Below the pieces are notes generated by a model. It had not been told where the DNA came from, made no database searches, and worked only from the letters and a program-made list of their open reading frames with translations. From positions 18,377 to 82,376 of the forward strand of contig JACPLN010000001.1 in assembly GCA_016186485.1 (NCBI GenBank): a stretch of 64,000 nt of DNA, read 5' to 3'. The translations under genes were made by a program, and so were the position numbers. Positions 1-64,000 of the stretch are shown in pieces; within the stretch, counting starts at the first letter, position 1, and the number at the start of each line of letters is the position of its first letter. Origin of the DNA: Candidatus Nealsonbacteria bacterium. GTDB lineage: Bacteria; Patescibacteriota; Minisyncoccia; Minisyncoccales; UBA6532.

Positions 1-16
1 CCATTAGCTCAGTAAT

Positions 17-39
17 AGAAAACCGAGGCCCGGCCTCGG
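17..39 (-). terminator. intrinsic terminator after dksA/traR-like gene
   Basis: minus-strand hairpin CCGAGGC/GCCTCGG (23-39, 3-nt loop) followed by TTTT. Confidence 0.6.
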
Positions 40-55
40 CTCATTCATTCCCGGT

Positions 56-424
56 TTACTTCTGGCATTTAAGACAAAGACGGGCAGCGGTATAAATCTC
101 AAGGCGTTTTTCCTCTATAGATTTCCCGCATTTTTCGCACTTTCCAAAGGTGCCGTTTTTTATTTTCCCCAAGGCAAGATCAATATCTTTAAGCCTTGTT
201 TCAAGGTTATACTCAATCGGAAGATTGGTGGCATATGTTTCCACTTCGTCTGCGGCGTCTTCCAAAGATTCGCTCCCTATTCCCCCATTGTGTTTTGGGA
301 AACGAGTATCCCAATCTCCTTTTAGCTTAGGATCCTCGGTGGCAAATTCTTTGAGGCGATCCGCAACATCGGCCCTTTCCTTTTCTAGTTTCCCTTTGAT
401 TTCTTGAATAGTTTTTTTATCCAT
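56..424 (-). CDS. DksA/TraR-family C4 zinc-finger protein
   Basis: C-terminal CEKC...CLKC four-Cys finger after an acidic helical region; start moved to ATG at 424 (MDKKTIQEI) within ORF 56..490. Confidence 0.7.
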   Translation of the reverse strand: MDKKTIQEIKGKLEKERADVADRLKEFATEDPKLKGDWDTRFPKHNGGIGSESLEDAADEVETYATNLPIEYNLETRLKDIDLALGKIKNGTFGKCEKCGKSIEEKRLEIYTAARLCLKCQK

Positions 425-634
425 AGTTTTGGTAATAAAAAAGAGGGTGCTGGCAGCCTCTAACATATTGTTGGGATAATAGACTCGCACCCTTCTTTCC
501 GGTGCCTTAAGCCGATTTTTGGGTAATACCCAGAATTCAGCAAAAGGACTTATAAGGTTCTGTTTCTATTTTCTCACAACAAAGAGACTGCGTCAAGGGC
601 TAAACTCATAATTTTTAAACAGTTTTTCCCCAGC

Positions 635-2056
635 TTACTTCAGCCCGCTTTTAAGCTTTATTATTTTAAGGACAGAATCGTTTATTCTTTTTTCGGAAAC
701 GTCCTGGTTTTGAACGGCCTCAAGCAGGGCCAGAACGGCTTCTTTTGGTTTTCTTTCAGAATCAGTGAACAGGATAATATCTACGCCGGAATTTATGGGA
801 GTAGCGGCCAGATCCTTTAAAGAAAACCCCATAAGGACGTTTTGGTTAAGGTCGTCCGTCATAATTAAATAGTCTCCCCGAATGCTTTCTTTGAGAAAGT
901 TAATTCCTTTTTCTGATAAGAAAAATCGCCTTTGGCTGTCAATTTCCGAAACAATAACGTTCGCAGCCATTATAAGCTCAGGATTTGCTTCTGCCGTTTT
1001 TTGAAATTGAGATATGACTGGAGTTGTTGGAATTCTTGCCGTTTTCTCTTCCGGGTTGAAATCAATCCCTGTGTAGCCGGGGAAATGCTTTAAGGCAGAG
1101 AATATGCCGGCTGCTCTCTGGCCTTCTATTATTGCTTTTCCAAGTTCTCCGGAAGTTTCAACGTCCTTTTGAAACCCTCTTTGGTAAAGGAAATCGCCAG
1201 GATTCAGCTCGTCCAACACCGGAGCCAGGTTTAAATTAAAACCAAGCTCTTTTAGTTCTCCGCCCCTGCGGAGCCCGACCTGAAAGGCTTGTTCTTTTGT
1301 TTCTATTTCAGCTTGCGAAGTCTTTTCTTCAAGGAAACCAACCCTGTTTACGGCGCCCCCTTCTTGATCTACGGCTACGAAAAGAGGAAGGCCAACGCTA
1401 TTTTTTGACGTTTCTTGAAGCCCCTGAATAAGCGTTTTTACCTGTTCTTTGCTTTCAATATTCTTTGAAAATAAAATAATCCCTCCCGGGGTCAGATCCG
1501 CAAAGACATTTTTTAGTTCTTCGGTTGCCTCCTTTCCTTCAAATCCAACAATAAACAGCTGGCCAATCCTCTCTTTTAGGGAAAGGGCGGCTAGCTTTTC
1601 TTCCGGCGAGAGAATAATTTCTTCTTGCTTTTGCTGAGTTTCTCTTACAAAGAAGTACCAATAGGCAAAAGAAATTATGAAAGTCAAAAGCAAAACTACG
1701 GCAACCCTGATTAAAACCTTTCCTATCCAGCCAGACCGCCATCTCCGAGCTGGCAGACTGGGTATTATTGCTTTTGGTTTTATTAATTTTTCTCTTTCTT
1801 CCGCTTCTTTCCGGATTATTTCCAGCCTTTCTCTTTCCCTTTTTTCTTCTTCCCTTGTTTCATTTTCCACTTCTTTTTTTGCCGAAACTTCTATCGGGGC
1901 CGGCTTTTTTAATTCATCCTCCCCTGTTTTTAGTTTTGTGATTCGCTCCCTTTCCGATTCAGCTTCTTTTTCCCGAAGCCCGGCTACGTCCTTAGCCATA
2001 GTTTTGACCTCCTCCCGTTTTAGAAATTCCAGTTTTTCCTTATCTTCTTCCGCCAT
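635..2056 (-). CDS. glycoside hydrolase family 3 (NagZ-like) with charged N-terminal extension and one TM helix
   Basis: motifs LFIVGFEG, VAVDQEGGAVNR, KHFPGYTG; Glu/Lys-rich first ~100 aa then hydrophobic VLIRVAVVLLLTFIISFAYWYFF. Confidence 0.7.
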   Translation of the reverse strand: MAEEDKEKLEFLKREEVKTMAKDVAGLREKEAESERERITKLKTGEDELKKPAPIEVSAKKEVENETREEEKRERERLEIIRKEAEEREKLIKPKAIIPSLPARRWRSGWIGKVLIRVAVVLLLTFIISFAYWYFFVRETQQKQEEIILSPEEKLAALSLKERIGQLFIVGFEGKEATEELKNVFADLTPGGIILFSKNIESKEQVKTLIQGLQETSKNSVGLPLFVAVDQEGGAVNRVGFLEEKTSQAEIETKEQAFQVGLRRGGELKELGFNLNLAPVLDELNPGDFLYQRGFQKDVETSGELGKAIIEGQRAAGIFSALKHFPGYTGIDFNPEEKTARIPTTPVISQFQKTAEANPELIMAANVIVSEIDSQRRFFLSEKGINFLKESIRGDYLIMTDDLNQNVLMGFSLKDLAATPINSGVDIILFTDSERKPKEAVLALLEAVQNQDVSEKRINDSVLKIIKLKSGLK

Positions 2057-2061
2057 AAAAA

Positions 2062-4170
2062 TTATTTAATGTCTTTCATTGATAGATTTATCCTGCCAAT
2101 TTCGTCAATTTCTATTACTTTAACTGAAACAATATCTCCTATTTTCACAACGTCTTCAACTTTGTTCACTCTGTTTTTTGACAGCTGAGATATGTGAACC
2201 AGTCCTTCTTGGCCCGGAGCAATCTCTACAAAAGCCCCAAAAGGCAGAATTCTCTTTACTTTTCCTTCAAATACCTCCCCTATTTTTATTTCCCTGGTTA
2301 TATTCTCAATCCAGGCAACTGCTTTCTTGGCGGCTTCCTCTTTTTCCGCGGTGACGAATATGAGGCCGGAATCCTGAATGTCAATTTCTACCCCGCAGGT
2401 GTCAATTATTTCGTTTATCATTTTTCCGCCGGGCCCTATCACTTCCCTTATCTTATCCGGGTTGATTTGGATGGTAATGATTCTCGGGGCATACGGGGAC
2501 AATTCTGGCCTCGGATTCGCCAGAACCCCGGTTATTTTTTCAAGAATCTGAAGCCTTGCTTCTTTCGCTCTTTTCATAGCTTCTTTGAATATTTCTTTTG
2601 TTATTCCATGAACCTTTACGTCCATCTGTATTGCGGTAACCCCCTCTTTTGTGCCCGCAACCTTAAAATCCATATCTCCGTGGTGGTCTTCCGGCCCTTG
2701 AATATCGGTTAAAATCTTGTAGTTTTTCCTTTCATCTGACATTAATCCTATGGCAATGCCGGCTGCCGGAGCTTTGATGGGAACCCCGGCATCCATTAGG
2801 GCCAAAGATGAGCCGCAAACAGAGGCCATAGAAGTGGATCCGTTTGAAGACAGGATTTCAGATACAATTCTGATGGTGTAAGGGAATTTTTCAAAAGTGG
2901 GGATTAGGGGCATTAACGCTTTTTCTGCGAGCATTCCGTGGCCGATTTCCCTTCTCCCGGGCCCCCTCATTGGCTTTATTTCCCCGGAAGAGTAGGGAGG
3001 GAAGTTGTAGTGATGCATAAAGCGCTTTTTGCCGGACATTTCCATGCCCTCAACCAATCTTTGGTCTCCGGGAGCCCCTAGAGTCAATATGGAGAGGGAT
3101 TTTGTTTCTCCTCTCATAAAGAGCCCGGAGCCGTGGGTTCTGGGCAAAATCCCGGCTTCGCAATTCAATTCTCTTACCTGATCCAATTTTCTGCCATCAG
3201 GCCTTTTTTCTTCCTTGATTGCCTTTTCGTGGACCAACCTATCCGTTTCTTTTTCAAAAAAGTCCTGGGCATATTTGTTTTTTCCCGATCCCGGGTATTT
3301 TTCTTCAATATAAAGGGCGAGTTCTTCTTTTAAGGCGCCGATTCCGTCTGTTTTAAGACTCTTATCTTTTGGGTAGAGCGTCTCTTCCAGCTTTGATCCT
3401 AAGAATTCCTTTATCTCTTTTTCAAGATCCGGATCTTTAGCCGGAGGAGCCAGCGCTATTTTTTCTTTGCCTATTTCTTTCTTGATTTGCCCAAGAAATT
3501 CAACCACTTTTTTTAAGTATGGTTCCGCAAATTCAAAAGCTTCAAAAACGATATCTTCGTTCGCTTCGCTCCCCTCCATTTCAATCATATTTAAAAGAAG
3601 TTCGTTTCCTTCTTTGACTGCCGAAACAATGAAATCAAACTGGCTTTTAACCCTTTCTTCATAGGTGGGGTTGATAAGGAATTTTTCGCCGATTCTGCCT
3701 ATTCTTGCCGACGCCATGTCTCCCTGCCAAGGTATGTCAGAAATGTTCAGGGCGTTAAATGCGGCAACCAATCCCAAAACATCCGGGTCATTCTGGCTAT
3801 CCCAAGAAAGAGTGGTGATAACAACCTGAACTTCTCTGCCCAGATTCTTGGGGAAACGCGGCCTTATGGCCCTGTCAATCAATCTTGCGGTAATTATTGC
3901 TTCATCTGTTGGGCGCCCCTCTCTTTTTATAAAGCGGGGTCCCAGTATCTTTCCCGCCGCATAAAATCTTTCTTCGTATTCAACGGTTAAGGGAAAGAAA
4001 TCTTGCGCTTTTGCAGAACCCTTAGACATTACCGCCGTAGCCAATATCATTGTGTCCCCGTATCTTACAAGGCAGCTGCCGTTGGTGTTGCTTGCCAGAT
4101 CCCTTATTTCAACGACAAGATCTTTTCCCCCTATTTCTAATTTAAATGTTTTTTTATTTTCTTTGCTCAT
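2062..4170 (-). CDS. pnp: polyribonucleotide nucleotidyltransferase (PNPase)
   Basis: 702 aa with two RNase PH-like halves, a KH region and a C-terminal S1 region (GEVFEGKVKRILPFGAFVEI); downstream of rpsO. Confidence 0.95.
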   Translation of the reverse strand: MSKENKKTFKLEIGGKDLVVEIRDLASNTNGSCLVRYGDTMILATAVMSKGSAKAQDFFPLTVEYEERFYAAGKILGPRFIKREGRPTDEAIITARLIDRAIRPRFPKNLGREVQVVITTLSWDSQNDPDVLGLVAAFNALNISDIPWQGDMASARIGRIGEKFLINPTYEERVKSQFDFIVSAVKEGNELLLNMIEMEGSEANEDIVFEAFEFAEPYLKKVVEFLGQIKKEIGKEKIALAPPAKDPDLEKEIKEFLGSKLEETLYPKDKSLKTDGIGALKEELALYIEEKYPGSGKNKYAQDFFEKETDRLVHEKAIKEEKRPDGRKLDQVRELNCEAGILPRTHGSGLFMRGETKSLSILTLGAPGDQRLVEGMEMSGKKRFMHHYNFPPYSSGEIKPMRGPGRREIGHGMLAEKALMPLIPTFEKFPYTIRIVSEILSSNGSTSMASVCGSSLALMDAGVPIKAPAAGIAIGLMSDERKNYKILTDIQGPEDHHGDMDFKVAGTKEGVTAIQMDVKVHGITKEIFKEAMKRAKEARLQILEKITGVLANPRPELSPYAPRIITIQINPDKIREVIGPGGKMINEIIDTCGVEIDIQDSGLIFVTAEKEEAAKKAVAWIENITREIKIGEVFEGKVKRILPFGAFVEIAPGQEGLVHISQLSKNRVNKVEDVVKIGDIVSVKVIEIDEIGRINLSMKDIK

Positions 4171-4670
4171 GTTTTTAACAAGTATTTATTAGTATTCTTG
4201 CCTAAATCCAGAAAGCTATCCGCAACTTCTTTTAGTTTTCCCGAGGCCGATCTGCCAAACGCCGCAATTTCTACCAACGCTGGTTTTGCGTATTTTATGT
4301 ACTCAACCAACGGGAAGAAGTCCCCATCGCCCGTTATTAAAACAATAACGTCCGCGCTGTCGCTGAATTTTATTGCGTCAACGGCAATTCCGACATCCCA
4401 ATCCCCTTTCTTCAATCCCCCGGGGTAAACCTGAAGATCTTTCATTTTTACTTCAATGCCGATTCTTTTTAGCGCCTCGTAAAATCCTTTTTCCTCGCCC
4501 CCTTCCGTTTTAATGCCGTATGCCATGGCCCTGACTAAATTTCTTCCGGCAACAGCGCCTTTCAGCACTTCTTTGAAGTTAACCTTTTTGCCGTAAAGGT
4601 GTTTTGCCGAATGATAGAGATTTTGGACGTCAATAAAAACGGCAACCCTTTGCTCTTGCTTTATTGGCAT
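4167..4670 (-). CDS. NYN/LabA-like domain protein (putative RNase)
   Basis: VAVFIDVQNLYHSAK ... VLITGDGDFFPLVEY pattern typical of NYN (LabA/DUF88) domains; 4-nt overlap with the pnp start. Confidence 0.6.
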   Translation of the reverse strand: MPIKQEQRVAVFIDVQNLYHSAKHLYGKKVNFKEVLKGAVAGRNLVRAMAYGIKTEGGEEKGFYEALKRIGIEVKMKDLQVYPGGLKKGDWDVGIAVDAIKFSDSADVIVLITGDGDFFPLVEYIKYAKPALVEIAAFGRSASGKLKEVADSFLDLGKNTNKYLLKT

Positions 4671-4671
4671 T

Positions 4672-4938
4672 TTATTTCTTTAAACCTATTTTTTTAATAA
4701 TGCCGTTGTATCTCCTGGCGTTTTCTTTTTGAAGATAATCCAAAAGAGATCTTCTTTTTCCGACCATATTTAAAAGGCCTCTCTTTGAATGGAAATCCTT
4801 AGCATGCTTTTTTAAATGCAAAAGCAGCTTCTTAATTTCTTCGGTTAAGAGGGCAACCTGGACTTCGGGAGAGCCGGTGTCCGACTCGTGCAGTTTGTAT
4901 TTTTTGACGATTTTTGTTTTTTCTTCCGGCGTCAGCAT
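4672..4938 (-). CDS. rpsO: 30S ribosomal protein S15
   Basis: [38 protein letters not shown]...; start moved to ATG at 4938. Confidence 0.9.
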
Positions 4939-4996
4939 TTTTTTAAAAATAGCGATCGTTTTTATTATACTCCATAGATTATCAACCACGCAAATG

Positions 4997-5069
4997 TGCC
5001 CCCAGCAGGGCTCGAACCTGCAACCTTATCCTTAAGAGGGATCTGCTCTACCAACTGAGCTATGGGGGC
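4997..5069 (-). tRNA. tRNA-Lys(CTT)
   Basis: hand-folded cloverleaf, acceptor GCCCCCA/TGGGGGC, anticodon loop CTCTTAA, T-loop TTCGAGC; no encoded CCA. Confidence 0.85.
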
Positions 5070-5075
5070 TCTAAA

Positions 5076-5507
5076 TTAGCGGATTGTGCAGTTGAATTGG
5101 GCCCATTTGTCTGCGCCGGTAAAGCTGATGGCAAAGTCGGAAACCCCAATTGCTTTAAAAACCGTATTGACCATTATAAACGCTCCGAAAATAATCGCAA
5201 CTCCTATCACCGCGGCCGTCAATATTTTCTTACCTGTTTCCACCTGACTTGGGTTTCCGGCAGCGGTAACCAGCATAAACCCGCCGATCATCAGCATTAA
5301 AACAGCTATAGGCGTAACAATAAAATTGATAATCCAGCCCCAGACGCGGTTTATCAGCTCAAAAAGATGGCAAATATTGCAAGGGTTGCCTGCTTCTCCG
5401 CAGGGTACTAGGCCGGCAGAAAAACCGGCCAAAGGCAAAAACAAAACACCCAGCGCAAAAACCAACATTGACTTTTGAATTTTAAGCTTTAGTTTTGAGA
5501 TTTGCAT
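5076..5507 (-). CDS. signal-peptide membrane protein, TrbC/VirB2-like (T4SS-pilin-like) topology
   Basis: N-terminal signal sequence, Cys pair, then two long hydrophobic helices; resemblance to CPR pilin-like proteins is from memory only. Confidence 0.35.
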   Translation of the reverse strand: MQISKLKLKIQKSMLVFALGVLFLPLAGFSAGLVPCGEAGNPCNICHLFELINRVWGWIINFIVTPIAVLMLMIGGFMLVTAAGNPSQVETGKKILTAAVIGVAIIFGAFIMVNTVFKAIGVSDFAISFTGADKWAQFNCTIR

Positions 5508-5535
5508 TTTGAATTTTGAGTTTAGCGGTAGCGCC

Positions 5536-5613
5536 TGGTGCCCCCGGAAGGACTTGAACCCTCACAAACCTAGTTCCGAAGACTAGTGCTCTATCCGATT
5601 GAGCTACGGGGGC
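5536..5613 (-). tRNA. tRNA-Arg(TCG), CCA encoded
   Basis: acceptor GCCCCCG/CGGGGGC, anticodon loop CTTCGGA, T-loop TTCAAGT, 3' ACCA. Confidence 0.85.
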
Positions 5614-6042
5614 TAATATTCTTAAACCAACCAAATTGTCTGGCTGTTTTTTTTCTGTGACAGTTAGCGCATCTCACATCACATTTTTTACTTCTTGTTC
5701 AATTTTTTGTATAGGGTATCGCCCCGTTATCAATAATGAGACCTCTTTTAGTTTATTTCCTCTATGGTCAAATTCTAAAACAGTAGTATCTTTTTCACCA
5801 CAATCCACGCACGGGTGTTTTAGTAAAAAATCTCGAATAAAACTCCGTATTTTTAATCTATTATTTGCATTCCTCTTTCTAGTTTTTTCTAAATAGTATG
5901 TTCTATTATTGTAATAATGGTTTCTTATCAGTTCCCTAGTGCACTTTTTGCACTGGTATTGTCGCAACCCCAAAGCTTTAATTTTAAAACTAAATTGATT
6001 TAGGCCTTTTTCAATTTTACATCTTGTACACCTTTTCGTCAT
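5591..6042 (-). pseudogene. HNH endonuclease, frame broken in an A6 run (ORF track 5674..6042 is the 5' part)
   Basis: CVDCGEKDTTVLEFDH...GNK in frame. The essential KCDVRCANCHRKKT motif is encoded just downstream in the adjacent frame, and restoring A7 at 5684-5689 joins them. Confidence 0.6.
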
Positions 6043-6201
6043 CTATTAAATAATACGTCGTATTGTCCAATTATACCACGGGGGCCCCATACAGACCCTT
6101 TTCAATTTTCTGTCGGGCCCGGCCCGTAAGGGCATAGGGCGCATAACTTATTCTACCACAACAGTTGAAAAATTCAATTTTAAGGGTAAGATAAATTAAA
6201 C

Positions 6202-7662
6202 ATGATTATTCCAAAAGAAATAAAAGATATAATTTTGAAGCTGAATAAGGCGGGATTTGAAGCTTACGTTGTCGGAGGCTGCGTTCGCGATATTTTAACA
6301 GGAGTGGATCCAAAAGATTGGGATGTGACAACAAGCGCAAAGCCGGAAGAATTAAGAAAGCTGTTTCCCAAAAGTTTTTACGAAAATAAATTCTATACCG
6401 TAACCGTTCAAACCAACAGCAAGAACCCTGTCTTAAAAGAAATTGAGGTTACCACTTTCAGATCAGAGACAAAGTACACAGACAAAAGGCATCCCGACGA
6501 AATAAAGCCAGCTAAAAACCTTAAAGAAGACCTGGCAAGAAGGGACTTTACGGTAAATGCGCTTGCCCTTCGGCTTCGCTCGGGGCAAGCTCCTGAAATT
6601 ATTGATCATTTTGGGGGACGGAAAGATCTTGAAGATAAGCTTATTAGGGCGGTAGGAAATCCGGCGGAAAGATTTGACGAAGACGCTTTAAGGTTAATGA
6701 GAGCAGTAAGATTTGCCGCAACCCTGGGTTTTGCAATTGAAAACAAGACTCTTGAGGCGATCAGGGAAAACGCCGAAACCCTCAGCTTCATTTCAAAAGA
6801 AAGAATCAGGGATGAGTTTTTGAAGATAGCAATGTCGGAGAATGCGGCCCAAGGCCTTGAATTATTAAGAGAAAACGGCTTGTTAAAGTTTATTATTCCT
6901 GAACTTGAGGAAGGATACGGAGTCGGCCAAAACAAGCACCATATTTACGACTGTTATACCCACAACCTTCTTTCTTTTAAATACGCAGCTCAAAAAGGCT
7001 TTAACCAACAAGTGAGGATAGCCGCCCTGCTTCACGATGTTGCCAAACCCAGGGTTAAGCGCGGAAACGGCCCGAACTCCACTTTTTATAACCATGAAGT
7101 TGTCGGTGCAAAAATGGCGGCCCAAATACTGGATAGGCTTCGTTTCTCCAAAAAAGACGCTGAAAAGATCGTTAAGCTTGTTAGATATCACCTTTTTTAC
7201 TATAATGTGGACGAGGTTACAGAATCTTCAGTAAGGCGTTTGGTAAGGAATGTCGGGCCGGAAAATATGGAAGAATTGCTCCAGGTAAGAATGTGCGACC
7301 GCATTGGTTCGGGGGTGCCAAAGGCCGAACCATATAAGCTTCGCCATTTAAAGTATGTTATTGATAAGGTTTCTCAAGATCCTATTTCCGTAAAAATGCT
7401 GAAAGTGAGCGGTAACGACATAATGAAGCTATTGAAGATAAAACCCGGGCCAAAGATCGGCAAAATCCTGGATATTTTATTAGGGAAAGTATTAGACGAT
7501 CCAAAGAATAACACCAAAGCGTTTCTTGAGAAACAACTAAAAGATTTAAGCGAATTATCAGAAAAAGAGCTGGAAAAGTTGGCAAACGAGGCCAAAGATA
7601 AGAGGCAGAAACTTGAAATAAAGAGAGATAATATGACAAAGAGCAAATATTGGGTAACGTAA
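6202..7662 (+). CDS. cca: CCA-adding tRNA nucleotidyltransferase with HD domain
   Basis: GGCVRD...DWD pol-beta nucleotidyltransferase head, RDFTVNA, then an HD region (LLHDVAKP). Confidence 0.85.
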   Translation: MIIPKEIKDIILKLNKAGFEAYVVGGCVRDILTGVDPKDWDVTTSAKPEELRKLFPKSFYENKFYTVTVQTNSKNPVLKEIEVTTFRSETKYTDKRHPDEIKPAKNLKEDLARRDFTVNALALRLRSGQAPEIIDHFGGRKDLEDKLIRAVGNPAERFDEDALRLMRAVRFAATLGFAIENKTLEAIRENAETLSFISKERIRDEFLKIAMSENAAQGLELLRENGLLKFIIPELEEGYGVGQNKHHIYDCYTHNLLSFKYAAQKGFNQQVRIAALLHDVAKPRVKRGNGPNSTFYNHEVVGAKMAAQILDRLRFSKKDAEKIVKLVRYHLFYYNVDEVTESSVRRLVRNVGPENMEELLQVRMCDRIGSGVPKAEPYKLRHLKYVIDKVSQDPISVKMLKVSGNDIMKLLKIKPGPKIGKILDILLGKVLDDPKNNTKAFLEKQLKDLSELSEKELEKLANEAKDKRQKLEIKRDNMTKSKYWVT

Positions 7663-7667
7663 AATTT

Positions 7668-7958
7668 ATGGAATTATCAATAATAATTGCCGCGTTCGGC
7701 GGCGGAGCGGTCAGGGGAATGGTCGGTTTTATTAAGCACCAGTTCGCCTATAAGAACGTGGGTTTTAATGTTCCCTATTTTTTGGCAATGATTTTTCTTT
7801 CCGGCACGGTTGGCGTTATGGTGGCGGCCGCATTTAACGTTAATGCCGTTTTCGCCTTTATTATTGGGTATGCCGGAGGCGACTTTCTGGAGAACGTCTA
7901 TAAGATTATTGCAAAAAAGCCCGAGATTTACCTTCCTTTTAAAAACATCAAGCCTTAG
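7668..7958 (+). CDS. small integral membrane protein (hypothetical)
   Basis: three hydrophobic segments; start moved to ATG 7668. Confidence 0.45.
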   Translation: MELSIIIAAFGGGAVRGMVGFIKHQFAYKNVGFNVPYFLAMIFLSGTVGVMVAAAFNVNAVFAFIIGYAGGDFLENVYKIIAKKPEIYLPFKNIKP

Positions 7959-7969
7959 GGCAGCTGTTT

Positions 7970-8002
7970 GGGCTATTGCTTCCTCGGAGGAAGCAATAGC
8001 CC
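7970..8002. repeat. REP palindrome copy 1
   Basis: GGGCTATTGCTTCCTCGGAGGAAGCAATAGCCC, perfect 16-bp arms around one central base. Confidence 0.9.
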
Positions 8003-8051
8003 AGGTGTTTGTCGTGAAACAATTGTCGTGAAACAATCGCTAAAATTTTAA

Positions 8052-8122
8052 CGGAGAGTAGTGTAGCGGCAGCACGAGTCCTTCGGGAGGATTTAGCCCG
8101 GGTTCGAATCCCGGCTCTCCGA
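8052..8122 (+). tRNA. tRNA-Pro(CGG)
   Basis: acceptor CGGAGAG/CTCTCCG, anticodon loop TTCGGGA, T arm CCGGG-TTCGAAT-CCCGG. Confidence 0.8.
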
Positions 8123-8134
8123 CTAAAAATCTTT

Positions 8135-9136
8135 ATGAAAATAGCTATTTTTGAGGTTGGCAAAGAAGAATCAGAAACAATCAAGAACGTGCTTTCAGAA
8201 CACGAAACTGTTTTGTTTGAAGGGAATCTGCAAGATAAGCTCGGCAACATAAAAGATTTTGAATGCGTGTCTGTTAGAGTTTATTCAAGGGTTGATAAGG
8301 AATTAATTGATAGCCTTCCTAATTTGAAGCTGATTGCAATCAGGGGCACTGGTTTTGATAATGTTGACGTCAAACACGCTGTTAAGCGCGGAATTGCTGT
8401 CTGCAATGTGCCGCGTTACGGCGAGAGCGCAGTGGCTGAACACGCGTTCGCTTTAATTTTGGCTTTAGCAAAAAACATTGTTTTGGCATCGGAAAGGACG
8501 AAAAACGGCAACTTTAGTTTGGATGGATTAGAGGGGGTTGAATTAAAAGATAAGATCATTGGACTGATTGGCTGCGGCAATATTGGAAGAAAAACAGCCC
8601 AGATTGCCAATGGTTTTGGCATGAAGATTCTGGTTTATGACACAAATCCCGATACTGATCTTGTAAAAAGTCTTGGCGTAAAATATGTTGACTACGATTA
8701 TCTTTTAGCTAATTCTGATATTTTAAGCTTCCATGCGCCTCTTTCCCCGAACACCAAGCATATGTTCAACAAATACAGCCTAAAGATTGTTAAAAAAGGC
8801 GTTATTCTGATTAATACTGCCAGGGGGGAGATTGTTGAAACAGAAGCGATTCTTATCGGCCTTCAAAATGGCATTATTAAAGCGGCCGGGCTGGATGTTC
8901 TGGAGGAAGAATGTTTTGTTAAAGAGGAGATCCAGCTTTTGAGCGAGGAATTCGCAAAGACGTGCAATATAAAAACTTTATTAGAGGGACATTTGTTGAC
9001 AAAAAAAGATAACGTTATCATTACTCCTCACAGCGCTTTTTATTCAAAAGAAGCCCTTGAGCGCAAGGTAGAAATTGCCTGCCAGAACATTTTGAGCTTT
9101 ATTGACGGCCACCCGATTAATATCATTACTGTTTAA
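8135..9136 (+). CDS. D-isomer-specific 2-hydroxyacid dehydrogenase (D-lactate/phosphoglycerate dehydrogenase-like)
   Basis: NAD fold GLIGCGNIGRKTA; catalytic-domain pattern LINTARGEIV, ITPHSAFYS. Confidence 0.8.
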   Translation: MKIAIFEVGKEESETIKNVLSEHETVLFEGNLQDKLGNIKDFECVSVRVYSRVDKELIDSLPNLKLIAIRGTGFDNVDVKHAVKRGIAVCNVPRYGESAVAEHAFALILALAKNIVLASERTKNGNFSLDGLEGVELKDKIIGLIGCGNIGRKTAQIANGFGMKILVYDTNPDTDLVKSLGVKYVDYDYLLANSDILSFHAPLSPNTKHMFNKYSLKIVKKGVILINTARGEIVETEAILIGLQNGIIKAAGLDVLEEECFVKEEIQLLSEEFAKTCNIKTLLEGHLLTKKDNVIITPHSAFYSKEALERKVEIACQNILSFIDGHPINIITV

Positions 9137-9182
9137 GAAATGCGACAAAATGCGACATTGTCGCAATGTCGCATTATTCATT

Positions 9183-9464
9183 ATGAAAATTACCATTTTT
9201 TATACCGGGAACGCATATAGTTTCATGAGAAACATTGGATATACCCCTCTTAGAGAATCTTATGTTAAAAGACTTGGCCAGGGCGATTACCCCAGATTTC
9301 ATGCCTATATTAAGCAAGCTGGCGGCAAATTAATAATTAACCTTCATTTAGACCAGAAAAAGCCTATTTATAAAGGCGTTTCCGCGCACAGCGGAGAGTA
9401 TGTAGGAGAATTGGTGGAAAAAGAAGCAGAAAGAATAAAAAATGCTCGCATTGGCGAGCCTTAA
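9183..9464 (+). CDS. hypothetical protein
   Basis: ORF 9102..9464 trimmed to ATG 9183 (MKITIFYTG...); no family recognised. Confidence 0.4.
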   Translation: MKITIFYTGNAYSFMRNIGYTPLRESYVKRLGQGDYPRFHAYIKQAGGKLIINLHLDQKKPIYKGVSAHSGEYVGELVEKEAERIKNARIGEP

Positions 9465-9488
9465 TTTTGTCCATGATAGCCCATTCGG

Positions 9489-10016
9489 TTAGCTAGGGAT
9501 TCTATCTATCAAGGATTTTCTTAGGGATTTTCGGTTTATTATCTTTAGGCAGTTTAGCCTTGCAGCGGTGTACACAGATTTCTCTAGGGATACCGATGCA
9601 GACTCGGGCCATCCCAGAAGTTCCCTTATTTTTTTCCTGAAAGTTTCTCCAACCCCCACAGCTATTTGATATGTTGTATACGAAACCACGAATTCGTTTA
9701 TACGGGGATTCCAATCGTAGAAGTTATCGGCAGGGCGAATTTTCACGCCTCCTGAAAGCCATTGGTCTTGTTCGTCCTTTGGTACATCAACAAGCCTGGC
9801 AAGTGTCTCGCAGCACTCAGGTATTATTTGGTTTTCTACTTCCAGAAGTTTTTCTGCTATTCTGAAAAATTCCTCTTCGGTCATACCTGACGCTTCCCAA
9901 GCCCCAAGCGCATGCTTTAGTTGGCGACTTGTGTGATCTCCGTTTTTCCACTCCTCATCGCCGATTTCGCGAGCCATCTTAGCTGCTTTTTTCCACACAG
10001 GCTCTTCATTGCTCAA
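9489..10016 (-). CDS. hypothetical protein
   Basis: 175-aa ORF with a TTG start and AGGAGG 13 nt upstream; no motif recognised. Confidence 0.45.
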   Translation of the reverse strand: MSNEEPVWKKAAKMAREIGDEEWKNGDHTSRQLKHALGAWEASGMTEEEFFRIAEKLLEVENQIIPECCETLARLVDVPKDEQDQWLSGGVKIRPADNFYDWNPRINEFVVSYTTYQIAVGVGETFRKKIRELLGWPESASVSLEKSVYTAARLNCLKIINRKSLRKSLIDRIPS

Positions 10017-10210
10017 TTCCTTTCAATCACCTCCTGGTCGTACGGGATCTTGTTTGGTTGATTGATTAATTAACCCCATTTAGACGCCTTCTTACCAATA
10101 ACAGTTTAAAAAATATGCATGTTTTTGTCAAGCGCCATTTGCGCCCTGTTAAGCTATTTCCTTGCGCCAGCCAATTTATGGGGTATAATAACAAATAGAG
10201 ATTTATTTTT

Positions 10211-10663
10211 ATGGCACAAAGAAAATACCTTGAACACCTAAAAGCGATAGAGGCAAGGATAAATAAAAACCTCTTTTTTATTTGTTCCGCTGTTACGATA
10301 GCCGCAATATTAATGGTCCTTATAGAGTTTTTCAGCCGGGGCGTTTTTCCGCCAACGAGAATAAACCTGTTCTATTTCGGCGTTTTAATCATTTACTCGG
10401 TGCATAAAGAATTAGTCAGATGGCTTGGTAGAAAAGAAGTGGAGCGCCAGGGAGAATATTTTGTTTACAGCTGGATTGGTCTTACTACCACTCTTTACAT
10501 TATTAACTTTTTAACCAAAGATTATTTTAACTATTCCCCAAGCGGACAGACCCTGGACACCCTTAGAGAATCTACTATCATTACCCTTGAGGTATTGGCA
10601 GTCTTCATATTCACTAGATCTCTGAAGATAATGAAGACCATGCTGAAAAACAGGGTTCGTTAG
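10211..10663 (+). CDS. integral membrane protein (hypothetical)
   Basis: four hydrophobic helices; stop codon abuts tRNA-Ala. Confidence 0.5.
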   Translation: MAQRKYLEHLKAIEARINKNLFFICSAVTIAAILMVLIEFFSRGVFPPTRINLFYFGVLIIYSVHKELVRWLGRKEVERQGEYFVYSWIGLTTTLYIINFLTKDYFNYSPSGQTLDTLRESTIITLEVLAVFIFTRSLKIMKTMLKNRVR

Positions 10664-10734
10664 GGGCCTATAGGTAAGTGGCATACCGGGTCGTTCGCAT
10701 CGACCAGTCGCCAGTTCGATTCTGGCTAGGTCCA
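10664..10734 (+). tRNA. tRNA-Ala(CGC)
   Basis: acceptor GGGCCTA/TAGGTCC with G3:U70, anticodon loop TTCGCAT. Confidence 0.8.
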
Positions 10735-10771
10735 CTGCTTCGCCAAGGCTTCGCAGTGCAAGCACCATAAT

Positions 10772-11500
10772 ATGTTTCAAGACACATCTTTTGGCAAGGA
10801 AATAATCTGGGGCGAGTACCAGAAGAACCTCATTTTGCCCAAGCTCCAGAAACTTTTGAATTTAAAAAAAGGAGATAAAGTTTTGGATTTGGGATGCGGA
10901 GCGGGTTATTTTACCCGCCAGTTCGCCAAGTCGGGGGCTAATATTATCGGAGTTGACGTATCAAAAGAGATTATTGATATTGCTCGGCGGAAATCACCCA
11001 AGAATGTAAGATATTATACGGCTTCAGCCGATAAGTTGCCTTTTCCAAATAAAACCATTGATAAGATAATCGTTATTCTGGCCCTTCAGAATATGGAGAA
11101 TGTTTTCAAGGTTTTTAAAGAATGCCGCAGAGTATTAAAGCCGAAAGGCAAGCTGTTTATAGTAATGAATCATCCGGCTTTTCGCATACCCGGCGCTTCC
11201 AGTTGGGGGTGGGATCAAAATAATAAAATTCAATATCGCAGAATTGACAAATATCTTTCAAACCTTAAGGTAGAAATAAAGATGCATCCCGGGAAAGATT
11301 CTCAATCTTACACATTTTCTTTTCACAGGCCCGTACAGGCCTATTTCAACGCAATTTTTAAAAATAACTTTTGCGTAAGCCGCCTTGAAGAGTGGGTTTC
11401 TTTTAAAAAGAGCCAGCCGGGCCCCAGAGCAAAGGCAGAGGATTTGGCCAGATCCCAAATCCCTCTTTTTCTATATTTGGAAGCCATAAAAATGGATTAA
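10772..11500 (+). CDS. class I SAM-dependent methyltransferase
   Basis: motif I VLDLGCGAGYFT, followed by DKIIVILALQN. Confidence 0.8.
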   Translation: MFQDTSFGKEIIWGEYQKNLILPKLQKLLNLKKGDKVLDLGCGAGYFTRQFAKSGANIIGVDVSKEIIDIARRKSPKNVRYYTASADKLPFPNKTIDKIIVILALQNMENVFKVFKECRRVLKPKGKLFIVMNHPAFRIPGASSWGWDQNNKIQYRRIDKYLSNLKVEIKMHPGKDSQSYTFSFHRPVQAYFNAIFKNNFCVSRLEEWVSFKKSQPGPRAKAEDLARSQIPLFLYLEAIKMD

Positions 11501-11663
11501 ACAAAGGTCGTTAACCGCTAACTAAAAACCACTTACTATTAACTACCAGCCATTAACTAATATGTGCGACACTTGCGGCTGCGGAAAAGGGAAGGGAGGC
11601 AAGTAGGTTCCCCACGAATGTACTTGCGGAGGAAATTAAAATGGCCGGGTTTCGGCCTGTTTT

Positions 11664-11696
11664 GGGCTATTGCTTCCTCGGAGGAAGCAATAGCCC
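11664..11696. repeat. REP palindrome copy 2
   Basis: identical to copy 1; 27 nt upstream of TTGACA-17-TAAAAA. Confidence 0.9.
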
Positions 11697-11770
11697 AGTA
11701 GTGAATTTTGGGCAATTCGGGGTTGACATGTTTTAAAATTAGCCGTAAAAAGGAATTAGTTGTTTGAAAA

Positions 11771-12887
11771 TTGAACATCCAGATATTGGCTCTTCAGATA
11801 CCCGGTTTTGACGGAGAAATCAAGGGTTTTGACCCCAATTCTATTTTCTGGCTCTTTATTTTTTATGTACTCCCGTTATTGATTATTTTCAAAGTGCCGC
11901 TTTTTCTAATGAATTATAACGCCAAGAAATTTATTGAGTCTCTGCAAAAAGATAGGGACTTTGCAAAAGCAGAGCTTATTAAAGAGCTAAAATCTCAAGG
12001 TTTTGAGAATAACGGCCAAAGAATAGATGAGATGCTGGAATACTTTACAATTAATCCGGTTGACCTTGATCCCAAAGGGATAGTTAATAAAATAGATTAC
12101 TTGCATTCTCTTCAAGGACAGAGAATGAGGCAAGAAATAGAAAGATTTGTCCCCGGCGCAAAAAAGGCTGAACGCCAAAACATTGAAAGTCTTTTGGAAA
12201 TTGCCGCCACCATTAATGTTTTGTTCAAAGTCGTCCGGCATTTATACCTGACGGCAAAAAAGTCAAAAAGCATAATTTGGGCAATGCAAACATTAATGCT
12301 TAAGCCCTTTATTGAAGAAATCATTGAGGCTCTAAAAGCTGCGATTCCGGCAATAAAGAGGGGGAATCCGATTGGCGATAGCATAGGTCCTATGGTAGTA
12401 GCCGGATTTATGAAAGAGAGAATTCCAGTGGCGCTAGACACGGTTTATTCTGTTGGCAAAGGGGGCGGAGACAGGAAATTAATATTCGTGAAAGCAGAGG
12501 GTCCGGGGCAGTACGGTGGGAAGAATTGGAGACGCGGTGGAAAGATTGGCAGAAGGGTGCAACCCGCATATTATTGTTACGATTGATGCCGGTCTGAAGC
12601 TTGAAGGAGAAGATTCCGGAATTGTGCAAGAGGGTGTTGGGACCGCAATCGGAGGCATTGGAGTTGAACGCTATAAAATCGAAGAAGTGGCGACAGCCAA
12701 TGACATTCCTCTTTACGCTATTATTGTATGGCAGTCCATTAAAGAAGCGATTTCAGAAATGACCGAAGAAATAAGAGGCAGTATTCCCGAGGTTTGCAGT
12801 AGGCTGGACAGGCTGGTGAATGAAAAAACCAAGCCCGGCAACACGGTCTTGATCGTTGGCGTAGGAAATACAATTGGAGTTGAGTAG
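11771..12887 (+). pseudogene. membrane-anchored ~370-aa protein split into two ORFs (11771..12586 and 12516..12887); possibly archaeal DUF1512-like
   Basis: the second ORF continues the first in frame +1. Removing one G from GGGG at 12505-12508 gives ...KAEGPGSTVGRIGDAVERLAEG.... The DUF1512 assignment is from memory. Confidence 0.5.
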
Positions 12888-12889
12888 CC

Positions 12890-13453
12890 GTGGACGTCCT
12901 AGCTAGAAGCTATAAGGAAGCGGGATGCCAAGACATTCCGTTAATACGCCTTTCAGACGAGGAATATGCAAGAGGGCTTCAGTGTTTTGTCCCTGCTTGC
13001 GCCGATATTGCTATTGTTGATTTTGATAGAAAATTAATTTATCTTGCCCGCCGCAAAATAAAACCAATGGCAGGCTTGTGGTGGATCGGAGGAAAAATGA
13101 TGCCTCAAGAAACAAAAGAAGAAGCCGCTGTCAGGAATTTTAAGAGAGAAACAACCCTTGAACTTCCGCAATCGCGATTTAGGCTTGTTGCGGTCTTTGA
13201 CTATCGCTGGAATGACAGAGCTCAAACGCCCCAAACGATCGGCTGCCACATGCTGGCCTACACATTCATTGTTAATTTAAGCGCAGATGAGCTAGCTCGC
13301 GTCAGATTAGATGAAAACGAATACGAGGGTGGCCTAAAAGATTTTACCGAGAAACAGCTTTTAAAAGAAAACGTGTTTTCGCCAATTTTTGACCTTTATT
13401 GCCGAGTCTTTTCCGCATTTTCTGCCGACCATAAAATTAGTTCTTCAAAATAG
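12890..13453 (+). CDS. NUDIX-family hydrolase (degenerate Nudix box)
   Basis: GGKMMPQETKEEAAVRNFKRETTLEL approximates Gx5Ex7REUxEExGU; GTG start. Confidence 0.5.
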   Translation: MDVLARSYKEAGCQDIPLIRLSDEEYARGLQCFVPACADIAIVDFDRKLIYLARRKIKPMAGLWWIGGKMMPQETKEEAAVRNFKRETTLELPQSRFRLVAVFDYRWNDRAQTPQTIGCHMLAYTFIVNLSADELARVRLDENEYEGGLKDFTEKQLLKENVFSPIFDLYCRVFSAFSADHKISSSK

Positions 13454-13554
13454 CATCCTAGACAAATAATCTAGGATTTTTTATTGACAGCGTCTATTGG
13501 TTTGTTAAGATACAATAAGTGGTCCGAAAAATTCGGGCCATATTTTAAAGTATT

Positions 13555-14868
13555 ATGGAAGACGTAAAGAATTTCTTGTCGGCTATTTCCCAAATTGCCG
13601 AAGAAAAAGGGATAGCTAAAGAAAAAATAATTGAAATTATTGAGCAGGCGTACGCCGCCGCCTACAAAAAAGATTACGGCGAAAAGGGCCAAATAATAAA
13701 GGCCAAGTTTGATTTGGAATCGGGCAAGGTTAAGTTTTGGCAGCAAAAATTAGCAGTGGACGAATCAACGATTTATTCAGAAGAAGAACTAGCCGCCCTC
13801 AAAGAGGGCGAGCCTCCCGTCGAAGGCGAGGCTCGCTTTGAGAAGCGGCGTCCCGATGGTCCGTCGGGGCGAGAAGAGGCAGAAGATGGGGAGAAAAAGG
13901 TGCGTTTTAATACAGAGAAGCACATTATGATAGACGAGGCTAAGAAACTTGATTCTAAAATTAAAGTTGGAGAAAGCCTTGAAATACCCTTGGAGGCGAA
14001 GGAAGATTACGGCAGGATAGCCGCTCAAACGGCAAAGCAGGTTATTTTGCAGAGAGTAAGAGAAGCAGAGAGAGAAATAGTTCTTGAAGAATACAAAAAT
14101 AAAGAAGAAGGGATAATTTCCGGAATTGTTCAGCGGGTGGAGCCAAGAGCGGTTTATTTGGACATTGGCAAGATTTTGGCAATTTTGCCCAGAGAAGAGC
14201 AGGTGCCGGGAGAGTTTTACAGGTCGGGCCAGAGGTTAAAAGTTTTTTTGCTGAAGGTGGAAGAAACGCCAAAAGGGCCGATTGTTTTTGTGTCAAGATC
14301 TTATCCTAAATTTGTTTCAAAGCTGTTTGAATTGGAGGTGCCGGAGGTCGCGGCAGGGACAGTGGTTATAAGGTCTATAGCCCGGGAGGCGGGCTCAAGG
14401 ACAAAAATAGCAGTAAGCTCAAACGTTGAAGGCGTTGATCCCATAGGTTCAATGGTTGGCCAAAAAGGAACAAGGGTAATGGCCGTCATCAACGAGCTCG
14501 GAGGAGAAAAGATTGATATAATAGAGTGGGCGGATGATCCAGAAAAATACATTGCTAATTCTCTTTCTCCGGCGAAAGCCTTGGAAGTAAGGATTATGCC
14601 GAAAAACACCGCTTTGGCCATTGTTCCTCAAGACCAGCTGTCTCTGGCAATTGGAAAAGAGGGCCAGAACGTCAGGCTGGCGGCAAAACTCACCGGTTGG
14701 AAAATAGATGTCAGGAGTCCCGAGGAAGCGGGAAATCAAGCAATTGAAGAAAAATCGGAAGAAGAAGAAGTTAAAAAAGAAAAGGAAAGCCCGCCAAAAG
14801 CTAAAGTATTAAGGCGGGCAGGGAAAAATACTAAAAAAACAGCCGCCGCTAAAACAAATAAAAAATAA
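13555..14868 (+). CDS. nusA: transcription termination/antitermination factor NusA
   Basis: N-terminal NusA domain, S1 ([16 protein letters not shown]), two KH repeats, Lys-rich tail; acidic insertion around aa 70-125. Confidence 0.9.
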
Positions 14869-14873
14869 ATTAT

Positions 14874-16886
14874 ATGATTTATTTTCCTATTATAGTTTCA
14901 ATATTCACAATTTCATTCGCCTATTTTTTGGCAAAAGAGGTCAAAAGGGCCTCTCCTGGAGAAAATAAGATGGCAGCCATATCCGGGTTTATCAGAGAAG
15001 GAGCCTTAGCTTATTTGAAAAGGCAATACAAGGTTATAGCATTGGTTGCCCTAGCGTTATTTTTCTTATTGTGGCTAACCTTAGGATTTAAGGTTGCTTC
15101 AGGTTTTTTATTGGGAGCTGTTTTTTCCGGCGCAGCCGGATTTTCCGGAATGATGGTTTCAACTATGTCAAATTCCAGGGTGGCTGAAGCTTCAAAAAGG
15201 GGGCCGGTCAGCGCGCTTTCCCTGGCTTTTAAAGGAAGTTCGGTAACCGGCCTTTTGGTTGGCGCCTTGGGTCTTTTTTCAGTGTCTCTGCTTTTTTGGC
15301 TGACAAAAGATCTTCAGGCTCTTTTAGGTTTGGGTTTTGGAGGAAGCTTGATTTCTATTTTTGCCAGGCTGGGAGGAGGAATTTATACCAAGGCAGCAGA
15401 CGTTGGGGCGGATTTGGTTGGAAAGCTTGAAAAAAATATTCCCGAAGACGATCCAAGAAATCCAGCGGTTATCGCCGATCTGGTAGGGGATAACGTCGGG
15501 GACTGCGCCGGCATGGCTGCGGATGTTTTTGAAACTTACGTTGTAACCTTGGTATCGGGGATGTTTTTAGGAGGCTTGATGTTTCCTCAATACGGCAATA
15601 TTCTGTTGCTGCCATTGATGTTGGGAGCGGTAGCTCTGGTCGCCTCCGTAATTATTATTTTCCTTTTCCGATTTCCGGGTTTAATAATTCCGTCTCTGGG
15701 GCAAAAGGAAATAAATACGCTTGAAATTCTTTACAAGGGTTTAATCGGGACAGGAATTCTTTCTGCCATTGGTTTTTTCCCCGTTATTAAGGCTTTTTTG
15801 GATCCATTGTATATTTCTTCAATTAGAATATATTTTGCCGCACTTTTGGGTCTTTTTCTTGCAGCCTGCATTTTCTGGGTCACGGAGTATTATACTTCTA
15901 AAAAGTTTTCTGCCGTAAAATCTATAGCCAAGGCTTCTTTAACGGGTCCGGGCACCACTTTGATCGCCGGCCTTGCCATAGGGTTCAGGTCAACCGCTCT
16001 CCCCGTTCTTTTGGTTGTTTTTGGAATATTTGCAAGTTTTTGGCTGGGGGGAATTTACGGTTTGGCAATGGCTGTTTTGTCAATGCTTTCTTTGTCGGGG
16101 TTTGTTATTGCCCTTGATGCTTTCGGCCCAATAGCGGATAACGCCGGAGGCATTGCTGAAATGGCCCAGGAGCCCGAAGAAGTGCGCAGGGTTACCGATT
16201 CCTTAGATGAAGCCGGAAACACCACCAAGGCCGTAACAAAGGCCTATGCAATTACTTCAGCGGGGCTAGCCGCCCTCATTCTTTTTTCAGCCTTTGTTCA
16301 GGAGGTTGAGAAAGCCGGGGTTGCGGTCCAGTTCTTTTTGGATAACCACCTTGTTTTAGCGGGTTTATTCATTGGCGGACTTTTGCCGTTTTTCTTTTCT
16401 TCTTTGGCAATGGAAGGAGTTGGTAAAGCCGCGTCCAGCGTTGTGGAAGAAGTAAGGCGCCAGTTTAGGGGAATTGAAGGACTTCAAGAGGGCAGGGCAA
16501 AGCCAGACTACGGCAGATGCGTTGATATAGTTACAAAAGCCGCCTTGAAAGAAATGATGATCCCGGCCGTTATCCCGATTGTTTCGCCCTTGCTCGTCGG
16601 TTTTCTTTTGGGCCCCGAAGCTCTGGGCGGAGTTCTTATCGGGAGCATTGTCACCGGTTTGTTTCTGGCTATTTTTATGAGTTCCGGCGGAGCCGCCTGG
16701 GACAATGCGAAAAAATACATTGAAGAAGGAAATTACGGAGGAAAAGGCAGCGATGCCCACAAAGCAGCGGTTGTGGGAGACATAGTCGGCGACCCGTTTA
16801 AGGATACAGCGGGGCCTGCAATAAACCCGATGATAAAGGTTATTAATATTATTGCTCTCTTAATGGTCGGATTTTTCGCCCTCTAA
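14874..16886 (+). CDS. hppA: membrane-bound proton/sodium-translocating pyrophosphatase
   Basis: 670 aa, polytopic, motifs [44 protein letters not shown]-like. Confidence 0.95.
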
Positions 16887-16904
16887 CCAAGTCAGGCTTG
16901 GCTA

Positions 16905-18146
16905 ATGAAACCTGAAATAAAAAAAATAAAGGACTCGCAGATTGAAATAACCGATCAAGTTTCTTCAGAAGATTTTGAAAAATACAAAGACCAAGCTATT
17001 TTGTTTTTGAGCAAGGATTTGGACATTAAGGGTTTTAGGCGGGGCGCCGTTCCCAAGGATATTGCCAAAAACCATCTTTCTCAAGACAAGGTTTTAACAG
17101 AGGCAAGAAGGCTGGCAATCCAAAAATCATATTTTAATATCCTTAAAGAAAATAATTTTGATCCGTTGGGGGAGCCGGAAGTTGAAATTTTAAATACGCC
17201 AAACAGCAGCCAATTGGAGTTTAGGATAAAGGTAGCCGTAATGCCGGAGGTTTGGCTGCCCGATTACAAGAACATAGCTTCAAAAGTCCAACGCAAGAAA
17301 GCGGAAGTTCAAAATGACGACGTTGAAAAAGCATTAAAATATCTTCAGCGGTCCAGAGCGAGTTTTAGCCTGAAAGAGGGCGCTTGCCAGAGGGGGGACT
17401 TCGTAGAAATTGAGTATTCTTCCCCGAATGTTTATGGCGGAAAATTGATCAAAGACGAATTTTTCCTCGGAGAAGGAAAACTTCTGGAGGGAATAGAAGA
17501 AAGCATTGAGGGAATGAAAGCGGGAGAGAATAAAGAAATAAAAGCAAAAGGCAAAGACATGGTTTTGAAATTAAGAATGCTTTCGGTAAAAAAAGCAGTT
17601 TTTCCGCAAGTTAACGATGAATTTGCCAAATCGTTGGGAAGCTTTGAAAGCCTGGCCAATCTTGAAAAAAACATTAGAGAAGGCTTATCTGCTGAGAAGG
17701 AGTCTGAAGAAAGCCAGAGAGTGAGGACAAAGATTTTATCTGAAATATCCGACCAAACAAAGGTTGAAATTCCTTCAATCTTGGTAAAAGAAGAGCAAGG
17801 GCGGATGCTGGCTTCTTTAAAAGACAGGGTCAAGAATGTTTTTGGAGCAGAATTTGAAGAATACCTGAAGCAAGTTAAAAAAAGCGAAGAGGATTTGCTT
17901 GCCGATTTTTCTTCGTCTGCAAATTCCCGAGTAAAGAACTTTTTGATTTTGCGGGAAATTGAAAAAAAAGAGAACATCGTTATAACCCAAGAAGAGATTA
18001 ATGAGGAAGCAAACAAGATTTTAAAAAGCTATTCTTCTGTCGGGCAGGCTAAAAAAAATATTGACGAAAAGGCTTTAAAAGAGTATTCTGCAGAAATACT
18101 AAAGCAGGAAAAGACCTTGGCAATGCTGGAAAGCTTTGCTAAATAA
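16905..18146 (+). CDS. tig: trigger factor
   Basis: N-terminal GFRRGAVPK signature, central PPIase-like region; upstream of clpP. Confidence 0.85.
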
Positions 18147-18153
18147 TAAATAT

Positions 18154-18735
18154 ATGAATTTAATTCCAACCGTTATTGAAAAATCCCAATACGGGGAAAG
18201 GGCATACGACATTTATTCAAGGCTTTTGAAAGAAAGAATCGTTTTTTTGGCGGGCCCCATAACTGATGTTGTTGCAAACTCTGTTATTGCCCAGCTTTTG
18301 TTTTTGGCGTCAAAAGATCCGAAAAAAGACATCCAGCTTTATATCAATACCCCCGGGGGATCGGTAACCGCCGGTTTGGCAATTTACGACACTATGCAGT
18401 ATGTCAAACCGGATATTTCAACCGTCTGCGTTGGCATGGCGGCCTCAATGGGGGCAACACTGCTGGCGGCAGGAAAGAACGGGAAAAGGTTCGCCTTGCC
18501 AAATTCGGAGATTTTGCTCCATCAGGTAATGGGCGAAGCCGGCGGCCAGGCGGTGGAAATTGAAATTACGGCAAAGCAAATAATTAAAATCAAAGAAAGG
18601 CTGAATAGGATTTTGGCGAAACACGCTGATCAGCCCCTGGAAAGGATTGAAAAAGACACGGACCGCGATTTCTATCTTTCTGCGGAAGAGGCGAAAGAAT
18701 ACGGAATAATTGACGAAGTAATCAAAACCAAATAA
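18154..18735 (+). CDS. clpP: ATP-dependent Clp protease proteolytic subunit
   Basis: [29 protein letters not shown] (Ser), LLHQ (His); start moved to ATG 18154. Confidence 0.95.
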
Positions 18736-18740
18736 TAGGC

Positions 18741-18790
18741 GTTGCTTGGTTCGGGAAAGCAACTGGCCTGCCATTTTGACAGGTTTTTTT
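18741..18790 (+). terminator. terminator region after clpP
   Basis: hairpin GTTGCTT-9 nt-AAGCAAC, then a weaker hairpin ending in T7 (18784-18790). Confidence 0.5.
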
Positions 18791-18866
18791 ATTTATGCTA
18801 ATATAAGAAAGACGATTCAATTAACTTAGAAATCATTGGTGAATTACCAAAATTTCAATCAAATAT

Positions 18867-20396
18867 ATGAATCAATTTATCCTACTTTTAGCGGGCTTTC
18901 TTGCCCTGTCTTTAGGATCTGTTTTGGGTTATTTTGCGAGACAATCAGTTGCCAAAAAGCAAGCTGGAACAATAGAAGCGAAAATCCAGCAAAAAGTATC
19001 TCAAGCTCAAACTCAAGCGCAAGGATTGGTTTCTGATGCCAAAGAAAAAGCATCAAGAATTTTAGAAGCGCTAAAAAAGGAGGAAGACCGCAGAAGGACC
19101 GAGCTTTTAAAGGTTGAACAGCTTCTCTTAAAAAGAGAGCATATTTTGGATAAAAAAATCTCAGGCCTGGACGCGAAGGAAAAAGATATTGAACAAAGAA
19201 TAGTCAAGGTGAGAGAAGTTAAAAATCAGATTGACGAGCTGAATAAAAAGGCCGTGGACCAGCTGGAAAAGGTTGCCCAAATGACAAAAGAGGAAGCGAA
19301 GAAATCATTATTTGAGAATTACGAGAAAAGCATTGAGCAGGAAATAATGGAAAGAATAATTAAGCTTGAAAAAGAAGGGATACAGAGGTTTGAAAAAAAA
19401 GCAAAAGAAATATTGGCCTTTGCCATCCAAAAATACGCCCTTCCTCAAACCCAGGAGCTGACCACCACAACCATTTATCTTCCCTCGGAAGAAATTAAAG
19501 GAAGGATTATTGGAAAAGAGGGCAGAAATATTAGGGCCCTGGAAAGATTAACCGGAGTGGAGCTTGTTATGGACGAATCCCCGGAGGTGGTGGTTATTTC
19601 CGCTTTTGATCCTTTAAGAAGGCACATAGCCAAAGTAGCTCTTGAAAGATTGGTGCAAGACGGCAGAATTCAACCGGCTCGTATTGAAGAAATAGTGACA
19701 AAGACAGAGAAAGAGGTCCAAGAACAAATTAGGGAGGCCGGAGAAGCAGCGGTTTATGACACCGGAGTGATAGGATTGGACCCGAAGTTAATTCAGGTTT
19801 TGGGCAGGCTGAAGTTTAGAACCAGCTTTGGCCAAAATGTTTTGCTTCACTCAATTGAAATGGCGCATTTGGCCGAAGCAATTGCTTCTGAAGTCGGAGC
19901 CAATCCCATTGTTGCCAAAAAATCAGCTCTTTTGCACGATATCGGAAAGGCGATTGACAGGCAGGTTCAGGGTTCTCACGTTGAAATAGGAATAAAAATA
20001 TTGGAGAAATTTGGGGTGGAAAAAGAAGTTATTGACGCGATGAAATCGCATCACGAAGAGTATCCTTATACCACCATAGAATCCGTTATTGTTCAGGCGG
20101 TAGACCAGATTTCGGCCGCAAGACCGGGAGCTAGGCGCCAAACAGTAGAGAATTATATCCAGCGGCTGGAGGAGCTGGAAAGGGTTGCCCTGGCTTTCTC
20201 CGGAGTGGAAAAAGCCTGGGTTTTGCAGGCAGGCAGAGAAATCAGGGTTTTTGTAAAGCCGCAGGAAATAGACGATCTGACCTGCTATAAGCTTGCCAAA
20301 GACATTGCTAAAAGGATAGAGGAAGAATTAAGGTATCCCGGTGAAATAAAAGTGAACGTAATTAGAGAACATAGAGTTGTTGAGTACGCAAAATAA
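18867..20396 (+). CDS. rny: ribonuclease Y
   Basis: N-terminal TM, coiled coil, KH (GRIIGKEGRNIRALE), HD (LLHDIGKA). Confidence 0.95.
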   Translation: MNQFILLLAGFLALSLGSVLGYFARQSVAKKQAGTIEAKIQQKVSQAQTQAQGLVSDAKEKASRILEALKKEEDRRRTELLKVEQLLLKREHILDKKISGLDAKEKDIEQRIVKVREVKNQIDELNKKAVDQLEKVAQMTKEEAKKSLFENYEKSIEQEIMERIIKLEKEGIQRFEKKAKEILAFAIQKYALPQTQELTTTTIYLPSEEIKGRIIGKEGRNIRALERLTGVELVMDESPEVVVISAFDPLRRHIAKVALERLVQDGRIQPARIEEIVTKTEKEVQEQIREAGEAAVYDTGVIGLDPKLIQVLGRLKFRTSFGQNVLLHSIEMAHLAEAIASEVGANPIVAKKSALLHDIGKAIDRQVQGSHVEIGIKILEKFGVEKEVIDAMKSHHEEYPYTTIESVIVQAVDQISAARPGARRQTVENYIQRLEELERVALAFSGVEKAWVLQAGREIRVFVKPQEIDDLTCYKLAKDIAKRIEEELRYPGEIKVNVIREHRVVEYAK

Positions 20397-20397
20397 A

Positions 20398-20670
20398 ATG
20401 ACAAAGGACGATATCAATCAAGCAATATCAAGGAAAACCGGCTTGTCAAAGAGGCAGGCAGGGGATTGTTTGCAGGTAATTTTGGACGAAATTGCAAAAT
20501 CTCTCTCTAAAGGCGAAAGCGTTTTGTTGCCGGGATTCGGCAAGTTTGTGGTTAAAGACAGAAAGGAAAGGCAGGGGGTAAACCCAAAAACCGGAGAGAA
20601 AATAAAGATTCCGGCAGCAAAAGTGCCCAAATTCAAACCCGGCCAAACACTCAAAGACGCCGTCAAGTAA
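20398..20670 (+). CDS. hup: HU-family DNA-binding protein
   Basis: MTKDDINQAIS...GFGKFVVKDRKERQGVNPKTGEKIKIPA; start moved to ATG 20398. Confidence 0.9.
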   Translation: MTKDDINQAISRKTGLSKRQAGDCLQVILDEIAKSLSKGESVLLPGFGKFVVKDRKERQGVNPKTGEKIKIPAAKVPKFKPGQTLKDAVK

Positions 20671-20700
20671 AAATACACGGGTTTCACCCGTGTATTTTTA
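20671..20700. terminator. bidirectional intrinsic terminator
   Basis: 12-bp stem AAATACACGGGT/ACCCGTGTATTT with a 3-nt loop, A/T runs on both sides. Confidence 0.8.
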
Positions 20701-20766
20701 CTTATAGAAACCTAATAAGTTTTCTGAAAATAAAAATTGGCAAGCGTTATTGCTGCCAATCTTTTT

Positions 20767-21135
20767 TCAAGATTCGGTGTCATTCGTTATCGTTATAAAA
20801 CGATATCCTATCATGATTGCTATTATTACAAGAACTATTTCTGCCCAATTAGTGAAATTGATACCAAAGAGGAAATGCCCCGCAGTCATAAGCGCCGCAA
20901 CAATCGTAAGAAATATATCTCCATATGGGGGTAGATAAAATAATAACATTTTACTGTGCGCGTGGTCGTTTCTCCAATTTACAAGGTGACTAAGGATATA
21001 GACAAAGACTATACCCACTAATGGCCAAATCCAGCTTTGATTCAACAGGTATGTAGAAGAATATAGAATAACCAATAGTCCCGCTAACGGTATAATCAAG
21101 AGCCAAACGAGATTTTTTCCAGTTCGCTTTTTCAT
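20767..21135 (-). CDS. integral membrane protein (hypothetical)
   Basis: four hydrophobic helices, 122 aa. Confidence 0.5.
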   Translation of the reverse strand: MKKRTGKNLVWLLIIPLAGLLVILYSSTYLLNQSWIWPLVGIVFVYILSHLVNWRNDHAHSKMLLFYLPPYGDIFLTIVAALMTAGHFLFGINFTNWAEIVLVIIAIMIGYRFITITNDTES

Positions 21136-21249
21136 TTATTTTTTACACCTTTTTAATTTACTGCTGCCAGCTTACCAAACCCAAAATAAAAAGCAAGTCG
21201 CTCATTTATATAAAATGAGCGAACCCCGCTCAAAAAATAGCGATTTTTT

Positions 21250-21329
21250 GAGCGGGATAGTGGAGGACGTTAGAACCTGTTTTGTGAGTGGCGAGAGGTT
21301 TTTTATCCCGAGTTTGTCGGTGGAGGGAG
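21250..21329 (+). repeat. 80-nt direct repeat, copy 1
   Basis: GAGCGGGATAGTGGAGGACGTTAGAACCTGTTTTGTGAGTGGCGAGAGGTTTTTTATCCCGAGTTTGTCGGTGGA...; about 95% identical to 21953-22032. Confidence 0.85.
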
Positions 21330-21369
21330 TGGAAATCAAGTAAAACTCCCAACCAAAACCCCATCGCTA

Positions 21370-21398
21370 TTGACAAATTCGAAGGAGACGTGTATAAT
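21370..21398 (+). promoter_or_regulatory. sigma-70-type promoter
   Basis: TTGACA-17 nt-TATAAT, exact consensus hexamers. Confidence 0.65.
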
Positions 21399-21417
21399 TT
21401 AATATGAAAAATAGGAG

Positions 21418-21816
21418 ATGCAAAGAATGGAAAAAAGGTTGTTAACGGAAGGAAGGATAAAATTGATTCAAGAAACCGTAAGTAGGATTTTGGGTGACCC
21501 TGTTGTAAAGAGAGTAGACGAGCGAGAAAGATGTCTAGGTTGGTCGCCACCGCTTGATAAACCCTATAAGCCATACAGACACGCCTTTGTGACGTATCTT
21601 ATTACTCCTTCACCAGCAAACAATAAGGATTACATAGAGTTTATTAAGATTGAGGTTCCAAAAGGATATGGGGATTTACCCTGGATCAAAGAAGTAACTA
21701 AAGCAGTACACGAGATTATCCGCGATAATAATGAGCCAGCCGTGGATATTGATCTGACAATTTTTGAAAGAACAGAAGATGGATCAGTAAAATCTGCTGG
21801 TCACAGAGATCTATAA
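21418..21816 (+). CDS. hypothetical protein (orphan)
   Basis: 132-aa ORF after the consensus promoter; AGGAG precedes the second ATG (21427). Confidence 0.5.
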   Translation: MQRMEKRLLTEGRIKLIQETVSRILGDPVVKRVDERERCLGWSPPLDKPYKPYRHAFVTYLITPSPANNKDYIEFIKIEVPKGYGDLPWIKEVTKAVHEIIRDNNEPAVDIDLTIFERTEDGSVKSAGHRDL

Positions 21817-21861
21817 AAAAGTGCTCCTTTAACCTTAGAACACTAAGCAATAATAAATAGC

Positions 21862-21897
21862 CTCAAGAGCACCAAAACTCTTGAGCTTTTTGTTTTT
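21862..21897 (+). terminator. intrinsic terminator
   Basis: CTCAAGAG-8 nt-CTCTTGAG followed by CTTTTTGTTTTT. Confidence 0.7.
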
Positions 21898-21952
21898 GAG
21901 TAAAAGTAGTTAGCGTGAGTAATTAGTACTTAGGGATTTTGCTTTGCAAAAT

Positions 21953-22032
21953 GAGCGGGATAGTGGAGGACGTTAGAACCTGTTTTATGGGTGGCGAGAG
22001 GTTTTTTATCCCGAGTTTGTCGGTGGAAGGGG
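21953..22032 (+). repeat. 80-nt direct repeat, copy 2
   Basis: see copy 1; the repeats start 703 nt apart. Confidence 0.85.
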
Positions 22033-22040
22033 CGAAATGG

Positions 22041-22068
22041 TTGACAAGTTAATATAGCCTGTTAAAAT
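22041..22068 (+). promoter_or_regulatory. sigma-70-type promoter
   Basis: TTGACA-16 nt-TAAAAT. Confidence 0.55.
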
Positions 22069-22086
22069 AGACATCGGAGGATAAAA

Positions 22087-22257
22087 ATGGAAGATAGTGG
22101 TTCTCTCTACGAAATAGTACCTTGTCCGGAATGCGGAGAGCCTACGAAGCAAAAGAAAAACGCAAGTCCAGACGAACGAGTGGTTTCTTGCGGTAGACCG
22201 ACGTGTTCATATTGGGAGAAAATAGGTTCTTCTGATGCTCCATCAAATTTTAATTAA
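22087..22257 (+). CDS. 56-aa zinc-ribbon protein (not in ORF track, below its size cutoff)
   Basis: GGAGGA-6 nt-ATG; MEDSGSLYEIVPCPECGEPTKQKK...VSCGRPTCSYWEKI, i.e. CPxC...CxxxxC. Confidence 0.45.
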   Translation: MEDSGSLYEIVPCPECGEPTKQKKNASPDERVVSCGRPTCSYWEKIGSSDAPSNFN

Positions 22258-22307
22258 GTCCTCGGAAATTTTTAGAAATTTTCGAGGATTTTTTGTTGCA
22301 ATTTTTG

Positions 22308-22378
22308 AGCGGGTGATGGGAATCGAACCCACGTAGTCTGGTTGGAAACCAGAAGCACTGCCATTGTGCTACACCCGC
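22308..22378 (-). tRNA. tRNA-Gly(TCC)
   Basis: acceptor GCGGGTG/CACCCGC, anticodon loop TTTCCAA. Confidence 0.85.
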
Positions 22379-22380
22379 AA

Positions 22381-22451
22381 TCGGGGTACTCGGATTTGAA
22401 CCGAGACTAAATCCTCCCAAAGGACTCGTGCTGCCATTACACCATACCCCG
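22381..22451 (-). tRNA. tRNA-Pro(TGG)
   Basis: acceptor CGGGGTA/TACCCCG, anticodon loop TTTGGGA; 2-nt spacer to tRNA-Gly. Confidence 0.85.
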
Positions 22452-22459
22452 TACCACAA

Positions 22460-22488
22460 AATCTATCAAAAATTTTTCCCCAAGTCAA
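22460..22488 (-). promoter_or_regulatory. promoter of the tRNA-Pro/tRNA-Gly pair
   Basis: minus strand TTGACT-17 nt-TAGATT, 8 nt before the tRNA-Pro 5' end. Confidence 0.6.
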
Positions 22489-22522
22489 AAAAGAAAATTC
22501 GTGGTATAGTATCAATACAATC

Positions 22523-23503
22523 ATGAAACTTAATGATATTTTGGATCAGCTGAATATCATAGGCCAGTGCCGGAGATACGGCGTTTCTCTTTGGCAGTGC
22601 CCCCAATTTTTATTTTTAGTGATGGGGATGGTTATAATAGCCACAATGCTTACTTCTTATCTTTTGGGCATAAGGTATATTGAAGATCCCTTAATGGTGG
22701 CTTTTTTGGTGATTTTAATTACCGCCTTTTTATTTATAATCGGCTCCGTTATTGTCCAGAGTTTTGAAAAACTGGCTGAGGTTTCAAGAATGAAGACCGA
22801 GTTTATTAATATTGTTTCCCATCAATTAAGGGCTCCTTTAACTAGCATGAAATGGGCCCTTGAGGAATTTATTTTAAAACTGCCTCCGGAAGCGACTCAT
22901 AACCACGAAGAAGAATATATCAGCATACTAAAGGATAACAACGAAAGAATGGCAAAACTGATTAACGATCTTTTAATCGTTGCCAGAGCGGAACAGGGCA
23001 AACTGGTTATAAAAAAAGAAGAAATTTCTCCAACAGAATTAATAGAGAGGTCTATAAAAGATTTTTCTCCAATGGCCCAAGCTTTAAATGTTCAGGTAAT
23101 TTTTGAGCGCGAAAACGATCTGCCTAAAATCTTTGCCGACCCTTTCCAGTTAAAATTAGTCATAGACAATCTTTTAGACAACGCCATACGCTATTCAAGG
23201 CCATCGCAGGATAGAAACGACGGAGAAAGCGGGATCGTGGAAATGCGCCTTAAAAACAAAGGCAAAGATGTTTATTTTGAGATAAAAGACAACGGCGTTG
23301 GCATTCCTGACAATGACCAGAAATACATATTCCAGAAATTTTTCAGGTCAAGCAACGCATCAAGGTACCAGACTCAGGGCACGGGCCTCGGGCTTTTTAT
23401 CGCAAAATCAATCATTGAAGCATTAAAAGGGAAAATCGCTTTTAAAAGCAACGAAGATGACGGGTCGACATTTTGGTTTACTTTACCCATTAATAATCTA
23501 TGA
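22523..23503 (+). CDS. sensor histidine kinase (2 TM, HisKA, HATPase_c)
   Basis: H-box FINIVSHQLRAPLT, N-box DNLLDNAIRYS, G-boxes DNGVGIP and GTGLGLFIAK. Confidence 0.9.
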   Translation: MKLNDILDQLNIIGQCRRYGVSLWQCPQFLFLVMGMVIIATMLTSYLLGIRYIEDPLMVAFLVILITAFLFIIGSVIVQSFEKLAEVSRMKTEFINIVSHQLRAPLTSMKWALEEFILKLPPEATHNHEEEYISILKDNNERMAKLINDLLIVARAEQGKLVIKKEEISPTELIERSIKDFSPMAQALNVQVIFERENDLPKIFADPFQLKLVIDNLLDNAIRYSRPSQDRNDGESGIVEMRLKNKGKDVYFEIKDNGVGIPDNDQKYIFQKFFRSSNASRYQTQGTGLGLFIAKSIIEALKGKIAFKSNEDDGSTFWFTLPINNL

Positions 23504-23868
23504 AGAAAATATTATTTATAGAAGATGAGCCCGCTCTCCAAAAGACAATGGGAGATTTTCTTAAGGATGGGGGGTACGAAATAATCGGCGCCCTAGACGG
23601 TGAAAGCGGTCTGGAAATGGCCGAATCCCAAAAACCGGATTTAGTTATTTTGGACTTAGTCCTGCCGAGAATGGACGGTTTTGAAGTTTTGAAGTCCCTA
23701 AAAGCGAAGGAAGAGACCAAAGACATTCCCGTTATTGTCCTAACTAATCTTGAGAGGCTGGAAGACATCAGCAAAGTCCTTGCCTTGGGAGCCACAACCT
23801 ATTTGGTTAAGGCGAATTATACTTTAGAGGAGGTGGCAGACAAGATTAAGAAAACCCTCGGCGAGTAA
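23500..23868 (+). CDS. single-domain response regulator (CheY-like receiver)
   Basis: DLVILDLVLPRMDG phospho-acceptor Asp, PVIVLT, no output domain; ATGA overlap with the kinase gene. Confidence 0.9.
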   Translation: MKKILFIEDEPALQKTMGDFLKDGGYEIIGALDGESGLEMAESQKPDLVILDLVLPRMDGFEVLKSLKAKEETKDIPVIVLTNLERLEDISKVLALGATTYLVKANYTLEEVADKIKKTLGE

Positions 23869-23878
23869 TTATGGGAAT

Positions 23879-23907
23879 TTGACCGAATGGTAATATTTGG
23901 ATATAAT
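23879..23907 (+). promoter_or_regulatory. promoter of tRNA-Arg(TCT)
   Basis: TTGACC-17 nt-TATAAT. Confidence 0.6.
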
Positions 23908-23920
23908 TCTTACTTGAGGG

Positions 23921-23995
23921 GCCCCCATAGCTCAATGGACAGAGCAATACCCTTCTAAGGTAAAGATGACTGTTCGACTCAGTCTGGGGGCACCA
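23921..23995 (+). tRNA. tRNA-Arg(TCT), CCA encoded
   Basis: acceptor GCCCCCA/TGGGGGC, anticodon loop CTTCTAA, 3' ACCA. Confidence 0.85.
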
Positions 23996-24045
23996 AACCA
24001 CAGGCAAATTATTGGCAAAAAAGTTAACAATATTGCTAAAAATCA

Positions 24046-25179
24046 ATGAGAAAAATAACCGCCTCGGTAATTAAAGCGGACGTTGGTTCCATCGGAGGCC
24101 ATACCAAGCCTTCCGAGAAAATGCTCCGCATTGTTCAAGATCGCGTAAAGGAATCCATAAACAAAGGATTGCTTCTTGACGGGTTTGTTTCCCATACCGG
24201 AGACGATATCGCTATTGTTATGAGCCACGAGCGCGGAGTCGGTAATCGCGAAATCCATCAATTTGCTTGGAATTGTTTTTTGGAAGCGACCAGAGAGGCG
24301 CAAAGAGCCGGACTTTACGGAGCCGGGCAAGATCTGTTAGTTGATGCTCCGGCAGGGACCGTTCGCGGGGCAGGCCCTGCGGTAGCGGAAATTGAGTTTA
24401 CTCGCGACCCGCAAAGCAAAGAGCGTCCCGCGGAAGCCTTTATCGTATTTACCGCAGACAAATGCGGGCCGGGCGCCTACAATTACCCTCTTTATGCCGT
24501 ATTCAGCGATCCAATGCACGATGGGGGATTGTTGCTGAATCCTAAAATGCGAAAAGGGTTTAGCATAACCGTTATTGATATGGATCATAAAGACGGAGAC
24601 CGCGTGATTAAACTTGAAATTCCGGAAAGAGTTTGGGACCTGGCCGTGCTAATGCAAAACCCGGATCGTTTCGCGATTGAATCTATACATTCGCGTTATG
24701 TCCCAGAAGAACAGATTGTTTCGGTATCTGCAACTAGGCTTCATAATATTGCGGGAAAATACACAGGTAAGGATGATCCGGTGGCTCTTGTTAGAACCCA
24801 GGGCATGTTCCCTGCCCCGGAGGAAATTGTTGAACCTTTTACGCTTGGGCATTTTGTTACCGGAGACGCCCGGGGATCTCATGTTATGCCCTTAATGCCT
24901 GTTGCCATAAACACGGCAGTGGCAGGGCCATATTGTTTACCGCTTGTTGCTTGCGTTGCTTTTTCGATGGACGCGGCTGGAAAATTTTCCGAAGAATACG
25001 TTGACATGTTTGGAAACGTAGCCTGGGACGCTGCGCGCCTTAAAATACAAAAGAAAGCGGATGAATGGAGGCGCCAAGGATTTATCGGCCCCACCATGGC
25101 TTCGCACCAAGAATTATCCTATACTGGCATAGTAGACGCCCTCCGTGAATTAGAAAAAGAATTTGAAGTGAGGAAATAA
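24046..25179 (+). CDS. fbp: class V (archaeal-type) fructose-1,6-bisphosphate aldolase/phosphatase
   Basis: N-terminus MRKITASVIKADVGSIGGHTKP and overall 377-aa pattern typical of the bifunctional FBP aldolase/phosphatase. Confidence 0.85.
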   Translation: MRKITASVIKADVGSIGGHTKPSEKMLRIVQDRVKESINKGLLLDGFVSHTGDDIAIVMSHERGVGNREIHQFAWNCFLEATREAQRAGLYGAGQDLLVDAPAGTVRGAGPAVAEIEFTRDPQSKERPAEAFIVFTADKCGPGAYNYPLYAVFSDPMHDGGLLLNPKMRKGFSITVIDMDHKDGDRVIKLEIPERVWDLAVLMQNPDRFAIESIHSRYVPEEQIVSVSATRLHNIAGKYTGKDDPVALVRTQGMFPAPEEIVEPFTLGHFVTGDARGSHVMPLMPVAINTAVAGPYCLPLVACVAFSMDAAGKFSEEYVDMFGNVAWDAARLKIQKKADEWRRQGFIGPTMASHQELSYTGIVDALRELEKEFEVRK

Positions 25180-25191
25180 CAATAACTATAC

Positions 25192-25263
25192 GGTGGCTAT
25201 GGTGTAATGGCAGCACAGCGCCCTGTGGAGGCGCTAGAGGCAGTTCAAATCTGCTTAGCCACC
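25192..25263 (+). tRNA. tRNA-His(GTG) with encoded G-1
   Basis: G-1 + GTGGCTA/TAGCCAC + discriminator C, anticodon loop CTGTGGA. Confidence 0.85.
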
Positions 25264-26847
25264 CAAGACTGGATTTTGGGAGTAGATTTTCTCCCAATTC
25301 CGTTCATTCGAGCCATTTTTGAGAGGTTCGAACCGTTGCCGGAGCATTTTGACCTTTTTTGCCGCCCTTTCTATCAGAAGGAGCGGTTTTTCTATTGAAA
25401 TGGAGAGTTTTTGATCTTTCAGAGTGAGGTTCGAACCTAAGGCAGAGAGTATTGCTTTCTTTTCCTCTAAAGTTCCGGTTTCAAATTTCTGCTTCGCATC
25501 ACGAGCAAAATCAAACACTGTTTGTGCTGTCTGAATCCAATTATTCATCCGTCCATCTGTGTCATCTAAGATCTCGTGTAAACGGGCTTTCTCTTGAAGT
25601 AGTAGTTGTTTCTTTGAAAAAAATTCCTCTTCGGTAATTTCGTTTCCTGCTCGCATATCAATTAAAGCATCGATTTTTCTTATACAATTCTCGTAAGCTC
25701 TCTTATTATTTCCGAGGAGCACGTTTCTATTCTTTGCCTCTTGCTTATTTTCCGTCCGTAAGCATTCCATCGCCCATTCGTGGAACTCCGTTGGGATTTC
25801 AATATTTTGAAGCATCCGGGCAATTTGAGTCTCTAAGTCTTTCACCCCAATATATTTTTGAGTGCATTTTGGGTTCCTTCTTTTTGTACAACGGTAATAA
25901 GTATAAAAGTGGACATTCCCGTTTTTCTGCCGTTTTACTTTGTCTTCCGCAGTTATCATGCTGCCACATTCGCCGCACCTAATCATTCCAGTAAAGGCAA
26001 AATTATGGGTTTGTTTTCTCGGTTTAGAAGCATTACCCAAAATTATTTGAGCACGGTCGAACTCATCTTTTGTAATCATTAGATCGTGGTTGCCTTTAGG
26101 ATAAAGAACGCCGGCATAGACAAAGGCCCCGTAATAAAATGGGTCCTTAAAGATGTTATAGAATCTACTTCGCCCCATTTTCTTCCCATTTTTACGCGTT
26201 AGCCTCAATTCTTCTGTTGTATTTTCGTAGAGTTTCTGAATGGAAAAGTTGCCGGTCAGTAATATGTCCCATAGTTTTCTTACCAGATCGAATCGTTCTG
26301 GATCTTTCATAATGTCTTTTCTGCCTTTTTCCTTGAATTTATTATTGAGGTATCCTATAGGAGCCAGTCCTGGAAAGTCGCCTTGCTCGCACTTCCTAAG
26401 AAGTCCTCTCTTCGTATTAGCCCGCAATACCCTAATAAAATCGCTTGCACTCCCAAATTCTACTGCGGTAATCAGATGATTGTCCTCTGAGGTAAAAGAT
26501 CGCGTAGGTGTCTTTATAAATTTTAATAGTCCAGTTTCAAGACGATATTTAATACTCCCTGCGTCTGCCGAGTTTCTAGCAAGACGATCTAGTGCCCAAC
26601 ATAATATTCCATTCACCTTCCCTTCGTCTATAATTTTGAGCATTTCATTAAAGCCTTTCCTCCCAGGAGCTTTAGCTGATTTGGCCTCAGTCTTCGTCTT
26701 AACGATTTGAAGGCCTTCTTGTTCTGCAATCTTTTCCAATTCATCAACTTGCGCAGGAATGCTCAAAATTTGTCTGTCCTCAGACTCACTGGATTTTCGA
26801 GCATAAAGGAAGTATTTAATTTTTTGATTGTTTAATTCTTGGTGCAT
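25255..26847 (-). CDS. large serine recombinase (integrase)
   Basis: resolvase N-domain YARKSSESEDRQ...DRLARN, recombinase domain, zinc ribbon CGECGSMI...YYRC, C-terminal coiled coil; 530 aa. Confidence 0.9.
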   Translation of the reverse strand: MHQELNNQKIKYFLYARKSSESEDRQILSIPAQVDELEKIAEQEGLQIVKTKTEAKSAKAPGRKGFNEMLKIIDEGKVNGILCWALDRLARNSADAGSIKYRLETGLLKFIKTPTRSFTSEDNHLITAVEFGSASDFIRVLRANTKRGLLRKCEQGDFPGLAPIGYLNNKFKEKGRKDIMKDPERFDLVRKLWDILLTGNFSIQKLYENTTEELRLTRKNGKKMGRSRFYNIFKDPFYYGAFVYAGVLYPKGNHDLMITKDEFDRAQIILGNASKPRKQTHNFAFTGMIRCGECGSMITAEDKVKRQKNGNVHFYTYYRCTKRRNPKCTQKYIGVKDLETQIARMLQNIEIPTEFHEWAMECLRTENKQEAKNRNVLLGNNKRAYENCIRKIDALIDMRAGNEITEEEFFSKKQLLLQEKARLHEILDDTDGRMNNWIQTAQTVFDFARDAKQKFETGTLEEKKAILSALGSNLTLKDQKLSISIEKPLLLIERAAKKVKMLRQRFEPLKNGSNERNWEKIYSQNPVLGG

Positions 26848-26936
26848 GGTCTAAAATCGTTGTAAGAACCCTTTTAACCACAACATGCCGCTACCCAGAT
26901 TATAAGTCAAGCAGATAATTCACCTTACTATAGAAT

Positions 26937-27374
26937 TCAAATTTTTCCTTCCTTGATAAGCTTTTTAATTTCGGTTCTCTGGTCATCGGTTAGTTTTAGT
27001 TTGTAAGTTGTTTCCTCTTCGACCTTCCTTCTTTCTTCGGCTCCCCATTTTTGTCTTGCCCGGTTCTTTAAGAAGAAAATAATGGCGGTTAGGTTTCCTT
27101 TTTGAATGGCTTCGTAGAGTTTGCTTTCAACGTATTCGATTTGTTGTTTTTTCTCTTCCTCTATCTGTTTTACAAAATCGGGATACTTTTTCAGCCATTC
27201 ATAATAAGTGTCTCGGTTGATTCCGGTGGATTTGCAAGCGGCTGCGACCGTCCAGTATTTAAGGTATTCTTCAACCCAAATTTGTTGGTTCTCTCTAATG
27301 CGTTTCTCTATCAAAGTTTCGGTTTTTTTGTCGGATTTGTCGGATTTGGTTTTTGGCATTTTAGAGGTAGTCAT
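26937..27374 (-). CDS. HTH protein, terminase-small-subunit-like
   Basis: AACKSTGINRDTYYEWLKKYPDF HTH followed by LTAIIFFLKNRARQKWG; family assignment from memory. Confidence 0.4.
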   Translation of the reverse strand: MTTSKMPKTKSDKSDKKTETLIEKRIRENQQIWVEEYLKYWTVAAACKSTGINRDTYYEWLKKYPDFVKQIEEEKKQQIEYVESKLYEAIQKGNLTAIIFFLKNRARQKWGAEERRKVEEETTYKLKLTDDQRTEIKKLIKEGKI

Positions 27375-27395
27375 GGTCGTCTATGTCCACCAAAG

Positions 27396-27851
27396 TCATG
27401 GAATAGAATTTCTTTTCTTTGTTTTACCGCCTAAGATCGGAATAGGTCTTCCGCCTTTTCTGGTCAGCTCTTGTCTTTCGGCCCAGTCGAGGAAGTACTC
27501 GAACCATAATTTGAAATCCCCAGTTGATCCTTTTCTGATAATTGACTCATAGAATTTCATCATGACGTTTGACGTTCTGTCTTTTCCCCATTCTTTCCAT
27601 TGCTCTTGGATTTCGTCCCAGAAGCCTCGTTTCTTTTTGTAATTAGTTAAAGTATCTTCACCTACTCCGTAAATTTTAGCAAATTCCTTTTGGAATCTAG
27701 GTTCTCTTTCTGGTTCTGGCAAGCTCATCCACTTAATAAACCTATGATAAACATCTGGCCTATGTAGACTTTTCGGATTTTTAGGCAGTTTATTCGGAAA
27801 TCGGGTCCTTTTTTGCGGATTAATCCGCCTTTGTCTTTTAAGAGTAGTCAT
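27396..27851 (-). CDS. HTH protein, paralogous architecture to 26937..27374
   Basis: FAKIYGVGEDTLTNYKKKRGFWDEI HTH; same MTT start and conserved 25-nt upstream leader. Confidence 0.4.
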   Translation of the reverse strand: MTTLKRQRRINPQKRTRFPNKLPKNPKSLHRPDVYHRFIKWMSLPEPEREPRFQKEFAKIYGVGEDTLTNYKKKRGFWDEIQEQWKEWGKDRTSNVMMKFYESIIRKGSTGDFKLWFEYFLDWAERQELTRKGGRPIPILGGKTKKRNSIP

Positions 27852-27933
27852 TGTCGTCTACGGCGCCAAAGTCGTACACAAGGGCAACCACGGCGTTACA
27901 TCCGTCATTTTCTGGTAAGTTATCAATTGTGTA

Positions 27934-28076
27934 GCAAATCTTTGATTTGCCACTATCTTATACTTAATAAGATAGTGATACTTAGTTACCTTAAGTTAGT
28001 ATTGTTAGTAGGCGTATTGCGACCATACCCCAGGCGTATTATGCCTTTACTGGTTAAGTCGTATTGTGACCATACC
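27934..28076. other. repeat-rich non-coding segment: candidate origin/operator array of the element
   Basis: IR GCAAATC-TTT-GATTTGC (27934-27950); IR CACTATCTTA-7 nt-TAAGATAGTG (27951-27977); GTTAGTA x2; 19-nt direct repeat GGCGTATTGCGACCATACC / GTCGTATTGTGACCATACC (28011, 28058). Confidence 0.4.
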
Positions 28077-28471
28077 TAAGGTTTTACTGGAAAAGATTTA
28101 AGAGGCCTATATTCTTTCTTTTGGTTCGACCAATTAGATACGGGCTTCCATTCGGTTCTATCTAAGAGCCAGTAAATGTTACTTCCCCGTCCTTTACTTG
28201 TCCGAGTTCTCATTCGGGCAGAAATTATATTCAATTCTTTTAATCTTTTAACTCCAGTTTTAACTGATGTTTCGCTGATACCCAATTCAGCCGCTAAATG
28301 CCCGATGGAAGGGAAACAGGTTCCATCTTTAGCGTGTCGGCATAAAGCGTGATAAACAACTTGACCCTGCCAGCCGACATACTTCGCATAGCCATTCAGA
28401 AACTCGTTATCAACGTAATAACGGTTTTCTTTTCTTTTATCTCTAACCTTAAATGGTTTATCTTGTTGCAT
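28076..28471 (-). CDS. winged-helix DNA-binding protein (replication-initiator/regulator-like)
   Basis: FPSIGHLAAELGISETSVKTGVKRLKELNIISA wHTH pattern. Confidence 0.5.
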   Translation of the reverse strand: MQQDKPFKVRDKRKENRYYVDNEFLNGYAKYVGWQGQVVYHALCRHAKDGTCFPSIGHLAAELGISETSVKTGVKRLKELNIISARMRTRTSKGRGSNIYWLLDRTEWKPVSNWSNQKKEYRPLKSFPVKP

Positions 28472-28736
28472 CTTTTTGGCGGAGAGTATACCATCGCTTT
28501 TGATTGCGTTTATTAAGCATTTTTATGTTTGATTCAGGTATAATTTCTAAAACACTATCCGTGGCGAGGGTTCTGATGCCTTTTTGAGATTTGCCTTTCT
28601 TCTTTATCGTGAATGGGCAGTACTCCTCTTCTAGCAACCTATCCTTCAAAACCGCCTCCGGATCAATCGGACAGATGTTGATTGAACAATTATCCCATCG
28701 AGGACATCCTTCAAGTTTATTGATTACTTTTTTCAT
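28458..28736 (-). CDS. small Cys-rich hypothetical protein
   Basis: 92 aa, CPRWDNCSINICP...CP; overlaps neighbours on both sides. Confidence 0.4.
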   Translation of the reverse strand: MKKVINKLEGCPRWDNCSINICPIDPEAVLKDRLLEEEYCPFTIKKKGKSQKGIRTLATDSVLEIIPESNIKMLNKRNQKRWYTLRQKDATR

Positions 28737-28902
28737 TTGTATTTTCTGCTTTTTTTATTTGGTCAAAAGAAACCGTGCCATAAATTGTTCGGTATAAATT
28801 CAAAAGCTTAGTTGCTTTAAGCAATGCTTCGTTGTCGTTCAGTTCTTCTCCAAATCTTTCCCGGTATAGCTTCCTAAATTGTTGAATGGCTTCTGGATTC
28901 AT
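28717..28902 (-). CDS. hypothetical protein, first gene of the element operon
   Basis: 61-aa ORF directly after the leader hairpin. Confidence 0.35.
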   Translation of the reverse strand: MNPEAIQQFRKLYRERFGEELNDNEALLKATKLLNLYRTIYGTVSFDQIKKAENTNEKSNQ

Positions 28903-28911
28903 AAAATAAAA

Positions 28912-28964
28912 GGTCCCAAATCTTTACGATTATTCATGTAAATAATCGCAAGTGATTTGGGACC
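28912..28964 (-). terminator. terminator-like leader hairpin (candidate attenuator)
   Basis: GGTCCCAAATC/GATTTGGGACC outer stem with inner CGATTATT/AATAATCG stem; on the minus strand it is followed by TTTTATTTT then the ATG at 28902. Confidence 0.45.
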
Positions 28965-29089
28965 AAATTTTTGATCCACATATTATCTCCTCGCTCTCTT
29001 ACTCTCTCCGGTGTGTAAGATAATCCATGCTTTTAGCATGAAGGAATTTTTCCGCCGCGAGGGCAGTCATTTATTCAATTTTCATTTTC

Positions 29090-29117
29090 ATGATAACAAA
29101 CCAAAGAATTGTGTCAA
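29090..29117 (-). promoter_or_regulatory. promoter of the element operon
   Basis: minus strand TTGACA-16 nt-TATCAT. Confidence 0.5.
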
Positions 29118-29207
29118 GGGATCAAGCTTGTTTTTCTCCCTATCTATGTTATTCTATGGCTAGAAAATTAAACAGCCTAAACCTCGCTTTTGGGGCATGG
29201 CATAAAA

Positions 29208-29304
29208 CCCATCGAAGATAAAGAGCTCCTCGTTCAGAGCACTCTTCGATGGGTCATAGCTCGAAAGGGCTATGGGTGGCGCAAGCCATCGCTGGCGGGG
29301 AGCT
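29208..29304 (+). ncRNA. candidate structured RNA / cis-regulatory leader (unclassified)
   Basis: 11-bp stem 29208-29218/29243-29253; 8-bp hairpin with GAAA loop (29255-29274); 6-bp hairpin with GCAA loop (29275-29290); possible pseudoknot AGCTCC (29224-29229) with GGAGCT (29299-29304). Confidence 0.3.
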
Positions 29305-29340
29305 TTATGTTTCTATATAAAAAGCACCGCGTCAATTACC

Positions 29341-29577
29341 ATGGATCATAAACAATATCAAGAATTACAAAAAATAAGAGAAAAAGGGTTTACAGAAAGA
29401 GAGTTAAACGAAGTTTTGCGGTATCAACACGATTTAGGAATCAAGCACGGCGTCGTGATAATGCTATTTTTCGTAGTTTGCCCTTTAATAGTTATCCTCA
29501 CCGATCTACCCATTTGGGCAGATATCTTAGTCTTTGTCGTCCCATTGATCCCGACAATATTTTGGTTATCAGCTTAA
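29341..29577 (+). CDS. small membrane protein (hypothetical)
   Basis: ORF 29272..29577 trimmed to ATG 29341; two TM helices. Confidence 0.4.
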   Translation: MDHKQYQELQKIREKGFTERELNEVLRYQHDLGIKHGVVIMLFFVVCPLIVILTDLPIWADILVFVVPLIPTIFWLSA

Positions 29578-29596
29578 AACAATTTATTGAATTTTC

Positions 29597-29860
29597 ATGA
29601 AAGAAAAAATTACCTTTAGTGCAATTTTCAAAATAAGCGTCCTGATTGCTTTCTTGGCGATAGCGTTTTCCATCGCTTTTTATTTTGTTTACTTTCTACC
29701 TAGCCAAGCAAGAGTAAAATTAGAACGACAAGAGGGACAATACAAAGCTTGTTTACAGAAGTGTGATGCCGAATACCAATCAGAGGTCTGTAATTTTGAA
29801 TGCAGAGAGAAGTATGCGAAACCTCTTCTCAAGTTTCCTGTACTATTTCCATCAGAATGA
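29597..29860 (+). CDS. small membrane-anchored Cys-rich protein (hypothetical)
   Basis: one TM then CLQKCDAEYQSEVCNFEC. Confidence 0.4.
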   Translation: MKEKITFSAIFKISVLIAFLAIAFSIAFYFVYFLPSQARVKLERQEGQYKACLQKCDAEYQSEVCNFECREKYAKPLLKFPVLFPSE

Positions 29861-30050
29861 GATGACTTATAGTTTACAAATCGTTCGTAGCCGGGCAGTT
29901 TTTGTTTAAGAAATAGTGAGTAGTAAGGTGGGGTATACCCGAAATGTCGAACCCTTGCAATTTTCTTCAAAGCGTTGTAGACTATTGCGTTGCCCAAAGA
30001 CCTTTACTTTTTTTAGTTAAGGCAATAATGGTAGAATAATCAATACTATA

Positions 30051-33000
30051 ATGAGAATAAAAATCACCGTCGTCATTCTCTTAATTGCCATAATTCTTCC
30101 TGTTGCCGTATCTGGTCAGGCAGATTTTAGCTTACCAAAACCAGGGCTAACTCCAGACAGTCCTTTTTATTTTTTTGACACATTAGGAGAAAGATTAAAC
30201 CTCCTGTTAACGTTTTCTCCCGAGAAAAAAGCAGAAAAAGCTATTAGACTTGCTGAAGAGAAATTAGCTGAAGTACGGGTAATGGCAGAAAAGAATAAAA
30301 CCACAGCTTTAGCATCAGCTAATCAGGGCTATCAGAACCTTTTAGAGTTAGCTAATCAAAAAACCCAAGAAGCTAAAGAAAAAGGGAAGGACGTAGAAGA
30401 GCTAGCCATCTTAATAACTGAAAAAACCCTAAAACATCAGGAGGTCTTAATTGAGGTATTTGAAAAGGTACCAGAAGAAGCTAAAACCGCTATCCAAAAT
30501 GCAATTGAGGTCTCTAGGAAAGGTTCGGAAACAGCAGTAGAGGCGGTGAGTGGAACTAAGAAAGAAGAATTATCGCAGAAGATAGAGGAAATGAGAACAA
30601 CAGTTGAGGTGAAAATTAATGCCCTAGAAGGTAGAATAAAAAGCCTTGAAGAAAGATTGGAAGAAAAAGCCACTCAAGCTGAAACAGATGTAGAAAGATT
30701 GAAAAGGGAGGCCGAGACAGCCACGGGAGAAGCAGAAAAAGCTAGACTTTTGGCAGAAGTCGAAAAAGCTAAATTAGAGGCAGAGAAGGCGAGGGCCGAG
30801 ACCGAGAGGGCTAAGGCCGAAGCAGAAAAGCTCAAGAAGGAAATAGAAGAAGCTAAAAATGTAGCCGCAGAAGAAACGGTTCCGCTTTCTATCACTAGCG
30901 TTTCTCCAAATCAGATTTTAAATAATATTGAAAATCCTATAATCATTAATGGCTTTGGTATACAAAAGGGCGCAGAGGTCATTATAGGTAATATAAGTTT
31001 CGGCATCGGAAATGTTATTGATAGTAAAACTATTGTTATAAAAGTTTATCCTGGGGTATTATATCCTGGCAGTTATAATGTCCAGGTTAAGAATCCCGAT
31101 GGTAAAACAGATATTTTACATAGTGTCTTAACGATTGTTAAACCTCAACCATCAACCCCAGCCGTGCTTTCTTCGGAAGAAATAACAGCTAGAGTTTCTC
31201 CAGCAGTAATTCTAATTTGGAACAACATAAAACAAGGTTCTGGTTCTGGAATAATAGTTGATTCATCGGGATATGCCCTAACAAATGAGCACGTCATTAA
31301 TGGAGATACTGTGGTCGATGTAATAACATCGAGTGGTATCGTAACTTCAGCTCAGGTCATCGGTTGGAATGAAGTATATGATTTAGCAGTAATAAAGCTA
31401 AGTGGTAATAATTTTGAATTTGCCTCTTTTGGTAATTCAGACGAGGTCAACCTTGGGGAGGAGGCACTTGCTTTTGGCTACCCCAAAATTTTCTCTTTAG
31501 GAGCAAAAACAATTACCGTTACAAAGGGAATAATATCTGCCAGAAATACCCTAAATGGTCTTCCATATTTTCAAACCGATGCAAGTATCCATCCAGGAAA
31601 TAGTGGTGGTCCACTAGTAAATAAAGACGCTCAAGTGATTGGAATTAATACATATGGCGTAACCATTGAAAGTGCAATAGGTTCAGTCGGTGTAGGTATT
31701 AATTTTTCTCTCGAAATCAATGTTGCCAAATCCATTCTTTCCGACCTAAAAGCTGGAGCAAGGGTTTCAATTACTCCGCCTGTTACAGAAACGATTCCAG
31801 GGCCAACTTCTCCTCCTCCATCACCAGGAATTCTAAGAGTTTCCCTTGCCTCAGATAATCCTTCTTCTCAAACTTTTGTTAAAGGAAGCGTAGCTAGACT
31901 TTTCTCTGCTTTTCAATTCAGCACCGATTCAGCCGAACCAATTAGAGTTACAAAATTAAGATTCAAGATTAACAATGGTAGTGGTACTGCCGCCGATGTT
32001 TCTAATGTTACCCTTTGGGATGGTTCTACTAAAGTTGGAGGTCCAGTCGGTGTAATAGGTAGTTATGCTACTTTTGGAATCAATACAGTTGGCTATGATA
32101 CAGTTGGCCTTTTTGATATTCCAGCCGCCTCTACCAAGACCATTTATGTTAAGGCAGATATTCCTACTGGTGCTACCACAAATAGAACCGTTGATTTTGA
32201 CATTGCTTTAGTTTCTGACACTTGGGCAGATGGCATAGGTTCTAGAAATGACCTACCCTCTGGCAATATAATATTGGTTTCTGGTAACGCTGATACCCAC
32301 AGTATCTCTGCTGGTTCTCTCACCGCTTCGGTTGCTTCCACTCCAGTCGACCAAACCAGAATTATTGGTGAGACGGATATCCCATTCGTTGGTATCGTTT
32401 TCAACGCTGATGTGGCAGAGGACGTTAGAATCACTAGAGTAAAATTAACAGTCAGTTCATCTGGCGAAGCCTCAGCTAGTGATATTTCAAATATTGCTTT
32501 ATACGATGGCGCTACCAGGTTAACTAGTAAAAATAATCTTACAGCAACAGTAAGCGGAGTGCGTCATACAGTAGAATTTGTTAGCTCTGACTTTCTAAAT
32601 TCTCTTGGCATCAATATTACAAAGGGTCAGCAAAAAACCATTACAGTTAAAGCAGATATTCCATCTACCGCTGTTGTAGGCCATAAAATTGCCCTTGGGA
32701 TAAGCTCTAATAACGATATTAGTACTACTGGACTTATTTCAAATTCTCATATTGAAGAAACCCTTGTAGCAACAGGAATAAACTATGACGATACTAATCT
32801 TGCAGCAAATTTATACGAGGTTGAACTCTTGGCTAGCGGCTCTATATCAGTGACTACGGCAAGCGAGATTCCCACTACAAGAATAATAGCTGTTGGCAGT
32901 GAGGGTAGTACTACTTTCGTCAATCTAGGGCTTATCATGGCAAATTTTACCGCCTCTGGGGAGGATATTTACATAAAGCAAATAGTTATTCAAAGAGTAG

Positions 33001-34052
33001 CTGGCTATGGTTCTGATGCCAATTTCGCCTCAATCGGTTTGTGGGATGGTTCAACGCAGCTGGGTTCTGTACAAAGCCTAACTAACGGCTCTACAATTTT
33101 TAATCTTTCAGCAGGTAGCTATTGGAGAATACCTAAGGGCATAACTAAGACCTTGGCCGTTAAAGCGACCTTCAACGGGATTGGTTCTGGTTCGGTTACT
33201 GGAGATACTACTAAATTAATTCTTGCTAGTTTTGATGCTGAAGGAGTTAGTTCAGGAAATGACAATCTTTTTGGAGAAGGAGCGGTCAATATATCTGGAA
33301 ATACCCAAATTCTAAGAAAATCAAAACCGACATTGGCCGCAGCCAGCTTGCCGAGCACGACTTTGACGACTGGTGAGAAAGTGCTTTACCGCTGGACAGT
33401 TTCGGCTGATTCAGCAGGAGCAATCGGCTGGAAGAGAGTCGTATTCAACATCACCGGTACCTTGGCTGGCAACACTATCGGGGCTACAAGCACCGTTACT
33501 ACTGCCACCACCGGAAACACCTACCGTGACGGTGTCTACACTGTCACTTCAGGAACCGGAACCGGTTTGACGAAGTCCATTAACCAGTTCAAGGTTTGGG
33601 ACGTGACCAATAACCAACAGGTCACCGCCATTGCAACTGACGCTAATGGTTATAATTTATCTACTAATAGCGTTGGAGCAATTATCAGAGTTGATTCTGA
33701 CGCTTCAGCCGGCAGCAACGTCATCTTTGTTGCAGAATCAGAGCAGCAAGTGGCAGCCGGGACATCAAGGACTTACGAGTTAAGAGGTAACATTGTGAGA
33801 GCTCCTTCAGCAGGCGATGCGCTTCTGACTAGAATTGCTGACCTAGGCAGTTCTTCTTTAAGTAATAGCTATCCCTCCGTTGCTACGGCTGCTGGCGGAG
33901 ACATTTCATTAGTTGATCCATCTGTTACTATTGGTGCGTCATTTATATGGAGCGACCGCTCGACAACTAACCATTCTGAATCTACTTCTGACTGGATCAA
34001 TGACTATAAAGTCGATGGTCTTCCAGTCGCTACACTCAGCTTAAGTAAATAG
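30051..34052 (+). CDS. giant secreted multidomain protein: helical N-domain, coiled coil, IPT/TIG-like domain, S1C (HtrA/trypsin-type) protease, four ~165-aa beta-rich repeats
   Basis: signal peptide; PGLTPDSPFYFFD helical domain; AEKAKLEAEKARAETERAKAEAEK; triad His 31290-31292 (TNEHV), Asp 31380-31382 (YDLAV), Ser 31602-31604 (GNSGGP); repeats marked by LWDGST/LYDGAT/LWDGST/VWDVTN. Confidence 0.8.
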   Translation: MRIKITVVILLIAIILPVAVSGQADFSLPKPGLTPDSPFYFFDTLGERLNLLLTFSPEKKAEKAIRLAEEKLAEVRVMAEKNKTTALASANQGYQNLLELANQKTQEAKEKGKDVEELAILITEKTLKHQEVLIEVFEKVPEEAKTAIQNAIEVSRKGSETAVEAVSGTKKEELSQKIEEMRTTVEVKINALEGRIKSLEERLEEKATQAETDVERLKREAETATGEAEKARLLAEVEKAKLEAEKARAETERAKAEAEKLKKEIEEAKNVAAEETVPLSITSVSPNQILNNIENPIIINGFGIQKGAEVIIGNISFGIGNVIDSKTIVIKVYPGVLYPGSYNVQVKNPDGKTDILHSVLTIVKPQPSTPAVLSSEEITARVSPAVILIWNNIKQGSGSGIIVDSSGYALTNEHVINGDTVVDVITSSGIVTSAQVIGWNEVYDLAVIKLSGNNFEFASFGNSDEVNLGEEALAFGYPKIFSLGAKTITVTKGIISARNTLNGLPYFQTDASIHPGNSGGPLVNKDAQVIGINTYGVTIESAIGSVGVGINFSLEINVAKSILSDLKAGARVSITPPVTETIPGPTSPPPSPGILRVSLASDNPSSQTFVKGSVARLFSAFQFSTDSAEPIRVTKLRFKINNGSGTAADVSNVTLWDGSTKVGGPVGVIGSYATFGINTVGYDTVGLFDIPAASTKTIYVKADIPTGATTNRTVDFDIALVSDTWADGIGSRNDLPSGNIILVSGNADTHSISAGSLTASVASTPVDQTRIIGETDIPFVGIVFNADVAEDVRITRVKLTVSSSGEASASDISNIALYDGATRLTSKNNLTATVSGVRHTVEFVSSDFLNSLGINITKGQQKTITVKADIPSTAVVGHKIALGISSNNDISTTGLISNSHIEETLVATGINYDDTNLAANLYEVELLASGSISVTTASEIPTTRIIAVGSEGSTTFVNLGLIMANFTASGEDIYIKQIVIQRVAGYGSDANFASIGLWDGSTQLGSVQSLTNGSTIFNLSAGSYWRIPKGITKTLAVKATFNGIGSGSVTGDTTKLILASFDAEGVSSGNDNLFGEGAVNISGNTQILRKSKPTLAAASLPSTTLTTGEKVLYRWTVSADSAGAIGWKRVVFNITGTLAGNTIGATSTVTTATTGNTYRDGVYTVTSGTGTGLTKSINQFKVWDVTNNQQVTAIATDANGYNLSTNSVGAIIRVDSDASAGSNVIFVAESEQQVAAGTSRTYELRGNIVRAPSAGDALLTRIADLGSSSLSNSYPSVATAAGGDISLVDPSVTIGASFIWSDRSTTNHSESTSDWINDYKVDGLPVATLSLSK

Positions 34053-34061
34053 TTTAAATAA

Positions 34062-35183
34062 ATGAAAGAAAAAATTAAGAAAATCAGTTTAATCTTAATA
34101 ATCATTGGAGGACTTTTTAGTTTTTATGCCCAACCAACTCAAGCAGGATTTTTTGATTGGCTTTCTTGGAATAGAGTAAAAACAATTTTTATAAAAGAGC
34201 AAATTCGAGAAAGTTTGCCTGCTTCTATTTCCGAGCCGATAAAAGAAATTCCATCGCTAGGAGAAACAATCCAAGAAACTCCAGTATCGGAAACTAAAGA
34301 AACCCTGGAAGAAATTCAACCCGGGGTTACTTCGAGGATCGCAGTCCCCGAGAAAATTATCTATAAAGATAATCCGGAACAGGCGATCACTATTCAGAAT
34401 CTAAAGAATCAAATTGCAAGTCTTCAAAACCAGATAAAGAACCTCGAACAACAAATTGAAGATTTGTTATCTGGGTCGCCGGAAATAAAAGTAATCACGA
34501 AGGAAGTCCCGGTAGAAAAAATTGTAGTCAAAGAAGTTATTAAAGAGGTACCGGTAGAAGTTGTCAAAGAAGTTATAAAAATAAAAGAAGTACCAGTGGA
34601 AAAGATTGTTATCAAAGAAGTATTAGTTCCTCAAATCTGTCCGGTTTGTCAGTCATGCCAAGTGTGTTCGCCTAATCTTGGATTAGTTCCCCCATCACCT
34701 CCTGTTGCCGGTTATTTATCTATTCAAGAAATTACCGTTCCGCCCCATCAAAATACTTGGAAAATCACTGCAAGCGGAGAATCTATCCAAATTACAGATA
34801 TTGTTTTTGAGCTTGTTGATCCCCAATGGCGAGATATCGAATGGTATATCAACTGGAGGAGCGAAATCGGTTCCACAAGACCGTTAAATTACCGTACTTG
34901 CGCTACCGCAATATCCTATGATCAGGAATTTGGCACAAATTGGGCGCTTCCCGAGTGTCTTGCTAATCCAACTAATGATTTCGCCCAATACCGCGTTAAA
35001 GATTGGTGGGGTAGAGATATTACGGCTAAGTATCATATCAATGGCGTAGAAACTAGTGGTCTCATTCCTACCTTGAAGGACAGAGATTCATTCTATATCG
35101 AGAGATCGTATGCCAACCGCCCAATAAAAGCTTCTGGAGTTGGACAAACTAGTGGTACAATAATTGAGTTAGAAAATCCATAA
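34062..35183 (+). CDS. secreted protein with coiled coil, KEVPVE tandem repeats and CxxCxxCxxC cluster
   Basis: signal anchor; LQNQIKNLEQQIEDL; KEVPVEKIVVKEVIKEVPVEVVKEVIKIKEVPVEKIVIKEV; CPVCQSCQVC. Confidence 0.6.
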   Translation: MKEKIKKISLILIIIGGLFSFYAQPTQAGFFDWLSWNRVKTIFIKEQIRESLPASISEPIKEIPSLGETIQETPVSETKETLEEIQPGVTSRIAVPEKIIYKDNPEQAITIQNLKNQIASLQNQIKNLEQQIEDLLSGSPEIKVITKEVPVEKIVVKEVIKEVPVEVVKEVIKIKEVPVEKIVIKEVLVPQICPVCQSCQVCSPNLGLVPPSPPVAGYLSIQEITVPPHQNTWKITASGESIQITDIVFELVDPQWRDIEWYINWRSEIGSTRPLNYRTCATAISYDQEFGTNWALPECLANPTNDFAQYRVKDWWGRDITAKYHINGVETSGLIPTLKDRDSFYIERSYANRPIKASGVGQTSGTIIELENP

Positions 35184-35314
35184 TCTTTTTTGGTTCTAAT
35201 ATTCCGGGTGTCATTTTTGTCATTTCTCTATCCGAAAGCACCATATCAAAAAACCCATCGCCGGGCAGTTTTTATTTATCGCCAAGGAGTCGAGTTTTTG
35301 CTAAAATAGGGAAC

Positions 35315-35941
35315 ATGGAAGACATAAAATTACAAGATTTTTACGATAAAATAATAAAAGGATGGATGATGGGCGGTCTCAGCACCGTATCTAAAGAATG
35401 TCTGGGAGAAAATTTTATTCCTGCCCTGTGTTGTTTTACATTTACTGAAGCAGTTGGGCTTTATTTACCAAAGTTGGACGAAGATACCGAAAACTATTTT
35501 AAGAATAATAAGATTGGTAAAAATGGGGGACGTTTTTATAGGTGCTTATTTAGTTTAGAATCGAAAGAACGTTTTATCGAATGCGATAGAAAACTTAGAA
35601 AAAATGGTGTAAAAAAGGGTATTTATCAACTTAGACATCGATTTGCCCACAAGTATTTACCAAATTTAGTAGAACCACAACACATTCAGGTTGAAGTCGT
35701 GGGATCGCATAAGCAAAACAAGGGAAGGTTACAACAACTAAAAGATGCCGGATTATTTTTCCCCATAGTTCTTAAAGAAGACGACGAAAGAATACGGTGG
35801 ATCATTATTAACACCGTAAAATACATCGAAGAATTGCGAAATTTAGTAGATGATGTGTATAACAAAATTTTTATAGAAAGGGATAATGATTTTGTAATCG
35901 CTATGCATTCCGGGTATAGAGAACTTCTTAGGGATGATTAA
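35315..35941 (+). CDS. hypothetical protein with Rx4H (HEPN-like) motif
   Basis: YQLRHRFAHKY fits R-[NHD]-x3-H; otherwise unrecognised. Confidence 0.3.
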   Translation: MEDIKLQDFYDKIIKGWMMGGLSTVSKECLGENFIPALCCFTFTEAVGLYLPKLDEDTENYFKNNKIGKNGGRFYRCLFSLESKERFIECDRKLRKNGVKKGIYQLRHRFAHKYLPNLVEPQHIQVEVVGSHKQNKGRLQQLKDAGLFFPIVLKEDDERIRWIIINTVKYIEELRNLVDDVYNKIFIERDNDFVIAMHSGYRELLRDD

Positions 35942-36033
35942 AAGTGGGGTTTAAGTCCGGAATCCGGCAATGGTTCTAACTTAAACTACCCACAAAACAG
36001 GTTCTAACATCGTCCACCCAATTACCCCATTTT

Positions 36034-36066
36034 GGGCTTATTGCTTCCTCCGAGGAAGCAATGGCC
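36034..36066. repeat. REP palindrome copy 3 (subfamily with one bulged base)
   Basis: GGGCTTATTGCTTCCTCCGAGGAAGCAATGGCC. Confidence 0.85.
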
Positions 36067-36124
36067 TTAAAATAAAGGAAGCACCGTAATGTTCTTCCTC
36101 TCAGAGTAGAATTCAGCACATGAA

Positions 36125-36152
36125 TTGACACATTTGAAGATTTAATTATAGT
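36125..36152 (+). promoter_or_regulatory. cassette 1 promoter
   Basis: TTGACA-16 nt-TATAGT. Confidence 0.5.
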
Positions 36153-36174
36153 TGATTTAAGGATGGTGTAAAAG

Positions 36175-36594
36175 ATGGAATGCAAATGTGCTGTGTGCGG
36201 AGTTAACGAGGGTATAGAAATAAAGATTTTGGAAGAATCCAAGAATCTCGATTTTGATCTTGAAAGGGTCGCCAAACATCTTGGTTGGAAACTGGCAGAC
36301 GATGAAGAGGATAGAGCGGTTATTTCACGAGAAAAGCACCCCAGTTTAAAAATCGTAGAAAGCGAGTATCATAATAAAAAAAGCATTACTGTATTTCTGA
36401 AAACGTCGAAGAAAAAATTCTCATGCCTTGTTTCTCTGGTAGGCCCGTTGAAAATGGTCATATCTAGGTATCAAAGGATAAAGAAGGGCAGGATAGCAAA
36501 AGAAATTAAAGACGTCGTTATCTTAGATGCCAGGGGTTATTCTATACAACTAGCAGACGATTCGCACGGCTTTTTTGCATTCGGCCACGAGTAA
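36175..36594 (+). CDS. orphan hypothetical protein (cassette 1)
   Basis: 139-aa ORF, MECKCAVCG start, own promoter and terminator. Confidence 0.5.
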   Translation: MECKCAVCGVNEGIEIKILEESKNLDFDLERVAKHLGWKLADDEEDRAVISREKHPSLKIVESEYHNKKSITVFLKTSKKKFSCLVSLVGPLKMVISRYQRIKKGRIAKEIKDVVILDARGYSIQLADDSHGFFAFGHE

Positions 36595-36595
36595 A

Positions 36596-36626
36596 GGAGG
36601 AACCATAAGGTTCTCCCTCTTTTTAT
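36596..36626 (+). terminator. cassette 1 terminator
   Basis: GGAGGAACC-ATAA-GGTTCTCC (one bulge) followed by CTCTTTTTATTT. Confidence 0.6.
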
Positions 36627-36719
36627 TTCCCAAAACAGGTTCTAATAGTATCCAGCCAGCCATCCAAATAGGGTTCTAAAATCGTCCACTAGCCCCGTTG
36701 CGATTTTTTAAGCTAGGGC

Positions 36720-36748
36720 TTGACCTTTTCTTTTTGGTCTTTTAGAAT
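36720..36748 (+). promoter_or_regulatory. cassette 2 promoter
   Basis: TTGACC-17 nt-TAGAAT. Confidence 0.5.
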
Positions 36749-36768
36749 ACAAATAGGTCGTTGAAATT

Positions 36769-37194
36769 ATGACCAGTGAAGAGAACGAAAAGAAAGTATC
36801 TTATACCACACGTTTATTAAAACTGAAATTGGAGGAAATTAAAGAAGTTGCAGAGAAACTCAATCAAATGGAAGAAGCAAAACGTATCAGTCCAAAGGTG
36901 AAAGAATTCTTCTGCGGGTTGCCAGTATTTGACATCCTCCATAAAGGATTTGAAGAAGTGATGTCGTTATCTTGCCGAGTCAATAGCTTGAGTCACGACG
37001 ATTTACAGTATTTGGATTCCCAAGATTTCGGTACTTACATTAGGCGTCTACGAGGAGATGTAGCATTCCTTATTGAAGAAGTGATAGTTCGCCACTTGTC
37101 TACTTACGATTCTATTCCTTGCGATATAACAATTTCAGAATTTCTTGAGGGGCCTTTCTACGGCGAGGTTCATAAAATAAAGGGAGCAACCTAA
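36769..37194 (+). CDS. orphan hypothetical protein (cassette 2)
   Basis: 141-aa ORF with own promoter and terminator. Confidence 0.5.
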   Translation: MTSEENEKKVSYTTRLLKLKLEEIKEVAEKLNQMEEAKRISPKVKEFFCGLPVFDILHKGFEEVMSLSCRVNSLSHDDLQYLDSQDFGTYIRRLRGDVAFLIEEVIVRHLSTYDSIPCDITISEFLEGPFYGEVHKIKGAT

Positions 37195-37212
37195 AGGTTC
37201 CCCCTCTTTTTA
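37182..37212 (+). terminator. cassette 2 terminator
   Basis: GGGAGCAACC-TAAA-GGTTCCCC (imperfect) followed by CTCTTTTTATTT; the stop codon sits in the loop. Confidence 0.5.
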
Positions 37213-37301
37213 TTTCCCAAAACAGGTTCCCCTCCTTCGCTAAAGCTTCGGACGGACACAGCCCGCCCGCATCAGCTATGCTGAAAGCATTGCGGGCGGC
37301 T

Positions 37302-37369
37302 AACATCGTCCCGTAGACGACCCCATTTTGGGCTTATTGCTTCCTCCGAGGAAGCAATGGCCCTATTTT
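37302..37369 (+). repeat. 68-nt repeat containing REP copy 4 (core 37330-37363)
   Basis: AACATCGTCCCGTAGACGACCCCATTTTGGGCTTATTGCTTCCTCCGAGGAAGCAATGGCCCTATTTT, identical to 37901-37968. Confidence 0.9.
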
Positions 37370-37394
37370 CGGAGTAGAATGTACAAATGAAAAC

Positions 37395-37422
37395 TTGACA
37401 CTTTTGTAATTATGATTATAAT
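37395..37422 (+). promoter_or_regulatory. cassette 3 promoter
   Basis: TTGACA-16 nt-TATAAT. Confidence 0.55.
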
Positions 37423-37440
37423 AGCGTTGAGGATGATAAG

Positions 37441-37824
37441 ATGATTGGAATAGGGATGGTAGTAAAGAATAAAGTAACAGAAAAGAAGGGTGTGGTTGTT
37501 GACGATCCATTTGGATGCTGCGCTTCGTTTGAAACCCCAGTAGCGTACGAAGGTAGTACCAGTCTTTTCATAGGAACAGACACTAAGGATCTGAAAGTTA
37601 TTGGTCCAGAAAATGCAAAAGCCGATTTAATGAAATGTGGTGCTGGACAGGGTAAAAAATGTTGTATCTTTCTAGTGGTTGGTTCAAGTGGGCCAGAGTG
37701 TCAGAGGTTTGGCGATATGAGACTGGATATCATCTTTAGGAAAGATAAGATGACGGCTCAGCGTGAGCCTACTAAACTATATCCAAATTGTCAGCTCAAG
37801 ATAGACGAGAGTACGACTAAGTGA
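37441..37824 (+). CDS. orphan Cys-rich hypothetical protein (cassette 3)
   Basis: 127 aa, FGCCASF...KCGAGQGKKCCIF...PECQRF; GAGGA 7 nt before the ATG. Confidence 0.5.
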   Translation: MIGIGMVVKNKVTEKKGVVVDDPFGCCASFETPVAYEGSTSLFIGTDTKDLKVIGPENAKADLMKCGAGQGKKCCIFLVVGSSGPECQRFGDMRLDIIFRKDKMTAQREPTKLYPNCQLKIDESTTK

Positions 37825-37850
37825 GGCACCTTTTGTGTGCCTCTTTTTAA
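37823..37850 (+). terminator. cassette 3 terminator
   Basis: GAGGCAC-7 nt-GTGCCTC followed by TTTTTAA. Confidence 0.7.
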
Positions 37851-37900
37851 TTCGGAGACTGTTACCCGGGTTTAAGTTAGATAATTATTTTATGTCAAGA

Positions 37901-37968
37901 AACATCGTCCCGTAGACGACCCCATTTTGGGCTTATTGCTTCCTCCGAGGAAGCAATGGCCCTATTTT
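37901..37968 (+). repeat. 68-nt repeat containing REP copy 5 (core 37929-37962)
   Basis: identical to 37302-37369; followed by a T run. Confidence 0.9.
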
Positions 37969-38011
37969 TTTGGAACAAATGGCTGTAAGGCATTGAACTA
38001 TTGCGATCGGC

Positions 38012-38039
38012 TTGACTGGTTATTTAAAATAAGTATAAA
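38012..38039 (+). promoter_or_regulatory. cassette 4 promoter
   Basis: TTGACT-16 nt-TATAAA. Confidence 0.45.
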
Positions 38040-38059
38040 TAACCAAGAGCTTTTCAATA

Positions 38060-38251
38060 TTGAAAAAAGTTGATACGATCGCAGTCGTGATGGTGATAGG
38101 GCTTATTTTGTTACCCGTTGGTATTTTTGGTATTTTAAGCCATTCTTTTACTTCCGTAGGAGTGACAGCCGGATTAATTGGGTTCTTTCTGATTATTATA
38201 TCCGCCATGTTTGGCTACAAAGAGGCTTGGGAAAAGATAGTAGAAAAATAA
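38060..38251 (+). CDS. 63-aa two-TM membrane protein (cassette 4), TTG start
   Basis: ORF track 38060..38251; hydrophobic IAVVMVIGLILLPVGIFGIL and GLIGFFLIIISAMFG. Confidence 0.4.
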   Translation: MKKVDTIAVVMVIGLILLPVGIFGILSHSFTSVGVTAGLIGFFLIIISAMFGYKEAWEKIVEK

Positions 38252-38252
38252 A

Positions 38253-38285
38253 AATAGCGCATCATCGCGCTATTTCTTTGTTTTT
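38253..38285. terminator. bidirectional terminator between cassette 4 and htrA
   Basis: AATAGCGC-6 nt-GCGCTATT followed by TCTTTGTTTTT; A run on the other side. Confidence 0.7.
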
Positions 38286-38287
38286 AT

Positions 38288-39331
<1,044 letters not shown>

Positions 39332-39404
39332 AGTGTTTTTATTTTGTAATTATAACAGTTAATTGCAAAATGAGTCAAAATCGTGATAATATATGGAGAG
39401 TTGA

Positions 39405-39476
39405 GCCCCCATCGTTCAATGGATAGGATAGGGGTTTCCTAAACCCTAGATCCAGGTTCGACTCCTGGTGGGGGCA
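39405..39476 (+). tRNA. tRNA-Arg(CCT)
   Basis: acceptor GCCCCCA/TGGGGGC, anticodon loop TTCCTAA. Confidence 0.8.
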
Positions 39477-39523
39477 TACATAAATTATTGCACATTGAAA
39501 CGCTTTGTAGTACAATTAAAGTG

Positions 39524-40228
39524 ATGTCAAAAACAATCCTCCGTAAGAAGGTTCGTAAATTGCGATCTACGGGTAAAACTTATACCGAAATACGGCAGGT
39601 TTTGGGCATATCTATACCAAAGAGCACGCTTTCCAATTGGTGTCACGATGTGATTTTGCCGAATTGGTACACTGCTAAAATTAGAGACATTAATCATAAA
39701 AGCTTTACGAAAGCACAAACAATGGCGTGGGCTTCAATGCGACGAAAACGCGAACTTTTCTTAAATCAAGTACGGCGAGAGGCTAAATGGGTTCTTAAAA
39801 AATTTAACCCTGAGGGCCTAAAGATTGTTCTAGCTATGCTTTATCTTGGCGAAGGAGCTAAATGGAAGGGGCATTCCGGCCTACTACTTGGAAGTTCCGA
39901 CCAAACGATAGTCCTTTTGTACATTTCTTTACTAGAAAAGTGTTATAAAATTAAGCCAAGTCAACTTAAGTGTAGGATATCTTATAGGGCAGATCAAAAT
40001 ATCCATAAACTTGAAAAATATTGGTCAAATATCACCGGAGTCCCCAAAGAAAATTTTTATAAAACCAAACCTGACCCCAGAACCAAAGGCAAAAAAACAA
40101 AGAATAATGATTATAAGGGGGTCTGCGTTATCACTTGTGCAGGCTCTCATATCCAGTTAGAGTTGGAAGAAATCGCAAAGCTTTTATTAGAAAAATTAAG
40201 GGCCCATAGCTTAGAGGAAAAGCGTTAG
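39524..40228 (+). CDS. HTH + LAGLIDADG-like homing-endonuclease-like protein
   Basis: N-terminal LRSTGKTYTEIRQVLGISIPKSTLSNW HTH; LAMLYLGEG resembles a single LAGLIDADG motif; the last 29 nt overlap tRNA-Ala. Confidence 0.4.
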   Translation: MSKTILRKKVRKLRSTGKTYTEIRQVLGISIPKSTLSNWCHDVILPNWYTAKIRDINHKSFTKAQTMAWASMRRKRELFLNQVRREAKWVLKKFNPEGLKIVLAMLYLGEGAKWKGHSGLLLGSSDQTIVLLYISLLEKCYKIKPSQLKCRISYRADQNIHKLEKYWSNITGVPKENFYKTKPDPRTKGKKTKNNDYKGVCVITCAGSHIQLELEEIAKLLLEKLRAHSLEEKR

Positions 40229-40274
40229 TATGGCATACTAAAGATCGAGGGTTCGAGTCCCTCTGGGTCCACCA
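40200..40274 (+). tRNA. tRNA-Ala(GGC), CCA encoded
   Basis: acceptor GGGCCCA/TGGGTCC with G3:U70, anticodon loop ATGGCAT, 3' ACCA. Confidence 0.8.
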
Positions 40275-40275
40275 A

Positions 40276-40365
40276 GGAGAGGTGCGGCGAATGGTAAGCC
40301 AGCGGTTTGCTAAACCGTGTCCCGTGTAAAAAGCGGGATTGTGGGTTCGACTCCCACCCTCTCCG
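40276..40365 (+). tRNA. tRNA-Ser(GCT), long variable arm
   Basis: acceptor GGAGAGG/CCTCTCC, anticodon loop TTGCTAA, about 20-nt variable arm. Confidence 0.8.
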
Positions 40366-40376
40366 CTAAGACCGCT

Positions 40377-40463
40377 GGCGGGGTGCTCCGAATTGGTAAG
40401 GAACTGGTCTTGAAAACCAGCGCCCACTCCGTGGGCTTGTGAGTTCGAGTCTCACCCCCGCCG
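40377..40463 (+). tRNA. tRNA-Ser(TGA), long variable arm
   Basis: acceptor GGCGGGG/CCCCGCC, anticodon loop CTTGAAA, long variable arm. Confidence 0.75.
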
Positions 40464-40471
40464 CAAATAAA

Positions 40472-40503
40472 AAGCAACCAGATTCTAGTTTGGTTGCTTT
40501 TTC
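40472..40503 (+). terminator. terminator of the tRNA cluster
   Basis: AAGCAACCA-10 nt-TGGTTGCTT followed by TTTCG. Confidence 0.65.
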
Positions 40504-40587
40504 GTATTAAGCTGGGTCAATGTGCTATGATTAAAGACAGGGTTTTTCAACACCTTGCAGCTTCTTGAAAATGCTATAATAAATAAG

Positions 40588-41688
40588 ATGTTTAATATAA
40601 AGCTTCCAACCGGTTTATCTAGTTTTCAGGTGGTGCCCAAAAGCTTTCTTGGCATAGATATTGGAACCTCGGCTATCAAGGTAGTGGAAATTTCAAAATG
40701 GGGTAATCGGAACAGGCTGGAAAATTATGGCGAAATTCGGTCTGAATTTCTTTATCAAAAACAATTCAGGACGTTTGAAAAAAGCACTCTTACGCTTTCT
40801 ACCGCTGATATTGCCAAGGGCATAAAAGCCATATTTGAAGAAACGGGCATTAAAAACAAGAAGGCATATATGTCTCTTCCAGATTTCGCCAGTTTTTTTA
40901 CCTGGTTTGAATTGCCTCCGATGACAGAAGAAGAGGTGCCCCAAGCAGTAGCTTCTGCGGCCCGCCAATATATTCCCCTTCCCCTTTCCGAAGTCACTCT
41001 GGATTGGCAGATAATAGAAGGCAGAATTGAAAGAAAAACTCCTTTAAAGGTTCTTTTGGTTGCCGTTCCAAACGAAGTCATAAATCAGTTTCAGGAAATC
41101 GCTTCTTTAACTAAAATTGAGCTTCACGCTTTGGAAGCCGAAGTCTTCGGCCTTATACGCTCTGTGACAATGGAAACGGATAAAGACAGCCTGCTTTTGC
41201 TGGATGTTGGAGCGAGATCCACAACCATAAGCGTTGCCGATGGCCAGGTTTTAAAAAGAACGCACAGTTTTGATATGGCGGGCACCGATTTTGTTGACGT
41301 CATATCCAAAAGCATGGGGGTGGATTATCAAAAAGCGGAAGAATTGAAAAAAAAATACGGAATTTCGGCTATAGACAATAAAAACGAGGGAATTAAAGTA
41401 AGGGAGGTTTTGCTGCCGCTGGTGGATTTAATAATTTCGGAGGCGGGAAAGATATCCCAAAACTATTTTCAGATAGAAAATAAGATGATCCAAAAAGCGG
41501 TTTTGGCCGGAGGGGAAGCCTTAATGCCCGGTTTTGCCGATTATTTTTCAGAACGCCTAAAAATATCATCGGCCATTGCAAATCCTTTTTCAAACCTTTT
41601 TTTCACGCCGATTTTGGAAAAAGACTTAAAATTAATGGGTCCCGGCTACGCCATCGCGGTTGGCATGGCTCTCGGAGGGCTTGAATAG
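40588..41688 (+). CDS. pilM: type IV pilus assembly ATPase-fold protein PilM
   Basis: actin-like fold start LGIDIGTSAIKVVE...LLDVGARSTT; first gene of the pilus locus; start moved to ATG 40588. Confidence 0.8.
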   Translation: MFNIKLPTGLSSFQVVPKSFLGIDIGTSAIKVVEISKWGNRNRLENYGEIRSEFLYQKQFRTFEKSTLTLSTADIAKGIKAIFEETGIKNKKAYMSLPDFASFFTWFELPPMTEEEVPQAVASAARQYIPLPLSEVTLDWQIIEGRIERKTPLKVLLVAVPNEVINQFQEIASLTKIELHALEAEVFGLIRSVTMETDKDSLLLLDVGARSTTISVADGQVLKRTHSFDMAGTDFVDVISKSMGVDYQKAEELKKKYGISAIDNKNEGIKVREVLLPLVDLIISEAGKISQNYFQIENKMIQKAVLAGGEALMPGFADYFSERLKISSAIANPFSNLFFTPILEKDLKLMGPGYAIAVGMALGGLE

Positions 41689-41691
41689 AGT

Positions 41692-42216
41692 ATGGTTGAA
41701 ATAATTCCAAAGCCAGCAAAAAAAATTGTATCCATAGAAGGAATTTCAGCTTACATATCTTTTTCTTTGTTAATAGCGGCTTTTTTCGGTTATTTTATTC
41801 TGGCTAATTTTCAGCAAAAGAACGTAAAGCTCTTGGATGGCCTAGAAGAAGAGCTTTTAAAATCTATTACCCCGAAAGAAAGGGTTTTGGAAAACCAAGT
41901 ATTGGAGCAGAAGAAAAAAATAGAAGATTTTGCGGTATTGCTGTCCCTTCAAAACAAAACCTTGGGTTTTTTTGAAACGCTGGAAGGCGTCGTCCATCCG
42001 AAAGTCTGGTTTAACTCTTTTACTTTGGATACGGCGGGCATGAAGGTTTCTCTTTCCGGGAAAACGGAAAGCTTCGCTGATTTGGAGCAGCAGCTCCTGG
42101 CTTTTAAGAACGAAAAAAAGATAGGAGAAGTAATCCTTAAAGATGTTAAAATTGAGAAAGGCGGAAATATAGCATTTGATATTTCTTTGGCCCTAACCAA
42201 AGAAGCGCTTAAATAG
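41692..42216 (+). CDS. pilN: PilN-like bitopic pilus assembly protein
   Basis: single N-terminal TM plus periplasmic domain; position after pilM. Confidence 0.55.
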   Translation: MVEIIPKPAKKIVSIEGISAYISFSLLIAAFFGYFILANFQQKNVKLLDGLEEELLKSITPKERVLENQVLEQKKKIEDFAVLLSLQNKTLGFFETLEGVVHPKVWFNSFTLDTAGMKVSLSGKTESFADLEQQLLAFKNEKKIGEVILKDVKIEKGGNIAFDISLALTKEALK

Positions 42217-42220
42217 TCTT

Positions 42221-42742
42221 ATGCCTTCAAAACTTATAATCGCAGCAATTGGTTTTATCGCGACTGCAATCTTGGGGATTTTCCTTTTGTTTCCCCAATA
42301 CAAGAATTTACAGAGCCTGGAGGCGCAAATTGCCTTAAAGGAGGCGGAGCTTGAATATCAGAGCGAATACTTGGCAAGCGTTAAAAAGGCAAAGGAGACT
42401 TTGGATAATTATTCATCCCAGCTTGAAAAAATCAATACTGCTCTGCCGGATGCCGTTTCTTATCCCGCCATTCTTGAAAATATCCAAATGCAGGCTGCAA
42501 AATCAGGCCTTGTGATAGGCGACGTAAAGCCGCTGCCCGCCGGCATTAGCCCGTCTAATTCCCAAATAAGAAAATATTCTGTTCAGGTGGTCCTGAGCGG
42601 CAATTATCCGGATTTGAAAAAGTTTATTTCCAACATAGAGAACAGCGCCAGGATTTTTAATATAAATAAAATATCTTTTGACTATTCAAAAGAGGGAAAG
42701 GCGCTTGAATTTTCTTTAATAATTGAAGCAAGTTCCTATTAA
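42221..42742 (+). CDS. pilO: PilO-like bitopic pilus assembly protein
   Basis: N-terminal TM, coiled coil, C-terminal domain; synteny. Confidence 0.55.
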   Translation: MPSKLIIAAIGFIATAILGIFLLFPQYKNLQSLEAQIALKEAELEYQSEYLASVKKAKETLDNYSSQLEKINTALPDAVSYPAILENIQMQAAKSGLVIGDVKPLPAGISPSNSQIRKYSVQVVLSGNYPDLKKFISNIENSARIFNINKISFDYSKEGKALEFSLIIEASSY

Positions 42743-42748
42743 ACTTTA

Positions 42749-43030
42749 ATGGCAATTAAGATTTTAGAGCAAAATAAAAAACAGCAGTATCTTGTCTTTA
42801 TTCTGGTGGTTCTAATAATTGCGATTATCATTGTCGTCTGGCAAGGGTTCTTGAGGGGCGGAGCCAAAAAGGCCGCGGAAGAAGAGCGATTTATTCCGGC
42901 AAAAAGCAAGATTAAGTTAAGTCTTGAAATTTTGCAAGATCCTGTTTTGGATAAGCTTGAAGCGACCCAAGCCATCCCTGCTTTTGAAAAAAAGGATCTT
43001 GGAAGAAAAAATCCATTTACCCCATTTTAA
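42749..43030 (+). CDS. small bitopic protein in the pilus locus (hypothetical)
   Basis: one TM, 93 aa, between pilO and pilB. Confidence 0.4.
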   Translation: MAIKILEQNKKQQYLVFILVVLIIAIIIVVWQGFLRGGAKKAAEEERFIPAKSKIKLSLEILQDPVLDKLEATQAIPAFEKKDLGRKNPFTPF

Positions 43031-43033
43031 ATT

Positions 43034-44758
43034 ATGAATTTAATACAACAATTAGTTAAAAAAGGGTTTTTAGATAAAGATAACGCCCTAAGGATTGAAA
43101 AAGAAGCAAAAGAAACCTTAAAATCGGTTGAAGAATTGCTTTTGGAAGAAAACATTGTCACCGAAGATGTTCTTTTTGGCATAAAAGCAGAAGAGATGAA
43201 ACTGTCTTTGAAAAGCGCGGCTCCGGAAGACATACCATCTAAAATCCTTGAATTGATTCCCGAGGATTCCGCCACCCATTATAAAGTGGTGCCCTTGGCA
43301 AAAAAAGACGGGACGGTAGGAATAGGAATGATTCATCCCGAAGACCTAAAAGCCCAGGAAGCTCTGCGTTTTTGGTCGCGTCAGGGCAAGTTTGCTTACA
43401 AGATATTTTTGATAACCCCCAGCGTTTTTCAAAATATATTAAAGCAATACAGGACGATGAGGAAAGAAGTTGGCAGGGCGCTGGAAGAGCTTGAAACGGA
43501 ACTCAAAGAAAAGATCGGCGCGCCCGCTTTAAATAAAGAAGAATTGAGCAGAGTCGCAGAAGATGCTCCGATAACAAGGGTTGTAGCCGTTATTTTGCGC
43601 CACGCGATAGAAGGCAAGGCTTCCGATATCCATATTGAGCCTACAAGGGAAGAACTAAGGGTTCGTTTCAGGCAAGACGGTATTTTGCATTCCAGCCTGG
43701 TTCTTCCTCTTAAAACCAGTTCTGCCGTTGCCGCAAGGATTAAGATTCTTTCAAATCTAAGGATAGACGAAAGCCGAATTCCGCAGGACGGCAGGTTTTC
43801 GGCCAGGCTGGAAGGAAGAAATATTGATTTTCGCGTTTCTACCTTCCCTACCACTATGGGTGAAAAGGTGGTAATCAGGGTATTGGATCCTACGGAGGGG
43901 CTTAAAAGATTTGAGATTCTAGGCCTTGAGGGAAGGAATTTGAAAGTGGTGGAAAAAGCCGTAGCAAAACCATTCGGGTTAATATTGGCGACAGGGCCCA
44001 CTGGTTCTGGCAAGACGACCACGCTTTACGCAATATTAAATTCTTTGAATGTTGAAGGCGTTAATATTATGACCCTTGAGGATCCGGTTGAATATTTTGT
44101 TTCCGGCGTCAACCAGTCCCAGATTAGGCCGGAAATCGGCTACAATTATGCCACCGGCCTCCGCCACATACTGCGGCAGGATCCGGATATCATTATGGTG
44201 GGGGAAATTAGAGACGAGGAGTCTGCTTCTTTGTCTATCCACGCCGCTCTTACCGGCCATATAGTTTTATCAACCCTTCATACAACGGATTCCTTGGGAG
44301 TCATTCCAAGGTTAATTGATTTGGGAATTGAGCCGTTTTTGTTGCCGCCAAGCCTATCTTTGGCAATTGCCCAAAGGTTGGTAAGGCGTCTTTGCCAAGA
44401 GTGCAAAAAAGAGGTAAAGCCCAGAAGCGAAATAAGGGAAATTATCATGAAAGAATTGGATTCGCTTCCGCCCGCCGCAAAGAAAGATTATGCTATGCCG
44501 AAAGAAATTAAAATATTTCAGGCCCAGGGCTGCAAGAAGTGCCAGAACGAGGGATATTCGGGGAGGATTGCGATATATGAAATTCTTGAAATGACTGATT
44601 ATTTGGCCGATATGATTTTAAAGGATCCTTCGGAATCCAACATAGCCAAAGAAGCCAAAAATCAGGGAATGATTACGATGCGCCAAGACGGCATTTTAAA
44701 GGTTTTAAGCGGCGTCACCTCAATAGAAGAAGTGTTGATGACCACCGGAGAAAAATAA
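43034..44758 (+). CDS. pilB: type IV pilus assembly (extension) ATPase PilB/GspE
   Basis: Walker A GPTGSGKTTT, Asp box, tetracysteine CQEC...CKKC, His box. Confidence 0.9.
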   Translation: MNLIQQLVKKGFLDKDNALRIEKEAKETLKSVEELLLEENIVTEDVLFGIKAEEMKLSLKSAAPEDIPSKILELIPEDSATHYKVVPLAKKDGTVGIGMIHPEDLKAQEALRFWSRQGKFAYKIFLITPSVFQNILKQYRTMRKEVGRALEELETELKEKIGAPALNKEELSRVAEDAPITRVVAVILRHAIEGKASDIHIEPTREELRVRFRQDGILHSSLVLPLKTSSAVAARIKILSNLRIDESRIPQDGRFSARLEGRNIDFRVSTFPTTMGEKVVIRVLDPTEGLKRFEILGLEGRNLKVVEKAVAKPFGLILATGPTGSGKTTTLYAILNSLNVEGVNIMTLEDPVEYFVSGVNQSQIRPEIGYNYATGLRHILRQDPDIIMVGEIRDEESASLSIHAALTGHIVLSTLHTTDSLGVIPRLIDLGIEPFLLPPSLSLAIAQRLVRRLCQECKKEVKPRSEIREIIMKELDSLPPAAKKDYAMPKEIKIFQAQGCKKCQNEGYSGRIAIYEILEMTDYLADMILKDPSESNIAKEAKNQGMITMRQDGILKVLSGVTSIEEVLMTTGEK

Positions 44759-44773
44759 AAACAGTAAAATAAC

Positions 44774-45850
44774 ATGCCAAACAATAATTCAAACGAGCTA
44801 AATGAACTTTTAACCATTACTTTTAAAGAAAAAGCTTCCGATTTGCATCTGTCGGCAGGCCACTATCCGACTTTGAGAGCGGGCGGCCGCCTGGTTCCTT
44901 TGGTAAAAAGAAAAAAGCTTACAGAAAAAGACACGGAAGGATTTGCAAGGACTTTGCTTGGAGATGAAAATAGGTTCCAAAAGCTTATTGAGGACAGGGA
45001 TTCGGACTTTTCTTACGAATTAGGAGAAGAGGTTCGCTTTAGGGTTAACGTATTCTTTCAGAGAGGAAAGATAAGCTGCGCTCTGCGCTTAATTCCGCAG
45101 AGGGTTCCCACTTTGGAAGAATTAAATCTTCCGCCTATTCTGCAAGAGTTTACCAGGCCAAGCCAGGGTTTTGTTCTGATAACGGGCCCTTCTTCTCAAG
45201 GGAAGTCAACAACCCTGGCATCTTTGATAGACGAAATCAACCATGCAAGGACAGATCATATTGTGACCATTGAGGATCCCATTGAGTATGTTTTCAAAGA
45301 CGATAACTGCATTATTGACCAAAGAGAGGTTGGCCAGGACGCTCTGACCTTTGCGGACGCCTTAAGAGCGACATTCAGACAGGATCCTAACGTTATTATG
45401 GTTGGGGAAATGCGCGATAGCGAGACTATGGCCACGGCCATAACGGCGGCAGAAACGGGACACTTGGTTTTTGCCACTCTTCATACCAACTCCGCTCCCC
45501 AAACCATTCATAGGATCGTAGACAGCTTTCCTCCAGAACAGCAAGACCAGGTAAGAATGCAGCTTTCCTCATCCTTGCTCGGAGTCGTATCCCAAAGGCT
45601 GATCCCAAGGATTAGGGGGGGATTGGTTCCAGCTTTGGAAATAATGATTTCAAATCCCGCCGTTTCCAATTTGATAAGAGAAAATAAAGTGCACGAAATA
45701 CCCTTGGTAATTGAAACATCTGCAGAGGTGGGAATGATAAGCCTTAACAGGTATTTGGCAAATTTGATAAAGCAAAAAGAAATTTCTTTAGACGGAGCAA
45801 TTCAATACTCTTTAGACCCGGTTGAGTTAAAGAATCTCATCCGCCGTTAG
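44774..45850 (+). CDS. pilT: twitching-motility retraction ATPase PilT
   Basis: 358 aa, ITGPSSQGKSTT Walker A, VGEMRD, GHLVFATLHT. Confidence 0.9.
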   Translation: MPNNNSNELNELLTITFKEKASDLHLSAGHYPTLRAGGRLVPLVKRKKLTEKDTEGFARTLLGDENRFQKLIEDRDSDFSYELGEEVRFRVNVFFQRGKISCALRLIPQRVPTLEELNLPPILQEFTRPSQGFVLITGPSSQGKSTTLASLIDEINHARTDHIVTIEDPIEYVFKDDNCIIDQREVGQDALTFADALRATFRQDPNVIMVGEMRDSETMATAITAAETGHLVFATLHTNSAPQTIHRIVDSFPPEQQDQVRMQLSSSLLGVVSQRLIPRIRGGLVPALEIMISNPAVSNLIRENKVHEIPLVIETSAEVGMISLNRYLANLIKQKEISLDGAIQYSLDPVELKNLIRR

Positions 45851-45859
45851 TTCTAGTTT

Positions 45860-47071
45860 ATGAAATTTAGATATCGGGCAAGAACCAAAGAAGGCGAAGC
45901 AAAGACAGGATTTGTTGAAGCTTCTTCTAAAGAGGCGGCTTTGGCGCTTCTTCAAAGATACGACCTTTTTATAACTCTTTTGGAAAAGACGGGAATAGAG
46001 CTGCCTTTTTATTCTAAAAAAGTGAAGATTTTTGAAATGATTTCCCAGAAAGATTTGGTTATGTTTTCCCGTCAGCTGGCGATTATGTTTAAATCAAAGG
46101 TATCCTTAACCGAATCTTTAAACGTTTTATCTTCACAGGCTAAAAATCAGGCCTTGAAAGAAAAGATTTTGACCATCGCAGAGCAGGTCCAGGGAGGGAC
46201 ATCGTTTTCACAGGCCATTTCGCAGTTCCCGGAAAATTTCTCCACTTTTTACGTGAGCATGATAAGGTCCGGGGAGGCTTCGGGAAAACTTGCCGAAAGC
46301 CTTGAATATTTGGCTGACCATCTGGAAAGAGAATATTATTTAAGGGCCAAAACAACGGGAGCCTTAATTTATCCAATCCTTATAGTTATAACCATGATCG
46401 CGGTTTTGGTCATAATTATGACATTTGTCGTTCCTCAACTTTCAGAATTGCTGAAAGAAAACGAATCCGAACTCCCGTTATCTACAAAAATAGTGATGAA
46501 AAGCTCTGAAATTATGGCTAAGTGGTGGTGGGCAATATTGTTGGCTTTGGGAGGGCTTGCAGCCGTTATTCTCCGTTATTTAAAAACGAAAGAGGGAAAA
46601 GAATTGATGGACAGGACCGTTTTGCGGCTGCCCGCCGTGGGGTCTTCAATAAAGACGGTGTACCTCGGCCGTTTCGCGGAAAACTTGGCTACCCTGATAA
46701 CAGGAGGCATTCCAATTTCAAGGGCCCTTGAGATTACGGCAGACATTATTGGAAACTCTGTTTACAGGTCAATTATTCTTCAAGCAAGATCAGGCGTTGA
46801 AAAAGGGGAAACAATCAGCGCTACCTTGTTGCGCTATCCGGATGTCTTCCCGCCGGTTTTTACTCAAATGGTAAGGGTCGGCGAGAAATCGGGGGCCCTG
46901 GACACAACATTGATGCAGGTGGTGGGATTTTACCGCAAAGAAGTTGAGCAGTCTATAGAAAATATCTTAAATATCCTAGAGCCGGTTATGATTATTATTT
47001 TAGGTTTGGTAGTCGGGGGGCTGGTCGGTTCAATTTTGATTCCTTTCTATAAAATAATGGGAGGGCTTTAG
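45860..47071 (+). CDS. pilC: type IV pilus platform protein PilC/GspF
   Basis: two T2SSF repeats, three TM, 403 aa. Confidence 0.9.
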   Translation: MKFRYRARTKEGEAKTGFVEASSKEAALALLQRYDLFITLLEKTGIELPFYSKKVKIFEMISQKDLVMFSRQLAIMFKSKVSLTESLNVLSSQAKNQALKEKILTIAEQVQGGTSFSQAISQFPENFSTFYVSMIRSGEASGKLAESLEYLADHLEREYYLRAKTTGALIYPILIVITMIAVLVIIMTFVVPQLSELLKENESELPLSTKIVMKSSEIMAKWWWAILLALGGLAAVILRYLKTKEGKELMDRTVLRLPAVGSSIKTVYLGRFAENLATLITGGIPISRALEITADIIGNSVYRSIILQARSGVEKGETISATLLRYPDVFPPVFTQMVRVGEKSGALDTTLMQVVGFYRKEVEQSIENILNILEPVMIIILGLVVGGLVGSILIPFYKIMGGL

Positions 47072-47185
47072 GCGGGGATTAGTTTTTCCACAATCCTTTT
47101 CCTAAAAATGTGGTATAATAATATATTGTTTAGAGGAAACAACAAAAGGTCGAACGTTTTTCGCTGTCAGCAAGCATTTGAATCT

Positions 47186-47638
47186 ATGAAAAATAAAGGT
47201 TTTACCTTAATTGAGCTCTTGGTTGTTATTGCCATCATTGGAATTTTGTCATCTATCGTTTTGGTTTCAATGGGCGGAGCCAGGGCAAAAGCCAGAGATG
47301 CGGTAAGAAAGTCAGATATGCGCCAGGTTGTTTCTGCAATGGAATTGGTTTACGGCGACGACGACCAGTATATGACGGTTACCGTTGACGCATCTAACAA
47401 TGTTACCAATACGCAAGTCAAAAATACTGCCGGCACTGTATATATGGCTTCTTTTCCCAAAGATCCATCTTCCGGCAACGCCGCATACAAGGGATTAAGC
47501 AATTCCGGGGACCGCCAAAAGTTCTGCGTTTATGCGACGCTGGAAGGCCCTCCGGCTGCCTACTATACGTCTTCTCACGGAGGAAATTTTCAAAAGACTT
47601 CAGCCCCGACAACTCTTGATAACTGCGCTCAGCCCTAA
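47186..47638 (+). CDS. type IV (major) pilin
   Basis: class III signal [21 protein letters not shown]; start moved to ATG 47186. Confidence 0.85.
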
Positions 47639-47659
47639 GAAAGCCTTGCTTTAGAGCGG

Positions 47660-47692
47660 CCCAGCACATAATTTATGTGCTGGGTTTTGTTT
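47660..47692 (+). terminator. terminator after the pilin gene
   Basis: 11-bp stem CCCAGCACATA/TATGTGCTGGG with a 3-nt loop, followed by TTTTGTTT. Confidence 0.8.
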
Positions 47693-47715
47693 ACCCGAAT
47701 ATGTTAAAATAATAT

Positions 47716-48471
47716 ATGGAGGATCTTTTTTCCAGCTCAATTGTTTTTATTTTTGGCTTAACAATAGGTTCTTTTTTGAATTCGGTTATCTATCGTTTAG
47801 AGAAGGGCAAGAATATTATTATTGGAAGGTCTTTCTGCCCCGAATGCAATCACACCCTGGGCTGGCAAGATTTGATTCCTATTTTTAGTTTTGTATTTTT
47901 AAAAGGAAAATGCCGCTATTGCTTGAAACCAATTTCTTTACAGTACCCTTTAGTAGAAATAGCGACAGCTTCGTTATTTTTCTTAATTTTTCGCTTCCAG
48001 CTTTCCGCTTTCCACTACCTACTTTCCACATTCTTAATCGTCATTTTCGTCTACGACCTTAAGCATTATCTTATCCCAGATAAAGTAATTTACCCCGCTA
48101 TTGCAACGGTCATTTTGTATCAATTATTTACGACCAGAGCATTAATGCCATTGGTGCTCGGCTTTTGGTTTGGGATTTTGCCCTCACTATTCTTTTTGGC
48201 AATAGTCCTGCTGTCAAAAGAGCGCTGGATGGGCCTTGGAGACTTCAAATTAGCGGTATTAATGGGTTTGTTGTTGGGTTGGCCCAGCATTTTGGCGGCT
48301 TTATTCTTGGCGTTTTTCTCCGGCGCTATAATAGGGGTAAGTTTGATAGTTTCCGGCAGGAAAACCTTAAAATCAGAGCTTCCTTTCGGGCCATTTCTTA
48401 TTGTCGGGACAATCATATCTTTATTGTGGGGTCAGGATATAATATATTGGTATCTAAACATTCTAACCTAA
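47716..48471 (+). CDS. pilD: prepilin peptidase (A24 family)
   Basis: CPECNHTL...CRYC zinc motif, polytopic, GLGDFKL active-site Asp. Confidence 0.9.
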   Translation: MEDLFSSSIVFIFGLTIGSFLNSVIYRLEKGKNIIIGRSFCPECNHTLGWQDLIPIFSFVFLKGKCRYCLKPISLQYPLVEIATASLFFLIFRFQLSAFHYLLSTFLIVIFVYDLKHYLIPDKVIYPAIATVILYQLFTTRALMPLVLGFWFGILPSLFFLAIVLLSKERWMGLGDFKLAVLMGLLLGWPSILAALFLAFFSGAIIGVSLIVSGRKTLKSELPFGPFLIVGTIISLLWGQDIIYWYLNILT

Positions 48472-48476
48472 TAACA

Positions 48477-49031
48477 ATGAAAAACGCTTTTACCGTTATT
48501 GAGATTTTGGTGGTATTGGGGATTGTTGTTTTCCTTACCGCCGCCATTCTGCCGAGCTACAGGCTTGGCGGCCAGGTTATTGCCCTTGAAAGATCCGCCA
48601 ATTTTTTATCGCAGGAAATAAGGAGGGTTCAGGAAATGGCCGTATCTTCTAAAGAAGTGGGGCGTGGTATTGTGCCCCAGGGCCAGGAATTTTATCCCGC
48701 AGGCGGGTTCGGCATTTATTTGAAGCGTCAGCCGTTTGAAATAACAATTTTCGCAGACTGCAACGGCAATGGAGAGGTAGACAGAGGAATAGATTGCGGC
48801 ACCTCGCCCAACAAGTTTTCCGAAGTTCTGGAAAGCCTAAGTTTAGAGCAGGGCACGAATATTTTAAGTCTTTCTCCGTCTTCTCCCTTAACTATTATTT
48901 TTAAGGCGCCAGATCCCCTTACTATAATTTCCGGAGGAAACGAAGCAACGCTGACCCTTTCTCTTAATTCCGATGCGTCAAAAACTAAGGTTATAAAAGT
49001 TAATTCCGCCGGACTTATATATGTTGAATAA
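48477..49031 (+). CDS. minor pilin / pseudopilin
   Basis: MKNA/FTVIEILVVLGIVVFL prepilin signal; in-frame internal start of ORF 48165..49031. Confidence 0.75.
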   Translation: MKNAFTVIEILVVLGIVVFLTAAILPSYRLGGQVIALERSANFLSQEIRRVQEMAVSSKEVGRGIVPQGQEFYPAGGFGIYLKRQPFEITIFADCNGNGEVDRGIDCGTSPNKFSEVLESLSLEQGTNILSLSPSSPLTIIFKAPDPLTIISGGNEATLTLSLNSDASKTKVIKVNSAGLIYVE

Positions 49032-49506
49032 ATCCTTCACGTTAATTGAAGTAATAACCGCCATTTTTCTTATTTCCGTCGGGATTCTGGGAGTTTTCGG
49101 TTTAACCCAGAGAACTTTTGCCACCATTTCTTTCTCTTTAGACAAATTGACAGCATCATACTTGGCCCAAGAAGGGATTGAGATAGCAAGGAATATAAGA
49201 GACGGCAATTGGCTGGAGCAGAGAACCAGTCCTCTTCTTCCTTGGGATGACGGCATGCCTCAAGGGGCTTTTGAGGCTGACTATCAGGCCCAGAGTCTGA
49301 CGCAGGCATATAACGGCGCGTTTTTAAACATCCAAAACGGCGGCTTTTACGGCTATGGCGCAGGAAACCAATCTAAGTTTAAAAGAAAAATTACCCTGCA
49401 AAAGCCCGATTCCAGCACCATAAATGTTTTAACAGAAGTTTTTTGGCAGGATCGCGGAAAGAGCCATACGGTTTTAACAGAAGAAAATTTATACAATTGG
49501 CGCTAA
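49021..49506 (+). CDS. minor pilin (PilV-like)
   Basis: MLNKS/FTLIEVITAIFLISVGILG prepilin signal. Confidence 0.75.
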   Translation: MLNKSFTLIEVITAIFLISVGILGVFGLTQRTFATISFSLDKLTASYLAQEGIEIARNIRDGNWLEQRTSPLLPWDDGMPQGAFEADYQAQSLTQAYNGAFLNIQNGGFYGYGAGNQSKFKRKITLQKPDSSTINVLTEVFWQDRGKSHTVLTEENLYNWR

Positions 49507-49507
49507 C

Positions 49508-50047
49508 ATGAAAAGAGGTTTTACGATAATAGAGATATTGGTTTCCGTAGCTATTTTTTCAGTTGTAACGCTTGTAGCCTTGGGAATTTTTAATTTAACC
49601 CTGAGGTCTCAGAGGCAAAGCCTTGCCGATCAGCAAATTATATCCCAGGCCTCTTATGTTATGGAATATATGTCTAGAGCAGTTCGTATGGCAAGAAAAG
49701 ATATGCCGGGTTCTTGCCTTACCGTTTTTGGAGCCGCATTTAATTACGAAACAAACCCGCAGTCAGACAGAATCAGGTTCTTAAACTATCAGAATATCTG
49801 CCAAGAGTTTTTTTTAGAAGGGGGCAGGTTAAAAGAACGCAAGTCGTCTGATTCTTCAGCTGCTAATTTTCTGCAGCCGCTTTCCCTAACTTCGCCTGGC
49901 TTGACGGTTTCAGCGTTTAAAATCGGGCCTTCGGGCAGCTGGGATCAGCAAGATAACGATCAGCCAAGAGTCACCTTTTATCTGCAGATCTCTGGCGCTT
50001 CTCTCCAGACAACGATTTCCCAGCGAAACCTTGATGTGCGCCGATAG
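49508..50047 (+). CDS. minor pilin (PilW-like)
   Basis: MKRG/FTIIEILVSVAIFSVV prepilin signal. Confidence 0.75.
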   Translation: MKRGFTIIEILVSVAIFSVVTLVALGIFNLTLRSQRQSLADQQIISQASYVMEYMSRAVRMARKDMPGSCLTVFGAAFNYETNPQSDRIRFLNYQNICQEFFLEGGRLKERKSSDSSAANFLQPLSLTSPGLTVSAFKIGPSGSWDQQDNDQPRVTFYLQISGASLQTTISQRNLDVRR

Positions 50048-50068
50048 AACCATAAATTAGAAATTTCT

Positions 50069-50392
50069 ATGCAAAAAGGCGTTTCCCTATACCTAACTGT
50101 TATTCTAATGTCCATAATTATGGCTACGGCTTTGGGAATAAGCTCAATTCTGATTTCACAGCTTAAAACAATTAGAGACGTTGGAAATAGCGTTTCTGCT
50201 TTTTTCGCCGCGGATACCGGCATTGAAAAAGCGCTTTTGAACGGCCAATCGGTTTCAGGAGTTCTTTCTAACGGAGCCGCTTACAGCGTTGTTTTAACTC
50301 CGGCTGGGGGCAGTTGTTCCGGCCAGAACTATTGTTTAAAATCGCAAGGAGAATACCGGGGAACAATAAGAGCGGTAGAAATAATGCGATAA
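50069..50392 (+). CDS. PilX-like minor pilus protein
   Basis: hydrophobic N-terminus GVSLYLTVILMSIIMATALG without a canonical G/F cleavage site; last gene of the pilus locus. Confidence 0.5.
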   Translation: MQKGVSLYLTVILMSIIMATALGISSILISQLKTIRDVGNSVSAFFAADTGIEKALLNGQSVSGVLSNGAAYSVVLTPAGGSCSGQNYCLKSQGEYRGTIRAVEIMR

Positions 50393-50408
50393 ATTGCTGT
50401 GTTGCTAA

Positions 50409-53470
<3,062 letters not shown>

Positions 53471-53579
53471 AAATGGCGCGCTCTATTTAAGGGGAGGGGT
53501 ATATCGGTTTTGCATTTGACTAGGTTTTTTGTTTGGGCGAAAATATATATACCAAAATTAGACACCGTTTTTTTATATA

Positions 53580-54068
53580 ATGACAGACGGTAAAAATAAA
53601 AACTATATATCTCTTCAGAACGCAACAAAACTCTGCAATTATTCGCAGGAGTATTTAAGCTTGAGGGCCAGGCAGGGAAAACTGAAGGCGATAAAGCTTG
53701 GCAGGAATTGGGTGACAAAAAAAGAATGGCTGGAGGGGTATATAAAGACAGCCGAATCTTACAAAGAGTGGCTGAACGGAATGATAAATTTCCGCCAGCC
53801 GCCCGCAAACCTTCCGATAGGAGAACTAAAGGTTTTTAAGGACTCAAAGTCTTTTACGGTTTTTCTTCCGGCGCTTGCTTTTATTTCCGCCGCAGTTTTG
53901 ATTTTTGCCGGAACTGTTTTCGGAAAATCCGTCCTTCAACATGTTTATTCAGACATTTTGCCGCATCTTTCAAGCGGATTGGCTGTTGCCAACGCAAAAG
54001 AGGCGTTTTCCGGGACAAAAGAGCTTTTAGCTGAATATATTAAATGGGTCTCCGGCTTAATATATTAA
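53580..54068 (+). CDS. bitopic protein with N-terminal excisionase-like HTH and one TM
   Basis: YISLQNATKLCNYSQEYLSLRARQGKLKAIKLGRNWVTKKEWLEGYI then TM FTVFLPALAFISAAVLIFAGTVF; N-domain about 57% identical to that of the giant protein at 58642. Confidence 0.55.
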   Translation: MTDGKNKNYISLQNATKLCNYSQEYLSLRARQGKLKAIKLGRNWVTKKEWLEGYIKTAESYKEWLNGMINFRQPPANLPIGELKVFKDSKSFTVFLPALAFISAAVLIFAGTVFGKSVLQHVYSDILPHLSSGLAVANAKEAFSGTKELLAEYIKWVSGLIY

Positions 54069-54697
54069 GCAAAGCAACAGATGTCTTGCTGGACATATTG
54101 TTTCCAAGGATTTGTTTTGGCTGCGGAAGAGAAGGCAAATACGTCTGCGATAAATGCGAGATATTTTTAATTGAGGTTGAGAATAACATCCCGGGCCTAG
54201 TTAGCGTTTGGGAGTACGAGGGCCTGATGGAGAAATTGATTTGGAAGATAAAATTTGATAGAAAATACCATATTTTAGAAGAGTTGGTAGAAAAAGCTTT
54301 GCATAGAATTGAATTAAGTCTTCCGGAAAGCGCATATATCACTTATGTGCCAATGCGAAAGAATAGAGAAAAAGAGCGCGGCTTTAATCAAGCCGCGCTT
54401 ATCGCCCGCCGCTTGGGCCAATTGCTTCCTCGGAGGAAGCAACAGCCCTTTCGGGTTTTGCCTATGCTGAAAAAGGTAATAGATAATAGGTCGCAGGTGG
54501 GATTGAACCCCAAGGAAAGAATAGAAAACGTTAGAGACGCTTTTGCTTTTGAGGGATTATTTGTGCCCGAGAACGTTTTGTTGGTTGACGACGTTTATAC
54601 CACTGGAGCTACCGCTAAAGAATGTGTTAGAGTGTTAAAGAAAGCCGGCGTAAAGAAGGTCTGGATATTTACTCTGGCAAGGAAACTTCAATGTTAA
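54044..54697 (+). CDS. comF: ComF-family competence protein (PRTase fold)
   Basis: N-terminal CFGCG...CDKC, RGFNQA, VLLVDDVYTTGATA. Confidence 0.85.
   Translation: MGLRLNILSKATDVLLDILFPRICFGCGREGKYVCDKCEIFLIEVENNIPGLVSVWEYEGLMEKLIWKIKFDRKYHILEELVEKALHRIELSLPESAYITYVPMRKNREKERGFNQAALIARRLGQLLPRRKQQPFRVLPMLKKVIDNRSQVGLNPKERIENVRDAFAFEGLFVPENVLLVDDVYTTGATAKECVRVLKKAGVKKVWIFTLARKLQC
54415..54448. repeat. REP palindrome copy 6 (diverged), inside the comF reading frame
   Basis: GGGCCAATTGCTTCCTCGGAGGAAGCAACAGCCC, translated as GQLLPRRKQQP. Confidence 0.8.
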
Positions 54698-55569
54698 CCC
54701 AAAAGGAAAGACAAAATTATAGATTGATAAGCGATAAAGACTATCCAAAATTGTTGAAGAAAATTGGCAGCGATGCCCCGAAACAACTTTATTACAAGGG
54801 GAGTTGGGATGAGGGAATTTTTAAAAATTGTTTGGCGGTGGTAGGATCAAGACGTTTAACAAGTTACGGCAAGCAAGTTGCAGAAAGATTGGTGACTGAA
54901 GCGGCGGCAGCTGGCATCACCATAGTTTCCGGATTTATGTACGGAGGCGACGCCGTTGCCCATAAGGCCGCCCTTCGGGCAGGCGGCAGAACAGTTGCAG
55001 TGATGCCCTGCGGGATAGACTTAATACATCCCGAATACCAGGAAGATTTATACAATGAAATTTTAGAGAATAAAAGCCTGATTATTTCAGAGTATGAAGG
55101 GGATATGTTGCCCACAAATTGGACTTATCCCAGAAGGAACAGGATAGTGGCGGGTTTAAGCAAAGCAGTTTTAGTGGTTGAGGCCGGGCTAAAAAGCGGC
55201 TCCTTGATTACCGCTAATTTTGCTAAAAAATTTGGCAGAAAGGTTTTTGCAGTTCCCGGCCCCATAACCAGCGAAGTCTCCAAAGGGACTTTACAGCTAA
55301 TTAAAAATGGGGCTGAAATGGCAATATCTAGTCAAGATATATTGGGACATTATAGAATGAAGGGCCAGGCTGTTTTGTGGCCAAAAGAAATTGGAGGCGA
55401 TGGGCTTGAGGGTAAAATCTTAGAGCGGTTGAGGCTAGAACCAATGGGGGCGGATGACTTAGCCAGGGCATTTGGCATATCTGCCTCGGAGTTAGGGGTG
55501 ACATTATCAATGATGGAGCTTCGGGGATTGGTGCGTCGCGAAGACACAAAATACCACCCCAATTATTAA
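54691..55569 (+). CDS. dprA: DNA processing protein DprA
   Basis: VVGSRRLTSYG, SGFMYGGDAVAHKAAL, MPCGID, C-terminal wHTH. Confidence 0.9.
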   Translation: MLTQKERQNYRLISDKDYPKLLKKIGSDAPKQLYYKGSWDEGIFKNCLAVVGSRRLTSYGKQVAERLVTEAAAAGITIVSGFMYGGDAVAHKAALRAGGRTVAVMPCGIDLIHPEYQEDLYNEILENKSLIISEYEGDMLPTNWTYPRRNRIVAGLSKAVLVVEAGLKSGSLITANFAKKFGRKVFAVPGPITSEVSKGTLQLIKNGAEMAISSQDILGHYRMKGQAVLWPKEIGGDGLEGKILERLRLEPMGADDLARAFGISASELGVTLSMMELRGLVRREDTKYHPNY

Positions 55570-55579
55570 AATCTAGCTC

Positions 55580-55613
55580 GGGCTCATTGCTTCCTCCGAG
55601 GAAGCAATAGCCC
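55580..55613. repeat. REP palindrome copy 7 (left flank of RAYT)
   Basis: GGGCTCATTGCTTCCTCCGAGGAAGCAATAGCCC followed by TCAAAAC. Confidence 0.9.
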
Positions 55614-55622
55614 TCAAAACTT

Positions 55623-56345
55623 ATGAACGAAAAGAAACGATTTGAAGTAGGAAAAATTTATCATATTTATAATCGGGGAGTTGCGAAGTGTGATATATAT
55701 AGAATGGAGGCTGATGATTGGCGATTCCTCCAAGGGCTTTGTCTATTTAATGATAAGAATAGTGCTGCTAATATACTCTGGCAATTAGAAAAAACGAGAG
55801 GGCGGCTTACTTTAAATGTTTTGAAAAAATACATAAAAGACCAGAAATATGAACGAAAACCATTGGTTCGGATTTTAGCTTATTGCGCAATGCCAAATCA
55901 TTTTCATCTCTTGCTTGAAGAAAGAGAGGAAGGCGGCATCACAAAGTTTATGCAAAAACTCGGAGCAGGCTATGCTCGTTATTTTAATAATAAATATAAT
56001 AGAGTGGGGAGTTTATTCCAAGGAAGATTTAAAGCGGTGCCGGTAGAAAACGAACGTTATTTGCAGTATCTGCTCGTATATATTAATGTGATCAATCCTA
56101 GTCAATTGGCAGAACCTCGTTTTAAGGAGGAGGGCATAAGGGATATGGCAAGCGTTTTACGCTTTGTCGAAGAATATCCTTTTGGTACCCACCAAGAATA
56201 TATTGGTAAGCGAGGATCAATAATAATAGAAAAAGGTGTTCTGGCAGAATTGTTACCCACTCCAGAAATTTATCGAGAATTGGCAGAAGATATTTTAAGA
56301 GAAAAGAGACACATGGAAATTCAACATCTTTGGCTAGAAGAATAG
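55623..56345 (+). CDS. REP-associated tyrosine transposase (RAYT; IS200/IS605-like Y1 HUH enzyme)
   Basis: YHIYNRGV, HUH motif MPNHFHLLLEE, GSLFQGRFKAVPVE, Tyr motif YLLVYINVINP; flanked by REPs. Confidence 0.8.
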   Translation: MNEKKRFEVGKIYHIYNRGVAKCDIYRMEADDWRFLQGLCLFNDKNSAANILWQLEKTRGRLTLNVLKKYIKDQKYERKPLVRILAYCAMPNHFHLLLEEREEGGITKFMQKLGAGYARYFNNKYNRVGSLFQGRFKAVPVENERYLQYLLVYINVINPSQLAEPRFKEEGIRDMASVLRFVEEYPFGTHQEYIGKRGSIIIEKGVLAELLPTPEIYRELAEDILREKRHMEIQHLWLEE

Positions 56346-56378
56346 GGCTCGTTGCTTCCTCCGAGGAAGCAATAGCCC
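56345..56378. repeat. REP palindrome copy 8 (right flank of RAYT)
   Basis: GGGCTCGTTGCTTCCTCCGAGGAAGCAATAGCCC followed by TCAAAAT; its first base is the last base of the RAYT stop codon. Confidence 0.9.
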
Positions 56379-56416
56379 TCAAAATTTATCTGTATTTATT
56401 TGCGCTTTAAGGGAGT

Positions 56417-57949
56417 ATGTTAGTTAAGGTAAAATCAGGAGCAAATAGCGGATTAGAAATGATAGGGGTTGACGTAGAGGTTAATGTGGCAAGCCGCGGC
56501 TTGCCTAGTTTTGATATTGTCGGTTTGCCGGATAAGGCAGTTGCCGAAAGCAGAGAAAGAGTAAAGACAGCTATTCAGAGTTCAAAAATGGAGTTTCCCA
56601 ACAAAAAAATAACAGTCAATCTGGCGCCGGCCGATTTTCCAAAAGAGGGCTCTTGCTACGATTTGCCAATAGCCGCTGCTATTATTTCTGCCGAGCAGGG
56701 ATGCCCGATCCCGGAAAAATCCCTATTTTTTGGTGAGTTGTCGCTGGACGGATCATTGCGCCATACCAAGGGAACGTTTCTTTTAACTCTTTTTGCCAAA
56801 GAGTCCGGTTTAAATAATGTTTTTGTGCCCAAGGATTCTGCCGCAGAAGCCAGCATTATTCGGGGAATAAATGTTTATCCTATAGAATCCCTGAAACAAC
56901 TTTTTAGGTTTTTTGAGGGCAAAGAGGCTGTGGAACCAGCTATTTATCAAAAAGAAGATTTATCCGATACGCCCCCGGAGTTTGATATGGCAGAAATTCT
57001 AGGTCAAGAGCAGGCGAAAAGAGCAATGGAGATAGCCGCAGCCGGCTCCCACAATATTTTACTGGTAGGTTCTCCCGGCACCGGCAAAACAATGCTGGCT
57101 AGGGCCCTGCCAGGGATTTTGCCGCCCCTGAACGAAGAAGAAGCTCTAGAGGTTACTAAAATTTATTCCGCGGCAGGACAGATTCCCCCCGGCGGATCTT
57201 TAATTAGAATTCCGCCATTTAGAACTCCTCACCATACAGCTTCAAGCGTAGGCTTGATTGGCGGGGGGACCAGGCCCCATCCGGGAGAAATTAGTTTGGC
57301 TCACCGCGGCGTGCTTTTTCTTGACGAATTCAACGAATTTCCTCGTTTAGCATTGGAAGCTCTTCGCCAGCCCTTGGAAGACGGCTGTCTGACAATTGCG
57401 AGATCAAAAGAAAGGGTCAGGTATCCTGCCAGATTTATGCTTGTAGCTTCGGCTAATCCTTGTCCTTGCGGCTATCTAAATCATCCTAAGAAGCAATGCC
57501 TTTGTTCTTCTCGCCAAGTAAGGAAATACCAAAAAAGAATTTCCGGACCCCTGCTGGATAGAATAGATTTGCATATAGATATTCCGCCGGTTGATGTCCG
57601 AGAACTCTCGGAAAATCAAAAGGCTTCAGAATTTTTAGAACAATCGGATGTTATTCGCCAAAGAGTCATTAAAGCCAGGCAGATTCAATACCAGAGATTT
57701 TTAGGAGATAATATTTTTACTAATTCCGAAATGAAAAACCCTCATATTAAAAAATACTGTAAATTGCCAAAAGAGGCAGAGCAAGTATTGCAGCAGGCAA
57801 GTATCAAGTTCCAGCTGTCCGCCAGGGCTTATTTGAAAATGATAAAGATTGCCAGGACCATTGCTGATTTGGAGGGGACGCCAGAGATTGGAGTTTCGCA
57901 TATAGCAGAAGCCTTGCAGTACCGTCCTAAAACAGATAAAAACGAATAA
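56417..57949 (+). CDS. comM: ComM/YifB Mg-chelatase-like AAA+ ATPase
   Basis: Lon-like N-domain, Walker A GSPGTGKTM, LFLDEFNEF, Cys cluster CPCGY...CLC. Confidence 0.9.
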   Translation: MLVKVKSGANSGLEMIGVDVEVNVASRGLPSFDIVGLPDKAVAESRERVKTAIQSSKMEFPNKKITVNLAPADFPKEGSCYDLPIAAAIISAEQGCPIPEKSLFFGELSLDGSLRHTKGTFLLTLFAKESGLNNVFVPKDSAAEASIIRGINVYPIESLKQLFRFFEGKEAVEPAIYQKEDLSDTPPEFDMAEILGQEQAKRAMEIAAAGSHNILLVGSPGTGKTMLARALPGILPPLNEEEALEVTKIYSAAGQIPPGGSLIRIPPFRTPHHTASSVGLIGGGTRPHPGEISLAHRGVLFLDEFNEFPRLALEALRQPLEDGCLTIARSKERVRYPARFMLVASANPCPCGYLNHPKKQCLCSSRQVRKYQKRISGPLLDRIDLHIDIPPVDVRELSENQKASEFLEQSDVIRQRVIKARQIQYQRFLGDNIFTNSEMKNPHIKKYCKLPKEAEQVLQQASIKFQLSARAYLKMIKIARTIADLEGTPEIGVSHIAEALQYRPKTDKNE

Positions 57950-57951
57950 AC

Positions 57952-57984
57952 GGGCTATTGCTTCCTCCGAGGAAGCAATAGCCC
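57952..57984. repeat. REP palindrome copy 9
   Basis: GGGCTATTGCTTCCTCCGAGGAAGCAATAGCCC; fills the comM-yraN spacer. Confidence 0.9.
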
Positions 57985-57988
57985 GAAC

Positions 57989-58354
57989 ATGGGGATGAAG
58001 GAATTTAATCTTAAAACCGGTCAAACCGGAGAGAGGATTGCCAAAGAATATCTGGAGAAAAATGGGTATAAAATTTTGGAGAAAAACTACAGAAGCAAGT
58101 TTGCCGAGATTGATTTGGTTGCAAAAAAGAGGAACGAACTAATATTCGTAGAAGTAAGAACAAAGAAAGGGGAATTATTTGGCACGCCGGAAGATTCTTT
58201 AAACAAAAAGAAACTTAATAAATTATGGTGGAATGCCAAATCTTACGCCTCAAGGATCGGGTGGTCGGGACCATACAGGATAGATGCCGTTTGCGTAGTC
58301 TTAAAGCCAGACGGCGTTTTAGAGCGAATAAGCCATCACGAAAATATAATCTAA
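57989..58354 (+). CDS. yraN: YraN-family (UPF0102) endonuclease-like protein
   Basis: GERIAKEYLEKNGYKILEKNYR...EIDLVAKK...LIFVEVRTK. Confidence 0.85.
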   Translation: MGMKEFNLKTGQTGERIAKEYLEKNGYKILEKNYRSKFAEIDLVAKKRNELIFVEVRTKKGELFGTPEDSLNKKKLNKLWWNAKSYASRIGWSGPYRIDAVCVVLKPDGVLERISHHENII

Positions 58355-58641
58355 TTTTTAAATTGGCTAAATCTAAGCATAAGCTCTCTGGGGGGAGCCC
58401 TTTTATTTTAGGAAAAGTTATCCACAGAGGGCATTATTGACAGCCATCTATTATCAGCCGATAATATACTAATCTATCCGATCTCTTATCGGATAGAATA
58501 TGGGGATAATAAGCGTAAAATAAAAAAGAAGACCCCCATATTTACCCAACTTCATAGCTTGCAAAAAATTATAAAGAAGGGCGATTTTTATTTGGGGATC
58601 TTCTATTATATTTTAGCTTACTGATAATTGTTTGTCAAATT

Positions 58642-61600
58642 ATGCCAAAAAGAATGGAAAAAAAATCAGTGCCAAAGGACAGAGGCCGGCTGAAGCCCGA
58701 TCCGGCCTATGTTTCGCTGGCTGAACTAGCTAAAAACTCCCCCTACTCTCAGGAATACTTAAGCTTATTAGCAAGGCGAGGCAAATTACAGGCAAAAAAA
58801 TTTGGCAGGAATTGGTATGCCGCAAGGGAAGCTCTTGACGGATATTTAGCCCACCAGGGGCTAAATATTGTTTTACCAAAGCATCTTTTTAATGCTTCTT
58901 ACAAAGGGAAGATTACAAAACCATTTGACGCTCTTTCTTTTGAGGGACAAATTAGGAATGGAGAAGTAGAACCGAATGTAATTTTAACCCAATTCGGAGA
59001 TCCCCAAGAGCCGATAGACCTTGGGGGCACAAGAGAAAGGTGGGCAGAAAGAATAAAAGAAAAAGAACAGGTATCAGAACCAGTAAAGCCCGAAGAAAAA
59101 GCTAAAGAAGAGCTAAAATCCGAAGAAATACTCAAAATTGAACCCTATCGGATAAGGACAATGCGTAAAGATATAATGGCTTTAACTGGAGGGGGTGTGC
59201 CTAAAAAAGAATACAAGGCTCAAAAACCAGAAACAACTCCTAAGGTTGTTTCCAAAGAGCCTGTCCGCCCAGAGCAAATACCTCTTCCGATAGGGGGGGC
59301 GGCAAAGAAAATAATTCCAGAAAAAGAGGTTTTGGCCACAGAAAGAAAACAGGCTCCAGAAAAGGAAGAGACGATAAAAGAAATGCCCATAGAAGACAGG
59401 GTTTTGGATAAATTGCTTCAGGCCTTGGAAGCCAGGATTCCTCCCAGGGGGCCTTTTGAGAAATTAGCGCAGATTAATGGAGCGGCAAACCATTATTTCC
59501 GTTCCTCTTTCAAGGTTCTTGCCGTATCTGTTGTTGCTATTGTTGTAATGTTTCTTTTAATAGGAGGAGTGAGCTTTGGCAACGTTGATAAAATGATGCT
59601 CGCCGTCAACAGCTTTTTAAAGGACGCTACCACCCTTCGGGGGCATTTTGCCGGTACTCACGCAAACGAAGTTCTGCTTTTGGATAAAGAAGGCAAAATA
59701 TCAATTTACGGCCACGTTGAAACAAGGGGTCAGCTGCGCTCTTTTGTTGAACAGGGAGTGGCGCCCCTTGTCGTAGATTCCACCACGACTGTTGAAAATT
59801 TGAGCGCCGACTACCTTGATAATTTATCAAGCAAAGATTTTACCTTGGCCTTTGTAACAAAGAACGGAAATATCACCTATGAGGACGTAAAACTTGAGGG
59901 AAACGTAGAGGTGGGGAAAACTCTTGTCGTTAAGGGAGCGGCAAAACTTTTAGATAGCCTTTTTGTCTACGGCACCATAGGGACTTTCGGCGACATTATC
60001 GGAAAGGGAAACCTAACAATCGGCGGCGCGGCAAAGCTTGTTGGCCCTCTTTTGGCTCTTGGCGGCGTTGAAACCAAAGGCGCAAATCTTAATTTGGGTT
60101 CGGGCACAATTTCAACTACAAACAGAAATTTGGTGCAAAATCTCAACGCCGATATGGTGGATTCCATGAATGCCGATGACTTTACACTGGATTTCGTTAC
60201 CTCTAACGGAGCCAATACTTTCAACACTATTTCCGTTTCAGGAATTAATGTCAATAAACACTTGGCTGTATACGGAACCTTTCTATTGGGCGACGAAAGG
60301 CTGGTGGGCGCGGTGGACACGAAATATTGGGATATTAGCGCTACCGGCAACATTAACACCGAGGGGACATTAATCGTTAAGGGAAACTCTACCTTTAGGG
60401 GAGAACCCGGGGCAGCCATAGCTTCAGCCACCTCTTATATCAATCCTTCTTCAGCGCCCTCAAACACAATACTTTTAGGAGTGGCTGTTAACGGTTCAGA
60501 AAAGTTAAGGATAGACGCAGAGGGCGATCTTACTGCCCAGGGTTCAATAACCGCTTCCGGCGCCCTGACAGTCAGCGGGGCCACAACTTTTAACAGCGAC
60601 GTTACCCTGGCTTCTCCGGCAGATTTAATCCTTAACGCCGGCAGCTTAACAGTTAACGCCCTTTCGGCTCCTTCCGGCGTTTCGGCCCAAGCCACCACTA
60701 CCGGCTCTCTGGCTTCGGGCACGTATTATTACGTTGTGACCTCTCTCAACAGCAACGGCGAAACAAGCAGTTCTACCGAAGTTTCAGCGGCAGTAGACGG
60801 CTCCACCACTACGGCGGTAAATATTTCCTGGAGCTCGGTAACGAGCGCCACAAGCTATAGGGTTTACGGCAGAACGCAAGGAGCTCAAGACCGATACTGG
60901 CAAACCACCTCCGCATCTTTTAAAGATACGGGGACTGCGGGAACCGCGGCCGCGGTGCCGTCAAGCAACAGCACCGGAGGATCGGGAACTTTTTACAGCG
61001 GCCTTACGGTTTTGGGCACAACGATTTCCCGCAGCATTGTTCCCCAATCAGCCGCTTTTTACAACCTAGGTTCGCCCGGCCTCTGGTGGGACAATATATA
61101 TGTAAGCGCAATTTTAGCGACCTCAACAGTTTTCCTAGGAAACGCAACCACCACCAATATTTATCCTTCCGCAGATATTTCTTATTTTCTTGGGTCTCCC
61201 AGTTTTCGCTGGGCAAACACATATTCAGTCACCACTACTATCGGAGGCGCGGGAGGCGCAATAACAATAGACAATGACGATATCAGGGCTTCAAGCGGTC
61301 TGACTGTTTCTTCCACCGAAATTATGTTTTCTGCTTCTACGGGCAAGTTGTCAGCCACCTCCTCCCAAGATATTTATTTTGCGACAGCCGGCGCGGAAAG
61401 ATTTAGGATTGGATCCTCCGGCCAGGTTACCATTTCAGGGAACGTTGACGCTACTTCAGGTCTGGATGTGACAGGAGCCAAGCTCACTGCCACCACCACG
61501 GAAATCACCGCCACTGACGCAGCCAACGTTTTGACAATTACCCAAAGGGGTTTGGGAAGAATAGCTCTGGCAACTTCAACTTCTTCAATGACCTCCTCGG

Positions 61601-64000
61601 CTTTCCAGATTACCAACCTTGGATCCGGCAACTCATTTTTGGTTGAAGACGCAGACACAGATGCTTCGCCATTTGTCATTGACGCTTCAGGTAAAGTCGG
61701 CATTGCCTCTTCCACGCCCACAGCCGCCTTAGAGGTAGGAGGGAATATATATACCACAGGAGATATTACCCTTTCTGGGAATCTTTTGCCTTCCACTCCC
61801 AGAAATAAAGATATAGGTTCTGTTGCGGTTGACTGGCAGAATGTTTACGCCCAAAACGTTTATGCAGACAACATTTTGGCCACCACTTCCACTTTAGCCG
61901 GAACCCAGGGAGAAACCTGGACTATAAATACCGATGCTGCGTCCGACGCCACTTCAACCTTAAGGTTTTATCGGGGAACAGATGCTCCCCATGCTTTATT
62001 GGCTTGGGATGCGGGATATGATCGCTTCAGCTTTAACTTCCCATTCTTTGTAAATAACTCCGCCACCTCTACTTTTGCCGGTCCAATAGCCCAAAACTCT
62101 GGAAATATGACAATTGGGTCAGCTATAGGAAACCTCTTATTAAATCCTTATGGCGGTAACGTCGGCATCGGGACGACGACACCCTCTTCTCTGCTTGAGA
62201 TTTGGACGAGCACGGCCGGGATCAACCTTCTGGAAATCGGAACTTCCACGGCAAGCAATCTTTTCGTCGTCGATTCCTCCGGCCGTCTTGTTTTCGGCGG
62301 GGACACCAACCTCTACCGTTCCTCTGCCAACGTTCTCAAGACAGACGACGGATTTATCGCTTTCGCTTCCTCAACGATTGTTGGGGATTTCTCAGCTGGA
62401 GCTAGCGGAGTACCAACGCTTTTCGTTGACGACGGAGGCAACGTCGGCATCGCTTCTTCAACGCCGTCAGCAACCCTTTCCATACAGGGAAACGTAATCA
62501 GTTCAGGAAACTTCACTTTCTACGGTTCCGGAACAAACACATTCTCGGGCCAGATATACTTTATCCGGAGCATCCACCACCACAGGCAGAGCCTACTTCG
62601 GAGAATATATTGGCATAGGAGACAACTCTCCTGATTTTGCCTTGGAAATCGCAGCTTCAACAACCAATGGCTACTTCGCTGTTTCTGGTTATCCGGGAGG
62701 CGACGGAGACAAGTTTGTAATTAACGGTTCAGGCAACGTGGGCATTGCCTCAACCACTCCCTCCACCGCTCTATCGGTCCAGGGAAACATCTGGGGTTCG
62801 GGAGACGTCAGATTCTTTGGAACTTCTGCCACCACTACAATCAGCGGAGGCCTGATAGTCGGCACCAACACTCTCTGGGCTCCGGCAGGAGGCAACATTG
62901 GAATTGGAACCGCTGTTCCAACCTACACCTTAGATGTTTCAGGAACTGGCAGATACGCAACCTCTCTGAATGTGGCAGGAACTGCCACCACAACCGGAAC
63001 TTCGCTGGCTTTTGCAGGACTTGGCACTGTCAGCTCAACTGACAATCTCCTCTTAATGAGTAATCGGAATCTCTCAGTCACTTCCACCAACAACATCTTA
63101 TTCGGCACAGGCATTGCCGGAGCCGAACGTATGAGAATTGATTCTTCAGGCAACGTAGGCATAGGGACATTAGCCCCAGACAATCTGCTTGATATTTCTA
63201 AAGCAAACGGAGGGGCTTTGGCCGCCGACGTCTTCCTCACCATTACCCAGGCTTCAACAACCGCAGCAGCCGACCCTTATCTTGTTTTTGAAATAGGTGA
63301 AGACGCTGCGACCAGAGGCTGGAGGCTGGGAATAGACGACTCCGATTCAGACAGCTTTAAGATAGGAACAGGAGCTTTCAGCTCCAATGATATCTTAACC
63401 CTAGACACTTCAGGCAGGCTGGGTCTTGCAACCTCCACCCCCGTTTCTTTGTTATCCGTTCACGCTTCAACAACCGATTTTGCTATGACCTTGCGTCAAG
63501 CCAATGAAGCCACTTCCGGAGGACTGTTACATATATACAAGCCGGGAACAGATATACTTACGATCTTAAACAATGGCAACGTGGGAATTGCTAGTTCAAC
63601 ACCCGGCGCTGTTTTATCGGTGGGAGGGGACGTTCTTATTGGAAGCGGTTCCACAATATATGCTAAAAACCTGAGACCCGTGGCTGACAACGCAGGCAGC
63701 TTGGGTTCTTCCAGTTTGCGTTATCAGTCTGTTGAACTTGATACGGTTACCGGTTTAAGGCTTTGGAATTCTGCGGGAGACGCCAACGCCTTGGCTCAAC
63801 TGACAGGAACTAGCCTGAACTTTGGAGCAGGCGGAGGCACGGCCCTAGACACCAACCTCTACCGCTCCTCTGCCAACGTTCTCAAGACCGACGACGGATT
63901 TATCGCTTTCGCTTCCTCAACGATTGTTGGAGATTTCTCAGCTGGAGCTAGCGGAGTCCCCACGCTTTTCGTTGACGACGGAGGCAACGTCGGCATCGCT
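58642..64000 (+). CDS. giant membrane-anchored surface protein with tail-fibre-like repeats; frame changes by +1 near 62560 and the gene runs off the window
   Basis: ORF 58642..62634 (1330 aa): N-terminal HTH-like domain, Lys/Glu/Pro-rich linker, TM (VLAVSVVAIVVMFLLIGGVSF), then repeats GNVGIASSTPxxxL. Frame +1 is open from 62498 to the window end and carries the same repeats. Confidence 0.75.
62302..62454 (+). repeat. 153-nt intragenic direct repeat, copy 1
   Basis: 5 mismatches to 63848-64000. Confidence 0.9.
63848..64000 (+). repeat. 153-nt intragenic direct repeat, copy 2 (truncated by the window end)
   Basis: offset 1546 nt from copy 1. Confidence 0.9.

Follow-up and report, generated by a model that had tools for sequence, protein, structure and literature searches.

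Judged by its sequence, the region described here is an integrative mobile element of 4-5 kb, attached to the 3′ end of tRNA-His in a CPR bacterium (Candidatus Nealsonbacteria) within an analysed stretch of 64 kb, referred to below as the window. The element is probably related to CPR phages, in stripped-down form, and may travel in their capsids. The fuller reading that we prefer, tentatively and at slightly less than an even chance, is that of a miniature derivative of temperate CPR phages, put into the extreme 3′ end of tRNA-His by its own serine integrase and representing a putative satellite with PICI/PICMI-type logic. Its features, in window coordinates, are as follows.

25192-25264, plus strand: tRNA-His(gtg), integration target, including G-1 at 25192 (ARAGORN, 25193-25264; Rfam, 25193-25263, 58.1 bits)
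25255-26847, minus strand: large serine recombinase (integrase), 530 aa (Pfam and PHROG)
26937-27374, minus strand: small terminase (TerS) homologue, 145 aa (PF13022, phrog_309)
27396-27851, minus strand: HTH protein, 151 aa (PF13022, E=0.0034; phrog_24579 TerS, E=0.0016)
27852-28075, no strand: non-coding stretch, 224 nt, candidate origin, pac site or operator (repeat search)
28076-28471, minus strand: winged-helix protein, 131 aa (HTH_36, 1.1e-11; PHROG replication initiator families, 1e-7 to 1e-10)
28458-28736, minus strand: small protein with four invariant Cys, 92 aa (ORF; travels with Rep and TerS genes)
28717-28902, minus strand: small protein p61, 61 aa, first gene of the integrase operon (ORF; no family match)
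28903-29173, no strand: divergent control region (promoter scan, inverted repeat I5)
29174-29290, plus strand: LOOT RNA (Rfam RF03000), full-length 1-121 (92.7 bits; gathering threshold 46.4)
29341-29577, plus strand: membrane protein with two TM segments, 78 aa (ORF, hydrophobic segments)
29597-29860, plus strand: membrane protein with one TM segment and a Cys-rich tail, 87 aa (ORF, hydrophobic segments)
29883-29906, plus strand: terminator-like hairpin and T-run after the 87-aa gene (terminator scan)

The integrase gene was found to end inside its target, with the TAA stop codon (25255-25257) located in the 3′ strand of the tRNA-His acceptor stem and an overlap of 10 nt (ARAGORN) or 9 nt (Rfam), the latter being the value given by an earlier reading of these letters (the sequence-only reading). 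attL is formed where the last ~6-10 nt of the tRNA and the integrase stop region share the same letters. An integrase end lying antisense on the 3′ end of a tRNA or tmRNA was also observed in 41 of 69 assessable non-redundant relatives, across 11 tRNA species and tmRNA in unrelated contexts; on these counts the tRNA/integrase overlap is far beyond chance. Overlap and recurring layout together bear out the earlier proposal of an element integrated at the tRNA-His 3′ end.

In two attL/attP pairs derived from relatives (L049/L053 and L067/L068), homology stops 6-8 nt inside the tRNA-His 3′ end, and a T-loop-like GGTTCNNA motif is shifted outwards by 5 bp in attP, its distance to the shared core being 8 nt against 13 nt in one pair and 11 nt against 16 nt in the other; the offset was observed in these relatives. 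A 5-bp offset between attP and attB half-sites is a known hallmark of serine integrases. By comparison with the relatives, attP would overlap the integrase stop region, attB would comprise the T-arm and the acceptor 3′ strand, and crossover would take place within the last ~6-8 nt of tRNA-His. The P′ half of the att site would then correspond to the last codons of the integrase, with the stop codon being tRNA sequence, and integration is predicted to leave the tRNA intact, to duplicate almost nothing and to alter the C-terminal tail of the integrase. Repeat searches detected no att repeat in the window, in agreement with the earlier remark that no long direct repeat marks the far end. No empty attB was found; all three contigs of the same strain are identical and occupied. 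Similarly, no excised circle was found, nor any circular contig among the integrase relatives.

The 530-aa protein displays the full domain set of a large serine integrase, i.e. a Resolvase domain (PF00239, 5.4e-17, residues 13-156), a Recombinase domain (PF07508, 21.3 bits against a cut-off of 21.1) and a Zn_ribbon_recom domain (PF13408, 4.5e-12), and matches the phrog_95 integrase family at 6.5e-59 over residues 5-488. In an alignment with 35 homologues, R17 and the catalytic serine S19 of the N-terminal Y-A-R-K-S-S motif were shown to be invariant. Homologues are abundant (4662 at E<=1e-20), and the most constant companion of this integrase clade is p61: of 82 non-redundant relatives, 51 encode a p61 homologue upstream of the integrase gene and on its strand, and in 22 this homologue is the immediate neighbour of int. 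Pfam, PHROG and further family searches returned no family for p61, which is a candidate recombination directionality factor or regulator.

As the sequence-only reading had noted, five small co-oriented genes follow the integrase gene in the ORF listing (145, 151, 131, 92 and 61 aa), two of which, in tandem, it considered TerS-like. This assignment is borne out for the 145-aa protein, which exceeds the Pfam threshold of PF13022 (30.5 versus 27.9 bits) and matches the PHROG TerS families phrog_309 (2.4e-13) and phrog_4102 (2e-8) as well as Sf6_terminase (1.3e-4). Its homologues are encoded immediately upstream of TerL in ~25 viral contigs, and upstream of TerL and portal together in L157-L160; homologues sharing 27-44% identity directly precede the TerL and SPP1-type portal genes of phage contigs. 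By family membership and gene context, the 145-aa protein is a genuine TerS homologue. The AF2 monomer model is all-helical (pLDDT 76.6), with 2ao9 and the PaP3 and NV1 small terminases, all TerS-type proteins, as best, non-significant, fold matches (E 0.4-3.4). No TerL partner is encoded in the element or the window, as would be expected of a satellite TerS. Conversely, the 151-aa protein shares the layout of TerS while its similarity to TerS is remote, with both family matches remaining below threshold. BLASTP against its 145-aa neighbour gave E=0.31, and hhalign gave P=0.003 at a probability of 10%. The start contexts of the two genes repeat each other over 25 nt (84%), and an ORF 36% identical to the 151-aa protein is present in viral contig L119.

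The Rep-like winged-helix assignment of the sequence-only reading was upheld by the HTH_36 and initiator-family matches, but for one domain only: the 131-aa protein aligns to residues ~1-128 of homologues of 164-270 aa, and would thus correspond to no more than the DNA-binding domain at the N-terminus of O-like or DnaD-like initiators of phage replication. Autonomous replication of the element is therefore doubtful. The adjacent non-coding stretch, in which no remnant of a Rep C-terminal domain was detected, is repeat-rich, as previously described; it contains three 19-nt iteron-like copies (at 28010, 28032 and 28057, spanning 28010-28075) and, at 27951-27977, a perfect 11-bp palindrome, along with AT-rich DNA, and may serve as an origin, a pac site or an operator.

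The right limit of 29117 adopted by the sequence-only reading is not a demonstrated end, as this position falls on the -35 box of a strong promoter-like sequence that would serve the leftward operon (minus strand, 29117 to 29090; TTGACA, 16 nt, TG-TATCAT), which matches the consensus at 11 of 12 positions by letters alone. The control region also contains leader hairpins (28901-28975 and 29024-29042) and provides room for a rightward promoter. Beyond it lie the LOOT RNA, divergent from the integrase operon and scoring 103.8 bits with a covariance model built in this analysis, and the two small membrane-protein genes, all of which had been missed earlier. LOOT RNAs were identified beside ~10 integrase relatives and in viral contigs L128, L166, L171 and L173, and none was found in control loci. 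A TM or signal segment was observed at the start of 13 of the 17 ORFs checked downstream of LOOT copies (16 first ORFs after LOOT, plus the 87-aa second ORF of the window element). The LOOT RNA is probably part of the element and the two membrane proteins are its probable cargo, so that the right end (attR) probably lies near 29.9 kb, at best guess between the 29883-29906 hairpin and 30050. Neither a displaced tRNA fragment nor a significant inverted repeat marking this end was found.

Capsid, portal and TerL genes were absent from both the element and the 64-kb window according to the ORF list, family searches and comparison with related viral contigs, in keeping with the earlier observation. 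Compared with the proteins of 38 related viral contigs, only the integrase, 145-aa and 151-aa genes of the window produced matches, and the genes flanking the element displayed no virion or defence function. Uncultivated temperate phage contigs from IMG/VR (L166, L126 and L148 types) carry homologues of Int, p61, the winged-helix protein, TerS, the 151-aa HTH protein and the LOOT RNA, but also encode a ParB-methylase, TerL and, where long enough, many further genes that the element lacks; they are probable ancestors or helpers of the element. L166 itself combines homologues of p61, the winged-helix protein and Int with ParB-methylase, TerS, TerL and a LOOT RNA.

A second mini-element, L156, exhibits the same gene order (four-Cys protein, Rep-like protein, TerS and serine integrase), with a divergent LOOT RNA at the same position followed by a small TM gene, as in the window element. 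Its TerS is 50% identical to the 145-aa protein, whereas its integrase is a different one (24% identity to the window integrase); p61 is absent from its operon, and it has no TerL. TerS-bearing mini-elements were seen only two or three times, and the TerS-like gene of L005 matches just the first ~40 positions of the Terminase_2 profile, which could mean decay.

Taken from the sequence, the divergent control region is predicted to drive two units: a leftward operon comprising p61, the four-Cys protein, the winged-helix domain, the iteron/palindrome region, the 151-aa HTH protein, TerS and Int, and a rightward unit comprising the LOOT RNA followed by the two small membrane proteins. Upon infection by, or induction of, a related helper phage, Int would excise the element together with a directionality factor, for which p61 would be the best candidate. 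The element would then be copied from the iteron region by helper or host replication proteins, which it would need given an initiator reduced to a DNA-binding domain; its TerS would mark element DNA for the large terminase of the helper, and concatemers would be packaged into helper capsids. Such putative satellite behaviour (helper dependence, excision and packaging) is plausible. Points against the preferred reading are that no helper phage, circle or empty attB was found, that no sequence mark of the right end was detected, and that the initiator is without the C-terminal half that is present in all relatives; further points are the sub-threshold 151-aa protein, the non-significant fold matches of the 145-aa protein, the scarcity of TerS-bearing mini-elements, the small size of the element and the partial TerS-like gene of L005.

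The best-surviving alternative, which we consider unlikely but serious, is a cryptic integrative replicon, i.e. a plasmid-like module that integrates itself, belongs to a widespread CPR family (p61, replication module and serine integrase) and moves by transformation or another route; its two TerS-like HTH proteins would then serve not in packaging but as regulators that bind DNA, or as directionality factors. Most integrase relatives indeed carry p61, a primase, helicase or winged-helix module and Int but lack a packaging gene; PF13022 is a family of HTH proteins, the 145-aa protein also weakly matches HTH, transposase-type and excisionase domains, its fold matches to TerS are non-significant, and no helper phage was identified for the Nealsonbacteria host. 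However, detectable homologues of this protein occupy the canonical TerS slot beside TerL and portal genes, or occur in L156, and a conserved motif in its C-terminal part (..TAIIF(F/W)LK..) is separate from the HTH, while the truncated initiator speaks against autonomous plasmid-like replication.

Rather improbable is a defective prophage remnant: deletions would have stripped a temperate CPR phage of its TerL, structural and lysis genes, and the genes nearest the integrase would have been left behind at tRNA-His, no longer mobile. The counterparts in related phage contigs of every recognisable gene (Int, TerS, the 151-aa HTH protein, the winged-helix protein, p61 and LOOT) are consistent with such a history, as are the truncated initiator, the partial L005 gene and the identity of the element in all three contigs of the strain. 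Yet all ORFs of the element are intact and closely packed, with short intergenic gaps (only 89 nt between TerS and int); pseudogenes and frameshifts are absent, and no TerL-like sequence was found anywhere in the window. A simple deletion of an L166-type prophage is rejected because TerS lies between Rep and Int in the element, an order that one deletion cannot give, and both the intact ORFs and the reappearance of this minimal layout in L156, next to a different integrase, speak against a random remnant. That ordinary host genes merely converge on tRNA-His in a compact genome, as might be argued from the gene overlaps common in CPR genomes and from the lack of an empty site, is effectively refuted by the integrase-tRNA layout recurring in unrelated contexts and the 5-bp offset of attP forms in relatives, and further opposed by the phage-related gene content, the reversed strand and the GC skew reversed over 25-29 kb.

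The preferred reading, a putative satellite, is most readily set against SaPI/PICI elements, with which the element shares an end-placed integrase, a divergent control region, a candidate replication-origin module and its own TerS, the absence of TerL, capsid, tail and lysis genes, and a predicted redirection of the packaging motor of a helper. PICIs are ~10-15 kb in size and encode tyrosine integrases, an Stl-like repressor or AlpA, a complete primase-replicase and functions for capsid remodelling. The present element, at 4-5 kb, is below this range, and to our knowledge smaller than any well-studied satellite; it differs in its large serine integrase and CPR host, and its helper dependence is putative. 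Its replication module is limited to an N-terminal winged-helix domain and iteron/palindrome repeats, with neither primase nor helicase, and family searches of its proteins gave zero matches to repressor, AlpA or antirepressor families, i.e. no recognisable PICI master regulator. In the literature searched, no report of a CPR phage satellite was found, in line with the sequence-only reading.

PICMIs, the phage-inducible chromosomal minimalist islands of marine Vibrionaceae, are reportedly about 6 kb in size, with a minimal gene set devoid of capsid remodelling, and are presumed to enter helper capsids as multimers; they are said to encode a tyrosine integrase and a primase and not to be defined by TerS. 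The element resembles them in its very small size, minimal genes and lack of capsid remodelling, but differs in host phylum and integrase type, and the sequences are unrelated.

With prophages employing large serine integrases (phiC31, Bxb1, A118 and TP901-1 types), the element has in common the resolvase, recombinase and zinc-ribbon domains and the lack of a long att repeat; the 5-bp difference in attP/attB motif spacing is shared by its relatives, and a small directionality factor would be expected. Classical serine integrase prophages target protein-coding genes, whereas the whole clade studied here targets tRNA/tmRNA 3′ ends, and its attP overlaps the stop of the integrase gene. For serine integrases, t(m)RNA target genes were described as rare, at 14 of 297, and as unreported until then (Mageeney et al. 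2020, PMC7192596).

Finally, tycheposons of Prochlorococcus (Hackl et al., 10.1101/2020.12.28.424599) are, like the element, compact and located at tRNA genes of a streamlined genome; they carry replication modules and include a PICI-like subset with TerS or a capsid gene. Compared by description, they are nevertheless cyanobacterial, usually larger, cargo-carrying and overwhelmingly dependent on tyrosine recombinases, with a large serine recombinase present in 27 of 937.

The 530-aa integrase ORF was found to terminate within tRNA-His, as the sequence-only reading had proposed, with its TAA stop codon (25255–25257) inside the acceptor 3′ strand and an overlap of 9–10 nt. It is followed by the five small co-oriented genes counted earlier, which are tightly packed window ORFs encoding proteins of 145, 151, 131, 92 and 61 aa. 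The earlier account was accurate for this integrase operon and incomplete to its right, where a LOOT RNA (Rfam RF03000; 29174–29290) and two membrane-protein genes had been missed. GC skew is negative over 25–29 kb, compared with positive values in the surrounding genome. The sequence comes from a MAG assigned the name Candidatus Nealsonbacteria, whose annotation lists the genes of the element as hypothetical.

Features of the tRNA-His region (window coordinates)
25193–25264, + strand: tRNA-His(gtg), with G-1 at 25192
25255–26847, − strand: large serine recombinase (integrase), 530 aa, with Resolvase, Recombinase and Zn_ribbon_recom domains and a match to phrog_95 integrase (6.5e-59)
27852–28075: non-coding gap of 224 nt containing a perfect 11-bp palindrome and iteron-like repeats of 19 nt in three copies
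29174–29290, + strand: LOOT RNA, Rfam score 92.7 bits

A hairpin (CCCAAGAC TGGAT TTTGGG) followed by a T-rich run extends from the 3′ end of tRNA-His at 25262–25280, within the coding tail of the integrase, and could represent a terminator of the tRNA transcript or a part of attL. Elsewhere in the window, positions 60001–64000 display a GC content of 0.48–0.51 (against ~0.41 elsewhere) and a negative GC skew, with no match to any Rfam family, rRNAs included.

Homology searches returned integrase relatives in the thousands, and 82 non-redundant loci (integrase identity 39–60%) were compared, of which 69 were assessable for a junction with an RNA gene. In 41 of these 69, the conserved integrase portion terminates no more than 15 nt from where an antisense tRNA or tmRNA gene has its 3′ end (Asn, 14; His, 11; Gln, 4; Ser, 3; tmRNA, 3; Thr, Ala, Tyr, Gly, Arg and Met, one each), and in every such locus the integrase ORF reads into the RNA gene up to a chance stop codon. 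The tmRNA junctions belong to one subgroup of the integrase clade (locus L108, 9321–9707; also L086 and L110). Loci lacking a tRNA instead bear a conserved arm with a T-loop-like GGTTCGAAC motif, and two of them have integrated counterparts (L049 for L053, at 76% nucleotide identity; L067 for L068, at 83%). In both pairs, homology ends 6–8 nt inside tRNA-His. The distance from the shared core to a GGTTCNNA motif is 8 and 11 nt in the integrated forms of the two pairs and 13 and 16 nt in their tRNA-less counterparts, a shift of exactly 5 bp outwards each time.

In serine-integrase att recognition, a 5-bp shift of the motif bound by the zinc-ribbon domain distinguishes attP from attB. As the motif sits 5 bp further out than in the integrated relatives, the tRNA-less forms are interpreted as attP, and the clade is read as recognizing the T-arm and acceptor end, with a predicted crossover within the last few tRNA nucleotides. 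Such a crossover would explain why the window contains neither a displaced tRNA fragment nor a flanking repeat, and integration would therefore swap the C-terminal tail of the integrase. The comparative evidence for an integrated element is strong; that there is no element at all is scarcely credible, being contradicted by the 41 antisense tRNA/tmRNA junctions among 69 loci and by the 5-bp attP offset. Use of t(m)RNA genes by serine integrases was described by Mageeney et al. (2020) as not previously reported and was seen in 14 of 297 cases (PMC7192596). Our literature search returned no description of a tRNA/tmRNA-targeting serine-integrase clade of this kind.

Partial tRNA-Asn genes beside some integrases were considered as attP and rejected, as the same host genes are found at these loci and at fully integrated ones; under the intron option of ARAGORN they were called as tRNA-Asn. 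In seven loci (L039, L048, L063, L064, L065, L071 and L074), the tRNA-Asn downstream of the integrase gene carries a conserved insert (..GATGATATAGTCCAC..) after the anticodon loop, and such genes are missed by standard tRNA scans. The inserts are consistent with published group I introns of patescibacterial tRNA-Asn genes (PMC13011429). Two serine integrases of the superfamily were also observed close together in five loci, in convergent (L068) or divergent (L111) orientation or at neighbouring tRNAs (L050 and L056), with L078 as the fifth, suggesting that elements are nested or lie in tandem at tRNA clusters.

The LOOT RNA begins 57 nt past a strong promoter-like site of the leftward operon (29117 to 29090); downstream of it come the two genes for small membrane proteins, then a terminator-like hairpin at 29883. 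LOOT was also found beside approximately ten other integrase relatives in different tRNAs or tmRNA, usually where the integrase operon meets oppositely oriented genes. Four viral contigs (L128, L166, L171 and L173) also carry it, with ParB-methylase, TerS and TerL genes as neighbours. In L156, a second mini-element, it occupies the same divergent position and precedes a small TM protein, despite a different integrase. No copy was found in control loci or elsewhere in the window. LOOT (window, L040, L043, L051, L064, L070, L076, L092, L105, L108, L128, L156, L166, L171 and L173) is, judged by this distribution, tied to such elements rather than to this host site. Most copies lie 5–61 nt upstream of a same-strand ORF, and among 17 ORFs inspected downstream of LOOT, 13 start with a signal or TM segment, suggesting that CPR phages and elements derived from them carry LOOT as a leader or regulatory RNA. 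Large secreted DUF5667/trypsin-like proteins, either cargo or host genes, are encoded downstream of LOOT in the window (30051–34052) and in L043 (1271–4228), at different tRNA targets. Co-transfer of the 1333-aa protease-like gene of the window with LOOT was unsupported, the two LOOT-adjacent proteins being only 28% identical.

Because LOOT is tied to such elements, the probable right end was placed near 29.9 kb, giving a probable element size of ~4.7 kb; the limit of 29117 set previously coincides with the −35 box of the promoter-like site and probably falls short of the end. The absence of a long direct repeat at the far end was borne out in the window. The best matches there to a displaced tRNA fragment or an inverted repeat were no better than shuffles (p ~0.25 and 0.77). 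T-loop-like motifs occur at 29883–29889 (+) and 29946–29954 (−), and no single consistent att geometry fits both. Exact look-ups of the FBPase and the 78-aa protein retrieved only three contigs, all of the same strain, 100% identical to the window and occupied by the element, and the 87-aa protein had no record. The FBPase/tRNA-His synteny was absent around FBPase relatives in GTDB genomes, and left-flank synteny is not kept in other species. The search for an empty tRNA-His site, as proposed earlier, yielded no such site. No circular contigs were found among relatives.

Two TerS-like genes had been proposed, and the claim stood for the 145-aa protein, which scored above the PF13022 threshold and matched PHROG TerS families down to 2.4e-13. 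Its homologues (27–43% identity), which share a C-terminal ..TAIIF(F/W)LK.. motif with it, lie directly upstream of a ~500-aa gene in ~25 IMG/VR contigs with related serine integrases. This neighbour was domain-scanned in three contigs and matched large terminases in all of them (L148, Terminase_6N and Terminase_6C above cut-offs; L126, Terminase_6C just under cut-off; L131, GpA_ATPase), and two further homologues (38 and 44%) precede TerL and an SPP1-type portal. The closest homologue (50%) is encoded by L156, where a small ORF is followed by genes for a 4-Cys protein (55% identity to the window protein), an O-like initiator (phrog_9773, 8.8e-23), TerS and a serine integrase with only 24% identity to that of the window; L156 has no TerL. 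Gene context settles the predicted identity of the 145-aa protein as TerS. Its AF2 model (pLDDT 76.6) had TerS-type structures as top matches (2ao9, PaP3 and NV1), none significant, and PDB sequence searches with TerS and the winged-helix protein returned nothing useful. For the 151-aa protein, the claim did not extend beyond sub-threshold HMM matches: its similarity to the 145-aa protein is remote (hhalign P=0.003; BLASTP E=0.31), and a phage contig encodes a homologue of 36% identity. The two proteins have the same layout and are barely alignable, and their genes share a 25-nt start context (27359–27383 and 27836–27860; 84% identical, TAGACGAC-N-ATGACTAC on the coding strand), a likeness that speaks for either an ancient tandem duplication or a common translation or regulatory signal.

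The Rep-like protein and ori-like repeats were confirmed in part. The 131-aa protein, a winged helix of the HTH_36 family, matches phage O-like and DnaD-like initiators, and the 19-nt copies are iteron-like; the protein covers only the N-terminal part of an initiator, corresponding to the first ~128 residues of homologues of 164–270 aa, and no remnant of the missing part is present. Relatives have full replication modules at this operon position, namely a DnaG zinc finger with large proteins, a Toprim-DUF5906 primase-helicase or longer winged-helix proteins. The element keeps an origin-binding domain with iteron-like DNA and probably needs other replication proteins. The 61-aa protein, p61, for which domain and family searches gave no match and a word-indexed homology search recovered only the query, is the most constant partner of the integrase clade: 51 of 82 loci encode it upstream, 22 of them directly beside int. 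In L156, whose integrase is a different one, another gene takes its place. As p61 co-varies with the integrase, it is the leading candidate for the role of directionality factor or of int regulator. Four cysteines are invariant in the 92-aa protein, which belongs to a very small family (44 representative clusters); its confident AF2 model matched no solved fold.

The phage contig L166 represents the clearest full-size relative, combining p61-like, winged-helix-like (41%) and full-length integrase (39%) genes with ParB-methylase, TerS, TerL and LOOT. ParB-N6/N4 methylase fusions adjoin TerS in related phages, and restriction-modification or DNA methylase genes occur just past the far side of several elements (L007/L008, 5108–7683; L156, 333–3076; L040, 3042–5111). 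PADLOC detected no defence genes in the element.

The evidence for all of the following ideas is purely comparative. The reading we favour, at somewhat below even confidence, is a miniature phage-derived integrative element whose own TerS would direct its DNA into the capsids of a helper phage, while its origin-binding domain and iteron-like DNA would rely on replication proteins supplied otherwise. Against it stand the truncated initiator, the weak fold support for TerS, the lack of a packaging gene in most relatives, and the absence of any known helper, excised form or particle evidence. A cryptic integrative replicon, in which the HTH proteins are regulators, is possible though unlikely. 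A defective prophage is more doubtful still: the ORFs are intact and compact, the architecture recurs in L156 with a different integrase, and one deletion from the related prophage type cannot give the gene order, all of which argues for a selected minimal design rather than decay. A bolder extension of the helper-dependent reading, which we consider rather improbable, is a first phage-satellite family of CPR/Patescibacteria: elements of 4–5 kb from temperate CPR phages, with only a serine integrase, TerS, an origin-binding domain and a LOOT-headed regulatory unit, and belonging to a large integrase clade that, unlike classical ones, reads the T-arm, inserts at the last tRNA/tmRNA nucleotides and has an attP overlapping its own stop codon.

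CPR mobile elements are little described, and a TerS-only mini-element would, if true, widen phage-satellite parasitism to ultra-small, host-dependent bacteria. The large serine-integrase clade has short, predictable targets in the universally conserved 3′ ends of tRNA and tmRNA, and such enzymes are attractive for genome engineering. The orphan LOOT RNA gains a context, at the head of genes for membrane or secreted proteins in CPR phages and elements derived from them. The value of the findings lies in ideas made directly testable. In the literature searched, no phage satellite was reported for Patescibacteria, in agreement with the sequence-only reading. Its likening of the element to PICIs was partly supported, the proposed satellite logic being shared with PICI, PICMI and PICI-like tycheposons. 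However, the tyrosine integrase, AlpA- or Stl-type regulator and primase of PICIs have no counterpart in the element, and its size is below the PICI range. It is therefore not filed as a PICI, and is instead a bona fide large-serine-integrase element with a bona fide LOOT RNA.

Follow-up and report, generated by a model that had tools for sequence, protein, structure and literature searches.

A RAYT-like Y1 HUH gene bracketed by members of a dispersed hairpin family in a competence gene block of Candidatus Nealsonbacteria

Here, we analysed a 64-kb stretch of DNA from Candidatus Nealsonbacteria bacterium (the window), in which an initial annotation had placed a Y1-type gene between dprA and comM, within a block of competence genes. 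Pfam identifies the neighbours as ComF-like, DprA, ComM and YraN, in agreement with this placement. The locus comprises the following features.

54044–54697, plus strand: comF-like gene (zinc ribbon and PRTase; Pfam)
54691–55569, plus strand: dprA (Pfam)
55580–55624, plus strand: upstream flanking repeat, a 34-nt bulged REP-like palindrome (55580–55613) followed by the common tail TCAAAACTTAT
55623–56345, plus strand: Y1 HUH gene for a 240-aa RAYT-like protein with a subclass 2.1-like core (Pfam, NCBIfam, AF2, Foldseek)
56345–56389, plus strand: downstream flanking repeat, a 34-nt bulged REP-like palindrome (56345–56378) followed by the tail TCAAAATTTAT
56417–57949, plus strand: comM (Pfam; synteny)
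57989–58354, plus strand: yraN/UPF0102 nuclease-like gene (Pfam; synteny)

The two motifs on which the assignment of ORF 55623–56345 had been based are both present in its product, the HUH motif NHFHLL at residues 92–97 and the C-terminal Tyr motif YLLVYINVINP at residues 149–159. The search with the Y1_Tnp model (PF01797), which had been proposed as a check, matched residues 75–155 with 41.8 bits (cutoff 23; E = 1.3e-10), and the Pfam scan of the 240-aa protein at E <= 1 returned nothing besides this domain, so no Bac_DnaA_C, HTH_23 or HTH_28 tail was detected. Among 57 homologues, N92-H93-F94-H95 and Y153 are invariant, and Y153, which lies in the motif YINVINP, is the putative catalytic Tyr. 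The protein also carries the motif LFQGRFK, and its C-terminal tail contains a conserved F/W-G/S-T/S-H..Y.GKR motif. Within the clade of the window protein, the Tyr motif reads Y-I-N-V-[IL]-N-P, that is Y-x4-NP with one residue more than the class-2 Y-x3-N-P, and the alignment to YIE-LNP of a subclass 2.1-type protein shows this as a 1-residue insertion; a sister CPR clade has canonical NH[FY]H, YIHLNP and WSS motifs. It is to this subclass 2.1-type protein, whose motifs read NHVH, WE and YIELNP, that the core had its best sequence match (44% identity over 85 aa, E = 9e-19). With the NCBIfam models, the window protein scored 30.9 bits for REP_Tyr_transpos (NF047646, an equivalog model with a cutoff of 80 bits) and 13 bits for IS200 (cutoff 55 bits); nine family members, namely the window protein and eight relatives, reached 28–42 bits for REP_Tyr_transpos.

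Searching the PDB by sequence gave noise and very weak IS608 matches (E ~0.6) for the single Y1 query and no match at E <= 1 for a profile of 57 Y1 sequences; for this database, the fold search alone was informative. The AF2 model (pLDDT 87, with a helical tail) had 4er8_A as its top Foldseek match in the PDB (E = 5.9e-6), the structure of E. coli TnpA(REP) in complex with a REP hairpin. It was followed by 2xo6, 2xm3, 2a6m and 2vjv, the TnpA proteins of ISDra2 and IS608 ranking behind. When the family profile was compared with E. coli RayT by hhalign, the HUH region and strand alone could be aligned (probability 1.8%), and we therefore do not claim membership of group 2.

The initial annotation had described two same-orientation 34-nt palindromes of the form GGGCTC[A/G]TTGCTTCCTCCGAGGAAGCAATAGCCC that bracket the ORF, and they are indeed found at 55580–55613 and 56345–56378. 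As it had also noted, the upstream palindrome ends 9 nt short of the ATG, the downstream one starts at 56345 on the G that forms the last base of the TAG stop codon, and TCAAAA directly follows each of them. The flanking repeats turned out to be longer than 34 nt, as 45 nt are shared with 2 mismatches. Folded as ssDNA, the upstream hairpin, which has a bulged C in its 5′ arm, reaches −14.3 kcal/mol (z = −5.5) and the downstream hairpin −14.2 kcal/mol (z = −5.4). The foot of the hairpins in the window is GGGC...GCCC, their flanks are not conserved, and a 5′ GT[AG]G foot is absent from them; those of relatives likewise lack GTAG.

Seven further copies of the palindrome had been reported elsewhere in the window, and all of them were recovered.

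7970–8002, minus strand: solo REP, perfect 33-mer, intergenic, upstream of tRNA-Pro
11664–11696, minus strand: solo REP, perfect 33-mer, intergenic
36034–36067, plus strand: REP in a composite repeat of ~65 nt, in which a small hairpin TCGTC-CCGTA-GACGA precedes the REP
37330–37363, plus strand: REP in a ~65-nt composite repeat of the TCGTC-CCGTA-GACGA type, followed by a T-run
37929–37962, plus strand: REP in a ~65-nt composite repeat of the TCGTC-CCGTA-GACGA type, followed by a T-run
54415–54448, minus strand: REP-like palindrome inside comF, in frame, in the linker past the RGFNQ motif
57952–57984, plus strand: solo REP, perfect 33-nt palindrome taking up the spacer between comM and yraN (fold −19.8 kcal/mol, z = −7.9)

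A 21-nt core, TTGCTTCCTCCGAGGAAGCAA, is common to all 9 copies, at positions 7976(−), 11670(−), 36041, 37337, 37936, 54422(−), 55587, 56352 and 57958, and had 0 matches in 100 dinucleotide-preserving shuffles. The nine copies in 64 kb are spread over 50 kb, and three of them are identical perfect 33-mers up to 50 kb apart. Their ssDNA folds range from −12.6 to −19.8 kcal/mol, with z-scores between −3.0 and −8.1, and eight of the nine are intergenic, the remaining one being the in-frame copy within comF. The arrangement had been called REPIN-type. Its REP/RAYT-like bracketing stands, but the REPIN part does not, since all nine window copies are singlets and form no inverted doublets; doublets flank the Y1 gene in a few relatives (L024, L025, L067 and L068). 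The orientation of the nine copies followed no consistent rule with respect to gene strand or GC skew, and a promoter/terminator scan of the window found no enrichment over shuffles.

The order comF-dprA-Y1-comM-yraN is kept in three Nealsonbacteria lineages, in which the Y1 orthologues are 70–77% identical at the amino acid level and their neighbours 58–81%. The window of 64 kb holds one copy of the Y1 gene. An exact look-up of its product gave no entry, and the closest GTDB relative is 76% identical. Y1 paralogues within the same genome, found in three MAGs, share 46–71% identity, where it should be kept in mind that MAG assemblies may collapse or break at identical repeats and thereby hide extra Y1 copies. 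The Y1 genes lie mid-contig, on unique contigs whose length extends to 733 kb. The kept synteny, the housekeeping-like conservation and the single copy in the window speak for a domesticated Y1 gene, as had been suggested; the gene is presumably single-copy genome-wide, and the hairpin would be its cognate element.

Combinations of a Y1 gene with such hairpins are found repeatedly across the Parcubacteria group of CPR. Matched hairpins were found in both flanks of 49 of 75 Patescibacteria Y1 loci, compared to 6 of 641 control ORFs (Fisher p ~1e-49). Extra hairpin copies occur at 0.70 per 10 kb vs 0.019 per 10 kb for shuffled-arm palindromes, an enrichment of about 37-fold, and lie at a median distance of 2.6 kb from the Y1 gene; 30 of the 49 loci have no extra copy within about 10 kb on either side. 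The density of hairpins is moderate, about 1 per 7–14 kb. By family medians, 20 nt lie between the end of the upstream hairpin and the start codon, and the downstream hairpin starts 3 nt past the stop codon. That both flanking copies point in the same direction, as they do in the window, did not hold as a general rule, the relatives being split into 24 direct and 25 inverted pairs. An apex GT[CT][CG][GA]AC is common to 46 of 98 flank hairpins (TCCGA in the window; GTCCGAC, GTTGAAC or GTCGAAC in relatives). The stems vary between genomes yet remain self-complementary, and the apex stays conserved even between proteins of about 35% identity. Protein and hairpin distances correlate (Mantel r = 0.34, reached by 0 of 2000 permutations), a correlation that shared genome phylogeny could explain. 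The subclass 2.1-like clade is large, with 4009 clusters at E <= 0.001, and the GTDB species genomes contain over 576 of its loci. As far as the searched literature reaches, we found no published description of a Y1 gene with such hairpins in CPR, which agrees, within the limits of these searches, with the earlier statement that the feature is undescribed there.

How does this arrangement relate to known systems? REPtrons, in which a RAYT or TnpA(REP) is combined with REP, BIME or REPIN elements (E. coli RayT; Bertels groups 2 and 3; Quentin subclasses 2.2 and 2.5), have the Y1 HUH fold in common with the window protein, and they resemble the locus in that the same short hairpin stands on both sides of the gene and is dispersed in multiple, mostly intergenic copies. 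Low copy number, vertical inheritance, lineage-specific hairpins, bulged gene-flanking copies and occasional in-frame intragenic copies are further points of likeness, and these traits have likewise been reported for REPs (PMC3733652). The differences are equally tangible. The window protein has 240 aa vs about 150–165 aa for a REPtron RAYT, with an insert of ~30 aa before the HUH strand and a tail of ~80 aa, its score lies below the curated HMM cutoff, and its alignment to E. coli RayT is confined to the HUH region. The window hairpins have a conserved apex instead of the 5′ GT[AG]G foot of REPtron REPs, and they are singlets of moderate density, unlike the doublets of REPINs and BIMEs. By sequence, the closest core is that of Quentin subclass 2.1, equivalent to Bertels group 1 or TIRYT (the ‘TIRtron’), e.g. 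WP_130108377 from Iodobacter fluviatilis plasmid pl1. Shared features are NH[VYF]H, FQ/W[EQ]GRFK, a tail motif resembling WSS and a length of about 238 aa; the third signature motif, Y[IV]xLNP, has its canonical form in the sister CPR clade and a variant form in the window protein. The window protein differs from subclass 2.1 in the extra residue of its Tyr motif (YINVINP), the N-terminal insert and a tail without a DnaA_C-like or HTH domain detectable by Pfam. The flanks differ as well: TIRYT genes have been reported with non-palindromic TIRs that carry GGGGWSAS, the Iodobacter comparator gene having a 26-nt TIR that contains GGGGTCAG, whereas the window gene is flanked by members of a dispersed hairpin family without GGGGWSAS. 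Self-complementarity and moderate repetition have been described for some of the repeats that flank TIRYT genes (PMC3733652), and subclass 2.1 genes have been reported to occur without REPs (PMC6006769).

Taken together, we consider it likely that the locus represents a REPtron-like system, i.e. a vertically inherited, domesticated class-2 Y1 HUH ssDNA endonuclease/strand-transferase with its cognate family of REP-type hairpins. The RAYT-like reading of the initial annotation is upheld by the top fold match 4ER8, the higher score for REP_Tyr_transpos than for the IS200 HMM, the conserved synteny and the family-wide association of hairpins with the gene flanks. Judged by its sub-cutoff NCBIfam score, the missing GTAG foot, the Y-x4-NP motif and the weak alignment to E. 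coli RayT, the protein is not a canonical RAYT. What appears to be new here is a RAYT-like Y1/hairpin variant in CPR, with a core that is nearest to subclass 2.1/TIRYT. In such a system, the Y1 protein would bind the hairpin in single-stranded DNA, e.g. in the lagging-strand template or in recombination or transformation intermediates, and would read the conserved apex together with irregular stem positions, among them the bulged C. Using Tyr153 and the metal bound by the HUH motif, it would then cut near the hairpin foot and rejoin the strands, by which the hairpin may be copied or moved over time to other intergenic and a few in-frame intragenic sites, while the two best-matched hairpins would stay clamped on the Y1 gene itself. 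Binding, cleavage chemistry and strand specificity are assumed here, as is a spread of the hairpins by the Y1 protein rather than by something else. The TnpA(REP) proteins of E. coli, S. maltophilia and Marinomonas cleave their cognate REP ssDNA in vitro, with loop or bulge bases as determinants (PMC8266576). In the main survey of such genes, tnpA(Y1) was thought to be rare in CPR-type genomes and was enriched in large genomes (PMC6006769). The protein/hairpin pairs of the present family constitute a natural comparative series for how Y1 nucleases read hairpins without the GTAG guide. To our knowledge, nearly all REP/RAYT systems studied so far come from Proteobacteria and from a handful of other phyla whose genomes are of ordinary or large size. 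Ultra-small CPR genomes normally shed non-essential DNA, and the retention of Y1/hairpin modules under such strong genome reduction argues for a host benefit.

IS200/IS605 elements such as IS608 and ISDra2 also have the HUH/Y1 fold, hairpins just inside the two ends of the gene unit and ssDNA hairpin recognition as their paradigm. The locus might be a low-copy autonomous insertion sequence of this kind, with the flanking hairpins as its ends, the whole cassette as the transposing unit and the solo hairpins as by-products or miniature derivatives. The two flanking hairpins in the window, which are in the same orientation and mutually closest (45 nt, 2 mismatches), do resemble LE/RE subterminal hairpins, and the bracketed cassette was found in differing genome contexts, next to HisK/AspRS, pilus genes/ligA and dprA/comM. 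It even occupies at least three slots of the comF-dprA-comM-yraN cluster, from which we conclude that the cassette has moved over evolutionary time. Several observations are nevertheless difficult to reconcile with such an element, and we regard it as improbable. IS200 copies are 99.4% identical on average, but no near-identical copies were seen in the 64-kb window or the MAGs, the paralogues within a genome being as divergent as described above, and where the slot is the same, the orthologues show as much divergence as the housekeeping genes beside them. A canonical IS200 TnpA accompanied by identical IS copies, named in the initial annotation as the finding that would speak against a RAYT, was not seen (IS200 HMM 13 bits vs 55; one copy in the window). 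The protein has Y..NP instead of Y...Q and 240 aa instead of about 150, it is thus about 90 aa longer than IS200/IS605 TnpA, and it is neither accompanied by tnpB nor placed outside conserved synteny. Unlike IS200 ends, the flank hairpins occur in direct and inverted pairs across the family (24:25). Finally, excision of IS200-type elements is generally known to be seamless (IS608/ISDra2), so solo 33-nt hairpins would be unexpected.

The setting among competence genes raises the question of whether the Y1 module belongs functionally to the natural-transformation machinery, with the nuclease processing hairpin-tagged ssDNA together with ComF, DprA, ComM and YraN and with selection maintaining the linkage. 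It is well established that these four proteins act on ssDNA or recombination intermediates. In 13–14 genomes of the close clade (46–76% identity), the Y1 gene has comF and dprA as neighbours, in three or four different gene orders, and the most recurrent direct neighbours are ComF-type PRTase, DprA, ComM and YraN; TPR, ABC-transporter and pilin families follow with about three occurrences each. A REP-like palindrome lies inside comF in three genomes, and L001 also has palindromes inside comM and yraN. The linkage is limited to one clade, however. In about half of this clade and in the whole of the CPR clade that is more distant, the genes next to Y1 are unrelated ones, and the 135 neighbours of Y1 genes include 180 Pfam families. 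In loci L010 and L017, the Y1 gene stays between a ‘big protein’ gene and TPR genes while competence genes are absent. A recurring cluster of ‘large surface protein’ neighbours was discarded as a low-complexity artefact. Inherited synteny and local moves of the cassette account for the data, and we give a selected role in transformation little credence. The same low expectation applies to the broader notion that, in one large Parcubacteria clade, the Y1 nuclease, which has stayed beside comF-dprA-comM-yraN despite several local rearrangements, acts on hairpin-bearing ssDNA when DNA is taken up or recombined, where it might mark, trim or resolve ssDNA tagged with a REP. If it were true, REP hairpins would serve in cis as sites of DNA acquisition, in organisms that are believed to rely on scavenged DNA. 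The link to the competence genes is testable.

That the hairpins are chiefly RNA or transcription elements (terminators, mRNA stabilisers or translational operators), which the Y1 gene just carries and which are dispersed independently of its protein, appears very unlikely to us. Their positions 9 nt before the ATG and at the stop codon would suit translational control or 3′-end protection, the copies at 37337 and 37936 are followed by T-runs, the copy in the comM-yraN spacer (57951–57985) scores as a minus-strand terminator, and E. coli REPs are reported to act as 3′UTR regulators. The association of hairpins is specific for this gene, however (49/75 vs 6/641 other ORFs), and the gene-flanking copies are followed by TCAAAA instead of a T-run and were not called as plus-strand terminators in the terminator scan. 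No Rfam family matched the window hairpins. The apex is conserved down to 35% protein identity while the stems vary, which is what recognition by a co-inherited protein predicts, and the modelled fold of the Y1 protein is that of a hairpin-ssDNA nuclease. RNA roles are compatible with the REPtron-like reading, the two not being mutually exclusive. A palindromic dsDNA operator for a dimeric regulator was rejected as the main reading because the stems vary yet stay self-complementary and the apex alone is conserved.

Apart from these interpretations, the analysis flags 33-nt palindromes, equivalent to 11 codons, that lie in frame inside comF, comM and yraN. In this respect they resemble Rickettsia palindromic elements (RPEs), which likewise insert short palindromes in frame into genes of a reduced genome (comF here; comM and yraN in L001), but RPEs have about 100–150 bp and no associated Y1 gene. 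In the alignment of ComF at the palindrome site, the window protein and that of L001 are longer by 6 aa; a palindrome occupies the corresponding position in L006 and is missing from L008. An exact 23-mer of the REP had 0 matches in a metagenome scan and a relaxed 17-mer recovered mainly chance palindromes on unrelated contigs; a true related REP of the L008 type was present in the metagenomes Ga0307421, Ga0307422 and two others, on about 10 short contigs.

The only Y1 gene in the window is an ORF at 55623-56345 on the plus strand, whose 240-aa product has the motifs NHFHLL (residues 92-97) and YLLVYINVINP (residues 149-159), and a search with Pfam Y1_Tnp recovered the domain proposed in the initial annotation (41.8 bits, cutoff 23). 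The palindromes said to bracket this gene and to recur elsewhere were likewise found: the 21-nt core occurs at nine window sites between 7976 and 57958, flanking pair included, and had no match in 100 shuffles. The true length of the flanking repeats is 45 nt, with 2 mismatches between them.

REP-type hairpins (window coordinates unless a contig is named)
55580-55613: upstream flanking hairpin, 34-nt imperfect palindrome, 9 nt before the ATG, followed by TCAAAA
56345-56378: downstream flanking hairpin, first base is the final G of the stop codon TAG, followed by TCAAAA
7970-8002, 11664-11696, 57952-57984: three identical perfect 33-mer REPs
36034, 37330, 37929: REPs, each within a ~65-nt composite repeat
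54415-54448, minus strand: in-frame REP-like palindrome within comF (54044-54697)
L001 (related Nealsonbacteria contig), 11307-11337: in-frame family-type palindrome, ComM inter-domain linker
L001, 12778-12808: in-frame family-type palindrome near the YraN C-terminus, adding 5 aa

As single-stranded DNA, the window copies fold with -12.6 to -19.8 kcal/mol (z -3.0 to -8.1), the gene-flanking ones with one base of the 5' arm bulged out. The three composite repeats (35990-36075, 37290-37370 and 37890-37970) consist of AACATCGTCC..., a small hairpin TCGTC-CCGTA-GACGA, CCCCATTTT and the REP in last position, and are interspersed with three short ORFs (139, 141 and 127 aa) with no Pfam match.

The association of gene and hairpins extends across the family. 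Among the first five loci inspected, matched imperfect palindromes bracket the Y1 gene in all five, with a common apex (TCCGA or TCCGT), a GGGC...GCCC-like foot and differing stems; at L003, a 63% identical homologue in another genomic context, the downstream copy likewise begins on the stop codon. An automatic flank test (a hairpin of 8 bp or longer in each 150-nt flank, 15-nt centres at most one base apart) was applied to 75 evaluable loci, with 641 other ORFs of the same loci as controls. Matched hairpins occurred at 49/75 Y1 genes versus 6/641 control ORFs (Fisher p ~1e-49), the former a minimum, as known positives whose stems are imperfect (L001 and L012) escape the test. Median distances are 20 nt from the end of the upstream hairpin to the start codon and 3 nt from the stop to the beginning of the downstream hairpin, and the apex 7-mers GTCCGAC, GTTGAAC and GTCGAAC together account for 46 of 98 hairpins. 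Same-orientation bracketing, as described for the window, is true there but no rule, since 24 pairs are direct and 25 inverted. Extra copies outside the flanks (0.70 per 10 kb compared to 0.019 for shuffled-arm palindromes) turned up at 19 of the 49 loci when ~10 kb of flank was sampled to either side. Divergence of the hairpins correlates with that of the proteins (Mantel r = 0.34, reached by 0/2000 permutations), a relation that shared phylogeny alone could explain. In a metagenome scan, about ten short contigs from a single sample carried a related REP, of the type of the closest relative L008. The Y1 flanks of L024, L025, L067 and L068 hold REPIN-like inverted hairpin doublets, e.g. CTTGCCTCCGGCAAG-12 nt-CTTGCCGGAGGCAAG, while the window copies are singlets.

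Homologues formed 4009 clusters at E <= 0.001 and were found at over 576 loci of GTDB species genomes, nearly all of them from Patescibacteria/Parcubacteria and usually one per genome. CPR-type Y1 genes (40-42% identity) also lie on L033, L045, L047, L050, L053, L057, L060 and L065, binned as Planctomycetia, Gammaproteobacteria, Nitrospiraceae or Thermodesulfovibrionia; six of the eight (exceptions L045 and L060) have CPR-type flanking hairpins, and mis-binning or horizontal transfer could account for them.

With NCBIfam, the window protein scored higher against the RAYT model REP_Tyr_transpos (30.9 bits) than against the IS200 model (13 bits), both under the curated cutoffs of 80 and 55; eight relatives reached a similar 28-42 bits with the RAYT model. 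A structure model built from 57 homologues (pLDDT 87) matched best to 4er8_A, the REP-hairpin complex of E. coli TnpA(REP) (E = 5.9e-6), followed by the ISDra2 and IS608 transposases; searching the PDB by sequence alone and hhalign of the family against E. coli RayT were uninformative. In the scheme of Quentin et al. 2018 (PMC6006769), NHFH, LFQGRFK, the class-2 '..NP' tyrosine motif and the 240-aa length fit subclass 2.1, which corresponds to Bertels group 1 and TIRYT. A protein of Iodobacter fluviatilis plasmid pl1 (locus L210; 234 aa) with the textbook 2.1 signature (NHVH, WE, YIELNP) shares 44% identity with the window protein across an 85-aa core (E = 9e-19). In the alignment, the window clade has one extra residue in the tyrosine motif (YINV-INP versus YIE-LNP), and more distant CPR relatives (34-45% identity) carry canonical YIHLNP and a WSS tail motif.

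In architecture, and probably in function, the system is a REPtron. The initial annotation, which was essentially right about a REP-flanked RAYT, had called the arrangement REPIN-type; bracketing by a dispersed hairpin stands, whereas, unlike canonical RAYTs, the window system lacks REPIN doublets and the GTAG foot and falls below the RAYT HMM cutoff. Subclass 2.1/TIRYT, nearest to the window protein in sequence, has been described as lacking REPs (PMC6006769) or, alternatively, as carrying GGGGWSAS terminal inverted repeats (PMC3733652). The Iodobacter gene has 26-nt terminal inverted repeats (1291-1316 / 2136-2161) containing GGGGTCAG, which fits this consensus; outside them lie 127-nt direct repeats, 92% identical. 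We classify the system as a domesticated Y1 nuclease, subclass 2.1-like, CPR-wide and presumably catalytic, with non-GTAG, apex-conserved REP hairpins. The survey that reported an enrichment of tnpA(Y1) genes in large genomes had CPR outside its sample (PMC6006769), and our search of open-access literature yielded no paper that connects RAYT, REP or IS200 with CPR/Patescibacteria, in agreement with the supposed novelty.

An ordinary insertion sequence was rejected as explanation on account of shared slot, neighbour-like divergence, diverged paralogues and missing tnpB. The slot comF-dprA-Y1-comM-yraN is common to the window and two further Nealsonbacteria lineages, across which Y1 proteins are 70-77% identical, within the same range as their neighbours (DprA 67-77%, ComM 72-81%, ComF 62-65%, YraN 58-65%). 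Neither a canonical IS200 affiliation nor multiple identical copies were found: three MAGs with two copies hold paralogues only 70.7%, 71.1% and 45.8% identical, and copies of IS200 usually share about 99% identity (PMC6006769). Many Y1 loci lie mid-contig on long unique contigs, and no tnpB adjoins the window gene, whose immediate neighbours are dprA and comM. In MAG JAQBTT01, one (L015, 10001-10720) of two paralogues that are 71% identical (the other is L014) has an in-frame stop, owing perhaps to pseudogenisation or to a sequencing error. A REPtron-like pairing of a domesticated class-2 Y1 nuclease with its REP hairpins, including putative catalysis and hairpin mobilisation, is the probable explanation.

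The location between dprA and comM in a competence block was correctly noted; a ComF-like protein and YraN are further neighbours. In 13-14 close-clade genomes the Y1 cassette (gene plus both flanking hairpins) adjoins the comF-dprA-comM-yraN cluster in varying slots (upstream of comF, in the comF/dprA gap, in the dprA/comM gap, or with yraN-comM after the cassette); it has therefore moved locally yet stayed with the cluster. Beyond this clade, neighbours are heterogeneous. We read the context as inherited synteny combined with cassette mobility over long time scales, and regard a functional tie of the module to transformation as a minority possibility.

Palindromes also lie in coding sequences, as known for in-frame REPs elsewhere (PMC3733652); a 33-nt unit equals 11 codons. 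The comF palindrome occupies a variable linker following the RGFNQ motif, where ComF of the window and L001 is 6 aa longer than other ComF proteins. L006 carries one at the same site with no net length change, those of L001 and L006 are each of their own REP type, and comF of L008 has none at this linker, a pattern that suggests concerted replacement or repeated targeting.

Elsewhere in the window, a full-length match to the Rfam LOOT RNA (RF03000; 29174-29290, plus strand; 92.7 bits, gathering score 46.4) is intergenic, with small ORFs adjoining. Around 6000-8000, gene strand flips from minus (56-6042) to plus (from 6202) and GC skew from negative to positive, as would fit a replication origin or some other boundary of strand bias; beside this switch no dnaA was observed. 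A low-complexity, Thr/Ser/Gly-rich ORF of 1330 aa spans 58642-62634, and GC content in the last 4 kb (60001-64000) rises to 0.50 compared to about 0.42 elsewhere.
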